The notes under the pieces are model-generated. The model searched no databases and was not told the DNA's origin. It worked only from the letters and a program-made list of their open reading frames with translations. A DNA stretch of 64,000 nucleotides from a virus (Duplodnaviria; Caudoviricetes): positions 64,001 through 128,000 of the IMG/VR virus record IMGVR_UViG_3300021256_000056; one strand, 5' to 3'. How positions within the stretch are numbered: the first letter of the stretch is position 1; each line of letters starts with the position of its first letter. A program made the position numbers and the translations under genes. This document shows, piece after piece, positions 1-64,000 of the stretch.

Positions 1-765
1 AGCGTCTTCTCTTTTTAGGGTTTTACCTAAAAGCGCGATTGTATTATTTCCGTATATACAATCAAGTGCACCTTCTACGAGTGTTATATCTGCATCCCAT
101 AATATATGTGATTCCTGGAATACTATTTCGGTTTTCTTTACACCTTCGCAATTTTTGTACTTTTGGCGCATTTTGCTGCCTGTAAAGTCTCGCCCAACCC
201 AATAATTTAAAGTTCCATCTTCGTTATAAGAGGGAACAATGATTCGATTTCTATCAATGGGCTTTTCTTCTTCCCAGTTTGTGTATCCAATCTTAAATTT
301 ATCAATTATGTCCTGTGTGATTTTTCTTCCCTCCAAATACTCTCTAACTTGTTTCCTGCAAACTTTCAAATCGACTCTTTTATAAGAAAGCGGAAGATGG
401 AGATATGTTTCTTCGGTACCATTGAAAAGGCTCTTGAATTCGGGAAGCTTATAAAGTTCATTGCTGCGCATTTGCGCTACAATTCCCTCGTATTCTCTTA
501 AATATTCTCGACCACCGTACCTGAGAATTAACTTTTTAATGCTACCCTTCATGTCGTCATCTACGGTACAGCACGACCAACACTTGTAGATACCCTTTAG
601 GACATTCACTTCAAGGTTATATTTTCCTACTTCATTATGCCCCTTTTCCTCAATGCATCGCGGACAATTGAACTGCAACTGACCATCATCGGTGACATCA
701 TTCTTTGGTGCCCCGAGAAAACCTGTGAGTATGTCTTGTAATCTTCTTAACTCTGGTATCTGCAT
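1..765 (-). CDS. DNA primase (DnaG/T4 gp61-like), truncated by window edge; absent from ORF track
   Basis: Manual translation from ATG at 765: MQIPELRRLQDILTGFLG...FNCPRC...YKCWSCC (Zn-binding), YLEGRKIT..IIDKFKIGY, RIIVPSY...YWVGR, TOPRIM start LVEGALD. Open to position 1. Confidence 0.9.
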   Translation of the reverse strand, partial: MQIPELRRLQDILTGFLGAPKNDVTDDGQLQFNCPRCIEEKGHNEVGKYNLEVNVLKGIYKCWSCCTVDDDMKGSIKKLILRYGGREYLREYEGIVAQMRSNELYKLPEFKSLFNGTEETYLHLPLSYKRVDLKVCRKQVREYLEGRKITQDIIDKFKIGYTNWEEEKPIDRNRIIVPSYNEDGTLNYWVGRDFTGSKMRQKYKNCEGVKKTEIVFQESHILWDADITLVEGALDCIYGNNTIALLGKTLKREDA

Positions 766-773
766 TTCGAGGG

Positions 774-805
774 CAAATATATACATTTTTTGATTAAAAA
801 ACAAA
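774..805 (-). promoter_or_regulatory. Bacteroidota-type sigma-A promoter for primase
   Basis: Minus strand TTTG-N20-TATATTTG, 8 nt before the ATG. Confidence 0.8.
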
Positions 806-829
806 AAACCCAAGAGTTTTACTCCTGGG
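803..829 (-). terminator. Intrinsic terminator after fibre gene
   Basis: Minus strand CCCAGGAG-TAAAA-CTCTTGGG followed by TTTTTT. Confidence 0.75.
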
Positions 830-864
830 CTTCCTGCTCTATAAAGAAGTTTTTGTTTAGGCTA

Positions 865-3051
865 TTAATAAGTACCGCAATCGATGATGGCACCAGTGAA
901 GTCGAAAGTGATAACACCTGATGTCTCGTTTTTGGTTACACCGCTAATGCCAGAGAATACGACGTCCTGTACGGCACCGTCAGCGGTTGTCTTAACTGCT
1001 GCAAGTTGGTCTGCGACAGTAGATACTGACGTGAAGCCACTACCGAGTTTCTGGTTGATACTTGTAATATCGCTATTTGCAGATGCAATAGCCTTTTGAA
1101 CGGTGTTGGTTGAATCAAAGCCGCTGCCAAGTTTTGCGTCAACAGTGTTGATTGCTTGTTTAACATCGTATGCAATTGCTAAGCCATCAGTGTTTGCAGT
1201 TGCGGCTGCAAGTGTGGATGATTTAACAGACACACCAACGCTTTGAGTTCTGTTCGCGCTATCTCTTTTGCCGATAGTAACAGTGACATAGTCTCCGCTG
1301 GTTCCAGTTACAATACCATAGAGAACGTTAGCAAATAAGGTTGATGCGCTGGTCTCTAGATTGGAGATACTGGTGTCCTGTGCATTTTGTTTCTGGGTAT
1401 AAGTGGTGCTCGTCCATGTGGTGAAGGCATCGTTGGTCATAAATACCGAAGTATCAATGGTGCCAGCGAGAGGGTCCCATGCCGCACCGTCCCATGCATA
1501 GTTGGTTCCAGCAGGAACAGCTCCATGAGCGTTGCTTACATTCCATACATCCCCTTTTACATTGCCGCTTGCAGGAAGTTGTTCATAGGTGCAAGTGCCT
1601 TTGTAAACAAAGACTGAAGAGGTCTTGGTGTCAATATAGTTCTTAACAGCACCCTGGGTTGTATCAATACCAGAAAGCTGGTTCTTAACGGTTGACATGT
1701 CGCTAATGACACCGCTGGTCTGTGCTGAAACATAGCTCTGGACATCATAAGCAACAGCTAGACCATTATCACCAGAAGTTGCAGCAGACACATCCTTGGT
1801 CGTAACAGCCACACTAACAGCTTGGTTGTTATTTGCATCTTTTGTTCCTACTGTGGTGGTAACATATGAGCCATCGCTACCCTTTGAAATGGATTGAAGT
1901 GCAGTGTCTGATTTTGCGGAAACGGCGTCAATAGCAGCCTTAATTGTACTAGTTGAAGAATAACCTGAAACAGTACCTTTAAGTTCAGTAACGTCATCGG
2001 TAACACTCTTGAACTGCTGGGTTGCTGTATTATCACTTGTTACACCTTCGCCAAGTCTTGCTGCGAGGGCGTCTGCTTTACCATCAACATATGTTTTGAC
2101 ATCAGAAGCCTCTGCGAGACCCTTGTTGCTTGCAGATGCGGCGGCGACTGACTGGATGTCAGATGCGACAGTAATGGTTTGTGTGGTTCCTCCGTCTTTA
2201 GGACTAATTGTAAGTGATACGTAGTCATCGGGGGTTCCAGGGAGAACTTCGGTAAGGGTGCCGCTTGATAGACCGCTAACAACTTCTTGGAGTGTTGTGA
2301 TATCGTCCTCCGCTTCACCAACTCTTGCATCAAGAGCGGTACGTGCAGAAACTTCGGCGTCAACCTTTTGGTCAACAGTATCAATTGCTTTTGCTACAGT
2401 GTTTGTGGCATCAAAGCTTCCACCGATTTTATTGTTAATTGCAGTATCGGCATCGGCGCGTGCGCTGGTTTCGGCGGCAACTGCATTGCTAACTGCATCA
2501 ACGGCGCTCTTTATTGCACCAGCCCCACTGTAACCGCTGGTAACACTTTGTAGAGTGGAAACATTGGTTTCAACGGCACCAACTCTACTTTCAAGCCCCT
2601 CTATTGCAGTGTTGGCGGTGGTAATAGCGCTTCTAAGTGCATCGAACTGCTGGGTTGCTGTGTTAGAGCCTGTTACGCCTTCGCCAAGTCTTGCTGAGAG
2701 GGCTTCGTCAGCTTCTGCACGTGCGGTTGCTTCGGTTGTAACCGCATTTTTAGCCGTATTTACATCGGTTTTGATTGCGCCTTCGCCCGTGTAACCGCTG
2801 GTAACAGCCTTAAGTGCGGTGACGTCTGTAGTTATAGTACTGGTGGCGGCGGCAATTTTTGCGTCAACGGCGCTACTGTCAATAAAGTGTGCAAAAGTGG
2901 GGGTTTCGCCAGTCACGGTTGCAATGATAAGTTCAGGTTGGTTGACGTTGTGCTGAACGGCGATTTCGCCAAGTCTCAAACCTTCGGTTTCTACTGCACT
3001 GGGAAGAGCCGTTCCACTAGTATGCAGATGAACTAAATGTTGTCTTGCCAT
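865..3051 (-). CDS. Tail fibre / virion appendage protein (coiled-coil, Ala/Thr/Ser-rich)
   Basis: N-terminal L.LGEIA attachment-type motif, EATARAEAD coiled-coil repeats, YKGTCTY...GDVWNV...YAWDGAAWDPL module, C-terminal IIDCGTY. Preceded by the late motif. Confidence 0.7.
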   Translation of the reverse strand: MARQHLVHLHTSGTALPSAVETEGLRLGEIAVQHNVNQPELIIATVTGETPTFAHFIDSSAVDAKIAAATSTITTDVTALKAVTSGYTGEGAIKTDVNTAKNAVTTEATARAEADEALSARLGEGVTGSNTATQQFDALRSAITTANTAIEGLESRVGAVETNVSTLQSVTSGYSGAGAIKSAVDAVSNAVAAETSARADADTAINNKIGGSFDATNTVAKAIDTVDQKVDAEVSARTALDARVGEAEDDITTLQEVVSGLSSGTLTEVLPGTPDDYVSLTISPKDGGTTQTITVASDIQSVAAASASNKGLAEASDVKTYVDGKADALAARLGEGVTSDNTATQQFKSVTDDVTELKGTVSGYSSTSTIKAAIDAVSAKSDTALQSISKGSDGSYVTTTVGTKDANNNQAVSVAVTTKDVSAATSGDNGLAVAYDVQSYVSAQTSGVISDMSTVKNQLSGIDTTQGAVKNYIDTKTSSVFVYKGTCTYEQLPASGNVKGDVWNVSNAHGAVPAGTNYAWDGAAWDPLAGTIDTSVFMTNDAFTTWTSTTYTQKQNAQDTSISNLETSASTLFANVLYGIVTGTSGDYVTVTIGKRDSANRTQSVGVSVKSSTLAAATANTDGLAIAYDVKQAINTVDAKLGSGFDSTNTVQKAIASANSDITSINQKLGSGFTSVSTVADQLAAVKTTADGAVQDVVFSGISGVTKNETSGVITFDFTGAIIDCGTY
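2011..2703. repeat. Two 60-nt direct repeats (2011-2070 and 2644-2703) within the fibre gene
   Basis: 53/60 identical by manual alignment. Both encode ARLGEGVT..NTATQQF. Confidence 0.85.
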
Positions 3052-3103
3052 AATTTAATTTGTCTTATTTTATTTAATTTATTTGTTTCATTTTGGTTTT
3101 AAT

Positions 3104-3112
3104 ATAAATAGT
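3104..3112 (-). promoter_or_regulatory. Putative phage late promoter ACTATTTAT
   Basis: Exact motif in the intergenic gap upstream of the fibre gene. Confidence 0.7.
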
Positions 3113-3133
3113 AAATGTTCTCGGAAAGTCAAA

Positions 3134-6100
3134 TTATTTTCCTAACAATTTTCTAACTTTTGTATCAAGAGAATTGAACTTTGACACAAGAACATCATAG
3201 TCATATTTGGATACTGTGGGTTCCTCTGAAGGGCTGGTGGCCTTAAACCTGGTAATACCCATAAGATTTGCTGAGAGTTCGTAAACGTGCTCTTCAAACG
3301 CCAGTGGTCTAATGGTTCCAAACATATCTCCTGCGGCACCCTTGGTGATTGTTATTGGCTTATTGCTTATAACATCGCCGCCGAAAGAGAACTTATAGTA
3401 ACCAGCAAACTCACCAGATGTTTGATAGATACCCATGTTTATTTCATCAGCATAAGGAATTTGTGTTGTATCCGTTCCGTCGTAGTTATATTCACTGCCA
3501 CCGCTATACAATTTAATATATATATCATCAGCAAATGTCAGATATTCAATATTGAATTCACTACCATTAAAAATTCTGCCAAGGGATTGCCACTGTTCGC
3601 CGTCCCAGCCATAATAGTTGTTATCCCTGTCGCTTACTCTCCAAACGTCATCGAGGCTTAGTCGTTCGCCCCAAACATAGACAATTGTTTTGTCCCCCTC
3701 TCCAACTTTATACATATCGCCAATAGCAGGATTAATTTCACCGTCAGTTACGGCTTTTACTAAGTTTTTAAATGTGTCATACGCCCCGATACAGGCGTCA
3801 ATTTCTTCTTGAGTGGGATTATCTATTTTACCCCAAGTTTTTTTGATTAGTTCCTCATACGTGCATGTACCTCTGAGTACCTGGTCGGTTGCGGGAGTAA
3901 ATAGAGGGTCGCCCCAACGATTTGCTTCTCTATATAATTCCAAAGAGGTCTTTGTACCTTCTGGGTTCGTGAAGTAGGCTACTTTTAGAGTGTTTACTCC
4001 GTCTTTTCTGGTTTCATAACCAATGAATGAAGAAGGAATACGAGACAATGGAGCACTTCCAGTAAAATCAAGGTCGGCGTCCAAGGTTCCAAAAGGATTA
4101 TAACCACGAGAAACGTTACCTCCGTTTGGAATTGTTGGTACTGACATAAATGCCATTGTTAGTGCTGAAAGTTTAGAACAATTATTAAATGCAGCATATC
4201 CAAGACTTCCACCAGATAAATTTGATTTGAACACTACGCTTCTGAGGTTTCTATCGCCGTTGAAAAGCTCGCTACCGATATTCTTGTAGTTCTTTTCAAA
4301 GGTTGCACTGCTTAGTGAAGTACAGTCTGCAAAGCATCTGCCCGCAGTTGTTGTAAATGATTCGGGTAAGGTAATGCTCCGCAATGACGTACATTGAGTG
4401 AATCCATATTCTCCTATTGTGGTAAGGGTATCACTAAAGTTAACTTCTGTCATGTGAACACACTTTGCTACGGCACCACCACCGTTTGTCATGTTGTCAC
4501 CACCCTTCACACTAATTGTTCCAGGCTTCATATTTAACACAGAGATGCCAAATGGTACATTGACAATCTGTTTATCTGGAACTGAATATATTGAGCCTTC
4601 GTAAGTTTCGAATATTTCCCCGCTATCTTCCTCTGGAATTCGGTATTCAAGAAGTTTTCCTGCATCTGCAGTCTTGCCACCAAGAATATGTCTATTACTA
4701 AACGAGGTTGCATTTACGACAACGCTATGTATTTCACCCCCCTCTTCAATATTATAACTGGCAACGGGTAAAGTAACAGCCGTTAAAGAAGTCATATCGT
4801 CTGCGCTGTTGTACTCAAGTGTCAAATATTTCGGGAATTTGATATATTTTAAATTGTGACAACTTTTCATGAAACAATCAGGGTTTCGAGGGTCTATAAC
4901 ACGTTTAACCGTTGTTATTGAATCGGGAAGCTCAAGACTTTCAATGTTATTACATTCTACTATGAAATAATTCCCTACAGTTTTAACGGTATTAGGTATT
5001 ACAATATCGGTCATTGCATCACAACGTTCATATATATGATTTCCAAATTCTTCAAGGGAGGTAGGATATGTAATAGCTGTTAATGCTACGCAATTTTGAT
5101 ATGCATAATTACCAATCACCTTAAGACTTGTGCTTAAACTCATATCAATATCGAGTAAATTGTTGTTAAATGCAAATACATGTTGTCCGAACTGTGTTAT
5201 GATTCTATTAAGAGTAATATGCTCGAGTTGTGTGTTATAGAACGAGTAGTCATACAATGTAATGCAGTTATCCAGTGTGGTGTAAGTCGTTAAATCACTC
5301 TTACCACATGGATATTTATATATGGTTTGCTGGGTTTTATTATAAAGAACACCGTCAACAGCTACATATGTAGTACTTTTGTCATTCACCGTAAAAGCCG
5401 TGATGTTTTCACCTCTAAGCATATACTTATCAAGTTTTCCATCACTAATCAAGCCTAGTTTGGCGGGAATTTCCACTGAAACTAAACCACAATCAATGTT
5501 AATGACATTGCCAGTATCTGTACTTGAAAATGTTTCAAATGCACCGTCCACAATTGTTGTCAACGTATTTGGCACCACAACCACATTCTTGGAGATTTCA
5601 GTTCCTGAAACGGCTAAATGTTGGATATTTCGGGTACCTCCAAAAGCATATTGCTCTATTTTAGTGATAGACGCAGGCAGAATAACTTTAGAGAGTGACT
5701 GGCATTGATAGAAACAAAAGCGAGGGATAGTTGTAAGTTTCGTATTTTGTCCGAAATCAATTTCTGTTAAGCCATCACAACCCTGGAAAGCACCCTGTCC
5801 TATTGTTTCTATGTCTTTTGGAAGGGTTAGTTTCGTTACGTTACAATTCATGAACGCATTCTCTTGTATGGTTTTTACATTCACAAATTCAGCAAACTCA
5901 TCAAAAGTAAATGCATCACTTACAAGATTTGCAAAAACAGTTCCAATGTCGGTTACGTCAAGTGCCTCTGACTTTGTAAGAACGTTGGGGTCGCTTGCCC
6001 AACCAGCGGCAGATGCGACATTCATTACAACTGGGTTAGACTCAATTGAAATGATAACGTCTTCGTTGAGAATGAGAAGTTTGAACGATTTACTTACTGG

Positions 6101-9100
6101 GGAACCGTTTACAGGGACCACATTAGCAATCAGGTGTATGTTTGCTGATGTTTCTGGTTCCTGCGTACTTGTCGCAACAACGTAGCGGTTTTGATTTCCT
6201 GGCACCACACCACAGTTATCATAATCAATATAGGGTGATGACATATTGTCAAACGTCCATTCTACCGTATATGTTCCAGTGGCATCTTTTTCGTCAGGGC
6301 CCAAGACCTCAAGGTCATAGAAATATCTATTTTCCTTCTTAATTGAGGATGCGCCACTAATAGTGAGCCCAGTGGATGACATTGGATATGTAGGGTCTTT
6401 TACTAGAAGGTTTATTTCGGAAGTGAATTGGTTACTACCCTCCCACCAGTACGTTACGCGTATTGTTAGATTATTATCTTCGCCAGTAATTAATTCTTCT
6501 GTAGTAAGCACAGCAGTAGCGTTCTCGCTATCACTTTCAATCGTAACACCTGTTCTGGTGTCATACTCTTCACCTCTCACGATTTCAAATACCACATAGG
6601 AATTAGGCTCTCTATTAGGATATATCTCACAAGAATAGTTAACTACTGTGTCTTGTCTGGCGGTAACAACCGTCTTATCGGAATCAATGATAACGAATGG
6701 GAGGCGGCATGTTACGAGAACTGGAGGATTCTTTGTTTTGTCAAAGCAATTTACGCCAAATAAATCCTTAATTCTCTGCACGCGCTGTACGGTCTCTTCT
6801 CGGGTGTCACCTTGAATGTTATCGCTAATTGTAATGGTACCTCTTAGATTGAAGGAGTCACAATTGTTCTTGAGAGCCTCGAACATATCAAGGTCGTCAT
6901 AAGTAATAACCCAATCAAAACCTTCAAACCTTACAATTGTGTTTGCTAGTGCGTCATCTTTTTGGCCATACCACTTCTTGAGAATATCAATACTGGTTTC
7001 TTTTAATGCGTCGCAGTTCACAATTTGAAGGTTATTAACCTTTGACATGTCGTCATTTTCAAATGCAATCTTATTGGCCGCTAAGTAATTAACGCCGTTA
7101 AGAAGAAGTGTATTATAGCAGGCTGGTAATGAAAGTTTCTCCATTCTAGAGCCGTTAGCGAAAACTATTGCCAAAAGGCCACTTCTAAATGCATAAACCT
7201 CCTTCACATTAGGGTTCTGGGATAGGTCAAGACTTGTAAGGTTCTCAAAACCTTGCATATCAATATACTCAAGCTTCTCGGCCTTTTCAATACCCGTTAA
7301 GTCGCTAGGTTTAAGAGAGCTTGTGCCCCTATTAACTTTTCCTGGTTTACCAAGGATGAGTTTCTTAAGTTGTGAACCAAGCACATCATGCTGAACACCT
7401 GAGAGGTCAAGAACCATGAGATATGGTGCAAAGTTGCTGAGGTCAAGTTCTGAAATGTATGGCGTAGCATAAATTTCAACAGGGTCACCTTGAGCAAGTG
7501 CCGCCATCCCTCCGTCTTTGACATCAAAGGTTAAATAATTGAATGTTCCGTCGGGTTTTTTAGTAGAAGGTATACCAGTTTGACCATTAGAACGATTGGT
7601 AATACCCCAACCATAATTCATGAACTCTGTAGGAAGTAACGTGAATTTTAGAGGGTCGTCACCACGTTCAATAGGGGCATCTGCCTTAAATAGGACCTTC
7701 TTATTTTTGTAGTCACCGCTAACAAATTTACTATCAAAATACGTAAAGCGTTTACTTAGCCACCATGCACGATGTGAAGAACGTGGTCCTTGCATCTTAC
7801 CTAAGTGGTTAAGACCTTGAATTGTATATGATTCGATATATTTGAAATTGGCGTCCTTATTAAGGATTCTTTCGCACCACATGTTTGCTTGCTTTGTGTT
7901 AAACATTGTTAGTGCGTTATCATATGTTAATCCAGCAACATAGAGTGCATTATCTATGTCGGAAACAATGGTCATAAACTCGCCATCCGCTTCTAGATTA
8001 TTCCATAGCACTGAAGAGTGTCCAGCGTAAGCGTAGCCACTTTCATTTGACCACTCGTAAACCTCGTCTCCGACTTTGTACATGTCGCCACTATTGGGAT
8101 GTATTTCGCCTGTTTTTTGTGCATGAATCAAGTCATCATAGGTGTCATATTCGCCAATACAAGCCGCGGTTTGTGCTGTAGTTGGTTCTGCATATTCAAT
8201 CCATGAGCCACTGCCTGTGCGGCTATTTCTGTCGATGTCTGGTTTATATACTAGCTGTCCATCATTGTTCAAGCCTAAGATGGTATCGTTATCGTAGTTG
8301 ATATAGAACCATTTACAGTGATTACCTATTGTTTCCTCGTATTTAACTGTTACGGTTTTTGTTCCACCAGTATCAGAGCCAGATGCGGTGGTGATTGCAA
8401 TGTATGAAACGGTTCCTTCGGAAGTAAACATACTGTTCTTTACCACCTGGTCAACAGCGCCAAATCTCATAAGGTAGACATAATATGCGGCCATCTTGAA
8501 GATGTCAAGGTAGTCCCACTTTTCTTTCTCGAACTTAAGTTTCTGATAGTTCAAGAAGTCTTCATATGTGTTGACAACATAGTTGCCGTTTGCTGCGTAA
8601 TATTGTTCTGCCTGCTTATAAACGAGGTCTTCGTTATGCCTTGTTTCACCGCAGATGCTAATCGTCATGCCAGGGGTAAAGGCGTCGGATGTTTCCATTG
8701 TTGAATGGCACCACGCATAGAACTCCCTGAGGTTTGTAAGACCACCCTTAGTGTCGGCATCGGGGATGTCTTTGTCCACTTCAGGATAACGGAATTCAAA
8801 TCCCTTATCCCAATCAGAATCAAATTCAGATACATCTGCAATAAAGTTAGTTACCCTGTTTTCGTTCTCCAAAACCTCGACACAGTAGTTTTTGTTTTTA
8901 ACATCGCCAGCGGTCATTATCTTTTGTGCATATAAAGCAAGATAAGGCTCCTCGGCGATTGTTGCTTTTCCTTCCTGATATGTTTTCGAATATTCATATG
9001 CTGTAGGACAAAGCGTAAGAATATAATCCATCTCAGTGAGGGGTTCTGGTGCTTTTTTGCCAACCTTATCCCTTACTGCGGCTTCAAGGGCCTCTACCGT

Positions 9101-11974
9101 AGCATAGTTTTTCGTTGTTGAGCTCCAGTCATCGGGATGTTCGGCTTTACCAGCTTCGTAGGTGGCTTGGTCTATCTGTTCGTACTCATATTCCTGATAA
9201 TCAATACCATCTATATCGCAGAAACCATATACAGATTCTGTTGATTTATCGTTATTAAAGTTATATTTTCCGAGGAACTTCCAATCAGTATCGTCCATTG
9301 AATAGCGGTAAAATACAACGCATGGGAATCCGTCAACGGTTGTACGAACGTCCATGTTGTTCGTGGGGTCGCTCATGACAACAGCCTGTGCTCTGGTCCT
9401 TGAAACGAATTTTCCTTCAAGCGTTGCATCCCTCATTACTTGGTTCCAAAATCTTGCAACACCCGTATTGTGTGATGAAGATGATTCGGCAAAGTCGGCT
9501 TTAAATGTCCAGCAGTTAACTGCCTGGGCTTTTCTTTCACCTTCAGAAAACGTACCTTCTAAACCGCTCTTAAATGCGACCTTACCCTTACCAGGTTTGG
9601 ATGGGTTAATCTCCTGCCCTTCTGGTGAAATTTTGTCTATTGTTGACGTTGTACCCGTATATGTTATAGGTAATGGCCACTCCCCGTATTTTCCTTTAGC
9701 CTTATCTTTGATGTAGAGCCTGAGGTTTTTCTTGGGGTAGTTCATTGATGATGTACCCTGGCATGTCATTTGAGGATATTCCACCAAGAAGTTTGTAATA
9801 GGGTCTAGGTTGTTGATATATTGGATACGTCTAAGAAGGATTGGTGTACTCTTATCAACAGTGGTAAAACTCATTAAGTTTTCTATGTTATTCCTTGTCT
9901 GGTCATAGTCAGTAATGAGCAACATTGGAAGGATACTTGAAATAGCATCCATATCAAATTTACCGCGAACAGCGTAAACATCATTCCTGTCGTAGATTTC
10001 CTTCATCTCTTGGAAGGTGTTCCTATATAACATATAATTATTAAGGATGTCGTCCGCGTCAAGTGCGCGATTATAAATGCGTATTTGTCTGATTTTAACT
10101 CCAGCTTCAGCGGAACCTTCAATTCTGATGTATTTATCGGCAGCAAAGCTTGATGTTGTCCTATTGTATCCCGCAGCACCACAAGCAGCACCATTTACAT
10201 ATATGTAAATAAGTGGTTTACCTGCGCTTTCGGGGTCAACGACGAAAACAATACGGTTGTTTTCACCGCTTTTGAATTTTGTTGACACACTATTAAGTGC
10301 ATTATCGTTAAATATTGCTTCAGATGCTGTTAACGTAATACCTGGCATGTTAACGCCGTCATTCTTTATATTACAAATTACAGCGTCATCATTTGATACA
10401 TTAAATGTAGAGAACTCTATTTCAAAAGTTAAACCGTCGTCCTGTATAGTGCTCGTAAGCGGTTTGCAGTTTACTTCAATTGCATTGTTGTTTGATATGA
10501 TAAGTTCGTCGTTATTCCATCCAGAGGTATCGTCCCAAGTAAAATTATAAAACGTTGTGCTATAAACTTCACTACCGTTATCATATTCCCATATCTCCCT
10601 GTCTTCGGGATTATTGGTCTTACCATTGGCGCGTAAATTAAGAATCAAACCAGCAGTAATTTCGTAAACATTAAGTTCATTCTTCTCAATTGGCGCACCA
10701 ATTATATAAACAGTTGACTCGACGCCGTCGTTGGCGATGATTTTAATTCTTGTTTCACCGCTGACTGTTGGGCTAACCGTTGCATCCCAAATTTGGCCTT
10801 CTTCTACAGAGTTGGTATATGAAACATCCACCTTCTCAATATCTCCGTCTGTATAGCAGACTTGGACCGTTGTGTTGACGTTTGCAACGTTAGGTTTATA
10901 TACGGCCACTGGAAGATTAAATGAAGTGTATTGTACTACGTCATAAAGAACTGGTGTTAAATATGTTTCACCAGTAAATGGGTCATAACCAATAGGTATT
11001 TCAAGCGCAGCAGCAACTATTGGGGTCTCGCCACCGTTTGATACGATAAAATCCCTATAATATGTTGGTGTATAGAAACGTTTTTCGTTTATGACCAACC
11101 ATGCGCGGTATTGTATGTTGTGTCTGCCTTCGCTAAAATCTCTTGAATTTATACCGATGGTTTTGGTTAAATTTCCACTTTCCTGTCCACCAGGGATTGG
11201 GTCGGGCGCGTCTTGTAAAATGCCGTCAACATACCATTCGATAAATTTATTAACGGTCGATGTTCCCGTCACGCCCCAGACGATTGTGAGGGTTGAAGAT
11301 TTTCCATCGGAGACGTCGTGGACTCTGGCAATATTAATGTTGTCAACTACCCTTAAATTAATTACTTGATAAATAACGGTTGTATTGGCAATAGCGTTAC
11401 TCGTACCGCCAACCGCATTTATGGCAACAATATTTTGACCTTCTGTTAAATAATTGTCTACTGTAAGCCTGTCGGTTTCGCCTGCTTGCGCAACGTGCGT
11501 GACAAATGTCTTTGAGCCGTCGGGGCGAGTAATGGAATAGTTAATGTTAATAACTTCAATAAGAGGATTATCATCTTTATCGAATGTTTCAACTTTAAAT
11601 ACCACTTCATTACCTGTTTGCCCAACCAAAATTGCGTTTGTTGGTTGTGTATGCTCACTATCCAGTGTAATCACAATACGATAGTTTGAATAACTGTTCA
11701 TCTCAGCAAGTTTAAGTGCTGCGATTTCAGGGTCCATGGGGTCATCATCCTCATGTTCCAGATAAATGTTACATGATTCTTCATCAGCAAAGATATAATA
11801 TTTACCCTTGCCATTATCGTGGATAAATCCCCACTTACTATCAAGACCGCCCTTAATGAAATTTTCTACACTCTCACCATCGGCAGCGTCATATATAACA
11901 CCGTCTTTAATAAGTGGTCCACCCCACTTGTCGTGTTTATTTAATTCACCAGAATAGATATTCTTTTTAGCCAT
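3134..11974 (-). CDS. Giant tail-associated protein: Ig-like / LamG-like / CotH-family kinase / LRR / BspA-type LRR
   Basis: LamG-like segment (LTFEIEF...IYIYVNG...IRIYNRAL). CotH motifs QGTSSMNYPKKN, RTTVDGFP, GKYNFNNDK, DQVVKN, YDNDT. Many IG..AF..C..L..I.LP BspA repeats at about 4150-5950. Confidence 0.75.
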   Translation of the reverse strand: MAKKNIYSGELNKHDKWGGPLIKDGVIYDAADGESVENFIKGGLDSKWGFIHDNGKGKYYIFADEESCNIYLEHEDDDPMDPEIAALKLAEMNSYSNYRIVITLDSEHTQPTNAILVGQTGNEVVFKVETFDKDDNPLIEVININYSITRPDGSKTFVTHVAQAGETDRLTVDNYLTEGQNIVAINAVGGTSNAIANTTVIYQVINLRVVDNINIARVHDVSDGKSSTLTIVWGVTGTSTVNKFIEWYVDGILQDAPDPIPGGQESGNLTKTIGINSRDFSEGRHNIQYRAWLVINEKRFYTPTYYRDFIVSNGGETPIVAAALEIPIGYDPFTGETYLTPVLYDVVQYTSFNLPVAVYKPNVANVNTTVQVCYTDGDIEKVDVSYTNSVEEGQIWDATVSPTVSGETRIKIIANDGVESTVYIIGAPIEKNELNVYEITAGLILNLRANGKTNNPEDREIWEYDNGSEVYSTTFYNFTWDDTSGWNNDELIISNNNAIEVNCKPLTSTIQDDGLTFEIEFSTFNVSNDDAVICNIKNDGVNMPGITLTASEAIFNDNALNSVSTKFKSGENNRIVFVVDPESAGKPLIYIYVNGAACGAAGYNRTTSSFAADKYIRIEGSAEAGVKIRQIRIYNRALDADDILNNYMLYRNTFQEMKEIYDRNDVYAVRGKFDMDAISSILPMLLITDYDQTRNNIENLMSFTTVDKSTPILLRRIQYINNLDPITNFLVEYPQMTCQGTSSMNYPKKNLRLYIKDKAKGKYGEWPLPITYTGTTSTIDKISPEGQEINPSKPGKGKVAFKSGLEGTFSEGERKAQAVNCWTFKADFAESSSSHNTGVARFWNQVMRDATLEGKFVSRTRAQAVVMSDPTNNMDVRTTVDGFPCVVFYRYSMDDTDWKFLGKYNFNNDKSTESVYGFCDIDGIDYQEYEYEQIDQATYEAGKAEHPDDWSSTTKNYATVEALEAAVRDKVGKKAPEPLTEMDYILTLCPTAYEYSKTYQEGKATIAEEPYLALYAQKIMTAGDVKNKNYCVEVLENENRVTNFIADVSEFDSDWDKGFEFRYPEVDKDIPDADTKGGLTNLREFYAWCHSTMETSDAFTPGMTISICGETRHNEDLVYKQAEQYYAANGNYVVNTYEDFLNYQKLKFEKEKWDYLDIFKMAAYYVYLMRFGAVDQVVKNSMFTSEGTVSYIAITTASGSDTGGTKTVTVKYEETIGNHCKWFYINYDNDTILGLNNDGQLVYKPDIDRNSRTGSGSWIEYAEPTTAQTAACIGEYDTYDDLIHAQKTGEIHPNSGDMYKVGDEVYEWSNESGYAYAGHSSVLWNNLEADGEFMTIVSDIDNALYVAGLTYDNALTMFNTKQANMWCERILNKDANFKYIESYTIQGLNHLGKMQGPRSSHRAWWLSKRFTYFDSKFVSGDYKNKKVLFKADAPIERGDDPLKFTLLPTEFMNYGWGITNRSNGQTGIPSTKKPDGTFNYLTFDVKDGGMAALAQGDPVEIYATPYISELDLSNFAPYLMVLDLSGVQHDVLGSQLKKLILGKPGKVNRGTSSLKPSDLTGIEKAEKLEYIDMQGFENLTSLDLSQNPNVKEVYAFRSGLLAIVFANGSRMEKLSLPACYNTLLLNGVNYLAANKIAFENDDMSKVNNLQIVNCDALKETSIDILKKWYGQKDDALANTIVRFEGFDWVITYDDLDMFEALKNNCDSFNLRGTITISDNIQGDTREETVQRVQRIKDLFGVNCFDKTKNPPVLVTCRLPFVIIDSDKTVVTARQDTVVNYSCEIYPNREPNSYVVFEIVRGEEYDTRTGVTIESDSENATAVLTTEELITGEDNNLTIRVTYWWEGSNQFTSEINLLVKDPTYPMSSTGLTISGASSIKKENRYFYDLEVLGPDEKDATGTYTVEWTFDNMSSPYIDYDNCGVVPGNQNRYVVATSTQEPETSANIHLIANVVPVNGSPVSKSFKLLILNEDVIISIESNPVVMNVASAAGWASDPNVLTKSEALDVTDIGTVFANLVSDAFTFDEFAEFVNVKTIQENAFMNCNVTKLTLPKDIETIGQGAFQGCDGLTEIDFGQNTKLTTIPRFCFYQCQSLSKVILPASITKIEQYAFGGTRNIQHLAVSGTEISKNVVVVPNTLTTIVDGAFETFSSTDTGNVINIDCGLVSVEIPAKLGLISDGKLDKYMLRGENITAFTVNDKSTTYVAVDGVLYNKTQQTIYKYPCGKSDLTTYTTLDNCITLYDYSFYNTQLEHITLNRIITQFGQHVFAFNNNLLDIDMSLSTSLKVIGNYAYQNCVALTAITYPTSLEEFGNHIYERCDAMTDIVIPNTVKTVGNYFIVECNNIESLELPDSITTVKRVIDPRNPDCFMKSCHNLKYIKFPKYLTLEYNSADDMTSLTAVTLPVASYNIEEGGEIHSVVVNATSFSNRHILGGKTADAGKLLEYRIPEEDSGEIFETYEGSIYSVPDKQIVNVPFGISVLNMKPGTISVKGGDNMTNGGGAVAKCVHMTEVNFSDTLTTIGEYGFTQCTSLRSITLPESFTTTAGRCFADCTSLSSATFEKNYKNIGSELFNGDRNLRSVVFKSNLSGGSLGYAAFNNCSKLSALTMAFMSVPTIPNGGNVSRGYNPFGTLDADLDFTGSAPLSRIPSSFIGYETRKDGVNTLKVAYFTNPEGTKTSLELYREANRWGDPLFTPATDQVLRGTCTYEELIKKTWGKIDNPTQEEIDACIGAYDTFKNLVKAVTDGEINPAIGDMYKVGEGDKTIVYVWGERLSLDDVWRVSDRDNNYYGWDGEQWQSLGRIFNGSEFNIEYLTFADDIYIKLYSGGSEYNYDGTDTTQIPYADEINMGIYQTSGEFAGYYKFSFGGDVISNKPITITKGAAGDMFGTIRPLAFEEHVYELSANLMGITRFKATSPSEEPTVSKYDYDVLVSKFNSLDTKVRKLLGK

Positions 11975-11989
11975 TATCTAGTATTGTTT

Positions 11990-12166
11990 TTATTCATGAT
12001 TTTTCCAGGCATCGGCATTTGAATATGGAGCAGAGCTCACCCAATAACCCCTGCCGAAGCATGATTTAATTAATTCCCATACGAGCGTTAGGCCGCGATA
12101 TGCCGCAGTGATGATTTTTTCACCCCTGTAAATACCTTCAATTGGAGTTTCGCCGCGATATATCAT
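11990..12166 (-). CDS. 58-aa small virion-associated protein (absent from ORF track)
   Basis: MIYRGETPIEGIYRGEKIITAAYRGLTLVWELIKSCFGRGYWVSSAPYSNADAWKNHE. TAATG coupling to the upstream gene; three YRG repeats. Confidence 0.8.
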   Translation of the reverse strand: MIYRGETPIEGIYRGEKIITAAYRGLTLVWELIKSCFGRGYWVSSAPYSNADAWKNHE

Positions 12167-12795
12167 TATTCCTCGTATGTATAATATGTTCTATTGGGGT
12201 CTATTGTGCCCTCTTCGACCATTGCTTCGTATTCGGCCTCGGTTCCGTACCAATCTTCAACAAAAAACGCAGTAACATCATTATAAGAATATTTGCTCCC
12301 AGAGGGGCTGTCATATTCTATAATAAGGTACGAACCCGCAGGATGCAACTCCCCGTCAAGACCAATAAATGCCTCGGCGTGCTTTTCGATTGTAATTGAT
12401 TTAATGACTGAACCTATTGGTATGTTTTCAATTTCAATTTCGATGTCACTAAGGTGTTTTTCGACCTTACCAAAAGCATCGGCCACTGTGTCTGCCGTGG
12501 TAAGGGTCAACCCACTACCTTCTTCTTGGGACTCGGTGTACGCGCTTGAGAGCTTAATATTTTCTCCGCTCGTGATGTTAATCACCTTCCCAGGATTAAG
12601 AGTACTTGCGCTTTCGGTTATCATGAAGATACCAGGCGTCTCACTATCATTACATAAAATGATTTCGCCTTCACGCAAAACTTCATCTTTGCCCAAACCG
12701 TATTTATTGACCAGTTTGAGGGTGGTGAATGAATTTACGTTTATATCCCCAGGATTTCTATAGTGTTTATTTACTACTATTTTTGTATCAGCCAT
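12166..12795 (-). CDS. Short tail-fibre / adaptor-like protein
   Basis: Start moved to the ATG of MADTK. LREGEIIL motif as in the 728-aa fibre, DTVADAFGKVEK, C-terminal WYGTEAEYEAM...DPNRTYY. Confidence 0.6.
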   Translation of the reverse strand: MADTKIVVNKHYRNPGDINVNSFTTLKLVNKYGLGKDEVLREGEIILCNDSETPGIFMITESASTLNPGKVINITSGENIKLSSAYTESQEEGSGLTLTTADTVADAFGKVEKHLSDIEIEIENIPIGSVIKSITIEKHAEAFIGLDGELHPAGSYLIIEYDSPSGSKYSYNDVTAFFVEDWYGTEAEYEAMVEEGTIDPNRTYYTYEE

Positions 12796-12815
12796 TGATG
12801 TTAATGCATTTTTCA

Positions 12816-12824
12816 ATAAATAGT
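12816..12824 (-). promoter_or_regulatory. Putative late promoter ACTATTTAT (variant CCTATTTAT at 12849-12857)
   Basis: Exact motif 20 nt upstream of ATG 12795; heads the 12795-3134 unit. Confidence 0.7.
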
Positions 12825-12865
12825 CGGATAAGCAGAAAACAAAGGCCCATAAATAGGATTAACAA

Positions 12866-12874
12866 ACTATTTAT
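12866..12874 (+). promoter_or_regulatory. Putative late promoter ACTATTTAT (divergent)
   Basis: Exact motif 10 nt upstream of ATG 12885. Confidence 0.7.
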
Positions 12875-12884
12875 CAATACCAAT

Positions 12885-14351
12885 ATGAATAAAAATAAAA
12901 CAATATTATTAAGAGAAGACCAATTGCATTTGCTAGCGGAAAGGGTATCGTCAATTGTATATCATTTCTGTTCATTTGCTTCCTGTCTTGGTATTTGTAA
13001 AGATAACCAATTTATTTTAAGTCATATATCCAGGGGAACCGCTGATGGAAATATTAATAAAACTCGACATTACCTCTCCCTTACCAGACAAAAAAGTCAT
13101 AAATTAGGGTATTCAACGAATGGAGATGTCCGTATTACTCTTGACGGTGATAAACTTAATCAAAGGTATTCTGGCGGGCCAGTTGACTACTGGGGAAATA
13201 GTATGGGCAAACAGGAATATATGAGGCAGGGCGCCGAAAGAGGCCATTATGACCCAACTCAAAACCGTACCGAAAATGAAGACCGAATCTTTTCAAATGA
13301 CCCAGTAATACCGAACGCAAATTTTTATATCAAAAGGATAGATATATTGCTCCGCCCAGGGCGAGACGGAAATCTTAACCCCAATGAAGTAGCTGTAACC
13401 CAAGAAATACTAAAAACTGGCTTTCAGAACGTGACCTTTGTGTATGGCGACGAAGCTTCATTTGATGCGCAAAATCAAAACATAATTAATAACAAAATTT
13501 TGTTCATGAATGTCGCACCCGCAGAAAAACATGAACCATATAAATCATCTATTATACGCGCACTTTCAGACCTTCTTAATGTGGTTACGTGTTATGAACA
13601 CGACAGAAGTCAAGTTTGGCCTGTCTGCAGAAAACTACTAAAAGATTATGGCATTGGTCGTCATCTTGTCCAAAATTATGGGCCTCAATATCTCAAAGAC
13701 CTTGAAAATGACATGTATTACAAAACCTGGTTTTTAAGTGACGTTTTCGCTAATACACAAAATATGATAGATACCCTAAGGAGGGACGATAAAACGCTCT
13801 ATATCAGGGGAATGAGGCTTTTTAATGACTATTTAGACAAACGAAATCTCTTTGATTTAAAAGATTTATATCGCTATAAAAAAAATATTGCGAACAAAGC
13901 GTCGCGGGGCGAGGTGTCGGGTTTAAATTGGAATAAAACCGCACAAATTCTCGCATTGACCCAACTTGATTATGACCCAGAGGGGCCTTCTAGGGAATAT
14001 TTCGGTGGCGCAATCGCCGTTGTTAATCCAGATAGAACATCGATTTGGTCTGTAATTCCACAGGAGCGAGAATACTTTGTAAACGATGTTTTGGCGGGTG
14101 ACCCAGAATATAGCAGTGAAACTGAGGTTAAATTTGAAAAATACTTACAACACATTGTAAAAAGTAATATTTCGGTAACACAATTTATAGACTTTTTATC
14201 TAAACTCAAAGTAAACCAAGAGAAGAAGGATGAAATTTTGGGGTGGAGAAAATTCCAAACCATAACCGTTAGCCCATGGAACTATGACCATTGTCATTAT
14301 TTATCTGATAATGACCAAAAAACCGTTGAGCAAATGCTCAGCGGCGATTAA
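12885..14351 (+). CDS. Probable internal head protein with ADP-ribosyltransferase-like N-terminal domain
   Basis: Start moved to MNKNKTILLREDQLHLLAE. Motifs VYHF, YLSLTR, VRITLDG, ENEDRI follow the H...S-x-T...E-x-E order of ART folds. Confidence 0.5.
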   Translation: MNKNKTILLREDQLHLLAERVSSIVYHFCSFASCLGICKDNQFILSHISRGTADGNINKTRHYLSLTRQKSHKLGYSTNGDVRITLDGDKLNQRYSGGPVDYWGNSMGKQEYMRQGAERGHYDPTQNRTENEDRIFSNDPVIPNANFYIKRIDILLRPGRDGNLNPNEVAVTQEILKTGFQNVTFVYGDEASFDAQNQNIINNKILFMNVAPAEKHEPYKSSIIRALSDLLNVVTCYEHDRSQVWPVCRKLLKDYGIGRHLVQNYGPQYLKDLENDMYYKTWFLSDVFANTQNMIDTLRRDDKTLYIRGMRLFNDYLDKRNLFDLKDLYRYKKNIANKASRGEVSGLNWNKTAQILALTQLDYDPEGPSREYFGGAIAVVNPDRTSIWSVIPQEREYFVNDVLAGDPEYSSETEVKFEKYLQHIVKSNISVTQFIDFLSKLKVNQEKKDEILGWRKFQTITVSPWNYDHCHYLSDNDQKTVEQMLSGD

Positions 14352-14776
14352 TTGTTGTGTTTTGTAATATCGTCAACGACAATCATGTCATCATCCTCAA
14401 CTTCTTCGGTTATTACGTCTTTCTCTCCTTTGCTTTCAAAGTATTCTTCTATATGATGTAATATCCAAACAACCCCAGAAGTGAATCCACAATCACATAA
14501 AGCCGCAAGCCACCAAAGGTTTGTTGCGCCCAATATAATATTAAAAGGTGTTAGTGCAACTGGTATGAAAAACCAATTGATGAGAGAGCAAAAGAGTCCA
14601 AGATTCGCGGGAAAACACATCATGCAAGTGAACATGGTGCCAAAATGGTCTCCAATACGATTGGTTATATATCGTATCCATTCGAAAATGCGAAATGGCC
14701 CGCTACCAAAAACAAACATATTGCTTATTCCGTAAGCGGCAATGCAATAACAAAAAATTAAAAACCAATTACTCAT
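14348..14776 (-). CDS. Small multi-pass membrane protein, DUF1360-like
   Basis: Three hydrophobic segments, FTCMMC CxxC motif, acidic tail. Confidence 0.55.
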   Translation of the reverse strand: MSNWFLIFCYCIAAYGISNMFVFGSGPFRIFEWIRYITNRIGDHFGTMFTCMMCFPANLGLFCSLINWFFIPVALTPFNIILGATNLWWLAALCDCGFTSGVVWILHHIEEYFESKGEKDVITEEVEDDDMIVVDDITKHNN

Positions 14777-15263
14777 CCTTTACCTCCTCGTTTTTCTCTT
14801 CATTTTTTTTGGGCCTTCCGCCCCTTCCCTGTATTGTGCCAGTTGATTTTTCAATAAATGGGGGCACGTTGTTTGGGGTGTTTATTTCAGGATTTGAAAA
14901 TATCAGTTGTAAGGTTCTTAATTTTTCAATATCATAATCTTCGTTCTCGAAAATTTGTTGCAAGTCTTTTACCTTTTCATTAAAAAGCACTGCTTTTTCT
15001 TGTGCTTCTCGATTAACCTTAACATTAAAGTCAACTGCATTGAATATTGCTTCAAATCCAACGCTCATTTTACCCCAAAAGTAAGTGAGACCGTTCTCAT
15101 GCACGCATTCCACGCCATACTTCTCGGTGGTTCGATTGTCAAGAACCCATGACGGGGGGAATACAGTAGTTATGTAAATGAAATCACCTTCTTCGGTGTT
15201 AGCTACTTTCATTTCACGAAAGTATTCTTTGATGTTTGCTATTCTTTGTGATATATCTGCCAT
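14769..15263 (-). CDS. Hypothetical protein
   Basis: 164-aa ORF with its own host-type promoter; overlaps the next gene. Confidence 0.75.
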   Translation of the reverse strand: MADISQRIANIKEYFREMKVANTEEGDFIYITTVFPPSWVLDNRTTEKYGVECVHENGLTYFWGKMSVGFEAIFNAVDFNVKVNREAQEKAVLFNEKVKDLQQIFENEDYDIEKLRTLQLIFSNPEINTPNNVPPFIEKSTGTIQGRGGRPKKNEEKNEEVKDE

Positions 15264-15266
15264 AAT

Positions 15267-15300
15267 AAAAAACCACCATCTTTTTATAGAAAGATAGTGG
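15267..15300 (-). terminator. Intrinsic terminator overlapping the -7 box of the downstream promoter
   Basis: Minus strand CCACTATCTTT-loop-AAAGATGGTGG-TTTTTT. Confidence 0.65.
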
Positions 15301-15320
15301 CCTATGTGATAAAAATCAAG
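15289..15320 (-). promoter_or_regulatory. Bacteroidota-type promoter (variant)
   Basis: CTTG-N20-TATCTTTC. Confidence 0.55.
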
Positions 15321-15327
15321 TTATTAA

Positions 15328-16038
15328 TTATATCTTACTAGAATTGTTAAGCAAAATGGCAAACTTATTAGCGTATTTTTGAACAGCCCTGGTGATTGTT
15401 TCCGAATCCAAAGGTTCTGAGTCACAATATTCAATTCCAAGTGCACCAATAATGGTTTCTTCACCATAAAGGGCATCAATTGTAAAATGATTTACCCCAT
15501 CACCCTTAATTCTATAATAAAAAACTTCGTCAACCTCTTTTAAATTTTCAATATCGCCAGACCAATAATTGGTCTTATACAAGAAAGTGCAAAAACTATA
15601 TCTCTGAAGTCTAACGTTCTTATATTCGTCCTCCAAAAGCGTCATACCACTTCTCGCTGATTCATATGTCATATCCACATATAGAAATGGCAGACTGGTT
15701 AAATTTGAACCTCCATTATGTGCTTCAACGATAAATGTTCTGTCGGCATTAAGTGTCACGCGCAATTCAAGGAGGGCTTCTCTAATTTGAGGGTCATTTT
15801 TGATACGTTTATCAACGGCCTCCTGATGTTGTCTAATTTGTACTTTTTGAATTTCATTAAAGATTAATTGGGGCTTAAAGGCAACTACACCTACGGTGAT
15901 TGTTATGAACAATAACATCAATGCGCTAATTATCTTACCCAGGCCATAATCTTTCTGCAATTTAAGAAGGCGCTCAAGCCATCCTATGACGTTCCCGCTA
16001 TTGTTGGAACCAATTGGTACTTTTTCTTCGTTTGCCAT
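15328..16038 (-). CDS. Single-TM protein with GAF-like domain; T4 holin T-like candidate
   Basis: N-terminal amphipathic helix, TM (IISALMLLFITITVGVVAF), then LNADRTFIVEAHNG...IGALGIEY GAF-like pattern. Confidence 0.55.
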   Translation of the reverse strand: MANEEKVPIGSNNSGNVIGWLERLLKLQKDYGLGKIISALMLLFITITVGVVAFKPQLIFNEIQKVQIRQHQEAVDKRIKNDPQIREALLELRVTLNADRTFIVEAHNGGSNLTSLPFLYVDMTYESARSGMTLLEDEYKNVRLQRYSFCTFLYKTNYWSGDIENLKEVDEVFYYRIKGDGVNHFTIDALYGEETIIGALGIEYCDSEPLDSETITRAVQKYANKFAILLNNSSKI

Positions 16039-16053
16039 AACTTTTATTGCGGT

Positions 16054-16899
16054 TTAGTCTTTTATTTGCATATTGTTCCTGGCGCTGTCAAGAGTTTTTG
16101 TGAACGCCCCGTTACTCTCATTAAGTCTCTCGTCACCAGTTGAGTTTTTGAAATACTCACCAGAATTATAATTGAAGAGTGATTTCATTCTGTCAAGAGA
16201 CTCGTTGAATCTCTGCTTGTCTTCGTGTTCAAGAATGTTTGCCTTGTTATCAGACCATTCAATAAGATACTGATTTCCGTTCTTATCCTTCATGCGGAAA
16301 ACGCACCCCTCATTTTTGAAATCATCAGGAATACGTGAAATCATGTGACCTTCTGTTAAGAATGCGGTTTTTTTGAAGAAAACGGTCTTCACCCTATTCT
16401 CGTTAACATATCCGCCTTCACGCTTGAAATATTCCTTTCCACCTGGCCTGTGATATATGGCATCACTTTTAATACCCGTGGAATTGACGATTTCTTTATT
16501 TGCTTTTATTTTGTCATCGGATTTCTTGATTGCGTCATAAAACTTCTCGTTTGTTTCGCGCTCCCCAGTTTTCTCAATATCGTTTTCTTTCTCGTCTTTT
16601 GACGAATAACCTTCTACATGGGCCTTCTGTTGCTCTTTCCACTCTTTCCCTGGGTCAAAATCAAAGTCAGCGTCAAGCGTGGTTCTGTTCCAATCACGCT
16701 TTTCGTATTCTGCAGTTTTGGGGGCTTCTAATTCTTTTCCATAATGTTCTTTGGAAATAGATTTTGCGTCTTTATAGGCCTTGTCGTTAATCTCTTTGTT
16801 TTTGCTTTCCACTTCAGGCCCGAATTTGGGCTTGAATTCATTGGAACTTGCCTCCCTGATAAGAGATTTTAATTCGCCTACGGTGTAACTTGTTTCCAT
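16054..16899 (-). CDS. Probable internal head/core protein
   Basis: Leader YTVGELKSLIRE; multiple [LIVF]-x-E sites (VNE, LTE, FNE, LNE); late motif upstream. Confidence 0.55.
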   Translation of the reverse strand: METSYTVGELKSLIREASSNEFKPKFGPEVESKNKEINDKAYKDAKSISKEHYGKELEAPKTAEYEKRDWNRTTLDADFDFDPGKEWKEQQKAHVEGYSSKDEKENDIEKTGERETNEKFYDAIKKSDDKIKANKEIVNSTGIKSDAIYHRPGGKEYFKREGGYVNENRVKTVFFKKTAFLTEGHMISRIPDDFKNEGCVFRMKDKNGNQYLIEWSDNKANILEHEDKQRFNESLDRMKSLFNYNSGEYFKNSTGDERLNESNGAFTKTLDSARNNMQIKD

Positions 16900-16923
16900 G
16901 TTTTTATTTTTGTTTTTATATTA

Positions 16924-16932
16924 TTAAATAGT
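16924..16932 (-). promoter_or_regulatory. Putative late promoter variant ACTATTTAA
   Basis: 8/9 match in the intergenic gap. Confidence 0.6.
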
Positions 16933-16946
16933 TTATCACATCGAAA

Positions 16947-17729
16947 CTAGCGAAGAATATTATTCTTTATTTCCTCAATGTGTGAATTTATATAATTCCT
17001 AATTTCTTTGTCAAACAATGAGCCAGGTTTTACTTTAATATCTTTATTACCATTTGAATCACCCTTAACAGCGTATTCTATGTTTCCGTTGTTATCAAAG
17101 AAAACTATGTTAAAGAATCTGCCATCTGATGAATAAGGGAGGTCGCTATGACCAATCCAAATCTCATAACCGCTGGGGCCCTCCATTTCACTTTCGGCAA
17201 GACTGTCCCTCTGGCTTTCATAAGTATCGTCTGGATTTGGACCGTCCCATGAACCATCATCGTAGCTTTCGTCCTTAAAATATTCAGAATACTCACCTTC
17301 CCTGAACTCTTCAAGGTCGTCATCGTTGCTTATGTAACGTATGGTATTGCAAGCGAATTCATATGCTTCAAAGACATTTTTATCCTCTTCGTCTTCGCTT
17401 GAATTTTTTAACATACTTGCTTTTGTTTCAAGAGATTTTAATTCACTCTCATTTAGAATTTGGCAATCATCATAATCATCAGGGCCAGCGCCAGACAAGC
17501 CTCCGTTATAGTGAATACTAAACGGAATTAGGGGATTCAAGCCGACCTGTTTTAACATTTCTAAAACCCAGGCTCCGTCGAGCCCAAGATTGTCAACAAT
17601 ATAACTAACAATGTCGATTTTTCCGTCAAATGATTGGGCGCCATGCTCGGTTCTCATTTCAGCCAGCATCTTTATGGTCTTAGCAACCATTTTCTTTATA
17701 TCACTTTCAGTAATTTGTATCTTTGCCAT
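16947..17729 (-). CDS. Probable internal head protein (acidic)
   Basis: Start moved to MAKIQITESDIKKMVAKTIKMLAE, right after the upstream stop. Confidence 0.6.
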   Translation of the reverse strand: MAKIQITESDIKKMVAKTIKMLAEMRTEHGAQSFDGKIDIVSYIVDNLGLDGAWVLEMLKQVGLNPLIPFSIHYNGGLSGAGPDDYDDCQILNESELKSLETKASMLKNSSEDEEDKNVFEAYEFACNTIRYISNDDDLEEFREGEYSEYFKDESYDDGSWDGPNPDDTYESQRDSLAESEMEGPSGYEIWIGHSDLPYSSDGRFFNIVFFDNNGNIEYAVKGDSNGNKDIKVKPGSLFDKEIRNYINSHIEEIKNNILR

Positions 17730-17730
17730 A

Positions 17731-17925
17731 TTAATAAGGTTTGTATCCGTAATTTCTGGTGTAGCCACCGTTTATTTGCATTCCCCTCCAAAGTTGTGCC
17801 CAATATAATTTCTCGAGCTCTTTAGGGTCTGGGTTATATTTCTTCTTTTCTTCCTCAATTTTTTCATTGTAATCAAGGACATCTTTAATTACTTCTGAAT
17901 TGAGGGCTTGAAATCTATTCTCCAT
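17731..17925 (-). CDS. Small hypothetical protein
   Basis: 64 aa; TAATG-coupled within the operon. Confidence 0.65.
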   Translation of the reverse strand: MENRFQALNSEVIKDVLDYNEKIEEEKKKYNPDPKELEKLYWAQLWRGMQINGGYTRNYGYKPY

Positions 17926-18851
17926 TATTGTTTCCTCCTTGCTCCAATCTTTTTCTTATTTTCGCTAAGATTTTTGTCTTTCAAGATGTTTTGGTCGTCA
18001 AGGCTTGGGTCGTCGCCTTTCGTTTCAAGACCAGGGGCATCAAACCCAAAATCTCCAGCTGGGGTATTCATAACTGCAGGTGCGTCTTCTGCTAACATCT
18101 TTTTGACATACTCAAACTGTTCTTCGTTCATAAGGACGGTGCGAGTTATGGGCTTTTCTGTTAAGGGAGCAACAAACTGGCCAGCGTCGGGATTATTGCC
18201 ACCGCCTTGCATACAGCCAGCACAATCAGTCTCATTGACTTTCTTATCCAGTCCACCGCATTTTTTGTATTTTTTATCTGTGTCCATTGATTCAATATCT
18301 TTTATCATTTGTTCCTGATTACCAAAAACCTGAGGAACATAATTATTTTCATTATCATTAACATAATTCGCCCATCTTTCTGTTATATCACCAGGCTTTC
18401 CTTGAGCAATAACCTTTTCGTCGCTATTACTAAAGGGTGGGGGTGTCGAACTTAACAGTAGTGCATCGAAATAATTTAAATCTTCATTTATTGGGCAGCC
18501 TTCCACTATATTACTTTCAAAGAGATTAATAAATAAATCTCTCATTTTCTTTTTGTAATCTTTGCGCGGTAACTTATATGTCACGACAAACATATCTTTA
18601 CCATCATCACCCGTCTTAATTTTCTCAGTACGTAATAAAACGGCAGATTCTTCATCATTCTTGTCAGTACGCTTTAAGAGTGATGAAAGTGCTTTTTCAT
18701 CATCTAGGCCATAACTTTTCAGATAATCATCAATATGGGCGGTGAGTGGATTAGTGAGTAACTGTTTCATATACGATTCCATGTGAGAAATGAAACCGTA
18801 TCGTGTTATTGGGTCTTTGAAGTACCTTTCGTTTAGTTGCTTTTTATCCAT
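17925..18851 (-). CDS. Probable head/core protein
   Basis: LNE, INE, VNE, LAE, LSE sites; internal VLMNEEQFEYVKKMLAE leader-like motif. Confidence 0.55.
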   Translation of the reverse strand: MDKKQLNERYFKDPITRYGFISHMESYMKQLLTNPLTAHIDDYLKSYGLDDEKALSSLLKRTDKNDEESAVLLRTEKIKTGDDGKDMFVVTYKLPRKDYKKKMRDLFINLFESNIVEGCPINEDLNYFDALLLSSTPPPFSNSDEKVIAQGKPGDITERWANYVNDNENNYVPQVFGNQEQMIKDIESMDTDKKYKKCGGLDKKVNETDCAGCMQGGGNNPDAGQFVAPLTEKPITRTVLMNEEQFEYVKKMLAEDAPAVMNTPAGDFGFDAPGLETKGDDPSLDDQNILKDKNLSENKKKIGARRKQ

Positions 18852-19069
18852 TATTGCCTAATGTCGTGGTCGTAAATGCCGTTTTTCTGCCAGAGCGTCC
18901 TAAAGAGATTTTTAACAACATCTGCAGCAACATTCTTAACACGACTTTCAAAGTCTTTATCTTGCTTTATGAGGTTGCGCACAATTTTAGTAACTTCCTC
19001 CTTGGATAAATTTTCCTCCTGGAGGATGCTTCTTAATTGTTCTTCATTTATTAAAACTTTCTTGGACAT
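18851..19069 (-). CDS. Small probable head protein
   Basis: MSKKVLINEEQLRSILQE leader; late motif upstream. Confidence 0.6.
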   Translation of the reverse strand: MSKKVLINEEQLRSILQEENLSKEEVTKIVRNLIKQDKDFESRVKNVAADVVKNLFRTLWQKNGIYDHDIRQ

Positions 19070-19087
19070 TCCTTTACATATTTTATA

Positions 19088-19096
19088 ATAAATAGT
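19088..19096 (-). promoter_or_regulatory. Putative late promoter ACTATTTAT
   Basis: Exact motif 18 nt upstream of ATG 19069. Confidence 0.7.
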
Positions 19097-19118
19097 CTTT
19101 TTAAGATAAAAAACAACG

Positions 19119-19141
19119 AAAAAGCCGCCCCGAAGGACGGC
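19119..19141 (-). terminator. Intrinsic terminator with UUCG tetraloop
   Basis: GCCGTCC-TTCG-GGGCGGC-TTTTT on the minus strand. Confidence 0.9.
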
Positions 19142-19164
19142 AAAATAATGATAAATTAGCTAAA

Positions 19165-19683
19165 TTAGAGTCTATTTTGTAGGGATTGTCCCATGCGTTC
19201 CAAATCAGCCGCTTCGCTATTCCATGCGTCCCTCCAATTATTGTAGAACCCAAAGAGTTTGTTCAATATTTGAAGATTATCTTTGCTTAGGATTAAGCCA
19301 TCAGACCAGATAAAACAACCGTTGCCCGTGTTTGTTTTCAAAACAAATTGCCATTTAAGGTTGTTTAAGCAAGGAATAATTCCCCCAAAGACAAGATTTC
19401 CTGTCTCTGGCATATAAATTAAGGGACTGCTTGCGACATCTTCGTCGGATGGGTCGGAAAATTGCGCTCCGCCCTCGACGGATACTCTAAATTCTTCTAT
19501 TTGACTGGATAGGACGGACTGCCCAAACACAGGGTCGTCGGTTATCGCAATGGCCTTGGGCTCTTTACTATCAGAAGAATCTTCTTTAAGTATTTTTTTA
19601 TTTTGATTTGTTTGATTACCTTCCTGAATACTTCTAATAGTATTCAGCATTTCCCTTGTAATGAGTGAACTGTCCTTTTCCAT
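19165..19683 (-). CDS. Probable head-associated structural protein
   Basis: Start moved to MEKDSSLITREMLNTIRSIQE; also an ILKE site. Confidence 0.55.
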   Translation of the reverse strand: MEKDSSLITREMLNTIRSIQEGNQTNQNKKILKEDSSDSKEPKAIAITDDPVFGQSVLSSQIEEFRVSVEGGAQFSDPSDEDVASSPLIYMPETGNLVFGGIIPCLNNLKWQFVLKTNTGNGCFIWSDGLILSKDNLQILNKLFGFYNNWRDAWNSEAADLERMGQSLQNRL

Positions 19684-19688
19684 AATAA

Positions 19689-20129
19689 TTACCAATCTTG
19701 AACCATACCATTCCAACTATTGCTTATTTGCATGTTGGAATACTTTTTCGCCACTTTTTCGACGTTATTTTTAATTTTTTCAACCTTTGCAATTTCATCT
19801 TTAATGATTTGCTCGGCGTTTTCTGGGTCGCTCTCGAGTTTCTGCTCTAACTTATCCTGGGATTCCTCAAGTTCTTGGTTTGCATTGGCAAGTTCTTGCG
19901 CCTCGTCGATTGCCTCGGTTGGTACCTCGCCGTCGTTTGCTGGTTCCAAGTTCTCAATTTCCTTAAGAGCATCTTCAATTGCTCCTTCTACCTTTTCTTC
20001 TGTTTCTGCAGCATCGCTTTCTTGTGTGCCCTCGTTTTCAATTCCGTTATTAACTTCGAGATTGTTTTCCTGAAGTTCTACTTCGGGGCTGTTTTGTGCA
20101 GCTTTGCTTGTTTTACCATTTCTAGCCAT
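19689..20129 (-). CDS. Acidic coiled-coil protein (scaffold-like)
   Basis: Glu-rich with a C-terminal WNGMVQDW; late motif upstream. Confidence 0.55.
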   Translation of the reverse strand: MARNGKTSKAAQNSPEVELQENNLEVNNGIENEGTQESDAAETEEKVEGAIEDALKEIENLEPANDGEVPTEAIDEAQELANANQELEESQDKLEQKLESDPENAEQIIKDEIAKVEKIKNNVEKVAKKYSNMQISNSWNGMVQDW

Positions 20130-20140
20130 AAAATTGTATG

Positions 20141-20848
20141 TTAATTATAAATAGTTATTAATGCCGAATTATTATATGCCGCAGCACGCATTTTGGTGAG
20201 GGCTTTTTCGTTAATTTGGCGTATTCTTTCTTTAGTTAAACCAAGGTCCGCGCCAATTTCCTCTAAGGTTTCCGTTTCACCTCCATTAAGTCCATAATAT
20301 CGACTTACGATTTCCTTTTCTTTGTCGTTGAGCACTCTCACGAGGTCAAGAACCGTTGATGCTCTTTCTTCTTTGTCTGCCTGGCCATCTGTATATATAT
20401 ACGACGGTTCTACCACCTTTTCGTTGGTTTCGTCGCTAATAAGGGGTTCCTCGTAATCCTGTGGATAATCCTCCGTATTGTTTTTATTTCTTTTTTCGAT
20501 TGCCTCCAAGATAGATTGTCGAATCCACCACACTGAGTAACTGATTAATTTATTTCCCTTCTCAGCCTTGAATTTTTTTAGGGCCTTTATGAGGCCGTAA
20601 TTTCCCTCTGCTACCAATTCGGAGTAAGATAGTCCCCTACCTCTATATGCTTTCGCTATATTTGCAACAAACTTTAGATTTGATTCGATAAGTTTGTTCC
20701 TTGCATTTAAATCGTTATTCTTTTTATATTTTCTCCAGAGTCTCTGTTCTTCTAATCGCGTTAAGGGTGTTGAATTTGCGATTTCCTGATAATAGATTTG
20801 TGCGCTTCTATCGAAGTCATCCACAAATACCTTTTTCTTAATAGACAT
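20141..20848 (-). CDS. Phage sigma-70-family factor (regions 1.2, 2 and 4; region 3 reduced)
   Basis: YYQEIANSTPLTRLEE; LIESNLKFVANIAKAY...EGNYGLIKA...SYSVWWIRQSI; TLEEIG..LGLTKERIRQI. Confidence 0.9.
   Translation of the reverse strand: MSIKKKVFVDDFDRSAQIYYQEIANSTPLTRLEEQRLWRKYKKNNDLNARNKLIESNLKFVANIAKAYRGRGLSYSELVAEGNYGLIKALKKFKAEKGNKLISYSVWWIRQSILEAIEKRNKNNTEDYPQDYEEPLISDETNEKVVEPSYIYTDGQADKEERASTVLDLVRVLNDKEKEIVSRYYGLNGGETETLEEIGADLGLTKERIRQINEKALTKMRAAAYNNSALITIYN
20147..20155 (-). promoter_or_regulatory. Putative late promoter embedded in the last codons of the sigma gene
   Basis: ACTATTTAT encodes T-I-Y of the sigma C-terminus, 17 nt before ATG 20129. Confidence 0.65.
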
Positions 20849-20894
20849 TTTTAAACCATAGGCTTTAATTTTTATTGTTAAACGAAAATAAACT

Positions 20895-23282
20895 TTAATC
20901 TTTTACTTCAATATGGCTGACGTGATTTTGTTTTACAACAGTTATAACCCTGTTATGCCACTCGTACACTGCCTTAAGATGCGTTATCTGCAAAATAAAC
21001 GCATAATTTTCTGCTATTTTATCATACAAATTCTTCATATTCTCATAATTCTCTTCGGCAACGCCCCCAAGAATCTCGTCAAGCAATATGAACGGTGGTT
21101 TTGAAAGTGCTGACATTTTCCCTAATACGACACGTAGAGCTAATGCTGCGGCTGTTTGTTCAAAGCCTGAACCTGCGGCAAGGCGTTCACGTACGCCGTC
21201 GCTGCAAATAAGAGTGAAATCAACATCATTTTTTTCGTTAATTTCAACTTCTACGGTAAAGTCGCATACGCCATCAAGCAAACGTTTTAACTCACTATTA
21301 ATAATAGGTAATGCGTTTCTGAGAACCATTTTAGAAATACCGTCTTTACCAATAAGCATGAGATAAATTTTCCAATTTTTTTCTATCTCAACTTCTTCTT
21401 TGATTTTATTGATAATAACATTCCTGTCAACAATTTCTTTCTTGTAGGTTTCAATGTCTTTCTTGAATTCTACAATAACCTCATTCGCGTTATTTCTAAT
21501 ATTTGTTTCAGTAGTAATATTTGTTTTTAACAAATTAAGTGAGGTGTCAATTTTATTGTTGCTTTCAATTGCCGCTTTATTATCCTGTATATCTTTTTGG
21601 AGTTGCCTTTTCTCCTTATATTCAATGCGTTTGTTCCCGATTTCGACCTCGAGTTTGGATATAAGTAGTTCTAACCGATTTTTCTCATTAAATTTAGCAC
21701 GTTCAATATCCATTTTACTAATCTCTTCTTCGAGGCTCTTCTTTTGTTCATTGATTTCTATACCACGGTCAATGAGCTTGTTGATTTTCTTTTTATTCTC
21801 CTCAATCAAAGGAGTATTATCAACATTATCGTATCTGCGTTTGCAAACAGGACAAAACTCGCTATTCTTGAGATTGTTATTTGTTTGTTTGAGGCTCTCT
21901 ATATTGGATTTAATCGTGGCTATTTCTGTGATGAGGGGCTCTTTGGCATTACACTTTTCTTTATATAAAGCCTCGGAGAAATTAACTTCTCCAATCTGAG
22001 CGACTTCTTTCTCGTAGCCTTCTTTCTCTGCGGCTCTAACTTTGCCTGTCTGTACAAGGCGGTTAATTGCCTCTTCTAATGTCACAATATCGACCTTAAG
22101 CAGGTCTGCCTTAATTTCCTTTTTGGCTGAAAGAAGGTCTTCTTTGGCCTTGTTATATTCCTCCAATTTGTCGTCACACTCCTTTACTCTTCGGGTGTTT
22201 TTTGCAATTTGGTTTTCCGCATCTTCTATTCTCGCCTCATATTGTTCGATTTCTTGTTTGAGTGTTTCGGTGTTATACCTGTTGACATAGCGGTTGACGC
22301 TTATCTCTTTATTCCATTTTTCTCTTGCTTTTACATCCTTGTCCTCTAGTGGGAGTAAACCAATCCATCTTGAAAGAAGTCTGCCCCTGTCGGTTTCCTT
22401 TAGTGAAATAAGCTGTTTGAGGTTATCCGAATTTGCGGAAATAACTAAGTCAAAGTCACGTTCGTTACCGATAGCCTCTTTTATTGCTTGCGTGGTTTTT
22501 ACATTGGTTCCTTCGTTTAGGTTTTCGTTGTCTTCCAATACTTCAGAAGTTCCATCGGGGAGCATTCTGAAATATTCAATTTTTTGGGTTACTGGCCTAT
22601 TTTTTCTTGATGCTGCTGGTCTCGTAAGAGTTCTTCTGATAACATAATCTTCACCGTCAATATTTATACATCCCTCAACTTTGAGATGCGTTGCTTCGTT
22701 TAGATGATTATTAAATAAATCTTCAAGTGTCTTTGCTTTACCAGAAGAGGTTTTTCCAAAAAATAGAAAGTGGAGTAAGTCATAAGCAAATGTTGATTTT
22801 CCGCCCTGGTTTGCGGGTACGCTGTTGAGAAGAACCAGTCCGTGTAAATCAGTAAAATCAAAATGATTATTCTCTCCATATGAAAGAAAATTGTCCCAAT
22901 CCAGCCACTTTAAGGTGTATTTACGACCTTTTTCATATGAATCGTAATCTATAAGACTGTTTATTTGGCTATCAATCTTAAGTATTTCATCCAAATTATA
23001 ATCTTCTATTCCATGCTCTTTGAGATATGGTACAAAAAGCTGTTGTTGGAATTTCGGGTCCTGGATATTTTGTATTGTTTCATTGTTAAGAGCGACTTCC
23101 CCCTCAACATTTGTCGTAATAAAATTGGGCAATACTTTGATGTGAGAGACTGGTATCCCGTATTTTTCAGCAAATTTTGCTCTTATGCTTTGTTCTTTCT
23201 CGTCAGAATAGTTTATAGATTGAACATTCCAGACAATCTGCACCTCACTGTTGGTGCTTATGTTGACTTTTGTTTTTCCCAT
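20895..23282 (-). CDS. SbcC/Rad50/T4 gp46-like ABC ATPase
   Basis: NFLSYG, Walker A NQGGKST, coiled coils with CPVC zinc hook, signature GSGFE, Walker B FILLDE, ITH loop. Confidence 0.9.
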   Translation of the reverse strand: MGKTKVNISTNSEVQIVWNVQSINYSDEKEQSIRAKFAEKYGIPVSHIKVLPNFITTNVEGEVALNNETIQNIQDPKFQQQLFVPYLKEHGIEDYNLDEILKIDSQINSLIDYDSYEKGRKYTLKWLDWDNFLSYGENNHFDFTDLHGLVLLNSVPANQGGKSTFAYDLLHFLFFGKTSSGKAKTLEDLFNNHLNEATHLKVEGCINIDGEDYVIRRTLTRPAASRKNRPVTQKIEYFRMLPDGTSEVLEDNENLNEGTNVKTTQAIKEAIGNERDFDLVISANSDNLKQLISLKETDRGRLLSRWIGLLPLEDKDVKAREKWNKEISVNRYVNRYNTETLKQEIEQYEARIEDAENQIAKNTRRVKECDDKLEEYNKAKEDLLSAKKEIKADLLKVDIVTLEEAINRLVQTGKVRAAEKEGYEKEVAQIGEVNFSEALYKEKCNAKEPLITEIATIKSNIESLKQTNNNLKNSEFCPVCKRRYDNVDNTPLIEENKKKINKLIDRGIEINEQKKSLEEEISKMDIERAKFNEKNRLELLISKLEVEIGNKRIEYKEKRQLQKDIQDNKAAIESNNKIDTSLNLLKTNITTETNIRNNANEVIVEFKKDIETYKKEIVDRNVIINKIKEEVEIEKNWKIYLMLIGKDGISKMVLRNALPIINSELKRLLDGVCDFTVEVEINEKNDVDFTLICSDGVRERLAAGSGFEQTAAALALRVVLGKMSALSKPPFILLDEILGGVAEENYENMKNLYDKIAENYAFILQITHLKAVYEWHNRVITVVKQNHVSHIEVKD

Positions 23283-23746
23283 TAATTTAATCTTGTAACT
23301 TTCTTATTTCCATTTCTTACCGTTGTGTAAGTGGTCCCTTCGTTTTTCTGCTCCTCTTTGGGGTCAACTTCTTTAACTTCTTGCGGAATATTATCCGCAA
23401 TTTTTGCGGTTACTTCTTTTACCTCTTCAGCGGATGGCCCCAAAACTAGCTTAGTAAGCTCCTTGTTGGCGCCAAAATATGCGTCTTCACCAATAATGTC
23501 GACAACCTCTTTGATGGCTTTTTCCGCCCTCTCGCCAGGGGAAACCAAGTCCTTAGCTGGTTCCAAAACGAGCACGTCACCCCTTGCTTCAAATGGTGTT
23601 GCGCCAAACTTTTCAATTCTAAATGCCTTCGATAATAATGTTTCTACAAAAAAATTAAGTTTAAGCTCGTTAAGGGTGCAATATTCCTTAATTTCATTGT
23701 ATAATTTCCTGCTAATTGAGACTGTATGTTTTTCGTTGTTACTCAT
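23282..23746 (-). CDS. Protein with N-terminal ribbon-helix-helix-like DNA-binding domain
   Basis: Start moved to the ATG of MSNNEK; HTVSISRKLYNEIKEYC...FFVETLL strand-helix-helix pattern. Confidence 0.5.
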   Translation of the reverse strand: MSNNEKHTVSISRKLYNEIKEYCTLNELKLNFFVETLLSKAFRIEKFGATPFEARGDVLVLEPAKDLVSPGERAEKAIKEVVDIIGEDAYFGANKELTKLVLGPSAEEVKEVTAKIADNIPQEVKEVDPKEEQKNEGTTYTTVRNGNKKVTRLN

Positions 23747-23752
23747 TTGGCT

Positions 23753-23784
23753 CAAATGTATGTTTTTTTTCTGAGAAAAACAAG
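23753..23784 (-). promoter_or_regulatory. Bacteroidota-type promoter for the RHH-sbcC-sigma operon
   Basis: CTTG-N20-TACATTTG, 6 nt before the ATG. Confidence 0.75.
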
Positions 23785-23827
23785 TGACTTTTAAGTTTAT
23801 TTGTTTATTTTTTAAAAAAAAAGAAGA

Positions 23828-24625
23828 ATGGAAGAATCTACTATCTACCCCCGAATAATCCTAGGTCTTGATATCAGCACTGCTTGTATTGGGGTTTCAA
23901 TTGTACTTGACGACGGCAAAAGCGATTTGCCGAAAATATTAAAAATAACCCATGTATCACCCAAAATCCCAAACAAGATTAAGGGCATGGAGGCGTTGTT
24001 CCTCAGAAAAAAGCTATTCAAGGAGCAGTTTATCCCTCTGCTGAAGGATTATAATATTACTGACGTTGTTGTGGAGGAGCCATTGCTTTCTTCTAATAAC
24101 GTCAACACTGTTGCTACGCTTTTAAGATATAACGGCATGATTTCTGATGCTATTTATGAGACCCTTGGCGTTGTTCCGACAACAATTTCTTCTTATGATG
24201 CCAGGATGTACTCTTTTCCTGAGCTTGTTTCTCTCAGAAAATATAATAAACGCGGGGAGGTCTATCCTCTTAAACATATAAAGAGTGCCATTAACGCTGG
24301 TAACATTGTTCTTTTCGGGGCATATCCTTTCGATATCGATAAAAAAACCGTAATGATGAATATGGTAAATGGTGTATATAAGGATATAGAATGGATTTAC
24401 AATAAAAAGGGTGAAATTAAGAAGGAAAATTATGATGCCTGTGATTCTCTTATATGTGCTTTAGCATATGTCAATATTAATCATCACGGTATAGAAGCCC
24501 CTGTCATCGCTAATAATTCATTTGAAGAAGGTGATACTCAGTACATATTCACATATCAGACTAAAATTTGGGATAGGATTTACGATAAGAAAATCGTCAT
24601 AGATAAAAATGAATTAACAAAATAG
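23828..24625 (+). CDS. RuvC-like Holliday junction resolvase
   Basis: ILGLDISTACIG, VVVEEP, YDACDS acidic catalytic pattern. Confidence 0.75.
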   Translation: MEESTIYPRIILGLDISTACIGVSIVLDDGKSDLPKILKITHVSPKIPNKIKGMEALFLRKKLFKEQFIPLLKDYNITDVVVEEPLLSSNNVNTVATLLRYNGMISDAIYETLGVVPTTISSYDARMYSFPELVSLRKYNKRGEVYPLKHIKSAINAGNIVLFGAYPFDIDKKTVMMNMVNGVYKDIEWIYNKKGEIKKENYDACDSLICALAYVNINHHGIEAPVIANNSFEEGDTQYIFTYQTKIWDRIYDKKIVIDKNELTK

Positions 24626-24650
24626 AGAATACTTTAAATAGTTTTTGTTT

Positions 24651-24684
24651 CCGTCATTCTTTTTTGGAAGAATGGCGGTTTTTT
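24651..24684 (+). terminator. Intrinsic terminator
   Basis: CCGTCATTCTT-loop-AAGAATGGCGG-TTTTTT. Confidence 0.85.
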
Positions 24685-24706
24685 GTCTATGTTTTCACTG
24701 TGGGCG

Positions 24707-24715
24707 ACTATTTAT
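24707..24715 (+). promoter_or_regulatory. Putative late promoter ACTATTTAT
   Basis: Exact motif 30 nt upstream of ATG 24746. Confidence 0.7.
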
Positions 24716-24745
24716 TGAGAAATAAGATAAGAAAAGAAAATCGAC

Positions 24746-25618
24746 ATGTCACAAGGATATACGTACAATGCAATAGCAGAACATCCCATTATCCCAGAGT
24801 TCGATGACAATGAGACTAAGTACAAATGGAATGGTGCTCTTCTCAATCTTTCGGACTTGCCTGTTTCTGACTATACAAAAACAATTTACAACATCGCTGG
24901 TAGTGTCACAAGTGAAACTGAGGTTGTTACAAATACTCTCTCTGTCTCTCTTGAAAATACGGGTGATACTTATGAACTCGTAGTTAACGCACAATATGCC
25001 CCTGAAGCAGATATTACAGTCAGACTTACGGTTGAAGGTGAGTCTTCCCCTGTTGAGGTTGTTCTTAATAAGGGAAGTTTAAGTGCTAAAACGGCTCTTT
25101 CTATACCTTCAAGTGCTGCAAGGCCTGGTTTATCAAACGCAAGTGTCTCCCCAAGCAAGGATAACACGTATACTTATCAGGTTGCAATTGAGCAGATAAT
25201 TACTGATAAATTTAAAGTTTATTTCGGACAGTTTTACGAAGATGAGCTTGATGATATGCAGAACCTTATCCCTGGTATGAACAGTGATATGGTTGATACC
25301 GCAGGCACTAACATGACATTTACAATTCCCGCCGTTGATTTTACTTTTACATCAACGACCCAAATGGAAGAATTCAAATATGGTTTGGTTATTGCCATAC
25401 CTAAACAGATTTATGAAGGAAACCAATATTTCCTCGCTGAGCAGCAAACTCCAGGTATAAAGGAAGAAGGATTCATCTTCAAAGAGAACGACGTGATTGA
25501 TGGTGTTGAATATTCCGTTTTATGTAGAGTTGGTGATGGTCTTGAATTTGTACCTAATGACGTAGCAAGCGGTGGTGGGGATATAAATTATGTGTTTATC
25601 ATAAAATATGTTAAGTAA
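24746..25618 (+). CDS. Probable virion protein (beta-rich)
   Basis: Late motif; Ig-like middle segment; C-terminus resembles that of the next gene (IAIP...IDGVEY). Confidence 0.5.
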   Translation: MSQGYTYNAIAEHPIIPEFDDNETKYKWNGALLNLSDLPVSDYTKTIYNIAGSVTSETEVVTNTLSVSLENTGDTYELVVNAQYAPEADITVRLTVEGESSPVEVVLNKGSLSAKTALSIPSSAARPGLSNASVSPSKDNTYTYQVAIEQIITDKFKVYFGQFYEDELDDMQNLIPGMNSDMVDTAGTNMTFTIPAVDFTFTSTTQMEEFKYGLVIAIPKQIYEGNQYFLAEQQTPGIKEEGFIFKENDVIDGVEYSVLCRVGDGLEFVPNDVASGGGDINYVFIIKYVK

Positions 25619-25635
25619 AAAAACAAGAATAAGAT

Positions 25636-27147
25636 ATGGCAATAGTTACAAACTCTAATCAAATTAAATACGGTGGACCTAAGTACCTTGACCCAAAGCA
25701 TGACCCCGTTGCAAACGTAGAGAGCCTTCCTAAGAGCCTAAGAGATGTTTTTGAGGGTATGACTCTTACGGTGCTTGACAGTGGAGACGGCACGCCTAAG
25801 GATTATTGGTATATTGGAGGACAGTGGGTTGTTAAGAGTGCTGGAGGTTCTGGTGCTTCTTATACCGCAGGTCAATACATCGACATTACTAATAACGAGA
25901 TTTCGGTTACTGGCATAACCCCCGATGATTATGCTAAGAAAACTGATGTTGCCGCAGATATCGCCACTGCAAAGGCGGGCGCAATTTCTGAAAGCGAAGC
26001 ATGGGTTGAATCTCAGGGTTTCTTAAAAGAGGTTCCTGCAGAATATGCTAAAACGTCCGATGTTGCAACCTCAATTACTGCCTCTGAAAATGAACTGAAA
26101 TCTTGGGTTGGCGAGCAGGATTTCGCAACCGAACGGGATGTTGAGGGGAAAGCCGATGCAACAGCAGTCACCGAAGAGATTGCAGCCGCAATTGCGGATG
26201 AGGTGGCCAGGGCAGAGGCTGAATATGCTAAAGTTGAAGATATTGCAACCGCAATAACGGAAGCACAAGCAGAAGCGGTCAGCGCCGCCACGGCTTGGAC
26301 CGAAGAACAAGGATACTTGAAAGAGATACCTTCACAATATGTAACAGTTTCTGAGCTCAATAACGAAATCAGCGATGCTAAAGATGAAATGTTTAGTGAA
26401 ACGACTGTTTGGGTTGAAGCTCAGGGCTATTTGAAGGAAATACCTTCAAACCTTGCAACCAAAGCCGAAGTTGCTAGTGCTGCCACAGAAGCTGTTGCTG
26501 AAGCCAATGCATATACCGATGCAGCTGTGAGCGCAATAACAGTTCCTGAATATAGTTTAAGTAGTGTAACCCCCACACCAGGCTTTGCGTCTACTTATGG
26601 TCTTATGAAGGACGGAAGCGCAGTTACGGGTTCTGCTCTCATCAATATTCCTGATACTGCGGGTGCAACAATAAAAAGTGCGATTACAACCGACATTACT
26701 ATTGGTTACGTGAGCGCTGGAACTTCGTTTGCTGCTGGCACGACAATTGAATCGATTCTTAGGGCAATATTTATTAACGACAGTCCTGTTGCGGTTGGAT
26801 ATGCTTATTATGGCTCACTTGTAACGCCTCTTGACGAAACGACTGGCATAACCGCCGAGAATATTAAAGCATATTTAAGCCACTCAGAAAGTGCTGCGTC
26901 AACGACTCCTTGGAGATTCCGTGTAAATGAGGGTGATTATCAGATTATTGTTGCTGCGCCATTATCATTCACTCTTGACGATGCGAACGACATAACAAAC
27001 GCCATTCCTTATTATAACGAAATTTCTAATAATGGAGCACCGAAGAAAACCCTAACCATTGACGGTATAGATTATGGCGTTTATTACTGCACCTTCCCCG
27101 TTGAAATGACAAGATTTATGATGGAAATAACACTTATAAACGCTTAA
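25636..27147 (+). CDS. Fibre/decoration protein with WVE.QGYLKEIP repeats
   Basis: YTAGQYIDITNNEISVTG knot motif, 3-4 WxExQGxLKExP repeats, AGTTIESILRAI, C-terminal IVAAP...IDGIDY. Confidence 0.6.
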   Translation: MAIVTNSNQIKYGGPKYLDPKHDPVANVESLPKSLRDVFEGMTLTVLDSGDGTPKDYWYIGGQWVVKSAGGSGASYTAGQYIDITNNEISVTGITPDDYAKKTDVAADIATAKAGAISESEAWVESQGFLKEVPAEYAKTSDVATSITASENELKSWVGEQDFATERDVEGKADATAVTEEIAAAIADEVARAEAEYAKVEDIATAITEAQAEAVSAATAWTEEQGYLKEIPSQYVTVSELNNEISDAKDEMFSETTVWVEAQGYLKEIPSNLATKAEVASAATEAVAEANAYTDAAVSAITVPEYSLSSVTPTPGFASTYGLMKDGSAVTGSALINIPDTAGATIKSAITTDITIGYVSAGTSFAAGTTIESILRAIFINDSPVAVGYAYYGSLVTPLDETTGITAENIKAYLSHSESAASTTPWRFRVNEGDYQIIVAAPLSFTLDDANDITNAIPYYNEISNNGAPKKTLTIDGIDYGVYYCTFPVEMTRFMMEITLINA

Positions 27148-27154
27148 TTGAACT

Positions 27155-27469
27155 ATGGCAAGTTATGTAGAGACTTTTAGAACAAAAATTGGACAGCCCG
27201 CTGTTTATCAAAGATTGAGTAGTAGTCCGCTTGACAGAAGTTCAATGTTTTCTGCTCTCACTGACGCGCAAGAGTATGCCAAGGGTGAGTATATTGCACC
27301 AGGTGAAAGTACTCCTGCACCACACGATAGTAGAAAATTGGCTGGAATGTCATATATTGGGCAAATTATTACCGTCTATGAAAATGACGTGGTAACTGCT
27401 TATCAGATTGATTACAATAGGGAGTTAAAGATGCTCGGCGGCGGAAGCGTCGACTGTGGCGATTATTAA
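27155..27469 (+). CDS. Small virion protein ending in DCGDY
   Basis: PLD...YIGQIITV motif similar to the N-terminus of the preceding protein. Confidence 0.55.
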   Translation: MASYVETFRTKIGQPAVYQRLSSSPLDRSSMFSALTDAQEYAKGEYIAPGESTPAPHDSRKLAGMSYIGQIITVYENDVVTAYQIDYNRELKMLGGGSVDCGDY

Positions 27470-27489
27470 TCAAACCTAAACTTAAGGCT

Positions 27490-27523
27490 GGGGCGGCAAT
27501 TTTTTTGCTGCCCCTTGTTTTTT
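27490..27523 (+). terminator. Intrinsic terminator
   Basis: GGGGCGGCAA-TTTTT-TTGCTGCCCC-TTGTTTTTT. Confidence 0.8.
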
Positions 27524-27545
27524 AAAAAAATTAACACTATCTTTG
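27514..27545 (+). promoter_or_regulatory. Bacteroidota-type promoter
   Basis: CTTG-N20-TATCTTTG, 4 nt before ATG 27550. Confidence 0.8.
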
Positions 27546-27549
27546 CGGC

Positions 27550-28182
27550 ATGAGACAAAGAAAGACATATTACGAGGCACTCTTCGAAGAAACGCCCGAA
27601 GAAAAAGCTTTATGGGAAAAAATTGACAAGGAGAGGGCTGACTATGAAAAAACCCCCGCTTATATTGAACACACGAAAAAAATTGAGAAACTTTTTGATG
27701 AACTTAAAAACGCCAAAAAGAAGCATCGTGAAAATGTCCGTCAAAACTATGAGCGCCCAATACGAAAACCCTTAGAGAAAATAACAGAATATAAGCCAAA
27801 ACCAAAACCAAGGCCAGAATCTGTTCAAAAATTACTGGATGCTTATTCTTGTTTAGATAAGCACGAGAAGCAGCTCTTTGGTATTGGCCTGCATGCCCTG
27901 AGTGAGGAGTATAAGGATTATGAAAACCCAATTACAACGAAAAAGGATTTGTCTGAACTTCTTGAAATCCTCGTTCAAACCACAATTGATTTTATCAATG
28001 AGCGCGATTTGACCGATATTTATTCTATTTCATTTGGCGCGGATGATTTGAATACTTCTGCAAAACACGGTGAATGGACTTGTGCTACCGACGCAAGTAT
28101 CTTCGCATATGGCCTTGGTGACGAGGAAATTAATGGGAAAACTGTAAAAGGTTGTCTCCAAAAAATTGGGCATTATATGTAA
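27550..28182 (+). CDS. Hypothetical protein
   Basis: 210-aa ORF with promoter. Confidence 0.7.
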   Translation: MRQRKTYYEALFEETPEEKALWEKIDKERADYEKTPAYIEHTKKIEKLFDELKNAKKKHRENVRQNYERPIRKPLEKITEYKPKPKPRPESVQKLLDAYSCLDKHEKQLFGIGLHALSEEYKDYENPITTKKDLSELLEILVQTTIDFINERDLTDIYSISFGADDLNTSAKHGEWTCATDASIFAYGLGDEEINGKTVKGCLQKIGHYM

Positions 28183-28183
28183 T

Positions 28184-28951
28184 ATGGATAAAGATATAAA
28201 ATTGTTAATAGTTCCTGACGTACACGGCAGAGATTTTTGGAAAGCCCCTGTGAAAGAAAATCTTGACAAAGAGATTATCTTTCTTGGGGATTATCTCGAC
28301 CCATACCAGAGTGAGGGTATTTATCCTCGGGATGCTCTCGTAATGTTTTACGAAATTCTTGAGCTTGCTAAAACGCATTCAAATATTGCGCTGCTTCTTG
28401 GTAATCATGACGCTGGCTACTGTCTCAGTCCTAGAATTTGTGAATGCCGCCATGATTGGGAAAACCATGAGGAAATACGTCAACTATTCGAGAATAACCT
28501 CGATTTATTTAATCTTGCTGAGAAACGTGTTATAAATAGAAAACACTTCCTATTCACGCATGCGGGAGTAAACCCCGCATGGGTCCAATATGAACCTTTT
28601 TTCGGAGGAAGAATCAAACCAACAGCAAAACAGTTAAACCGTTTACTTCATAATCCTCAGGATGCTGATTTTCGTGGTTTGGTTAGAGCGCTCGAAACAG
28701 TATCCTATTATCGTGGGGGCTATGAGGGGTATGGGAGTTTGCTTTGGGCCGATGTTCGTGAATTTTATAAAAATAATGAGATTCGAAACAAAAAAACAAT
28801 TCAAGTTGTTGGGCACACCATGTTAAATAATGTTGCCTTGCGATTTGGTGATATTTTTTACTGTTTGGACTGTCAGCAAGTATTCTATATTGATAATAAA
28901 GGAATAATAAGGTATTATAATACCGATGATGAAATCACTAAAGTTAAATGA
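28184..28951 (+). CDS. Calcineurin-like metallophosphoesterase
   Basis: DVHG, GDYLD, GNHD, HAG, GHT motifs; start moved to MDKDIK. Confidence 0.9.
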   Translation: MDKDIKLLIVPDVHGRDFWKAPVKENLDKEIIFLGDYLDPYQSEGIYPRDALVMFYEILELAKTHSNIALLLGNHDAGYCLSPRICECRHDWENHEEIRQLFENNLDLFNLAEKRVINRKHFLFTHAGVNPAWVQYEPFFGGRIKPTAKQLNRLLHNPQDADFRGLVRALETVSYYRGGYEGYGSLLWADVREFYKNNEIRNKKTIQVVGHTMLNNVALRFGDIFYCLDCQQVFYIDNKGIIRYYNTDDEITKVK

Positions 28952-29145
28952 AACCATTTGATAGTCCATCATTAACAGGGTTCACTTCTCGCTGGGGGCG
29001 CCAATGCTGGGAAGAAGCATTTGCTATAGAAGAATACAGTAACTCCTATTACGACATAGTATATAGTGGTTTTGGGTTTTTATATGGCAACAACTTTTAC
29101 AAGGTTACACGCCATGAGGCAAGAAGTGATTTTAAAAATGAATAA
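28948..29145 (+). CDS. Small hypothetical protein
   Basis: ATGA overlap with the upstream gene; ends at a terminator. Confidence 0.55.
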   Translation: MKPFDSPSLTGFTSRWGRQCWEEAFAIEEYSNSYYDIVYSGFGFLYGNNFYKVTRHEARSDFKNE

Positions 29146-29170
29146 AAGGGACTCTTGTGAGCCCCTTTTT
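29144..29170. terminator. Bidirectional terminator between convergent genes
   Basis: AAAAGGGACTC-TTGT-GAGCCCCTTTTT. Confidence 0.75.
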
Positions 29171-29927
29171 ATGTATTTGTCGAAATTCTTGTGACTTTTC
29201 TTCTATCCCATCCTGTAAAGGCGCAGAGCTCATCGATGATTTTTGTGGTTCTTAAAGACTTACCAAAATAGCCTCCAGTAAAGTAAATTTGTTTATATTT
29301 ATCCCTGGTTGCCCACTCTTGAAGAAGATTATAAAATCTAATGGCGTCTCCCCTTGTTTTACAAATAACCAAGTTGATGCCAGCATAATCATCCTTTATT
29401 ATTAACTTATTATTATAAACAGATACGCGTTTTATGTCATATCTTCCATTTATTTGGTTTATAAGCAAATTTTCATATACCCATGAAAAAGTTTTTCTTG
29501 AAACTCTTGGGTCATAACCATATACCCAAAAAGTTTCTTCTTCCTGAAATTTGAATTTATCAAGAATAGCCCACCTCTCGCTACTTGTTTTATGCTCGAC
29601 CAATTTACCATAATCATTCCTTAAGAGCGAAGTCTTTAATTCGCCGTGTGTTTTTTCAAGTATGAGATACTCATCGACGGAATCTTCGACCTTTCTTCCT
29701 GTTATTGATTTTCTTGGAAAAACAACTTTTTTACTTTCTTCGAGAAGTTTATTAACTTCCTCATATGCCTTTTCTATTGAAGGAAAGCTCCCGATATAGC
29801 CAGTTTGTTTTCCGTTTCTGCAGGAAATAATCTTATAATTCCACCTATTATAGCCTTTGTATATCTTTGGCGGTAATTTCTTCTTGGGGCCTCTTTTTTT
29901 CTTCCTCCCCCTCTTTTTCTTCGTCAT
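29169..29927 (-). CDS. Basic hypothetical protein
   Basis: Start moved to MTKKKRGRKKKRG (poly-basic N-terminus). Confidence 0.7.
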   Translation of the reverse strand: MTKKKRGRKKKRGPKKKLPPKIYKGYNRWNYKIISCRNGKQTGYIGSFPSIEKAYEEVNKLLEESKKVVFPRKSITGRKVEDSVDEYLILEKTHGELKTSLLRNDYGKLVEHKTSSERWAILDKFKFQEEETFWVYGYDPRVSRKTFSWVYENLLINQINGRYDIKRVSVYNNKLIIKDDYAGINLVICKTRGDAIRFYNLLQEWATRDKYKQIYFTGGYFGKSLRTTKIIDELCAFTGWDRRKVTRISTNT

Positions 29928-29930
29928 AAT

Positions 29931-29961
29931 TTTGCTTTCTCCAAATTCTTTTGTACATTTG
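29931..29961 (+). promoter_or_regulatory. Bacteroidota-type promoter for the 30014 gene
   Basis: TTTG-N19-TACATTTG. Confidence 0.75.
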
Positions 29962-29973
29962 TACGTACTTATT

Positions 29974-30005
29974 AAAAAATAACGTTTTTTAACTAACAAA
30001 TCAAT
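29974..30005 (-). promoter_or_regulatory. Weaker Bacteroidota-type promoter for the 29927 gene
   Basis: ATTG-N20-TATTTTTT. Confidence 0.45.
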
Positions 30006-30013
30006 ATATTAGT

Positions 30014-30490
30014 ATGAATAGAAAACTTACTGAAGCTAGCCAGGAGTATGTTGACCTGGTAAAATCTGTTGCTGAGGAAATCGGTATTGGACGTTATGTC
30101 GAGATGAACGTTTTCAACATGATTAAGTCATCTAAGGATGTTATCAAGGTTAAGAAGACCTCCGAACCCCTCGAGGTTAAACTCGACGGCGAGGATATGA
30201 TTGACGTCTATATCTACGAAGAGGCGTTCGACCTTGTGGAAGAATCCACCAAGAGGTTCTGGATTGAAAACGCCCTCTGCCAGGTCGCCTACGACATGGA
30301 AAAGGGTAGAGTTATTATCGGTAAGGAACCGACCATTACCGCACCCCTCGGCATCCTTAATAAGTATAAGGATGAAGCCGTTAGGCAGTTGGAACTTGCC
30401 AGCCTGACGGTTCAACAAATAAATGATGCCCTGAAACAGAAAAAAAAGGAAGAACGGCAGTCTAAGAAGAAAGAGAAAAAAAATCAATAA
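30014..30490 (+). CDS. Hypothetical protein, possibly a degenerate phage metallopeptidase-like fold
   Basis: VYIYEEAFD...FWIENALCQV aligns by eye with the HExxH helix region but lacks His/Glu ligands. Confidence 0.6.
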   Translation: MNRKLTEASQEYVDLVKSVAEEIGIGRYVEMNVFNMIKSSKDVIKVKKTSEPLEVKLDGEDMIDVYIYEEAFDLVEESTKRFWIENALCQVAYDMEKGRVIIGKEPTITAPLGILNKYKDEAVRQLELASLTVQQINDALKQKKKEERQSKKKEKKNQ

Positions 30491-30492
30491 AC

Positions 30493-30520
30493 AAAAAGCG
30501 ACACCCTTGGTGCCGCTTTT
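30493..30520. terminator. Bidirectional terminator ending the baseplate operon
   Basis: AAAAAGCGACACC-CTT-GGTGCCGCTTTT. Confidence 0.8.
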
Positions 30521-30523
30521 ATC

Positions 30524-33500
30524 TTAAGTTAGTGGTAGTGGTGAAAATCCATCTCTATCAACTTTAAAACCTTTATTATTAATGTTGGTTGCCGTTATTC
30601 CTGTGTCGGTCATTTCGAGAGTATAGCCACCAACGGTTACCCTAAAATTGGTGTTACCATTATTATCCAAATAATATTGCAATAAATTTGTACCAATTGT
30701 CTTAACCTCGATTCCGTTGGAGCCAATTACCACGGTGGGGTAAGCTGACTCGGGTGTTATATCTCGCCTTATTGTAAATGGGTAGCTACTTAATTGTATT
30801 GACGTGGATGCGCTAGCCTCTCCGCCTTCACCATATAACTCCACTGCACCCACTGTTGCGCGTATTGACACCGTAATAGTAATCTTTCCATCACTTATTT
30901 CCTCAAATTTTGCCTTTAACGGAATCGAAAACGACTTGCTCGTAAAATTACTGATACTACCTACTACTACATTATTTAACTTGATTGTTCCTTCTGTTTG
31001 TCCAGTAACATTTTGACCCTCGGAGTTAAAAGTGCTTCCAATACGTATCTCGGGGTCACTTCCGCTCATCCACAAATCTCCGCTTTCTTTATAAAGCGAG
31101 TATTCCCAGTAAAGTGAGACGTGCCCTGTTTCACCGCTATATTCTCCGCGCCACTTATAGGCTACAGCCGTATTCGATATCCATGTACCTTGTCTGGATA
31201 ATTCCCCGCTTCTTGAACCGATTTCTGCGCCTTGTACCCAATTTTCGTTTACCATTCCGCCTATGGTATTTGTTATTGACGTAGTTGAGGCTGTGGTTAT
31301 TCCCACCTTTCCTGATGAAATATTTATTACAGCCCTTGAATTTCTATCATTTAAGCGCAAATAATTGTCATTTTTTAATGTAATATTACCGTCCAGTGTT
31401 GCATTATTAATGCTGGCATTATTCATGTTTGCATTTTGTGATACAAAATTTCCGCTTGTGTCGACAACAAAGTTACCATTACCAATTGAAAGTGAACCAC
31501 CGTTGATTGTTGCACCTGTAATTATACCACCATAAATATTACTACCTGTTATGGTACCTTTTATTTCTGCACTATTTGTTTTTATGTGTCCGTCTTCATA
31601 TATAATAGTGTTGGCAGATACGCTGACTCGGCTTTCGGGCCCCTCATTTTTAATCCTTATTATTTCCCAATCGCTGAAAACAGCTCCGTCTTCCGATGTT
31701 GTCGTCGCCATCCATATAGCCTCGGCTCCTAAAAATTCTAGTGGCGTATGGAACCAGTTACTCTCTGCCGCTTCGGCCCACCAATCATTTATGAAATCGT
31801 TGGCTGCAGCTTCATTAAAATTGGGTGGTATTGGGGAATAGTCTTCAAGCCAACAAAATATACTACACCTATACCCCGCGCTACCAGTCTGCCAGGTTTT
31901 CTGAATGGCTGGCCAAGAGGCGCCTCCTGTAGTCCTATCATCTCCGTAGAAAGTTTTATTTGTAACATATACTATTACTTCATTAACGTCCACGGCTTCA
32001 CTGCTGTCAAGTTTTGGGCTGTCCATCCAAGTAATAACGTGGGTAAGGTCTTGGACCACTCCGCCAGCCTCTTCTCTATAAAACGTTCCCGTTGGGAGGG
32101 GGTTGTTGTAGGTTCCGCCAGTTACGAAATAATTGCCATCATCAAGATTGTGTATGTCTTCTTCCTCTCCTTCCTCCTCATCTACTGGCCTTATTTTTTG
32201 GATTGCAAATGCATAACTCGTCTTAATTCCGATAAAGGAGTCTATACCAGAAGCAAACATTACTTTTCCATGTGTTTCATCTAAAAAATGTTCGCTGGCA
32301 TTCATCATTGCCTTGAGGTTTTCATTTTCATCACGAACACCTATAACTTCCCTAAGTAATACACCTTCCTGGTTGTCTATTTGAGTTTCAGTAAAAGCAC
32401 TACGAAGATATTCCAGCCCCTCGACGCTCCCTGGGTCTCCCTTATCACCCTTTACCTTTACAATATTCCAGTCTGCGTCATTGAAGATACCGTTGGTACC
32501 ATTGATTGTTGCCATGAATATTGCACCATTAATACAGCTGCTGGCATCATCATACCAACCAGCGGTATTTGCTGATGCCCACCATGCGGCACTATTATCA
32601 AAACCAACGGGAATGGGGTTATATGTGCCATCGTTGTTTCCTGATGAATATGCGGCCTCAAAATCAACTGTATCTACCATCCTCGTGGGTGAACTCCAGT
32701 TCCCAGTTTCGCTTGGCGTGGTAGAATATCTTCTTGTTACCATCCATATAACCCTGTCTCCGCTGACAGTGCTTGGGGTATCTGTCCAGTTTACTGTGTG
32801 AGGCGTTGTCCCCGTTGGTGCAGGATTATTATAATCACCACCGCTTACTGTATCTTGACTAAGGTCGATACTTTCCTTTTGTGAGGTGAAATAAAACGCC
32901 GTGTATGAACCGTCAGCCCCATCTTTACCATCCTCTCCGTCTTTTCCGTTCTCAACAAACTTTGATACTACAGACCATTCGCTTGAGGTGATTGTATCGT
33001 TCTCGCCTATTGAAATCGCGGTTGCTCTTGTTGTATAGCAAGGTAAAAGGCCATCAATAGCGGGCATATCTTGGGTCCAACCACTTAAATTTCCAGAAAG
33101 AATACCAGTTGCAAATGTATATAATAAATTGGCTTGCGGAACTGAAGGTATTGTACTGTCGCGTTTATATAGTGTTACGGTCGCCGAATTTAGGCCGTTT
33201 GTGCCATCTGCACCGTCTTTAGAGAGTTCTACTGGCGTAGCCCACTTTGTGTGTTCAATAGTTTGTGTTGTCCCAGTACTATAAACGCTTGCTGCCGTTA
33301 CATAGACAGGTTTATTTGTTTGATAAGCAGGAAAATCCCTGCTCCAGCCATAGGGTACACTATCGAGGGTGTTTGTAGTGAAATCATATGTTATGGCGTT
33401 TGTCCAATCTATCGTCGCTACGGTTTCTGACCTCTTATAAAGGTATATCATTGCGGAGCTATAACCATTTTTGCCTTCATCGCCCCGCTCGCCTTTAACC

Positions 33501-36500
33501 TTTATTACCTGCCAATCATTGTCATTAAATACCTTATTACTTCCTTTGATTGTTGCCATATAAACTGCATCGCCAGAAAAGTCGGTTACATCATCATACC
33601 AACCCTGGCTATTGGCTAACGCCCACCATGTGGCACTATCGGGGTCGAAGTTTATTGGAATTACAGGTGCAACGGCATTGGGACTATACATTACTTCAAA
33701 GTTTGCGGTGTCTTCTAGTCTCTGAGGGCGACACCACTGTGTAACCTGGGTTCCAGCCGTTGTGGGGCCTTCGCTTGAGAATATTGAACTTGTCATCCAA
33801 ACAACACCAGCGCCAGAAGGTGCACTACTCCACACAACCGCAGTTCCTGCTGTTGTGCCGCTATCTGGTAATGGATTTACGAAGGTTCCTCCAGTTGGTG
33901 TTCCGTTGCTTATATTAACGCCCTCTGGGAGTGTTGTAAATGCAAAAGAAGTAAATATGGTATAACCATTTTCTCCGTCACTTCCATCTTCACCCTTGCA
34001 TTTGATAACATCCCAGTTTGACCAAACAGATTCCCCTGCAGGCTTATATATTCTATGGGCTTGGACCATCCATCTTGTATTTTCATTTGAAGTGTTAGTC
34101 CATGGTCCATATTGTGTGTTTATCGGGTCATTCTCCCATGCGGTCTCATTAAAACTACCATCAGCGTTGGTGTGCGCACTTGGAGGAACGAGGTTGCTTG
34201 AAGAAAATGAAGGCCCGTCATAGGAGCTATACTCAGCCTCAAATTCAATGGAATCTGATACCTGACTTAGTTGTGCTGCGGGGCTAAAGTAAGACCATGT
34301 TCCGTCGGCAAGTATTGCTCTCTTCGCTACCCAAATAAAATTATACGTTCCAGGTACAATACTCATTGGTGCAGCTTGCCAGCCTTCCGTACTTGGAACC
34401 CATCCTGGCGTAGTGAATGCATTAGCGTCATACACAACATTTAAAATTTCTGCGCCCTCGGGGTAGCCATGTTCTGCACTCGAAGTTGTTGTCGGAACAA
34501 TTCGGCTATCATTATTTGTAAGCGTTCCTAAATATATCGTTTCTTGGCCGATGCTCTTACCGTTTTCAGCATATTGAGTCCAAAGGAATGGCTCTCCAAA
34601 TACCTGCCAGCTCTTTCCGCCGTTACCGTCGTCTGTATATTTTCTTGTTGCACACCATAAGAACGGCCTTTGTGGTGAAACGCTTACGGGGGAATCAACC
34701 CAGCCACCACACCATCCTTTGCTTTCAAAATCGTGGGTCATTTGTCCACCAAGTAGCCATGTTTGCTGATATGCGGCAGACTCCTCATTTTGTATATCGG
34801 AACTAATTTTTTCACGTCCTGGAACGAATTTATTTTCTTGATAATAAGCTAATAAGGTTTGCTTCTGGACTTCCGTTAATTCAATATGCTCATGTTCTTC
34901 ATTATCGTTGTAATATGGACCAAAAATGCCACTTTTACTTGATTCACTAAAGTTCTGAGGGGGCATTTCAGGTGCTACATTGTAGGGGTATGAATATGAG
35001 ACAACGGAGTAATCTTCTAGATGATAGAATTTATTGTTAACGCTATCATAAATATATTCCTCATCCTCCTCGGGGTCAACTTCTTCATCTGTTGGCACAT
35101 ATGTTACTGAGTGCTCCCTGCATAAATCTTCTTCTTCTGGTGTTGGATTTGTAAGCTCTCTATAGCCATACATTTGTGTTGCGGTCTCAATTGCCGTTTC
35201 GGTTATACGGAAAATATACTCAACACCATCACCATCTATACCATCAGTACCCTTGGCCGCCCAAACGATTGGTGTGCCAAATAACGCCCATTCCAATGCA
35301 CCACCCGAGGCGGTAATTTCCCTTCTTGTAGAACAGGCCTCAATTTCATGCTCCAAATCCACACCTAAGGGACTATCGGTCCAGTGATATTGCCAATCTG
35401 GACTTTCTGGGATAAAGTCACTTTGTGTTCTACTTGTTACTGGATATCCTTCATACTCTGGATGTGATTCCTGATTCCTCATTTCATTGCATTCTGCGGA
35501 CTCGATGTATAACTGGTAATCACTTAATTTGGGGAATCGACAATATATAAACTCTATCCCACTTCCGTCGGCACCATTTATACCATCTTTTCCAGTAATC
35601 CTATTGGGTGTTGACCATGCACCTTTTATTTTCCCGTTTTCTTCATAGCCAAACTCGGCCTGTGACATCCACAATAATTCCCCGTCTGCGAGTGTTGGGG
35701 TTGTCGTCGTCCACGTGGCATATCCACCAAGCTGACTTGTGCTTGAAGTAAAGCTTGAGGGGTTTAATGTGTCATTATTCGTGTCCCAGTTGGCTACTGT
35801 GGATTCTGGGGCGTTGGGCGTCACGCCGCTTGGAATAGCGGTAAATATCATGAACATTCTTCCACCGTTAATACCATCTTTACCACTCTCACCTTTTATC
35901 TTTACAACCTCCCAATCGCTCCAACTCCCATTGTTGAGTGAACAGGTCGCCATATACGTTGTTGACGTGGTTGCATTGTCGCTCCATACACCACAGGTGG
36001 GTTCCATCTCCTGCTCCCATCTTACAATGTCAGTTTCGCCATAATCACTAATATAGCCGTTTAAGTTTGCGAGATATTCTGGGTGATTAAATACGGCATC
36101 TGTTTTATCGTTTGAGTCTGCCCATTCGACTTGGAACGAGGTTGTGTCGCTCATAAGCACGGGGGAAGTCCAATCGCTTATTGGCCCCAAAGTTCCTTCC
36201 TCAAATGTTGCTTTTGTCATCCAGACTGATGCAGTATTATTCGTTGGTATTGATTCGTGCCACACTCCTGTTGGCGTAGTAGGGACAGGATTGTCATAAG
36301 TACCCCCTGCGGGTGTTCCAGGAACGGACATTTGCCTTGCAAAAGCATAGCTCACAAACCTTGCTTTGGCTTCGTTGGGCTGAATATTTGTCCAATTATA
36401 ATCAGTTGCGCTTTCGCCTCTGGTTCCAGCAACAATCTGTAATCCCATCCACTTGTCTCCCTCCTCAAATTCACTGTGTATGGGTGTGCTAGCGTCGGGC

Positions 36501-36928
36501 ATTGAACTTGAATTAGCATACGCATAATAAATATGATACGCATTCATATCACACTCGCCGTCATCGCCCTTAATATTATAAAAATTGAAATAAAGGATTT
36601 TCTTATCATCGTCTATTACTAGCGATGTTTGTACATTTGTGGAGCCACCATTTTCTGTTACCGTACACCTTATTTCGTCAATACCAGGAATGCAAGTGCT
36701 GTTAGTATTATAATATGTTTCGTATTCCATGGATGATTCTCCAAGAAGATGAGCAACATTGTTTCGAAAAGCGAGTTTATACTCGTTTTCGTTGCCAATG
36801 TAACTCTGAGCCAAGTTTTGTAAGCCCAAAAGGTCGTTTCCTTCGGGTGCTTTATCGTAAACCTGTCCGTTAAGTCCGATATATTCGGTTTTTCCACCAT
36901 TATCTTTTGTCCATAGATATGTTACCAT
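30524..36928 (-). CDS. Long tail fibre / receptor-binding protein with repeated modules
   Basis: Gly-x-Asp-Gly linkers (GKDG, GEDG), W..P repeats, four GG(T/D)(Y/F).NP.P modules, beta-helix-like ITGSNIYGG segment. Confidence 0.75.
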   Translation of the reverse strand: MVTYLWTKDNGGKTEYIGLNGQVYDKAPEGNDLLGLQNLAQSYIGNENEYKLAFRNNVAHLLGESSMEYETYYNTNSTCIPGIDEIRCTVTENGGSTNVQTSLVIDDDKKILYFNFYNIKGDDGECDMNAYHIYYAYANSSSMPDASTPIHSEFEEGDKWMGLQIVAGTRGESATDYNWTNIQPNEAKARFVSYAFARQMSVPGTPAGGTYDNPVPTTPTGVWHESIPTNNTASVWMTKATFEEGTLGPISDWTSPVLMSDTTSFQVEWADSNDKTDAVFNHPEYLANLNGYISDYGETDIVRWEQEMEPTCGVWSDNATTSTTYMATCSLNNGSWSDWEVVKIKGESGKDGINGGRMFMIFTAIPSGVTPNAPESTVANWDTNNDTLNPSSFTSSTSQLGGYATWTTTTPTLADGELLWMSQAEFGYEENGKIKGAWSTPNRITGKDGINGADGSGIEFIYCRFPKLSDYQLYIESAECNEMRNQESHPEYEGYPVTSRTQSDFIPESPDWQYHWTDSPLGVDLEHEIEACSTRREITASGGALEWALFGTPIVWAAKGTDGIDGDGVEYIFRITETAIETATQMYGYRELTNPTPEEEDLCREHSVTYVPTDEEVDPEEDEEYIYDSVNNKFYHLEDYSVVSYSYPYNVAPEMPPQNFSESSKSGIFGPYYNDNEEHEHIELTEVQKQTLLAYYQENKFVPGREKISSDIQNEESAAYQQTWLLGGQMTHDFESKGWCGGWVDSPVSVSPQRPFLWCATRKYTDDGNGGKSWQVFGEPFLWTQYAENGKSIGQETIYLGTLTNNDSRIVPTTTSSAEHGYPEGAEILNVVYDANAFTTPGWVPSTEGWQAAPMSIVPGTYNFIWVAKRAILADGTWSYFSPAAQLSQVSDSIEFEAEYSSYDGPSFSSSNLVPPSAHTNADGSFNETAWENDPINTQYGPWTNTSNENTRWMVQAHRIYKPAGESVWSNWDVIKCKGEDGSDGENGYTIFTSFAFTTLPEGVNISNGTPTGGTFVNPLPDSGTTAGTAVVWSSAPSGAGVVWMTSSIFSSEGPTTAGTQVTQWCRPQRLEDTANFEVMYSPNAVAPVIPINFDPDSATWWALANSQGWYDDVTDFSGDAVYMATIKGSNKVFNDNDWQVIKVKGERGDEGKNGYSSAMIYLYKRSETVATIDWTNAITYDFTTNTLDSVPYGWSRDFPAYQTNKPVYVTAASVYSTGTTQTIEHTKWATPVELSKDGADGTNGLNSATVTLYKRDSTIPSVPQANLLYTFATGILSGNLSGWTQDMPAIDGLLPCYTTRATAISIGENDTITSSEWSVVSKFVENGKDGEDGKDGADGSYTAFYFTSQKESIDLSQDTVSGGDYNNPAPTGTTPHTVNWTDTPSTVSGDRVIWMVTRRYSTTPSETGNWSSPTRMVDTVDFEAAYSSGNNDGTYNPIPVGFDNSAAWWASANTAGWYDDASSCINGAIFMATINGTNGIFNDADWNIVKVKGDKGDPGSVEGLEYLRSAFTETQIDNQEGVLLREVIGVRDENENLKAMMNASEHFLDETHGKVMFASGIDSFIGIKTSYAFAIQKIRPVDEEEGEEEDIHNLDDGNYFVTGGTYNNPLPTGTFYREEAGGVVQDLTHVITWMDSPKLDSSEAVDVNEVIVYVTNKTFYGDDRTTGGASWPAIQKTWQTGSAGYRCSIFCWLEDYSPIPPNFNEAAANDFINDWWAEAAESNWFHTPLEFLGAEAIWMATTTSEDGAVFSDWEIIRIKNEGPESRVSVSANTIIYEDGHIKTNSAEIKGTITGSNIYGGIITGATINGGSLSIGNGNFVVDTSGNFVSQNANMNNASINNATLDGNITLKNDNYLRLNDRNSRAVINISSGKVGITTASTTSITNTIGGMVNENWVQGAEIGSRSGELSRQGTWISNTAVAYKWRGEYSGETGHVSLYWEYSLYKESGDLWMSGSDPEIRIGSTFNSEGQNVTGQTEGTIKLNNVVVGSISNFTSKSFSIPLKAKFEEISDGKITITVSIRATVGAVELYGEGGEASASTSIQLSSYPFTIRRDITPESAYPTVVIGSNGIEVKTIGTNLLQYYLDNNGNTNFRVTVGGYTLEMTDTGITATNINNKGFKVDRDGFSPLPLT

Positions 36929-36936
36929 ACTGAAAA

Positions 36937-39834
36937 TTAATTACTTCTGTTATTTGTTGATTCTTCTTCAATGCTATACTCAAACAACGTTGTTGCTGGT
37001 ATCAACTGTTTCAGATAAAACAACACTTTATTTGTTATAAAATCTCTATAATTTCTTTTATCAATTTCTCTGGCGCTCGCATCTGTCCTGAAATGACTCG
37101 TTGGTTCAATAAATATAATGGATAACCGCTTTGAATTGATAATTGAATTGGCCGCAGATATATCATTATTTTCACCGCCAGTTTCGGGATTATAAGGCGT
37201 TGCTGAATTATTATCAAACGTAATTGTGACGCCAGTATTTTCTTCCGTTGCAGTAATTGGAATTGTGCCGTAATCATATTTATAATCCGTTGCGGCGCTG
37301 AACATGACCTCTCTCACTTTCTTATCATCAGTCACCGCTTCACCTTCTTCAAGGTCTCTAAGCCTGTCTGTAAAATACCAACACTTTTTGTTATCAACTA
37401 TTTTATCGAGGCGCCCATCCGTATTATCTACGCTACTGGTAAAAGAACAGGCTGTAACTTCTAATAGTTCCTCGTCTGAAAGTGTTGCAAAATTTGCTTT
37501 TTCTATCGCTGGGTTAAACGGGTGGAACATTGTTTGCATGTATTCTCTACCGTCATCATAACGACTATGGCCCATGTGGGGATTATTCCCTTCTGTGTTA
37601 TCCACTATTGACTCGAGGTAATAAACCTTTTTTGCTTCTTTGCTTAGCGTCCCTGCAGTACTTTCAATCTCTGTAAGCGGAACGCATTTCCATCCCATTG
37701 CTGTGGTTGCGCTGCCGTCAACCGTGACATAGCCAAGGGTGCTTGAATATGTATCGTCCTCCAAATAGAAGTAGTGTGATGCATTATCAACCGTTAAGCT
37801 TGTATCTGAGCCAAAAGAATATTTTTCTGCAAGACCGCTTAAGTCGGTTACATAACAAACGTTATCTGTTCTAACGATTGCACGACCTAATTCTAGCATA
37901 TCATCCAAAGTTGCTGCATACTTCAAATCGCTTATTGTTTCATTATATAATTTGAAGTTTGCGTCGGATTCGATATATTCTCTATATTGACTAAAGTCGG
38001 TATTGTTTACTTTCATTTTATCCGTCCTTCCCCAGCCACCATTCATTTGGAAATATAAATCATTGTCATATGTACGCCCATTTTCATACCATGGCACAAC
38101 ATATGAATAATCTTGACCCTCAACCTCATAAAAAATCTTTTTTAAAGGTAAACCGTATAAGGCGTCGTCGCCCGCCATGTCAAAATTGTATTTACGTCTA
38201 TTATATGATGCAACCTTTTCGTATGACGGATATGTCGATGCTGTGCTACCAGGGACTGGCGCGGGGCCAGCGAGGGCGATATACTCGCTTATGATAAAAT
38301 CACCAACATTCTCTGTTGGCTTAAATTCCTTTAACCCAAATAAACCCAATAAAGATACTAACCCCTTCTTGGTTCCTTTCATCGAATGAAGATATGAACT
38401 GTTTACCCTTAGTCTTCTGTAGAATTCACTATTTATTCCGTCCTTATCATATAATATGTTTCCACCATCATATGAAACGGATATTAAATCAAGCATGTTG
38501 TTTACCGAGGTGACCTCCCATCCACTGTTCTTTAACGTGGTGGCCAGCGCGTTATCGGGCACATTATTTTTCTTGTTGTACGTAACATTACCTGATTTAG
38601 ATATTACATCTGCAAACCTCTTTAAGTCATCATATTGTCTTCCATAGACCTTAAGTATTGGTTCTATTTTTGTCGTATCGATGGTTTCGAATTCGATTGT
38701 GTCATCGCCTTTCTCTCTGGTGAAAGTCCAGTCGAGGTTCTTAATTGCCTCGTGCGTCATTGAACGCCAGATATTGTCACTATCAAACTCATCGTGATAT
38801 GACGCTAAGGCGATGAGGCTTTCAAGATAGTTCTCATACGCTGCATTTGAAATGTCTGGGTTCCATCCATATGTTGTTGGCCAAATATAATTCCTCTTGT
38901 ATGTGAAAAATCCCTTTTCGGTTTCATATGGCGTATTAAAAGTCGCCATGTATAGAGGATTGGTATCTCTATTTAGAAGAACTCTCACAAAATCACTTGC
39001 ATTATCAAAGAACTCATCTATGTATGTTTGGTTCGGTCTAATTCTATAACCAACCTTCGTGATATCGCTGTGAAGTAGGGTAATATCATCTCCACGTTGA
39101 TATGCATATATGGTTAATGTTTCCGCAACATTTCCGTTCTCTGTAATAGTAATAACTGCATCGGCAATTATTGTGCCGTTGCTTATCTCCTCACAACTTC
39201 TGTTATAATGATGTATTGTTATTTCAGACGGACAAGATTCATATGCAGCAAAACTGTTACCAGTGTTTGTTATTGGTTCAAATATGACATATTTATTGAG
39301 ACTTTTTGCAAGATAACGCAGTTCGTTTTCTACGGTTTCTTCATCCACATCTTCCGTAATAACGTCAATGCCATAATCATTTGAAACCAAATAATAGACG
39401 CTCGCCGTACCGCCAGTAACCTTCTCGCGGAATTCTTTATCCGTAAAATAAAGTTCTGCAGGGAAATTTAATAGAACTTCTACAACAGACGCTTTTACAA
39501 GATTAACTGCAGAGCCATAATAGGCGAAATCCTTCATTGACTCGTAGTCGGGATTTAACCTTGTGCCAGTTTTCTTTGGCGTAATATTCTGTTCATTCCC
39601 AGCTTCATAATCTGGTATCCACCTACCATTGTTGTGTTTCTTCTGTTCATTAAGTCCAGACCTGACCTGAAACTTAAAGTTATTGATACCATATACCTGC
39701 CTTTCGGAAGGGGACATCGCATCAAACGATGAAACCGTCATAAAATCCCTTTCAAATACGGTTCCACCAGAAGTCTTTTGATGTTGACTTCTGTAAACAT
39801 AATTAGATTTACTTTTTATGTATTTTGATGCCAT
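36937..39834 (-). CDS. Baseplate/tail structural protein
   Basis: FAYYGSA, YGRQYDDLK, KGTKKGL..LLGLFG (tail-protein-I-like motif), YLKQLIPATT C-terminus; lies in the baseplate operon. Confidence 0.6.
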   Translation of the reverse strand: MASKYIKSKSNYVYRSQHQKTSGGTVFERDFMTVSSFDAMSPSERQVYGINNFKFQVRSGLNEQKKHNNGRWIPDYEAGNEQNITPKKTGTRLNPDYESMKDFAYYGSAVNLVKASVVEVLLNFPAELYFTDKEFREKVTGGTASVYYLVSNDYGIDVITEDVDEETVENELRYLAKSLNKYVIFEPITNTGNSFAAYESCPSEITIHHYNRSCEEISNGTIIADAVITITENGNVAETLTIYAYQRGDDITLLHSDITKVGYRIRPNQTYIDEFFDNASDFVRVLLNRDTNPLYMATFNTPYETEKGFFTYKRNYIWPTTYGWNPDISNAAYENYLESLIALASYHDEFDSDNIWRSMTHEAIKNLDWTFTREKGDDTIEFETIDTTKIEPILKVYGRQYDDLKRFADVISKSGNVTYNKKNNVPDNALATTLKNSGWEVTSVNNMLDLISVSYDGGNILYDKDGINSEFYRRLRVNSSYLHSMKGTKKGLVSLLGLFGLKEFKPTENVGDFIISEYIALAGPAPVPGSTASTYPSYEKVASYNRRKYNFDMAGDDALYGLPLKKIFYEVEGQDYSYVVPWYENGRTYDNDLYFQMNGGWGRTDKMKVNNTDFSQYREYIESDANFKLYNETISDLKYAATLDDMLELGRAIVRTDNVCYVTDLSGLAEKYSFGSDTSLTVDNASHYFYLEDDTYSSTLGYVTVDGSATTAMGWKCVPLTEIESTAGTLSKEAKKVYYLESIVDNTEGNNPHMGHSRYDDGREYMQTMFHPFNPAIEKANFATLSDEELLEVTACSFTSSVDNTDGRLDKIVDNKKCWYFTDRLRDLEEGEAVTDDKKVREVMFSAATDYKYDYGTIPITATEENTGVTITFDNNSATPYNPETGGENNDISAANSIINSKRLSIIFIEPTSHFRTDASAREIDKRNYRDFITNKVLFYLKQLIPATTLFEYSIEEESTNNRSN

Positions 39835-39838
39835 CTAG

Positions 39839-40738
39839 TTATTCTTCTACAATGTTATTGTATTCTTGTCCTTCTACGTCAATTTCACCCGCACCCTTCA
39901 AATGTTTAACATCATATAGAGGTTTGCCTGTTGCGGACTTAAGGGTATATATTTCGTGCTGTTTGTAGATTTGCTTATTCGCGTCATATGTGGTAAGTAA
40001 ACCGTGGTCGAGGTCTCTAATCTGGTCTCCTTCGAGCATTGTGCTGATTGTATCCGCGTCATGGTCTACCATTTCAATCTCAATCATAACAGGGTTGAAC
40101 TTGGTGTTTATGATGTGTATTTTTTGCCCCACAGTTCCAATTGAAGGTGATACGTTAGGCTTATAACTACTTGATGTTGACGGTGTAAGTGTGCAGAATA
40201 TGAGTTTATCCTCGCTTGCATTGGTTAATTTATACCTAGTTGACCTTGCATATGAATCACCAACCGTAACTTTAACTGGCACGCAGTTATTTGATGATGT
40301 GATAAGTCTAATCATGCCATCTACGAGTTCGTCATTATCATAATATTCCACGCGATACCCTTCGAGGTTGCTATTGTTGTCTACATCGTCTGAATTAATG
40401 ACAATACCCTCCACTACGGGGTTGCTGTAATTTTCTAATATACTAACATCAACGATATTCAATTCTATCTCTCTTGGTTTTATGTATATAGTATAGAACC
40501 CTTTTGAATTGAAGATATCAAGAGGAAGCTTTAGGGAATACAAGCCCCCAATGTTTATAAGTCCCGCATTGCTATCCATAGTAGTAGCGGGAACTAGGCA
40601 GTTGCTGTCTAGTTTCTTAAAACCATCGCTAAAGTTTTCATCTATAGTTCCCCTTGTTGGGCAATAATAGTAGAATATATCTATGTCGGTCTGTGGGTTC
40701 ACAGTTGCAGGCCTAATTGTTCCGTATACTCCTGGCAT
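39839..40738 (-). CDS. Baseplate-region structural protein
   Basis: GVYGTIRPA, GLYSLKLP, GFYTIYIKP, NTKFNPVMIEIEMVDHD; operon context. Confidence 0.55.
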   Translation of the reverse strand: MPGVYGTIRPATVNPQTDIDIFYYYCPTRGTIDENFSDGFKKLDSNCLVPATTMDSNAGLINIGGLYSLKLPLDIFNSKGFYTIYIKPREIELNIVDVSILENYSNPVVEGIVINSDDVDNNSNLEGYRVEYYDNDELVDGMIRLITSSNNCVPVKVTVGDSYARSTRYKLTNASEDKLIFCTLTPSTSSSYKPNVSPSIGTVGQKIHIINTKFNPVMIEIEMVDHDADTISTMLEGDQIRDLDHGLLTTYDANKQIYKQHEIYTLKSATGKPLYDVKHLKGAGEIDVEGQEYNNIVEE

Positions 40739-40765
40739 TTTATAAAGTTTTTAGTTCTTTATTGG

Positions 40766-42346
40766 TTAGAGATTGAAGATGTTATTATGATATGACCTTA
40801 GGTCTTCATATGTGTTGCATTCGCTTAATCTAAAATGATTTTCAAATGCGCTGGCACCACCTCTTTCAATCTCAATGTTAACATTAATCTTGGGCTCTTC
40901 AGAAATGTGATTGAGGTATTCTTTTTTGAATACTGGGGCATTGCTGGCCACGCCGCCCCTCCAAACATCACCCGTTGTCAATCCGACAATATGTGATAAA
41001 TTAGTATCTCTGGCGAGTTCAAAATCTTTATTATAAATAGTAAAGATTTTATTATTAAAATCAATTTCTTCGTATGTTAGAGTGGCGTTTCCGAACTCAA
41101 TTTCTTTCTCTGTGTAATCATATTTTTCCCTATATTCTATACCGCCGTTCGTGCCAGGGTCCCCAAAAATAAAACGCCCGTTTTGTAATCGGATATCCGC
41201 ACCAAAAGCATAAGTAAATTCAATCATTCCATTATTTCTTTCTATGCTTTCGATATAATCCCCCGTGAAATAATCTGCACCCTTCTGGGGGTTGGGGGCT
41301 GGGTTAAAAACTTCGCCAACAACATATGGCACCGTTGTTGCGGTTTTCTGACTATTTGTCCATATGAATGGCATGAGGTCGCCATTATCACTATAAACCT
41401 TATCTCTTGACCTTAATTCCTGCAGTCTTGATTCTGTTGTGAAGCCTACTTCGTACGTCTGTGCGCTTGGTCTTAATCCCCTTATTTCTTCAGTGTAATT
41501 GAACTGAGGGTCATCCTCTTCATAAACACTCATGACTCCATTATCCTCATATGTCTGGGTTAGAAGTATTGGTATCTCTATTGAGGGCACCCTTAGCGCT
41601 TGCTGTATTTGTAATCTTTCCCATTTTTGTAATTCTCTTTCATATAAATTGCTATTTTGAACTAAAAAATGATACATTGCGTCGCCCCCTCTTTCGTCCC
41701 ACTCTTTTTCTATACAACAATCTTTGGGCTCATTTTTTACTCTGGCTCTATTATCTTCAAACCACTTTAACCAAACTGGTATCTGTGAAACATAAAACTG
41801 TCCTGGAACTCTTGGACCTGATATGTTGCTTGGAATCGTTATCAACCCAAATAGACCAACTTCAACTTTCTTTATTAAACTATCACCCCCGAGATTAAAA
41901 TATGTATCTCTATCTTCTTTGGAGACAAGACGAATATATTTGAAATTAATAGTGTTCTCGCCGTTTTTTTCTTGGAAAACCCCTTTCCCTAAGTCAATGA
42001 AAAGGTTTTCATCACATGGTATAAAATCTTTTTTCCTAATGTCTTCATCAAGGTCACTAGTATAATATGTTACATTGTTTTTCTTGAATCTCTTGAGACA
42101 TAACCCCTTATTCAATATGGCTCGAACAGTATAATATTTGCGCAAAACGGTTTCCGTATTTTGACCATACGAATCAAACTCTGAGCAATCACAAATTATT
42201 CCACCCCAGTTTCCGTTAACGCCGCTTGCTGGAATAAACGGGATAATTTTACTGCCATTGTATTCATTAACAGGAATATATGGAGCCAACCCAAATGAAT
42301 GACTCCTTAATAATTCTAAGTTTATTTTTTTTCTAATAATTTCCAT
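40766..42346 (-). CDS. Baseplate-region structural protein
   Basis: IPILLTQ; C-terminal IERGGASAFENHFRLSE; operon context. Confidence 0.5.
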   Translation of the reverse strand: MEIIRKKINLELLRSHSFGLAPYIPVNEYNGSKIIPFIPASGVNGNWGGIICDCSEFDSYGQNTETVLRKYYTVRAILNKGLCLKRFKKNNVTYYTSDLDEDIRKKDFIPCDENLFIDLGKGVFQEKNGENTINFKYIRLVSKEDRDTYFNLGGDSLIKKVEVGLFGLITIPSNISGPRVPGQFYVSQIPVWLKWFEDNRARVKNEPKDCCIEKEWDERGGDAMYHFLVQNSNLYERELQKWERLQIQQALRVPSIEIPILLTQTYEDNGVMSVYEEDDPQFNYTEEIRGLRPSAQTYEVGFTTESRLQELRSRDKVYSDNGDLMPFIWTNSQKTATTVPYVVGEVFNPAPNPQKGADYFTGDYIESIERNNGMIEFTYAFGADIRLQNGRFIFGDPGTNGGIEYREKYDYTEKEIEFGNATLTYEEIDFNNKIFTIYNKDFELARDTNLSHIVGLTTGDVWRGGVASNAPVFKKEYLNHISEEPKINVNIEIERGGASAFENHFRLSECNTYEDLRSYHNNIFNL

Positions 42347-42347
42347 A

Positions 42348-44354
42348 TTAAAAAATTAATGGTTCAAAAAGGGTTATTATTGTTTTCCTGTTATCTTTAT
42401 CAAGCCTTACACCATAAAAATCACTATTTGTCGTATCGAACTCATAAATGTAATGCGGTTCTGTGTTCGCAACGTATTTAATTTTTATCTTAACGTATAA
42501 ATAATCATAGTATTCGTTAAAAGGTATACGACTAATTTGTGTATCATTGAATTTGGGCCTGGTAAACGGAATCGTCCTTCCGTTGCCCGCATGGTTAAAC
42601 TCAACTTTCATATAAATTTCTTTTTCGGGTTCATCGGGGCCTACTTCATTCTTAAAGAGATAAATATAAAAGCCTTCACTGGATTTATTGGTGTTGAACT
42701 TATCTCTAATAATTAATTTCGTGTCTATATCGTTATGCTCGTCATAAATAGTGAAGCCCTTACCCTTGGCTTTAAGATTCATATATTTTCCATATAATTC
42801 ACCCGAATCCAAAAAAACGGTGGAATAACCAAGTAGCTGCTGCTCTAATGGGTTTGGGTTATCATAGAATGATAATCTTATAAAACTATTTTTAACTTTT
42901 TGCTTTTGATATCTTATATCGTCTTCATCAAAATTCATGTATGCCACAAGGTCTGATTTTTCAAAAGCGTCGCGTTTCGTGATTGTGGTGCCAACGGGAA
43001 TCAAGTTCCACCCGTAGTTTCCGTCTATGTGCCATCCGTTGCTATATTGCCTTCTGTAATACGTCGTTCCAGTTGTTTCTGCGAGGGCCAATATTATTGG
43101 CTCTGACTGGTCCTGTGTCGCTCCGCGCTTGAAGGGTACACATTCTGCTGGAAGAATTGACGGGATTGAAGGAAGGGCTATAGCGGTTTCGTATATGCTT
43201 GGCGTTATCTCTTCGATTTCCTTATATTCAACTTCTCTGTACCTAAAATGGAAATTAAAGTCGATTTGCTCCATTTGTATTGTGTTTCCCGAATTATCTT
43301 TAAATGTTGGTTCAAACATAACTTTCTCCATGTCCAATATCTCGGGTATGACCTTCTCTTTGATTTCGCTTGAGAATAGGTTTTCAACAGTGCTTTGTTG
43401 AAAGAGGTTATTTTCATCGGTTTTAGTTAAGCCTAAGTCTACTTTATAATACTCATGCTTTCTTATGAGTTCCGTGCTTGCAAAAAGCGGCGCTGGTGCC
43501 CCCTCGCTATAATTCATTGTCATTTTTAAGTATGGGTTATAATTCATAAAAAGAGAGCAGGCGCCTATCTTTTCATAATCAAAAGCATCTCCAGCAATTT
43601 GTTTTTGATAAAAGGTTCTGGTTGCTTCTTTTAACCAATTACAAGTCTCAATAAAAATTTTCTCTGGATATGTTTCGTCAATTTCATCATTTTGGGGTAG
43701 TGTATCGTATTTTACAGCGACAAGCACTTCCTCATATTCATCTGTTGGTGTATATACGTTATATGTGTATTTTAACACCGTTGGTAATCTTAATATTGTA
43801 TTTTCATTAACCGAAATATTACTCGTGTTTATTGAGCTCCTATCATACATGTTATTGAAATTGTGCCTGGTTTCACTATTATGCCTAAAAACAGGACAAA
43901 CATCCTCTAAAATAATTGGTTGCTCTTGTGTCGTTAAATTTTCTAGTGTCCCCATTACGGTTCCATTCTCTTGCCATATTTCCAAATAATCCTCAGGTAA
44001 AAGCGCGTAATTATTCTCAAGAGTAATCGTTTTTGTATCTTTATCGACACCTATTATTGTGTATGTTACGTGTTCTTCGGGTATTGAAACGACCAGAATT
44101 TTATCGCTAACAATGGACATGACTTTCACTTCGCATTCTCCAAATGTTTCCCAGGAGGTGGTATCTCCAGTACCACTCCTTTTTCTGAAATATAGGGTAT
44201 CACCAACTTGAGCCCTATGTTCTTTCGGTAACAAAAGTACAATGCCTAGTTCCTGGTTAACGGAAACAATTGCTCCGTTGTGGCTTTCACCTGCAGGTAA
44301 TAGGACTTCCTCTTCCCTTATTGGGGTGTTTATATTTAAAGTCATCCTTTCCAT
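42348..44354 (-). CDS. Baseplate-region structural protein
   Basis: Start moved to the TAATG-coupled MERMT; KNSFIRLSFYD, SSEGFYIYLF, YMKVEFNHAG. Confidence 0.55.
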   Translation of the reverse strand: MERMTLNINTPIREEEVLLPAGESHNGAIVSVNQELGIVLLLPKEHRAQVGDTLYFRKRSGTGDTTSWETFGECEVKVMSIVSDKILVVSIPEEHVTYTIIGVDKDTKTITLENNYALLPEDYLEIWQENGTVMGTLENLTTQEQPIILEDVCPVFRHNSETRHNFNNMYDRSSINTSNISVNENTILRLPTVLKYTYNVYTPTDEYEEVLVAVKYDTLPQNDEIDETYPEKIFIETCNWLKEATRTFYQKQIAGDAFDYEKIGACSLFMNYNPYLKMTMNYSEGAPAPLFASTELIRKHEYYKVDLGLTKTDENNLFQQSTVENLFSSEIKEKVIPEILDMEKVMFEPTFKDNSGNTIQMEQIDFNFHFRYREVEYKEIEEITPSIYETAIALPSIPSILPAECVPFKRGATQDQSEPIILALAETTGTTYYRRQYSNGWHIDGNYGWNLIPVGTTITKRDAFEKSDLVAYMNFDEDDIRYQKQKVKNSFIRLSFYDNPNPLEQQLLGYSTVFLDSGELYGKYMNLKAKGKGFTIYDEHNDIDTKLIIRDKFNTNKSSEGFYIYLFKNEVGPDEPEKEIYMKVEFNHAGNGRTIPFTRPKFNDTQISRIPFNEYYDYLYVKIKIKYVANTEPHYIYEFDTTNSDFYGVRLDKDNRKTIITLFEPLIF

Positions 44355-47300
44355 TATATACAACTATTTTCAGCCTCTATTGGCAAATAGAGTAATTGTG
44401 ATAAATCCACCCTCATACCCCTTTTCTTGAAACTTCTGAGAGGGTTTGCATCTCTTGTTGCTGTTTTTCCACCAACATTTTTATATTTTTTAGGCATCTG
44501 TAAACCATATTCACCAAACGGGTCTTGCCTTCTAAGTTCGAAAGTAATATTCTGTTGTCTATATATAGCACCATTTGTAAATGTAACATCACCAATTTCT
44601 GAATTTTCGTTGGTTTGTGAATAAGGTAAAACCTCTCTCCAAACAAATGACTCTTCTTTCTTATTATATGATGCATATTGCGGCGCTCCATCTTCGCAGA
44701 GTATTATTTGGTCTATCGAATTTTCGTCTCCAGGCAAAAGTTTTTTATTGTTGTCCGCGGGTTCCAAAGTCAGCACGTTATTACCCTTAGAGTATAAATT
44801 ATACCATAATAGCGTACCATCCGTCTTTGTGACGCCAAATAAATCATTTATAACATATTTGTGTTCATCTGCGCCTTCAATAACCAATCTATATGTATAT
44901 TGTTGTGTTTGACCCGCGGGAACAACAACATATAGTGGCTGCTCCTCGATTTTTATATTATTGTAACTCAAAACAAAACCAACGCTATTGGTTATGGCAC
45001 TTGATATTTCCCTAATTGGAACTCTGGTATGAGGCGAATAATAGTAACCCTCTAACTGGATATTTCCAGGGAACGGGTGGCCTTCCTCGCTATAATTTAA
45101 TATTTCACTTTCAATGGCGAAGCCGCTAGAGTGGCTTGACATTGTCCCTTTTTGGGCGATAACAGTTTTATATGTTATATTACCAATCTTAATCTTGATA
45201 TCTCCAGTTCTACTCGCTATGTTCCTATTCACAGCGACATTTACATATACGACGGCCCCCCCACTTGACTGATAACCTACTGGAAGATTTATTTCGCGCC
45301 CGTCTAGTGTAGACGTAATGCTTACCCAATCTGGAATTTCTTTTATTTCCCATGTTGTTGCACGAATGGTCATACTTTTACTTAAAGTAGAATCGTCCCC
45401 CTTGCTTTCAAAAACTATTTTTGAATATTGAAGTCCTGTCTTATCTCTACCTATAATAGTATTTTTTGTCGTTTGTCCAATATCTTCTCCTTCACCAAAC
45501 ACGACAAACTTTTCATAATCGTCGCTTACCAAATTATCATAATGAATATCGTAATAATATGGGTTTAATATTTCTCTTTGTGCGGTATTCACCCTGTGAT
45601 ATACTTTCTCCAAAACAGTTTCTGAATTTGTGGTTGGGTCGAATTCGACAATATCACCATAAAACTCACTAAAACTGCTTAATTTTATGTTATCTTCAAG
45701 CACACTGGGTGGAAGTATATCTTCTCCAAATACATCGCTAAACCCCATTTCATAACGAACGTCAGTTATTTCTTGTGGCCTGACATTATGGAGCTTCCTT
45801 ATGTTGTAGTTTTCTAATTCGTTCCCCATGTCGACCCCCGAAGTAACCTTCCCAAAAGCATGTGAACGTTCTATTGTCGTGGCGGTATAGTTGTTGCGTT
45901 TGTACCATTCCTCATACCCCCTATTAGTTTTAATAATTGTCAGATAGAGCTCTGTTAATGGCCTGCCAAGATTATCCTTTAATCCCCTTGTATCAATATC
46001 ATCGGTGTATAATAATTGTGCTGTTCTATCTCCGTAAATGTTTTCGCCGTAGGCTAACTTGCTTAAGGAGCTATCTGGAAGCTTTCCATCCTCTTTAGTA
46101 TATTTCTTGAATTTTCTAAAATAGTACCTACATTCATTTGCGCCTGCGAGCCTTTTCATGTAACAAAAATGTATTTCGTTACATAGCCACATAAATAACT
46201 CTTCTTTCCTGAAAGTATTCTTGTATATTCTAAAACAATGGTCTGCGTTTAGATTGTTTTCATCACCAACCCCCTGTACTTGTATGTTCTCTGTTATTTC
46301 TACGCCAGCAAATGGAACATAAAATTTAACAACATCCCCATACTGTAGGTTATGCTTGATTGCTGTTTTAAATATATATATGTCTTGACCATTTCCACCC
46401 TTGGCAAGCCTAATAGAAGTCCTTATTCCTTCATGATTGTCTATAAGTTGTGACCTGGAGTCGCTGTCTCCTCCAGAATCTATGGTGCCATCGGGATTGA
46501 TTGTATCATTAGTGTTTATTTCACCCCCTTTGCCCATAACGGTATTAAATTTGTTAACATCGGATTTATATGGGTAAGTTATACACCAATCCCAATTATA
46601 TTCCAATCTTTTTCTCTCTTTATTAACATATGGAATGAAGGAAAACAGAGTTCTGTCGGGGTAGAGGTCGATAAACTCGCACTCTTTTCTATTGTTTAGT
46701 AATCTATCAATAATAATATTTTCATTTTTTGTATTATTATGAAGTTTTAACAATGAGGGGTTAGCGAAACCAAACCACCCATCACTTTCTTTAACGTGAA
46801 AAGTGAAGGCTTCTTCCATTGACATTATATTATCAATGCGATAAATATGTAAATTAGTTAACGTGGTACCAGTACCCGCTTGTTCTTGTGTACCCAATTC
46901 TTCTTGTATTGGATTGCAATTACTATCATAAAGCTGAGCCTCAATAGTATTATATGTCGTGCTTGATACTCCCCAAATTGGGTTAAATCCTCTTCCTCTT
47001 AGAAGATGATTATTAAAGATATCTACACCACATTTGTAATTGAAATTTCCTACTTCTGGATGAGAATACTCCGTGTTTCTTATGACGCTTTTATGTGTGA
47101 TTTGGGATGTATTCATCGCATACTGTGTAAACGCCGTATATCCTGTTGAAAAATTTTCATGTATAAGTTGACAGGTGTTACTGTCCTCATGCCAAATAAC
47201 TTCACTCTTCATATTATAAAGCACGTTACTGCATAGGGCGTTGATGGTGAAAATTAATCTATATTTAGTACATGCATCCCTTTCGTCATTATACAGCTGA

Positions 47301-47434
47301 TAGAGGTTGAGGGTATCCGAAACGTCGTTAAATGGTATTAGCCTGGTTTTTTGCTCCAGGCTTATATCAATGTTATTCGTCTTGCTGATAGACTTAACGT
47401 TTCTATTTTTCTCTAAAAATATCTTTTCTTCCAT
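44354..47434 (-). CDS. Baseplate-region structural protein with inserted BACON-like domain
   Basis: YNDERDACTKYRL, YYFRKFK, LKDNLGRPLTELYLTIIK, FYGDIVEF; BACON-like segment at about 45140-45425. Confidence 0.6.
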   Translation of the reverse strand: MEEKIFLEKNRNVKSISKTNNIDISLEQKTRLIPFNDVSDTLNLYQLYNDERDACTKYRLIFTINALCSNVLYNMKSEVIWHEDSNTCQLIHENFSTGYTAFTQYAMNTSQITHKSVIRNTEYSHPEVGNFNYKCGVDIFNNHLLRGRGFNPIWGVSSTTYNTIEAQLYDSNCNPIQEELGTQEQAGTGTTLTNLHIYRIDNIMSMEEAFTFHVKESDGWFGFANPSLLKLHNNTKNENIIIDRLLNNRKECEFIDLYPDRTLFSFIPYVNKERKRLEYNWDWCITYPYKSDVNKFNTVMGKGGEINTNDTINPDGTIDSGGDSDSRSQLIDNHEGIRTSIRLAKGGNGQDIYIFKTAIKHNLQYGDVVKFYVPFAGVEITENIQVQGVGDENNLNADHCFRIYKNTFRKEELFMWLCNEIHFCYMKRLAGANECRYYFRKFKKYTKEDGKLPDSSLSKLAYGENIYGDRTAQLLYTDDIDTRGLKDNLGRPLTELYLTIIKTNRGYEEWYKRNNYTATTIERSHAFGKVTSGVDMGNELENYNIRKLHNVRPQEITDVRYEMGFSDVFGEDILPPSVLEDNIKLSSFSEFYGDIVEFDPTTNSETVLEKVYHRVNTAQREILNPYYYDIHYDNLVSDDYEKFVVFGEGEDIGQTTKNTIIGRDKTGLQYSKIVFESKGDDSTLSKSMTIRATTWEIKEIPDWVSITSTLDGREINLPVGYQSSGGAVVYVNVAVNRNIASRTGDIKIKIGNITYKTVIAQKGTMSSHSSGFAIESEILNYSEEGHPFPGNIQLEGYYYSPHTRVPIREISSAITNSVGFVLSYNNIKIEEQPLYVVVPAGQTQQYTYRLVIEGADEHKYVINDLFGVTKTDGTLLWYNLYSKGNNVLTLEPADNNKKLLPGDENSIDQIILCEDGAPQYASYNKKEESFVWREVLPYSQTNENSEIGDVTFTNGAIYRQQNITFELRRQDPFGEYGLQMPKKYKNVGGKTATRDANPLRSFKKRGMRVDLSQLLYLPIEAENSCI

Positions 47435-50400
47435 TATATGTTAAAATGTATCTCGAATGGTTCATAATTTAATTCAATGCTTGAATCAATTGGGTAAGGG
47501 TTTATTTGAAGTACTCCCGAAGCACTCTCTGGTATGCCGCCACCACTTGTGGGCCCATGAAATGTAATTTTTATATCTCCGTTTTGCGGGCCTTCTATGT
47601 TCCAATAAACGTAGTGGTTGGGTGTTTTAAATATACTTATTAATTGTTTTGCAATATCAGGTCTACTAATATCAAATATGTTACCTTTATCACAATGTGC
47701 TATGAGAATGATATCAAGATAATCACCAGTTTTAACACTAACTGGTGTTTCCAATGACCATGTTATATTACATTTCTCCACCCCTTGGCTGTCTGCTTCC
47801 AATTTGTAATATGTATTGCCGACTTTAATATATATGGGATATTGACTCGTTGGATTTTCTGGAATACTAGCATAAACAAGCACGGTTTCGCCCGATATTT
47901 CTGCACTATCAATTTGTTTGTAATAATATCCACTTTCATCAATATCACTCTTTTTTTCGCAGCTAGAGAAATATTGTTTATTAAACTCGTCAAGCGCGGT
48001 TGCCCCAGGGTGCAATCCAAAATAAAAATAGAAAGAGTTTTCATATAAAGGAAAGCGCCATGAACCTGATTTTTTTTCAGCAAATTTTGTTTTCAATAAT
48101 GATAAATTATCTATTCCAAATCTAAAACGATAGTAATCTTGGCTCGGTGTATCAAGTGTTTGTGTTTGTGTATTTTCGACAATATCTTTATCATAATCTA
48201 AACCTGGTGCTACTATGCCTACTTCATTTTTCATTTCCCCTCTAACCTTCGTACCATTGTACCAAGTCTTTGCATCCGATTCTTGTACATCAATCACTTT
48301 CTTCTTTAAAAGCCCGTCAAAAGCGTTGGGGTTTAAAAATTTAAACTCATATGTAGGATAGCCAGTCTTTTCCGCGGTTCCAGTTGCGATTAATCTTCTA
48401 TGATTTAATGTTGCGAACGACATTCTAAAGTCGTCATCCAATATGTCTTTATTATTAATTATGCCTGTTGGGACATAGTAGTTAAAGACAAAAGTGCTGC
48501 CCGTTGTGGGGCTATAGTTCACTCCTTTAACGGTTTCCTTTCTAGGGTTTAATGCAACACCGATTTCACAAGCCCTCGCAAGATTTACACAGGACTTTAT
48601 ATTTGTTTGTGAATTAAAACAACTTATGCCAAGAAAAAGTCCTCCTGGTTGATACAAGGATGTTCCAGTAAAAAAACTTTTACCTTGTTCGGGCCCACTG
48701 TAGTTCCACGCTATACCTGGCGCTTCTGTCAATGTAATATAATCATCTAAATCGGTATATTCAATAACTGCTGTATTTGTGTCTCCTGAAAAGAATTTTC
48801 TTACATTTTCATATGTTTGTTTTTCCATAACAGATACCCCTGTATCGGTGTAACCAGTTCCCTTTGGTTCGCTACAGATGGTAACTGTACCATCACTGGT
48901 TGAGATGCCATAAAGATAACCCTCACTATCAAGGTTTGTTTGTGCAAGGTTCGTGGGCATTTTATAACTAGTAGAAACCAGGTGATTAAACGCTTGGGGA
49001 AGTCCGTTCTTATCACAATCATTCAAGGACCCCAATAATATTAAATCTGTTGCAAAAAAATTTGCTTTATACCTAACTCTATCTGACCCTTCTTCTCTAG
49101 TATGCCATTCGCATGGTTTTGCATAATAAACATATTGTTCCTTGGATGTTAATTTCTCTTGTATAACACCACCATTGCTACCGAATACTTTAAAATATTT
49201 AAAGCCAGGGGCGCCATGACATTTTTGAAAAGTCTTCGTATTTTCATCATAAGGTTTATTGGGTTTGCATCCTATGTCGGTTGTAGTATTTATTGAATAT
49301 GTGGCACCGCTATTTGTTATGGAATACCCAAGGGAACATTGCTGCGTGTATTTTCTTGTTCGTCCAAAAGAGACGGAGCCGTTACCGCTATGGCTCGAGC
49401 TTAAACAGCCCTTAATTTTTAGCGGTACTTTAATCAAGCCCCAAAGATAGTTTCTTTTCTTTCTTACGAACTTATTCCATCGAGGAATATATATTGTCCC
49501 ATTAATCCAATCATTATAAAAATCAAAATTAATAACACGATATTCTTGTGCCAAATTCATCTCAACACAAGATAGAAGATAATCAATTTCACGTGTTAAA
49601 CAGATTGGCTCTTCCTTCCCATTGGGGACATAATTTGAGTTTTGCGAATCAATACTTGTTTTGTCAACAAAAGCGGCATTATATCCAGGCGAGGCGTCTT
49701 CATCTTCGTCTTCCTGTGTATTGTCAGTATTTTTTTTAACCAAAGCATTATAAGTTTGTTTCCATAAATCATATCCTGGTCTAACATTGCCGATTTCTTC
49801 ATACCATAAATAAAAATACGATAGGCCAACGGGGGCAAAATACCAACCTTCCAAGTCGGGGCATAAATCACCCTCGAGAACAATTAATGTCCATTGCTTG
49901 AGTTTTTGCCTTATTTTTTTACCAGGTCCTGAGGGCAAAAGTTTGTTATCAATGAGCGTATGTGCTAATTTAGCGAGCCCAAGGGCTATGGCGCCAATAA
50001 CATTATTTACAAACCCAACAACTGAAATATATATTTTGATTATAGCACACATTATAATAAACATCAAAGGTAATCTAATGCGAATATTGTTATATGGCAT
50101 TGGATTATTGTTACTATAATTATTAGTGTGTTTTAAGCCAGTAAATCTTTCACTACGAATCCATCCTGATTGCTGAAACCTAGGTATAAATGATTTAATT
50201 GAGTATACATTGTTCCAGAACATATCTCTAAAAGATGTGTCCTTTGTTTGTGTCCCAAAATTGAAGTCTTTTTCAGTTTCGTCCTTAGGATTATTGGGGA
50301 CTAGTACTTTTGAAAGGAAATAATTATGTGTGTTTTGTTCGTTATCATGAAGCGATATCCTAAATCTCACGCTAGTTCTGGTGGGTATGCCCTTTTCGGG

Positions 50401-51432
50401 GTTGTCAGTTGCAACAGTATTACCATACTCATCTGTTGTAATGTAGTCCAAATTCATTGGAATTTGGTAACACCAAATTCCGTCAGAATTAATAAGTTCT
50501 GTTCCTTTTATTGCAAACTCCTCGATTGTGTTACTAGGTGTCTTGCGTATCATTTCAATGGTACCCTCACCAGTAATAAGTTCATCCATTGCTCCCATGG
50601 TATTGGTTGCGATGCATTTTTTACTAATACCGTTCGACGAATTGTCGGTAAAGACTGAGCCCAAGAAAACGCAGGTTGGTTCAAATTTATAATTTACGTT
50701 AATATCACACCTTGAAATTCCAACTTGGTCACCCTGTCCCGTATTACCCCAGAAAGGAATGACCTCCACGGTTTGGTCTTGGCTGAAAATTTGGCTTAAC
50801 GTGTCGAGTTCGTCATCTGACTTAAACACATTTGGATTCTCGAACTGTTCAACAGTATAACCTTTATAGTAAAAATCCCTCGGTCTTTGTGAAAGCATTC
50901 CACAATCAGAAAGGTCCAAATCCATATGTACGGTGTAATCCCCAGTGGGGACGCCACAAATCATATAGTCTCCAGCGTTATTTGTTTTGGTAGTATATTT
51001 GTAATATTCTTCAAAAATTTCAATAACATCATCGTTATCGAGAACGAAAGTCTTTGAAGGGAACGTACCGACAGCCCTGTGGCAATCACTAAGGTCCTGG
51101 TCGGGTAATAGGTTATAACGTATTCCTTTATCACCTCTGTCCTGTGTGCTTTGGTATGGATATAGTTGTGCTTTAAGTACGTCCATCCTCGTCTCCGTTG
51201 TTGCGCTGATGAACACACTTATTTTTGCGTTTGGAATACCGAAGCCACCATTGGCGAGCACTCTACCAACTATAACACCGTAGTCCGCAGACTGTAATCT
51301 ATACGCATCCTCCTGAGTAAGCTTTAATGACAGGATTTCAAATGTGTTGTAATCCTGGTCAAGATTAACGTTAATATTAACATTGTTACCAACTTCGGTT
51401 CTAATCCTATATGACCTGTTTGTATCGTTCAT
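47434..51432 (-). CDS. Large baseplate hub-region structural protein
   Basis: YGVIVGRV..N.GFGIPNAKIS (carboxypeptidase-regulatory-like Ig fold), YTTKTNNAGDYMI, PMNLDY, FDFYNDWINGT, FYFYFGL; internal hydrophobic segment. Confidence 0.6.
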   Translation of the reverse strand: MNDTNRSYRIRTEVGNNVNINVNLDQDYNTFEILSLKLTQEDAYRLQSADYGVIVGRVLANGGFGIPNAKISVFISATTETRMDVLKAQLYPYQSTQDRGDKGIRYNLLPDQDLSDCHRAVGTFPSKTFVLDNDDVIEIFEEYYKYTTKTNNAGDYMICGVPTGDYTVHMDLDLSDCGMLSQRPRDFYYKGYTVEQFENPNVFKSDDELDTLSQIFSQDQTVEVIPFWGNTGQGDQVGISRCDINVNYKFEPTCVFLGSVFTDNSSNGISKKCIATNTMGAMDELITGEGTIEMIRKTPSNTIEEFAIKGTELINSDGIWCYQIPMNLDYITTDEYGNTVATDNPEKGIPTRTSVRFRISLHDNEQNTHNYFLSKVLVPNNPKDETEKDFNFGTQTKDTSFRDMFWNNVYSIKSFIPRFQQSGWIRSERFTGLKHTNNYSNNNPMPYNNIRIRLPLMFIIMCAIIKIYISVVGFVNNVIGAIALGLAKLAHTLIDNKLLPSGPGKKIRQKLKQWTLIVLEGDLCPDLEGWYFAPVGLSYFYLWYEEIGNVRPGYDLWKQTYNALVKKNTDNTQEDEDEDASPGYNAAFVDKTSIDSQNSNYVPNGKEEPICLTREIDYLLSCVEMNLAQEYRVINFDFYNDWINGTIYIPRWNKFVRKKRNYLWGLIKVPLKIKGCLSSSHSGNGSVSFGRTRKYTQQCSLGYSITNSGATYSINTTTDIGCKPNKPYDENTKTFQKCHGAPGFKYFKVFGSNGGVIQEKLTSKEQYVYYAKPCEWHTREEGSDRVRYKANFFATDLILLGSLNDCDKNGLPQAFNHLVSTSYKMPTNLAQTNLDSEGYLYGISTSDGTVTICSEPKGTGYTDTGVSVMEKQTYENVRKFFSGDTNTAVIEYTDLDDYITLTEAPGIAWNYSGPEQGKSFFTGTSLYQPGGLFLGISCFNSQTNIKSCVNLARACEIGVALNPRKETVKGVNYSPTTGSTFVFNYYVPTGIINNKDILDDDFRMSFATLNHRRLIATGTAEKTGYPTYEFKFLNPNAFDGLLKKKVIDVQESDAKTWYNGTKVRGEMKNEVGIVAPGLDYDKDIVENTQTQTLDTPSQDYYRFRFGIDNLSLLKTKFAEKKSGSWRFPLYENSFYFYFGLHPGATALDEFNKQYFSSCEKKSDIDESGYYYKQIDSAEISGETVLVYASIPENPTSQYPIYIKVGNTYYKLEADSQGVEKCNITWSLETPVSVKTGDYLDIILIAHCDKGNIFDISRPDIAKQLISIFKTPNHYVYWNIEGPQNGDIKITFHGPTSGGGIPESASGVLQINPYPIDSSIELNYEPFEIHFNI

Positions 51433-51658
51433 TCTTTATTTTAAAAACTTTATCTATGTTTATTGGTTTGGTATGCCTTACTAAAATTGAAACCAATGCT
51501 ATTGGTAAAAACATTATGACAAGGCACCATCCTAAAATTTTCTTTAGGAGTTTCTTGACTGAACCCCTGATGTTAGACTTCTTGCTTGTTGGTATATTAT
51601 TCCCATACTTTTTTTGCAAATAAGTCATTTGTGCGTCCACTTTACATGCACAAGCCAT
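51407..51658 (-). CDS. Small single-TM protein with N-terminal CxC
   Basis: MACACK...ILGWCLVIMFLPIALVSILV; TAATG-coupled to the gp6-like gene. Confidence 0.65.
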   Translation of the reverse strand: MACACKVDAQMTYLQKKYGNNIPTSKKSNIRGSVKKLLKKILGWCLVIMFLPIALVSILVRHTKPINIDKVFKIKNERYKQVI

Positions 51659-53619
51659 TATCTTTCCTTAAATTGTACTGTTATATCTATTGTTGGGTTC
51701 TTAATTTCGAGCATTGCGTTACCTTCGCTGTATATGATACCGTCAGATGCTTCAAGGTCTATCTCTACCCTGTTACTCTCTACAACATCACTTCCTTCGC
51801 AAGAGGAAAGTTCCACTGTTGCTTGGGTGGTAACATCGGGCGAATAACCTTCGCCAAAATTGTTGTAAACCCTCATTTTAATGAAATTCACAACGCCGTC
51901 AACTTTGGATATTTCCTTCGCTATATCACCAACATAAACATCGTCACCCATTTGGTGCTTATTAATATCCATGTAAGATTTAATAACATTCTTAATGTTG
52001 GTAATTACATCGGACGCGTTATATTCCTTATCAATGATAACGTATGGCTCAAACTGCAGATTAATGATTCGTCCTGACTTAATCTCAACAAAATCATTTA
52101 TCATTCTGTAATTTGAAAGGTAGTCCTGAATATTCTCAATTAATGTTACTGGTAATGAAGAATCGAGGTTGCCATAGCAGTTTATGCCAAGAAGGTAGAG
52201 CATTACTTTGTTATTTTCTTCCGCAGCACCAGACCTGAACGGTGTACCATATTTTGCGGGCATTTGTGCTAGTCTACTTAAATAGTCTTTTACTGTAACA
52301 CACCTTTCTTGTGCTGCAACGCTATATTTCATAAGGAATTTTAGCTCATCAACCGTTGGCATATCTTTACCTGATACTGATTCCATTGTGCTTTCTACAC
52401 TAATCGAAGAGCGTACTCTTGATGCTATCGTGGCGGCGTTCTCATTGTTAGTATTAGGAGTTATTTCAACATTAAGATATGATATGCTATTAATCGCACC
52501 CTTTGCAACATTACTGGTTTTCCCGCCTCCAGACCTATAAAGAACAAACATGGTGCTATCCTCTGGTGGAAGATAACCGAGTGTCTCGTTCCTTAACATT
52601 TGCTGAATTTGATACTGCGCATATGGCATGGTTGCGGTACCGAAAGCATCTACCTCGCTCTCTATGCCTGGTCCAAATGTTATTTTTAAGTATCCGCGGT
52701 CAGTAAATTCAGTAATAAACTTATGCTTAACCTGTTTCCATTCCCCTTTGGTTACTGAATATGTTGGGATTACTGTGTCTTGGTTATAAATGTAGCCAAA
52801 TTGATGTACTTCTGGGGCGTCGTTCTCCACTACCTCACCCCATCTTTGCTGCTGTGACAAGGAATCAACCTCAAAAAATCGTGTAACGCCAGTATGTGTT
52901 GAAGATGTCTCCTCTGGAATATAAAACTCACTCATTTTGGGATTTGACTGGAAACCGCTACCTGGTTTTACAATAATAGACTCAATGTTCATTACGTTTT
53001 CTATTGGCAGGAGTACTTCCATAAATGGGGTAATGTCTCTGGCGGAAAGATATTTCTTAAAGATATTGGTTTCGCCAGCGATTACAACTGCAATCTTTGT
53101 TATGGTGTAAGATAGGGGTCTCCTATTTGAATCTCTATTAAGTTGAATAAACCTATCACTTACCCCGTTTGTGTTAAATTGCTTTTTAAAATCAAGGTCT
53201 TCCATTAATTCGAAAGCCTGGGAGCCTGATGATACCTTCGTACCCTTTTTGATTAATGGGGCATACTGCCAATCTGGCTCATTTGTGGTTGTATCGTTAC
53301 TGGTTAAAGGTAAAATGCACTTGAATGCAACTTCGCACATGGCTCCCTTGGGGCCTGGTACTTTATATCCAAGATTTCTAGCAATGGTGAAAACGGAACT
53401 TGCTTTCTTTGCACTATCGATATTAGTTTCTTGATATACGCGGTCAATATGGTAGCTGAGTTCATCAGCAACCGCGGCGTTTAAATCTATAAACCAAGAA
53501 CCAACTGATGCGTCCTCGTAGTTAAAGGACATATCTGGATAATAGGTTTTAGATAGTTCTACAAGGGCGTTTCTATAGTCGTCGTAATTTCTATTTAAAT
53601 ATGATATTTTCTTCTCCAT
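51658..53619 (-). CDS. Baseplate wedge subunit (T4 gp6-like)
   Basis: YLNRNYDD, LSYHID...ETNIDSA...IARNLGY, AQERCVTVKDY. Confidence 0.85.
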   Translation of the reverse strand: MEKKISYLNRNYDDYRNALVELSKTYYPDMSFNYEDASVGSWFIDLNAAVADELSYHIDRVYQETNIDSAKKASSVFTIARNLGYKVPGPKGAMCEVAFKCILPLTSNDTTTNEPDWQYAPLIKKGTKVSSGSQAFELMEDLDFKKQFNTNGVSDRFIQLNRDSNRRPLSYTITKIAVVIAGETNIFKKYLSARDITPFMEVLLPIENVMNIESIIVKPGSGFQSNPKMSEFYIPEETSSTHTGVTRFFEVDSLSQQQRWGEVVENDAPEVHQFGYIYNQDTVIPTYSVTKGEWKQVKHKFITEFTDRGYLKITFGPGIESEVDAFGTATMPYAQYQIQQMLRNETLGYLPPEDSTMFVLYRSGGGKTSNVAKGAINSISYLNVEITPNTNNENAATIASRVRSSISVESTMESVSGKDMPTVDELKFLMKYSVAAQERCVTVKDYLSRLAQMPAKYGTPFRSGAAEENNKVMLYLLGINCYGNLDSSLPVTLIENIQDYLSNYRMINDFVEIKSGRIINLQFEPYVIIDKEYNASDVITNIKNVIKSYMDINKHQMGDDVYVGDIAKEISKVDGVVNFIKMRVYNNFGEGYSPDVTTQATVELSSCEGSDVVESNRVEIDLEASDGIIYSEGNAMLEIKNPTIDITVQFKER

Positions 53620-53627
53620 GCTGATTC

Positions 53628-54014
53628 TTATAGTTTTATTGCAACATTATTCTGTATTTCGCTTAGGCCTTTCTTTACGGTATAGAGCACACTCACTATT
53701 TTAGAGTGACTATCTTCATCTTCTAATATTTGAATGTCATCTAAATTAACGTTTGGAATTCTTGATTTAATGCTAGTTCTAATCTCTGTTTTAATGCCCT
53801 CAAAGGTTTGACTATCGCTAGGATTAAATATGAATCGTACTAAATCGCTGCCGAACTCAGGGTCGCGAATGCGCTGTTTTTTGGGTGTGAAAATAATATG
53901 AAGGATTTGTGATTGTATGGAATCCTCGTAAGTCTCATTGAGGTCCACATAAACCAAATCCTCATTATCATAAGTAAAGGGGTATTTTATACCGTAATTT
54001 TGTGTCTTGGCCAT
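53628..54014 (-). CDS. Baseplate wedge/sheath initiator (T4 gp25-like)
   Basis: GIKYPF, IIFTPKKQRIRDPEFGSDL..FIFNP. Confidence 0.85.
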   Translation of the reverse strand: MAKTQNYGIKYPFTYDNEDLVYVDLNETYEDSIQSQILHIIFTPKKQRIRDPEFGSDLVRFIFNPSDSQTFEGIKTEIRTSIKSRIPNVNLDDIQILEDEDSHSKIVSVLYTVKKGLSEIQNNVAIKL

Positions 54015-54032
54015 AATTTCATTTAATTACCA

Positions 54033-54041
54033 ATAAATAGT
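54033..54041 (-). promoter_or_regulatory. Putative late promoter ACTATTTAT heading the baseplate operon
   Basis: Exact motif 18 nt upstream of ATG 54014. Confidence 0.7.
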
Positions 54042-54054
54042 TTCCTGTGTATTT

Positions 54055-54942
54055 TTAAAAATGCTTTCCAACCCAATACATTTTATTATCAATGGAATCC
54101 TTGGAAACTTTAATACCCGTCATTTCTTCAATAAGTTTTAGCTTTTCAGGCGTTTTTTTATTATATCTGAAATAGCGCTCCGCCATATCTTTTTTTTCTT
54201 CAGCGTTCCTTGGGGTGTAATCGGGGAATCCCCTTTGAATTTTCTCGCAGTATTCTTCGGTGCTTTTTGTCGTATAGTGTTTTAGGTATGCCATTGAGAA
54301 GTCATATTTCGCAAACGGAGACACACTATTGGGAAGCTCTCTACCAATACTATCGCAACAGGCTAAGATTGTGGAAGGTGTATGTGAGTTTTTGGTCCAC
54401 TTTATCTCAATATCATCAATATAACCCCTTATGACGCTTTTAATATGGTTATTTTCGCCGAAACTAAACTTAACAATAAAATTGTAGGGCGTGACGGGCT
54501 TCTTGAATCTTTCTTGAACGGGCTTATCCTCATACCTAAGGCAATCCCCGTCACCATAACACATCCAATTGATGTGCACCATATCATAATCTTCGAACCT
54601 CGCGTCCGAGAAATATGTGGGGATGTCCATCCTTTTATTCCTAAACTCTAGAAATTCATCGCAATCAAAGAATGCAATCCAGTCATATTGGTCCTTATAG
54701 GTATTATAACACTCTTCATACGATTCCCACTGGCAATATCTTTTACCTCGATAATTTTTTAATATGACAAACCCTTCATCAATGTAATCTCCGATAACAT
54801 CCTCAAAGTGCTCTCCGTCAATATCATTATTATCAAAAAGACAGATATTGGCCGCGTTAAGCTTCTTATAATGCTCAACATATTCCCTTATATAGCGATT
54901 TTCGTTTTTGCCGATACAGCATATTAAAACTTTGGTGTCCAT
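54055..54942 (-). CDS. Glycosyltransferase (GT-A fold; GT2_4/GT92-like)
   Basis: KNENRYIREYVEHY, LFDNN, WIAFFDCDEF (DxD), IKSVIR, LKHY.TKS. Confidence 0.85.
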   Translation of the reverse strand: MDTKVLICCIGKNENRYIREYVEHYKKLNAANICLFDNNDIDGEHFEDVIGDYIDEGFVILKNYRGKRYCQWESYEECYNTYKDQYDWIAFFDCDEFLEFRNKRMDIPTYFSDARFEDYDMVHINWMCYGDGDCLRYEDKPVQERFKKPVTPYNFIVKFSFGENNHIKSVIRGYIDDIEIKWTKNSHTPSTILACCDSIGRELPNSVSPFAKYDFSMAYLKHYTTKSTEEYCEKIQRGFPDYTPRNAEEKKDMAERYFRYNKKTPEKLKLIEEMTGIKVSKDSIDNKMYWVGKHF

Positions 54943-54991
54943 AATGATAGTACTTTTTAAAAAAGTACCCTGATAGTACTTAAAAGTAAAT

Positions 54992-55019
54992 AAAAAGCCA
55001 AGGCTTCTCTTCCTTGGCT
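54992..55019 (-). terminator. Intrinsic terminator between the two GT genes
   Basis: AGCCAAGG-loop-CCTTGGCT-TTTT. Confidence 0.7.
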
Positions 55020-56508
55020 ACATCATTATTCCATTCCAACGTTTTATTTTAGCGCGGCTACTTGTAATATTTCTAATTATTGGCTTGTCTTGTGCTATGG
55101 GCTTTTTTTCTTTCTTAACTATTGGCGCTTTGTGGCCTGCGGACCAATAAAAAGTTTCACATTTGAATATGCTGGAACTTAAGAAATTAACCTTTGCGTT
55201 TGGTATTTTCCAAAGAACATAATTGAATGATATCTGGTCCCTGTGGCTCTTTACTTCAATCTCTCTCCACCACATTTCGTCTATTTTTTTACATTCGGGG
55301 TCATTATGGTATCTCAAAAGAATACCTGTTTGTACCATTCCGTTATGTTCTGGATATCCTTCTGCTTTATAACCTTCTACTTGTGGGCCCATTATTTCTT
55401 TTGTATCTTTTTTATAGCGTAAGCATGCCTCAAATTCGTCATAAACACAGTCTCTTTGTGGGTGGAGCCCTACCGAGAATACGCCTCTTTCCTTTGGACA
55501 ATTCTCTTCCACATAAAATTCGACGCTTCCCCTTAGTTCAACATTGGCATCAACCCATACTGAAAATTCGTAATCAGGTAAATATAAATGGGGATTAACC
55601 TTTATTTTCCGTTGTTTCTTGACTTGGCTAAGTCCTTCTGTATCTTTAGGTAATGGTCTTATCTCCCAGAAATTACTTGTTATATCCTGGTCGGTAAAAC
55701 AAATGTAGTCAAATTCTGGGTCTACAAACTTTGGTTCTTTTAGTGTGTCGTAATTACCACTGATACATGTATAAATAACCTTTTTCTTGGGGCTATCCCA
55801 TGCCCTTCTAAATTGTGTAAGCCATGCGTCTTCATTTTTATAAGCCCCAAATTTCCTATTTGCTAAATCATTCCAACTACCACCCTTAAAATGTGTGATA
55901 TAATCCTTACACCTTATTCTTTTGTATTTGTATTTAGATGCGTTAATAAAGAACGCGGCGCCAGTATCATATTCGTCACATTTTGGGTTTTTTGCAGTAT
56001 TTCTCAGACCGTGCATATATGCATCGTCGAAATAATGGATACCCTTCTCTTTACAGAGCTTGCTGTTAATGTAGCATATAAAAGGTAAAACTCGCTCATG
56101 TCTTGCTGGATATGCTTGCATTTCCACTTCCCCAACAAACACACAGCTTTCATCTACAATGTCACTAAAATCTTTAAGCACTAAAATATCACTGTCCATC
56201 AAAATAAATCCATTAGGAAAAAGCTCCATGCATTTTTCAATGGTATAACAATGTTTTGCACTTCCCCATGCATTTACCTTTGCACTAGACTTTAAACTGT
56301 TGGGATATTTTTTGAGCCATTCATCGAAATTGATTATCTGCCCCTTTGTGTTATCGATAATTTTTACATTTTTAAAATTACTCTTAAACGGCTCCTTGTC
56401 GCTGTTGTCAAAAACATAAATATCACACCCAGGAGTATGCTTGTTTATACTCCTTATGGCATAATCAGTTAATTTTTGCGTATTATAATTTACTATACAA
56501 ATATCCAT
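55018..56508 (-). CDS. Two-domain glycosyltransferase (GT2-like + DUF616/TOD1-MUCI70-like)
   Basis: N-domain IVNYNT, VFDNS, LMDSD, YDTGA. C-domain VIYTCISGNYD, CFTD, WVDAN, HPQRDCVYDE, RDQISF. Confidence 0.85.
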   Translation of the reverse strand: MDICIVNYNTQKLTDYAIRSINKHTPGCDIYVFDNSDKEPFKSNFKNVKIIDNTKGQIINFDEWLKKYPNSLKSSAKVNAWGSAKHCYTIEKCMELFPNGFILMDSDILVLKDFSDIVDESCVFVGEVEMQAYPARHERVLPFICYINSKLCKEKGIHYFDDAYMHGLRNTAKNPKCDEYDTGAAFFINASKYKYKRIRCKDYITHFKGGSWNDLANRKFGAYKNEDAWLTQFRRAWDSPKKKVIYTCISGNYDTLKEPKFVDPEFDYICFTDQDITSNFWEIRPLPKDTEGLSQVKKQRKIKVNPHLYLPDYEFSVWVDANVELRGSVEFYVEENCPKERGVFSVGLHPQRDCVYDEFEACLRYKKDTKEIMGPQVEGYKAEGYPEHNGMVQTGILLRYHNDPECKKIDEMWWREIEVKSHRDQISFNYVLWKIPNAKVNFLSSSIFKCETFYWSAGHKAPIVKKEKKPIAQDKPIIRNITSSRAKIKRWNGIMM

Positions 56509-56513
56509 CAAAA

Positions 56514-56522
56514 ATAAATAGT
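56514..56522 (-). promoter_or_regulatory. Putative late promoter ACTATTTAT
   Basis: Exact motif 5 nt upstream of ATG 56508. Confidence 0.7.
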
Positions 56523-56531
56523 TTGGGTAAT

Positions 56532-56555
56532 AAAAAAGGTGGTATTAACCACCTT
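56532..56555 (-). terminator. Intrinsic terminator after nrdG
   Basis: AAGGTGGT-TAAT-ACCACCTT-TTTT. Confidence 0.8.
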
Positions 56556-56559
56556 AGAA

Positions 56560-57078
56560 CTACATTTTAGATTTTTTCCAAAAACTGGAAGTTATATCCG
56601 TCCAGGTCTTCCTTAATTTTCCGTCTACAACTATTGCCCAAGAATAGTACTTTCCGCCCATGTATAGCCTCTGGTTCGTTGTTTCTTTGTTTAACGGACC
56701 AAACTCTGACCTGTATGGCCCAATCTTTAGATAATTTAAGTTGTCCCAGAAGAAATCGTCGTCAATGTGCTCTCTTCCCGAATATAGGCCAATTTTTATT
56801 TGTGGGTACTTCTCGGAGATGTATTTTATCCTGTTTTTCAATGTTTCCTCGTCATTTCCTTCGCCCATAAAGCAAAAACAAGTAATCCCTTCATTTTTTG
56901 CTATAAGCTCGTCTATGGCCTTTTCTGTGAGTTCTTCGCCAATATTTTGTTTGAGGTAAGCAGAGTGGCAACCAACACAATTATTCTGGCAGTTACTTAT
57001 ATTTACTGCCAGAGTAATTTCGTTGGGTATTTCTTCAAAGACAATAGACGTATCCTTGGGTATATACTTTAACGCCAT
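56560..57078 (-). CDS. nrdG: Anaerobic ribonucleotide reductase activase (radical SAM)
   Basis: CQNNCVGCH CxxxCxxC, MGEG, GPY...TTNQR; coupled to nrdD. Confidence 0.92.
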   Translation of the reverse strand: MALKYIPKDTSIVFEEIPNEITLAVNISNCQNNCVGCHSAYLKQNIGEELTEKAIDELIAKNEGITCFCFMGEGNDEETLKNRIKYISEKYPQIKIGLYSGREHIDDDFFWDNLNYLKIGPYRSEFGPLNKETTNQRLYMGGKYYSWAIVVDGKLRKTWTDITSSFWKKSKM

Positions 57079-59258
57079 TAAATATTCTCTTTTGTATAAT
57101 ATCTCATGTGCTCTTCTTCCTGCCTTGGTTCGCTAAATGACGAGACCTTTTTAAGGTACCCAATAATACGTGTCAAGTAAGAAAGGTTTTTGCTGCCACA
57201 CCTTGGGCACGTGTCGAGAGTATGTTTGCTAATATAGCCACAATCTTCACAGCAAGTATTCTTTACATTGAAGGTAAAATAATTTGTTCCAAGCTTCGCG
57301 GCCATCTTAAGGATTTGGCGGTATTGTTCCTTAGATAAATGTTCATTTAAATTCATATGTAGAGCTGAACCTCCATCAAGATATTTAACAAACTCTTTTC
57401 CGTGAAGTTTAAACTTATCAATGATTGATAGGCTGTCGTCTTCTGGATTATAGAAATATGAGCTATACATTATATGCTTAGGTGAAACGTAATAGCCGTC
57501 TTTCTTGTCCCAGTTGTGGTGCTTTACTGCCAAATTTTCTGCGGGCACAAACTCGGTATTGAACATGCATTCCCTTGTCTTGTCTTTCTTGTTGCAAATA
57601 TTGATTGTTTCAAGAACGACATTCACAAAGTCTTCGTATTCACTATTCGGCGTGGCTTCCATCCCTAAGAACTCAGCGGCATCGGTGATTCCGTTTACTC
57701 CTACTGTGAGATACTGTTTCTTCATGTCAATAAAACCAGCGGAGTAAACCGTTAACATATTGGCATTGTAAAAGTCCTTTATAATTGCGTTGAAAGATGT
57801 AAGATATTTATGTACACGCTCGGTAACTTCGGTAAGATACTCCTTTATGTATGCATATACCTCTTCTTTTTTGACATTCTTCTTGAGTTTTTCTCCTCTC
57901 TTATATTCAATACCCTTATCCTCGTAGAATTTAAAGGTTGCGTCTTGAATTGCCCTGTTGAGGTCGATGGTCATGACACATTTTGAACCTGTTGCAACAG
58001 ATGCGGTTCCCATTGAGAACTGGTGTGTTGTGTGATTGTGTTCCTCGTCGGCGGAATCCTTGAGGGAATTACGTAAACGGCAGCAACTTGAAAGGCTATC
58101 AGGGCTGTCAGATAAGTAGCAGAAGAAACTATGCCCTTCGGCCCACATCTCAGCGGTAAAATCTGCGTAATCCTTATCAACAAAGTCGTCGTTACCATCG
58201 GTAAGCATTGCCATAGTTTCGACAGGGAAGGTGAGAACGTATCTTTCCCTTTCTTTGTTAAACCACTTCATGAATTTCTTTTGAAGCCATGAAAGTGTTT
58301 CCCATACGGGTTTTGTCCCATCTGGGAATACGAAATCTCCAAAAACCCCTTCGAAATACGGTTTATCAAAATAAGAAATATTCCAAAAGACTGTTTGGTA
58401 TCCGCGGTTACCAGCAGGCATATTCATTGAATGTACTACCTGCTGAAAACTATTTTCTATTACCTGTTCGAGTGTTCTGCCCTTTCTGTTCAATTCCACC
58501 TTTTGACTTAGTTTTGTCAGATAGTCATCGCCGTAATCCTTACGAATAAAATAATCCATGTACATGAGAAATTCGGGCGTTGCGACGGCTCCCATAAATT
58601 GGGATGAAACAGAATAGACCAAGTTGATGAATTCTCCACAGAATGACTTTAGGTCGGTCGGGGCAACGGAAATCCCTCCTAATTTCTGAAGGCCATCCGT
58701 TAAGAAGGGGTACATCGTTATAGCCACACAGTATGGATAGCCTGGAGTACCACTTTCGTCGTGACGATAAATAATGTGGTGTTCGAGGTCATATATATAC
58801 TGGTCAGCAAGTTTCTTACTATAAAGCTTCTTAATTTTATTGTGCATTATATAGCGATTCTGCTGAATGTTTTCACCCTTGTGAATTTCCTGGCCTAAGG
58901 TGACAATGTTTTTATTAGAAACATTGGCATTGGCATCATATTTAGAACCAGTGGCAGCATTCGATGCATCTATATAATTCTGAACAAAGTCATTATTCTT
59001 TTTAAGAAAATTCTGGTCGTTTGCTTTGTCGAGATATTTTCTGGCGACCTTTTTGTTGATTGACATTAGGGCTTCTGAAACCTGTCTCTCTATCTCGGAT
59101 GTCGATATGTTGTCATATATATACAACCCATCCGCTATTGCGTTTAAAATGGTTTCATTGCATTCACAGTCCGCAGACTTGTATGCTTCGCAAATACTAT
59201 TTTTAACTTTTTCCTTATCAAACTCCTCGTAGGAGCCGCTACTTTTCTTTACAATCAT
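57078..59258 (-). CDS. nrdD: Class III anaerobic ribonucleoside-triphosphate reductase
   Basis: N-terminal ATP cone, PYCVA, SCCRL, EFVPAENL, CEDC/CPRC zinc site, TRIIGYL glycyl-radical loop. Confidence 0.95.
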   Translation of the reverse strand: MIVKKSSGSYEEFDKEKVKNSICEAYKSADCECNETILNAIADGLYIYDNISTSEIERQVSEALMSINKKVARKYLDKANDQNFLKKNNDFVQNYIDASNAATGSKYDANANVSNKNIVTLGQEIHKGENIQQNRYIMHNKIKKLYSKKLADQYIYDLEHHIIYRHDESGTPGYPYCVAITMYPFLTDGLQKLGGISVAPTDLKSFCGEFINLVYSVSSQFMGAVATPEFLMYMDYFIRKDYGDDYLTKLSQKVELNRKGRTLEQVIENSFQQVVHSMNMPAGNRGYQTVFWNISYFDKPYFEGVFGDFVFPDGTKPVWETLSWLQKKFMKWFNKERERYVLTFPVETMAMLTDGNDDFVDKDYADFTAEMWAEGHSFFCYLSDSPDSLSSCCRLRNSLKDSADEEHNHTTHQFSMGTASVATGSKCVMTIDLNRAIQDATFKFYEDKGIEYKRGEKLKKNVKKEEVYAYIKEYLTEVTERVHKYLTSFNAIIKDFYNANMLTVYSAGFIDMKKQYLTVGVNGITDAAEFLGMEATPNSEYEDFVNVVLETINICNKKDKTRECMFNTEFVPAENLAVKHHNWDKKDGYYVSPKHIMYSSYFYNPEDDSLSIIDKFKLHGKEFVKYLDGGSALHMNLNEHLSKEQYRQILKMAAKLGTNYFTFNVKNTCCEDCGYISKHTLDTCPRCGSKNLSYLTRIIGYLKKVSSFSEPRQEEEHMRYYTKENI

Positions 59259-59319
59259 CGGTTTCTTTTTTCTTATTTAAAACTGGAAATCCCCCCCCTA
59301 TACTCAACCCTAATTTATA

Positions 59320-59383
59320 TTGGGAAAATTTTCTTATTTTATAGTAATAATAAATACCCTTGACAATAAGAAAATCTTCCCAA
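59320..59383. repeat. 19-bp inverted repeat upstream of nrdD enclosing a late-motif variant
   Basis: Arms 59320-59338 and 59365-59383 with one mismatch (G-U on minus-strand RNA); 26-nt loop contains GGTATTTAT on the minus strand. Confidence 0.8.
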
Positions 59384-59400
59384 AATTCTAATAATTTTCC

Positions 59401-61125
59401 TTATGACATACCTAAGCTAATAAACTCGTCTTCTTGTATGCAAAGGTCCTGATTAAGTGTTTCAATTTCTTCAATTGGACTAGTAACTACCTGTGGCTTA
59501 GTCATTTCCAACTTAAACGTTGGCTCTGTTACTAGTTTTCTAATAACAACTGGTTCGGGTTTAGGGGTCTCTTCTGGAACACTCTCTTCGGACTTAACAG
59601 TCTCTTTTTCAAACTCTTTGTTTACAACAGGATTTTCTACTATTTTTTCTTCTTTGGGCGCCTCTTCCGTGGCAATATTTTCTGCCTTGCTTGCTCGTTT
59701 CTCGTCCCTTAGTTGCTTGGCATAACTATTCACGGTTGATTCATGTTCTTTTTGTACTGCGTCCTCATAAAGAAGTGCGTTGTTGAATACTTCAACTTCA
59801 TCGCAAGAAATTGTACACGTTCCGTTATTAAACTTAATATCCTTGAAAATATTTCCTGAGCCGCCCTGGCGATTCTTAAGCAGAGCAATTGTTGCTATAT
59901 TATTCTCTTGGTCTTCAATATCCCTTGCAATGGAAAGTATTACGTGGCCAATTTGAACCTTTGAGATGGAGCCACTAGACTGGTCGAGGGTGACGATTTC
60001 GCTACCCAAGCTTCCGCGTCCGCCTTGTGTCATAACCCAGAGTGCAATATTGAACTCCTCGGCAAGCACTTCAAGTTGGCGCATGGTATTTTCCTGGAGG
60101 TCCCATTTTGTTTCAGACCTATCCTTGCGAATCAACTTAAGACACTCAAAGTAATCAAGTATAACCATATCAGGGCGAAACCCTTTGTTGATAAGGCGCT
60201 TAATGTAAGATTTTATGTCTTCTACACATGCAGTATTGGTTTTGAACTTTTTAACAATAAGGTTTTCCTTAAAAAGTTCCTTCCCAGAAAATTCATCAAG
60301 TAATTGGCGAGCCTCTTCGATGTTGTCGGCCTTGTTAATATCCTTGGCATCAATTTGTGTGATTCTCGAAAAGTGTTTTTTTGCTAATGCTCGGGCATCG
60401 TCCTCAAAGCAAATCTGTACAACCTTCCAACCTTTATGTTCATTAAGGTCATTCGCACAGGTGGAAGCGTAACTTGCGACAGCAGTTGAATATGTGGTCT
60501 TACCGAATCCAGTAGGGCCAATAATTACACCTACGTGTCCCTTGTAGAGACCGCCATTAAGCTTATCATCAATATGCGAAATACCCGTGGCAATAGGAAT
60601 ATCTGAGTTTGGATGAAGTACCTCTTCCTCCAAATCATATGGGTTGAATCCAAGGTCATTTTCTTTCCCTACGTTTAAAGCGTCTTCCATCATTTTTTGA
60701 CACTCTTCGTAGTGGTCGAAATCTCCGTCTTGAGTCTTTTTGAGTATGTCATTCGCAACTTTAATCATGTTTTGCTGCATGAAAAATTTTGTTGCGGTCT
60801 CCTCTATTACGGTTGAACCCTCGGGGGATAACTCCTTTAGGTTTTTAACCAGCTCGTCCCATTCCTCTGCCTCGTTTTCAGTCCTTGCCTTCTGTTTAAG
60901 AAGTACAAGCATTGTTTCGTACGAGGGGATAATACTTGTCGAATAGTAATAGTCTTTAAGAACTCCCACAAATTGTTTTAGTAGGAGTTCTGTAAAAGTA
61001 TTTTGTTCAACAACTGAATATATGCTCTGGAAAAACTCGGGCTCTTCCATGAACTGCTTCACAAGCTTATATTGGAAATTTGGCCCAAGAAATCCGAGGT
61101 TTGTTTTATCGAGTGGTCTGTTCAT
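59401..61125 (-). CDS. Replicative DNA helicase (DnaB/T4 gp41-like)
   Basis: IATGISHID..LNGG, GPTGFGKT, ICFED, ILDYFE, MTQG.R, LKNR.G. Confidence 0.92.
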   Translation of the reverse strand: MNRPLDKTNLGFLGPNFQYKLVKQFMEEPEFFQSIYSVVEQNTFTELLLKQFVGVLKDYYYSTSIIPSYETMLVLLKQKARTENEAEEWDELVKNLKELSPEGSTVIEETATKFFMQQNMIKVANDILKKTQDGDFDHYEECQKMMEDALNVGKENDLGFNPYDLEEEVLHPNSDIPIATGISHIDDKLNGGLYKGHVGVIIGPTGFGKTTYSTAVASYASTCANDLNEHKGWKVVQICFEDDARALAKKHFSRITQIDAKDINKADNIEEARQLLDEFSGKELFKENLIVKKFKTNTACVEDIKSYIKRLINKGFRPDMVILDYFECLKLIRKDRSETKWDLQENTMRQLEVLAEEFNIALWVMTQGGRGSLGSEIVTLDQSSGSISKVQIGHVILSIARDIEDQENNIATIALLKNRQGGSGNIFKDIKFNNGTCTISCDEVEVFNNALLYEDAVQKEHESTVNSYAKQLRDEKRASKAENIATEEAPKEEKIVENPVVNKEFEKETVKSEESVPEETPKPEPVVIRKLVTEPTFKLEMTKPQVVTSPIEEIETLNQDLCIQEDEFISLGMS

Positions 61126-61930
61126 TGAGATATGCCTCTAAACGTTTGTACTCCTTCCTTAATTCACGCTGCAACTCTGTGTTGTCGTATTCAGTTTTCT
61201 TGCCATCGTTTAGAAACTCAAAACCCGTAGTATAGCTCGAGTTGTCTTCGCTGCTACAGACATAACAGATATCCTTAATTATTTTATATACGATATCTCC
61301 TTTACCCTCGACCAGCTTATAGAGGATGTAAGCGTCTGTGCTGAGACGTGCTGGGTCTTCGTCTGGGGATATTTTGCCCCTCTTGTTTGATAGGTCAATG
61401 GAATTCCTAACATATTTTGGGTAAGTTCCCTCCCATACTGTAGAGCAAACCTCGCGCCCGTTGTCGCAGAAGGCGAACTTATACATTGCGGTATCTTCCT
61501 CGGTAAGCGGGTTGACTAACTCTCTTGTAGTATCAAACTTTTCTGATAGAGCGACGGGCTCGTTATTCTTTCCCCATACATAGTTGGGGGCGTTTTCGGG
61601 TTCTCTGAGAACGATACCCTCCCCAAGATGCATTCGTGCCCTATTTTTTTCAACGGAAAAATATTTACGCATTTCCTCTTCGTTCTTAAAAACCTGAGGG
61701 GCGACCAATTTTAGATATTTCTCCGTTTTATCTTTAAGGTCGCTATCGATTAAACTTGCACACCATCGAATAGTATGTGCGAGCTCTTCTGATGCTAAGC
61801 ATAACGGGTTAAACTTGTTGATTCTGAAATAACGTTGGCAAATAATATTGTTTCCCACGGTAAATCTGAACTCAAATCTCTCCTTGTAATCCCTGGACTC
61901 GCCAGACTGCTTTCTTGCTGTTTCTGCCAT
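61106..61930 (-). CDS. Hypothetical protein co-transcribed with the helicase
   Basis: 274 aa; FEFRFTVGNNIICQRYF; overlaps the helicase start. Confidence 0.75.
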   Translation of the reverse strand: MAETARKQSGESRDYKERFEFRFTVGNNIICQRYFRINKFNPLCLASEELAHTIRWCASLIDSDLKDKTEKYLKLVAPQVFKNEEEMRKYFSVEKNRARMHLGEGIVLREPENAPNYVWGKNNEPVALSEKFDTTRELVNPLTEEDTAMYKFAFCDNGREVCSTVWEGTYPKYVRNSIDLSNKRGKISPDEDPARLSTDAYILYKLVEGKGDIVYKIIKDICYVCSSEDNSSYTTGFEFLNDGKKTEYDNTELQRELRKEYKRLEAYLNEQTTR

Positions 61931-61968
61931 TTTTATATTATTTAAATTGTTGTTATCAAATCTTTATC

Positions 61969-61999
61969 CAAAAATACAAACTTTAAAAATAAAAACAAA
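61969..61999 (-). promoter_or_regulatory. Bacteroidota-type promoter
   Basis: TTTG-N19-TATTTTTG. Confidence 0.75.
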
Positions 62000-62002
62000 A
62001 TC

Positions 62003-63187
62003 CTATTTCTTATATTGTTTGTTATATCTTGCTATTTCCTTATTAGCCAATTCTTTAAATGGAGTAAAAAAACTTGCAAAAGAAGAATCTTTCATTAACT
62101 CATATATTCCGTTATCCTGTATATACCTATAAAGATTGCTAAATGAACGGTCTGTCGGGTCTTGTGCGTTATACATCATCTCCTTTAATTCTTCCTTGGC
62201 ATCTTCAGTTAGGAGTGGTGTATCTAAATTTATTAGTCTATTGTTAATATCATAAAAATCGCCATTATATTCTTTATTTGCGACTCCCTTAACAATATTC
62301 TCTTGCCATTGAAGTGGTTTCTTTTTCTCTTTAATGCGTTCCTCACACAGTACCTGGGCCCTTTCTCTAACCTCATCTATTGTTACGGGCCTCTGAGCTA
62401 TCTCGGGCATTAACTCCATCAGCCTTGTTTCGCTTACGCCGCGAATGTTTCCTATGTTATCTGATGTGTCGCCTAATATAATCTTCTTTAATACCACGTT
62501 TTCATGCGGGAATCCCTTCTCTTGTTTGAAATTTTTTTCAGAGTACGCTTTTTTCTGTACGGGATTATAAATGCAAACTTTTTCACTTATCAACTGTGTT
62601 AAATCTTCGTCTGTTGACATAATGAAAATCAATTCTTCTGGCTTTTTATTGTGTACATAAAATGAAATTAAGTCATCTCCCTCAGTTACTTCATCCATTT
62701 GCCATCGTATAAAAAGCTCATTGAAACATGCACATAATACACTTCTTTCCCTTTCAAAATTTTCTTTAACAAGTTTTTCGGAATCGGTTAGCGGTTTTTC
62801 CTTTTTGGGTTTTTTGTTTGCAAAATAATTTTGCATTTGTTTAATTTTAGCATCAACGGCCTTCATATAATCGGAAACACCATCGTGCTCTGCATAGTTT
62901 TTATCTCGATTTGCTTTATACTCATTGTATATTCGATATCGTAGTATGCCGCTATCTTCATCATCAAAGAAAACATATACATAATCAAAAGGGCGCTTCT
63001 CCATTATCTTCCTTAATTGATTGAGAAATTGGTAAATTGCTCCATAATGAACACCATTATTATTTACTTTGGTATCCGCAAAACTAATTTTTAGTAAATT
63101 TGTTCCGTCAACAAGCAAAGTATAGAATGGTTGCGCCGTCAATTCTGGGTGTGTTTCCTTAACTATTTTTCTAACTGGTTGTGCCAT
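62003..63187 (-). CDS. 5'-3' exonuclease / flap endonuclease (T4 RNase H-like)
   Basis: LLVDGTN, YKANR, EGDD, STDEDLTQ, GDTSDNI. Confidence 0.92.
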   Translation of the reverse strand: MAQPVRKIVKETHPELTAQPFYTLLVDGTNLLKISFADTKVNNNGVHYGAIYQFLNQLRKIMEKRPFDYVYVFFDDEDSGILRYRIYNEYKANRDKNYAEHDGVSDYMKAVDAKIKQMQNYFANKKPKKEKPLTDSEKLVKENFERERSVLCACFNELFIRWQMDEVTEGDDLISFYVHNKKPEELIFIMSTDEDLTQLISEKVCIYNPVQKKAYSEKNFKQEKGFPHENVVLKKIILGDTSDNIGNIRGVSETRLMELMPEIAQRPVTIDEVRERAQVLCEERIKEKKKPLQWQENIVKGVANKEYNGDFYDINNRLINLDTPLLTEDAKEELKEMMYNAQDPTDRSFSNLYRYIQDNGIYELMKDSSFASFFTPFKELANKEIARYNKQYKK

Positions 63188-63204
63188 TTACATAGAATTT
63201 TACG

Positions 63205-63236
63205 CAAAAATACAAAAAAAGAAGGAAAAGAACAAA
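63205..63236 (-). promoter_or_regulatory. Bacteroidota-type promoter
   Basis: TTTG-N20-TATTTTTG. Confidence 0.75.
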
Positions 63237-63241
63237 TTGGT

Positions 63242-64000
63242 CTAGGTAACATTGTGGTTTTTGATATAATCAATTAGTGTACTTATATCCGTAAAAACTT
63301 TGTTCCCGCTTACTTCATATTTCTGATACTTTTGTTCCATGAAATAAATTAATTCGATACCATTTTCTTTGCAAAGTTCCCTCTTGCGTGCATCCCGCTC
63401 TTTGCGAATTTCCAATGTTTCTCTTTTATCAAATAATTCTTTTCTTAAATAATGTTGTGACCCCTGACATTCAATAGCGCACTTTATACCTGGTATATAA
63501 AAGTCCAAACTGAGTGGTGATAACCATTCGAACTTTTTTTGAGTGACATATTCTATTTTGGCTTCTGCTGCTTCTTTTTCAAAAATACGCTCTAATTTTG
63601 GTTCTTGACACTTTGGACAACCGTGGCCTCTTAAGAAATCATGTGGAAGTGTTTCAAAATCTCCGTGTTCTTGACATGTGACAACAACTTTATCCCTTGC
63701 GTGTGTATAATGTGTTTTCTCAAAAGTATACTTTCCTTCTGGGTACACAGCCATTGCTTCTGCAACCCATTGTTCTGTTGTTTTTTTTCTCCCGTTACAC
63801 CGCGGACATCTAAACCCCTGTAGGTGTGAATATGGCATCTGCCAAAAAATACCATGCTCATTACCTAATACATCTTTTTCATGGCAAACAATCGCAACCT
63901 TTGTTTGAGAGTCAACGTAATCTACTTGAGAATAATCATACTTATCCCCATGTCTTTTACGCGCTTTTTCTATAAATTCGTCCCTCGTGTACTTACTCAT
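63242..64000 (-). mobile_element. Free-standing homing-endonuclease-like gene (Zn-ribbon repeats + Vsr/DUF559-like nuclease); start at window edge
   Basis: Two KY.(Y/F)...Y...KV...C..HG.F...P...L.G..CP.C repeats; LDFYIP...AIECQG.QHY. Confidence 0.7.

Follow-up and report, generated by a model that had tools for sequence, protein, structure and literature searches.

Glycosyltransferase genes in a variable slot beside the baseplate genes of a giant gut phage, and a fibre motif that looks structural

Introduction

The known targets of phage glycosyltransferases (GTs) include DNA, host surfaces and, in mycobacteriophages, the virion itself; most GTs of metagenomic phages have no known target. What, then, do GT genes next to the baseplate genes of a gut phage decorate? 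We addressed this question in a 64,000-nt window, the whole stretch of DNA that was analysed (positions 64,001-128,000 of record IMGVR_UViG_3300021256_000056), which supplies all coordinates given here. Its region 54055-56522 encodes three GT-A glycosyltransferase domains in two minus-strand genes. An earlier note on this DNA had placed them at the head of the baseplate operon and had proposed a phage-encoded pathway that O-glycosylates tail proteins at a sequon of its own, (S/T)-G-x-(T/S). The source is a giant gut/rumen myophage. Its record is 195 kb long and ~53% complete, so that the phage genome is well over 195 kb, and relatives in the same phage family, also from gut or rumen, have genomes of 360-410 kb.

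Results

The GT genes lie beside the baseplate operon

The GT pair sits between nrdG and gp25, in the following arrangement.

56560-57078, minus strand: nrdG-like activase, the upstream border of a variable slot
56536-56555, minus strand: terminator-like hairpin after nrdG, an 8-bp stem then a T run (-14.8 kcal/mol, z = -4.0)
56514-56522, minus strand: late-type box ACTATTTAT of the two-domain GT gene, 5 nt before its ATG
55018-56508, minus strand: two-domain glycosyltransferase, 496 aa (Pfam PF04765, AF2 model, GT2 hallmarks)
54996-55019, minus strand: terminator-like hairpin overlapping the stop codon of the two-domain GT gene, an 8-bp stem with 5 GC pairs then a T run
54945-54979, minus strand: two GTACTATCA copies and an AGTACT palindrome shortly before the GT92 gene (repeat inspection)
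54055-54942, minus strand: GT92-type (Glyco_tranf_2_4) glycosyltransferase, 295 aa (Pfam PF01697, AF2 model)
54033-54041, minus strand: late-type box ACTATTTAT of gp25, the baseplate unit's own promoter
53628-54014, minus strand: gp25-like baseplate wedge gene, the downstream border of the slot

The GT genes do adjoin gp25 on its upstream side, as previously described. However, they are located beside the baseplate operon rather than at its head, with hairpins flanking the 496-aa gene and a separate late box in front of gp25. The terminator-like hairpin at 56536-56555 ends the nucleotide-metabolism unit that precedes the cassette, and the two-domain GT gene is a self-contained unit of terminator, late-type box, gene and terminator. 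Its ORF spans 55018-56511, and the likely start is the ATG at 56508. The GT92 gene has no late box of its own; the GTACTATCA pair with its AGTACT palindrome, the only two copies of GTACTATCA in the whole 195-kb record, is a possible separate control element for it.

ACTATTTAT occurs 11 times in the window against 1.19 expected. Genome-wide, the portal, TerL, gp25 and further genes have it ~22-31 nt upstream, and nrdD, DnaB and DNA polymerase lack it. The late motif reported earlier for the two-domain GT gene is the same box that precedes the portal, TerL and gp25 genes, here with an unusually short gap to the ATG. Among homologues in relatives, a late box is present within 120 nt in only 3 of 25.

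The slot between nrdG and gp25 is variable

The nrdG-gp25 slot is empty in five relatives (L014-L018) and holds 1 to ~8 GT-type domains together with TupA-type ATP-grasp domains in others (L009-L011, L027, L037, L044, L046-L048). Homologues of the GTs also occur in at least five other neighbourhoods, where adjacent genes include primase, DNA polymerase and portal or adaptor-like genes; many lie by primase or DNA polymerase and not by virion genes. Because five relatives lack the cassette at this slot and homologues are found in these other neighbourhoods, adjacency to gp25 carries little weight as evidence. The nrdG-GT-GT-gp25 junctions recur in near-identical strains sampled in at least three further animal-gut studies. 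The two GT genes form an accessory, swappable cassette in a variable slot between nucleotide-metabolism (nrdD/nrdG) and baseplate genes.

We also searched the neighbourhoods for membrane proteins. In 43 of 44 viral loci, no ORF with at least 8 transmembrane (TM)-like segments is found closer than 10 kb to the GT, and the nrdG-gp25 slot contains no multi-TM ORF. Such ORFs are found near cellular DUF616 genes in 22 of 53 loci, a figure that is uninformative on export-linked polysaccharide loci because the estimated background is ~50% per 16-kb bacterial window. Cellular DUF616 genes rarely have homologues of the phage Rml, GT92 or acetyltransferase genes as neighbours (0-3 of 76), so the cellular context gives no clue to the acceptor.

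The cassette encodes three predicted GT-A domains

The description of the second gene as GT2_4/GT92-like holds: the 295-aa protein scores above the gathering cut-offs of both GT92 (PF01697, 41.7 bits, cut-off 23) and Glyco_tranf_2_4 (PF13704, 39.9 bits, cut-off 27.5). Its DxD motif is D93-C-D95, with D93 and D95 invariant in 26 homologues, and the AF2 model (pLDDT 94) has a GT-A fold that, among PDB structures, best matches poplar GalS1 (GT92; E = 2.5e-9, TM 0.50).

The 496-aa protein matches phrog_26101 'glycosyltransferase' and is laid out as a GT2-like GT-A domain (residues ~1-215), a DUF616/TOD1-MUCI70 GT-A domain (~242-460) and a basic, disordered C-terminal tail (464-496). The TOD1/MUCI70 match (PF04765, residues 304-443, 61 bits, cut-off 21.4) covers profile positions 150-295 of 314 only. 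The N-terminal half has no significant Pfam match (best DUF6734, E = 0.019); it carries the GT2 hallmarks VNYNT, FDNSD and D105-S-D107, which are invariant in an alignment of 20 homologues, and it adopts a GT-A fold in the AF2 model (pLDDT 86 overall, ~90 over residues 1-210). Since hallmarks, DxD and fold coincide in this half, the earlier count of three GT domains is correct, with Pfam identifying the GT92 and DUF616 domains. Fold matches of the 496-aa protein are themselves two-GT-A enzymes, namely LH3, LARGE1, GlyE, PmHS2 and Mimivirus R699. PDB sequence searches with both GTs gave no matches, and neither protein has TM-like segments. According to the models, all three domains adopt soluble GT-A folds, keep their DxD motifs intact and lack membrane segments.

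The plant enzymes GalS1 (a GT92 galactan synthase) and TOD1/MUCI70 (DUF616, putative pectin GTs) share Pfam family, GT-A fold and DxD with the phage proteins, whereas GalS1 is just 12-13% identical to the phage GT92 protein. The two-domain GT2-like and DUF616 family has 694 relatives at E <= 0.001, and the nearest Atlas clusters are all viral; judged by these matches, the two-domain form is widespread and essentially confined to phages. In longer proteins, DUF616 is fused to Stealth, TagF-type Glyphos_transf, RgpF, TupA ATP-grasp and GT1/2/8, all polymer-synthesis domains, and no virion domain is found among these partners.

A phage PRPP-synthetase-like gene had raised the idea of DUF616 as a PRPP-dependent ribosyltransferase (Cj1432C/CriT-like). 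We dropped it: the paper on Cj1432C/CriT makes no TOD1/MUCI70 link, and Pfam puts the PRPP/NAPRTase genes in NAD+ salvage.

The record encodes further glycan genes

Elsewhere, the record also carries rmlC-rmlD-rmlA, a gene for a hexapeptide acetyltransferase and a fourth GT, a family-conserved GT2 that is syntenic in relatives. In relatives, homologues of the sugar-nucleotide and acetyltransferase genes adjoin GT islands. A second epimerase/dehydratase, which would be RmlB, was not found in the ~53%-complete record, and RmlA is present in only one of five complete GT-bearing relatives, so the rhamnose link is not general. Of the proposed phage glycan pathway, the capability therefore stands, with three GT-A domains, rmlC-rmlD-rmlA, an acetyltransferase, the fourth GT and a late box on one GT; the sequon does not, as described below.

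The fibre motif is enriched with or without the cassette

We counted [ST]G.[ST] in seven fibre-like proteins, encoded as follows.

865-3051, minus strand: 728-aa fibre with 9 [ST]G.[ST] sites (motif scan)
3134-11974: 2946-aa LRR protein, the seventh protein counted (motif count)
30524-51432, minus strand: fibre and baseplate-distal block (2134, 965, 671, 1026 and 1332 aa) with most other motif sites (motif scan)

Every motif instance listed earlier for virion proteins is present. The seven proteins contain 46 sites, compared with 20.8, 22.7 and 24.1 expected from composition and from local 20- and 40-aa shuffles, respectively, and none of 300 shuffles reached 46. The pattern ranks first of 1,611 reduced-alphabet patterns in the fibre set (Poisson 2.6e-6), and TG.T alone occurs 21 times against 6.4 expected. 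All other proteins show a slight depletion (32 observed, 41-43 expected). The fibre enrichment thus survives composition and local shuffling, and on these counts alone, together with the lack of an excess of the same pattern in T4 fibres, a sequon would be an attractive explanation. A PHROGs search of the fibre proteins gave no matches, and Pfam matches are limited to BspA-type LRRs, a ConA-like domain and weak BACON/CarboxypepD matches.

The relatives argue against this explanation. The earlier note had proposed co-occurrence of GTs and motif across related phages as a test, and the sequon fails it: long proteins are enriched 2.5x in a complete relative without either GT gene or RmlA (G005, 120 observed, 47.6 expected) and 2.4x in a complete relative with the cassette (G006, 126 observed, 53.0 expected). 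Among orthologues of the genes downstream of gp25, cassette-less loci are enriched (40 against 19.1 expected), whereas cassette-bearing loci are not (11 against 13.8). Site positions are not conserved. In relatives, the motif recurs every 7-8 residues in 8-residue SGSTxxxx repeats or marks L-x-x-Φ-SG-x-T breaks of the fibre shaft, which is why it looks structural. The 728-aa fibre of the present phage likewise has four sites (residues 85, 172, 259 and 362) at the same place of a ~87-103-residue repeat. In non-glycosylated T4 fibres, a control that informs effect size only, the permuted pattern G[ST].[ST] is over-represented 2.1x; a twofold excess of an S/T/G pattern therefore needs no sequon. 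Together, these results reject (S/T)-G-x-(T/S) as a dedicated, phage-specific sequon: the motif looks like a structural feature of the fibre proteins of this phage family, independent of the cassette.

Discussion

What the cassette may decorate

We favour, at a probability of roughly 35%, the reading that the cassette builds a glycan in the cytoplasm late in infection, with virion proteins, by a small margin over host surface polymers, as the leading acceptor. There, its enzymes would extend a sugar chain, working with the family-conserved GT2, the phage RmlA/C/D (dTDP-L-rhamnose route) and the acetyltransferase. The two-GT-A fusion is reminiscent of enzymes that alternately add two different sugars, and the leading candidate acceptor would be the surface of virion proteins, fibres or head, which also assemble in the cytoplasm at that stage. 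We counted for the virion-glycan reading the late box, the GT folds, the missing TM segments and the sugar-nucleotide genes. The syntenic family-conserved GT2, the variable slot, the viral-only two-domain form, the junctions kept in strains and the lack of hydroxymethylated-base genes were also counted on this side. On the other side stand the scarcity of late boxes among homologues (3/25) and the many homologues by primase or DNA polymerase, the DUF616 partners, whose polymer-synthesis domains fit surface-polymer chemistry equally well, the 5-nt gap between box and ATG, the missing RmlB, and RmlA in 1/5 GT-bearing relatives.

The virion-acceptor reading parallels both mycobacteriophages and giant viruses. 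Giant-virus glycans, such as those of Mimivirus fibrils and of chloroviruses, are virion-bound. These viruses also have their own rhamnose sugar-nucleotide route and multi-domain GT-A enzymes; in contrast to our phage, their hosts are eukaryotic, and the fold match to Mimivirus R699 is weak (TM ~0.23 over the whole protein). In mycobacteriophages, glycans on capsid and tail-tube subunit C-termini have been shown experimentally (Freeman et al. 2023, Cell Host Microbe, as summarised in PMC12619734 and PMC11256854). That system is alike in having phage GTs in some related phages only, located by structural genes and cytoplasmic where virions assemble. It differs in that its glycans are demonstrated, whereas those proposed here would be made by enzymes of other families (GT92, DUF616), and in that the host of the cassette phage is probably a Gram-negative-type gut anaerobe. 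GT presence in our phage family does not co-vary with the proposed acceptor motif in virion proteins.

A possible alternative, to which we give slightly less credence, is that the cassette, with the Rml and acetyltransferase genes, remodels the host envelope by altering capsule, LPS or another surface glycopolymer via host lipid-linked intermediates. The altered surface would block superinfection or keep progeny from sticking to debris. GT92, DUF4422 and the fusion partners Stealth, TagF-type, RgpF and TupA ATP-grasp are typical of capsule or teichoic-type polymer synthesis, the two-GT-A architecture matches the alternating-copolymer synthases LARGE1 and PmHS2, and GT content differs sharply between related phages, as in surface-glycan loci. 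Iyer, Anantharaman, Krishnan, Burroughs and Aravind (2021; PMC7824862) interpret 'capsular polysaccharide modification' clusters of jumbo phages, mainly cyanophages, likewise as host-surface modifiers. Those clusters resemble ours in their sporadic, polymorphic paralogous GTs with NDP-sugar nucleotidyltransferases and epimerase/dehydratases; they come with no promoter information, whereas here a late box precedes one GT of a small cassette. This box suggests expression too late to rebuild the cell surface. The phage also looks strictly lytic in the sequence at hand, and in 43/44 viral loci the GTs have no nearby multi-TM protein that resembles a flippase, polymerase or priming transferase. The slot differs from Gtr-type O-antigen modification of temperate phages in having no membrane neighbours like GtrA (a flippase) and GtrC.

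An acceptor of another kind is unlikely: the GTs might modify a host protein or small molecule in takeover or counter-defence, or be cargo without a role in the phage. GT-A enzymes that modify host proteins exist. However, the multi-GT islands of relatives, with acetyltransferase and ATP-grasp genes, point to an elaborate glycan rather than single-sugar transfer, and near-identical strains found in several studies have retained the cassette.

More doubtful still is glycosylation of modified phage-DNA bases against restriction, as in T-even and many metagenomic phages. GT-A/GT-B enzymes that glycosylate 5hmC are common in phages and, like T4 alpha/beta-glucosyltransferases, lie near nucleotide-metabolism genes (bioRxiv 10.1101/2023.12.21.572611). 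Our cassette also adjoins such genes, a homologue lies by primase or DNA polymerase in some relatives, and the basic tail of the 496-aa protein could bind nucleic acid. The known systems require either a ThyS-type hydroxymethylase or a C5-methyltransferase together with 5mYOX, whereas our record has ThyX and no thymidylate-synthase-type hydroxymethylase, Tet/JBP dioxygenase or C5-methyltransferase (PF00303, PF12851, PF00145), which, in a record ~53% complete, is not proof of absence. The late-type rather than early box also argues against a DNA target, and at least three GT domains plus a rhamnose pathway exceed any described DNA system compared. O-glycosylation of tail proteins at (S/T)-G-x-(T/S) is the least credible reading and very improbable, given equal or stronger motif enrichment without the cassette.

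Implications

Extending the virion-acceptor reading to the whole family is more tentative than that reading for the single phage and, we judge, rather unlikely: the phage family would coat its virions with a strain-variable, phage-made glycan, primed by the conserved GT2 and elaborated late by swappable multi-GT cassettes. Acetyltransferase and amidoligase-like ATP-grasp genes may join in this elaboration, as may a phage-encoded dTDP-rhamnose pathway in some of the genomes. Taken furthest, the idea would make the (S/T)-G-x-T excess seen in fibres across the family the acceptor of the conserved GT2, not of the cassette, a form disfavoured because of the repeat periodicity. If true, such a coat would be the phage equivalent of the glycans on giant-virus fibrils and the first case of glycosylated virions among phages that infect gut anaerobes.

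The locus adds a large two-domain GT family that is essentially restricted to phages, and it defines the variable slot between nrdG and gp25 where giant gut/rumen phages swap glycan-building genes. It also illustrates that an attractive 'sequon' can top a fibre-motif enrichment and yet be structural. Should the acceptor be the virion, the cassette would matter for the stability and adhesion of the phage and for its recognition by the immune system in the gut; should it be the host surface, the cassette would represent a lytic-phage form of serotype conversion.

The cassette encodes three glycosyltransferase domains

The phage is a myophage (sheath, tape measure, gp25, portal and large terminase genes are present) represented by a single viral record of 195,095 bp with ~53% completeness (CheckV), of which the window spans bases 64001-128000; its complete relatives have genomes of 360-412 kb. 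A 2946-aa protein (window 3134-11974), containing at least five BspA-type leucine-rich-repeat (LRR) stretches and a ConA-like lectin domain, is a receptor-binding candidate unusual among phages. Two glycosyltransferase (GT) genes form a cassette between nrdG and gp25.

Features of the cassette region (window coordinates; strand given for genes)
57078-59258, minus, nrdD
56560-57078, minus, nrdG
56536-56555, terminator-like hairpin just upstream of the box of the 496-aa gene
56514-56522, ACTATTTAT copy of the 496-aa gene, only 5 nt before its ATG, unusually close
55018-56508, minus, 496-aa two-domain GT gene
54996-55019, terminator-like hairpin overlapping the stop codon of the 496-aa gene
54055-54942, minus, 295-aa GT92 gene
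54033-54041, ACTATTTAT box of gp25
53628-54014, minus, gp25
next after gp25, minus, baseplate-J-like gene

The 295-aa protein passes both the GT92 and Glyco_tranf_2_4 cut-offs (Pfam), carries a D93-x-D95 motif invariant in 26 homologues and is predicted to form a GT-A domain (model pLDDT 94), with the plant GT92 galactan synthase GalS1 as the closest solved structure. In the 496-aa protein, Pfam assigns the C-terminal half to the TOD1/MUCI70 (DUF616) domain; for the N-terminal half Pfam gives nothing significant, yet it contains the GT2 hallmarks VNYNT, FDNSD and D105-S-D107, which do not vary among 20 homologues. Its model (pLDDT 86) contains two GT-A domains, and the best fold matches are all two-GT-A enzymes: LH3, LARGE1, GlyE, heparosan synthase 2 and Mimivirus R699. 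Together with the GT92 domain, these two domains make the earlier note's count of three GT domains correct.

Residues 464-496 of the two-domain GT (window 55018-55116) form a Lys/Arg-rich disordered tail whose last residues are a conserved W/Y-N-x-(I/M/L). Similar tails are kept across homologues and could anchor the enzyme to membrane, nucleic acid or part of the virion. Over its 5' portion (window 54641-54933), the GT92 gene shares 71-74% DNA identity with 15 Prevotella Lak megaphage records, pointing to exchange of genes among unrelated giant phages or to a common host group.

The cassette lies beside the baseplate operon

ACTATTTAT occurs 11 times in the window (1.19 expected) and 35 times in the whole record, mostly 22-31 nt 5' of a same-strand start codon. 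Genes behind it include portal, large terminase, gp25, an adaptor-like gene and the 728-aa fibre, and our search of the record found no copy before nrdD, DnaB, exonuclease or DNA polymerase. By association, it is a candidate late-type promoter. The 496-aa gene is a predicted insulated unit of promoter, gene and terminator; the GT92 gene has no ACTATTTAT box of its own, and two copies of GTACTATCA lie upstream in its place. Because gp25 has a separate box and hairpins flank the 496-aa gene, the GTs are neighbours of the baseplate operon; the earlier note had placed them at its head.

Further sugar genes are spread over the record

Sugar-related genes outside the cassette (record coordinates)
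30034-32373 (L002:11034-13373), minus, rmlC-rmlD-rmlA row
31858-32373, minus, rmlC, in a row with rmlD and rmlA
30034-30939, minus, rmlA, in a row with rmlC and rmlD
38833-39321 (L003:833-1321), minus, 162-aa hexapeptide-repeat acetyltransferase
176623-177390 (L007:11623-12390), plus, 255-aa core GT2

The cassette, rmlC/D/A, the acetyltransferase and core GT2 in one record bear out a phage-encoded glycan pathway; rmlC/D/A represent a dTDP-rhamnose route, for which RmlB was not detected in this ~53%-complete record. Homologues of the acetyltransferase (65-81% identical) are located within the GT islands that the related phages L027, L041 and L045 carry. Core GT2, syntenic in cassette-less relatives (43% identity, same flanking genes), is a core glycosyltransferase of this phage family. 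RmlA is present in only one of five complete GT-bearing relatives, so donor sugars probably differ between phages.

The two-domain family is largely confined to phages

A near-length search recovered 694 relatives of the two-domain protein (E <= 0.001; typically 45-57% identical), many on 355-417 kb contigs, and the nearest Atlas clusters are all viral. Across 185,579 species genomes, relatives match the DUF616 half only (35-47% identity; Methanosphaera, Bacteroidales, Lachnospiraceae and others), the sole exception being a 2.5-kb contig assigned to a rumen MAG. Fusion partners of DUF616 in longer relatives are exclusively glycan-synthesis domains (Stealth, TagF-type, RgpF, GT1/2/8, ATP-grasp), with no virion domain among them. 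We surveyed 48 viral loci and found GTs in at least six neighbourhoods.

Neighbourhoods of the GTs
nrdG/nrdD-gp25 junction, 9 loci plus this phage
primase / unknown 265-aa gene, 9 loci
sugar islands with RmlA/RmlD or acetyltransferase, 8 loci
adaptor-like / tail-region gene, 6 loci
portal-LRR fibre junction, order of the two domains swapped, 4 loci
beside DNA polymerase, 2 loci

In the relative L027, the nrdG-gp25 slot holds two TupA-type ATP-grasp, four DUF616, two GT92 and one DUF4422 domains plus the acetyltransferase. The junctions seen in our phage are kept in near-identical strains (~95-97%) from at least three other animal-gut studies. The cassette adds to the accessory glycosyltransferase cassettes already known from phages.

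Relatives encode many paralogues of a 252-aa zinc-ribbon-like protein (window 63242-64000), with several copies each in L011, L023, L026, L030, L038, L048 and L052, often between GT cassettes and their neighbours; the family may be mobile or shuffling-associated. In one relative (L016:3133-9027), nrdD is split at residue 393 and a DnaB-like helicase at residue ~211, each by ~1 kb; inteins or introns are the probable cause. In L017/L018 the RNR is of class I and contains a LAGLIDADG insert.

Acceptor of the glycosyltransferases

We tentatively favour virion proteins, glycosylated in the cytoplasm, as the acceptor (probability roughly 0.35). The late-type box on the 496-aa gene and the lack of membrane segments in either GT point this way, as does the finding that 43 of 44 viral loci have no flippase- or polymerase-like protein close to the GTs. 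Giant viruses that carry their own rhamnose pathway provide a parallel. So do some mycobacteriophages, whose GTs glycosylate virion proteins (PMC12619734). A candidate membrane partner occurs at just one viral locus, on a 194-kb contig, in which an 816-aa protein with ~10 TM-like segments (L056:4587-7037) lies 3 kb 5' of a DUF616 + GT92 pair.

Remodelling of a host surface polymer at the envelope, the interpretation given to similar jumbo-phage clusters by Iyer et al. (PMC7824862), is only slightly less probable. It is favoured by the enzyme families with the domains fused to them, by an architecture like that of copolymer synthases and by the strong polymorphism between relatives. The position beside gp25 carries little weight, because GTs occur in many other positions. 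Other acceptors are improbable. DNA is more improbable still: known DNA glycosyltransferases need partner enzymes (bioRxiv 10.1101/2023.12.21.572611), the incomplete record has ThyX and no thymidylate-synthase-type hydroxymethylase, Tet/JBP dioxygenase or C5-methyltransferase, and the late-type box speaks against modification at replication time; DNA keeps a small share because the record is incomplete.

An enriched motif that does not track the cassette

The earlier note had proposed that the GTs glycosylate tail proteins at a (S/T)-G-x-(T/S) sequon, and every instance it named is in the proteins. Seven fibre-like proteins (9,802 aa) together contain 46 copies of [ST]G.[ST], against 20.8 expected from whole-protein shuffles and 22.7 or 24.1 from local ones (40-aa, 20-aa); none of 300 shuffles reached 46, so the excess survives composition control. 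It ranks first among 1,611 reduced-alphabet three-position patterns (Poisson 2.6e-6, ~4e-3 corrected) and exceeds the 30.3 sites predicted by pairwise preferences. The excess is mostly TG.T (21 vs 6.4) and SG.T (13 vs 5.3). Around the sites, Thr is favoured at -2 and +5, and position -1 tends to be hydrophobic. When the same letters are arranged in the 11 other ways, G[ST].[ST] alone is elevated (38 vs 22). All remaining proteins have 32 sites (41-43 expected), with no clear excess in other virion proteins (sheath, tape measure, portal, others).

Using the baseplate-J-like protein (45-51% identity), we found five cassette-less relatives, one of them complete (380 kb, with terminal repeats). 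Nowhere do their records contain a homologue of either GT, and RmlA is absent from the four searched, including the complete one; what lies 5' of gp25 in them is nrdG, a class-I RNR bearing an intein, or ClpP. In the genes that follow gp25, loci without the cassette have 40 motif sites vs 19.1 expected, and cassette-bearing loci 11 vs 13.8.

Motif sites genome-wide, proteins of at least 650 aa
G005 (complete relative), cassette absent, 120 observed, 47.6 expected
G006 (complete relative), cassette present in the same slot, 126 observed, 53.0 expected
this phage, cassette present, 55 observed, 32.0 expected

In this co-occurrence test, which the earlier note had suggested, the motif does not track the GTs, and glycosylation by these GTs at this sequon is highly improbable; of the earlier interpretation, the phage glycan pathway stands and the linked sequon falls. 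A family-wide sequon serving core GT2 is formally possible, as all relatives checked keep the syntenic gene.

Motif positions are not conserved between orthologues and fall in variable distal parts. An 8-residue SGSTxxxx tandem repeat makes up most of a 1,145-aa G005 protein (L159:3464-6901; G005 203464-206901), with 37 motif sites spaced 7-8 residues apart; it looks like a beta-helix-type fibre. L-x-x-Φ-SG-x-T recurs in G006 and in our phage's 728-aa fibre, there once per ~87-residue unit (residues 85, 172, 259). T4 fibres, which are not glycosylated, show no [ST]G.[ST] excess (13 vs 12.9) and a 2.1-fold G[ST].[ST] excess, indicating that an excess of such size arises without any sequon. We infer that the motif is probably a Gly turn or break punctuating the repeats of fibre shafts in this phage family.

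The analysis yields a phage-restricted two-domain GT family and a defined variable slot, along with a case study of a "sequon" that ranks first statistically and appears to be structural.
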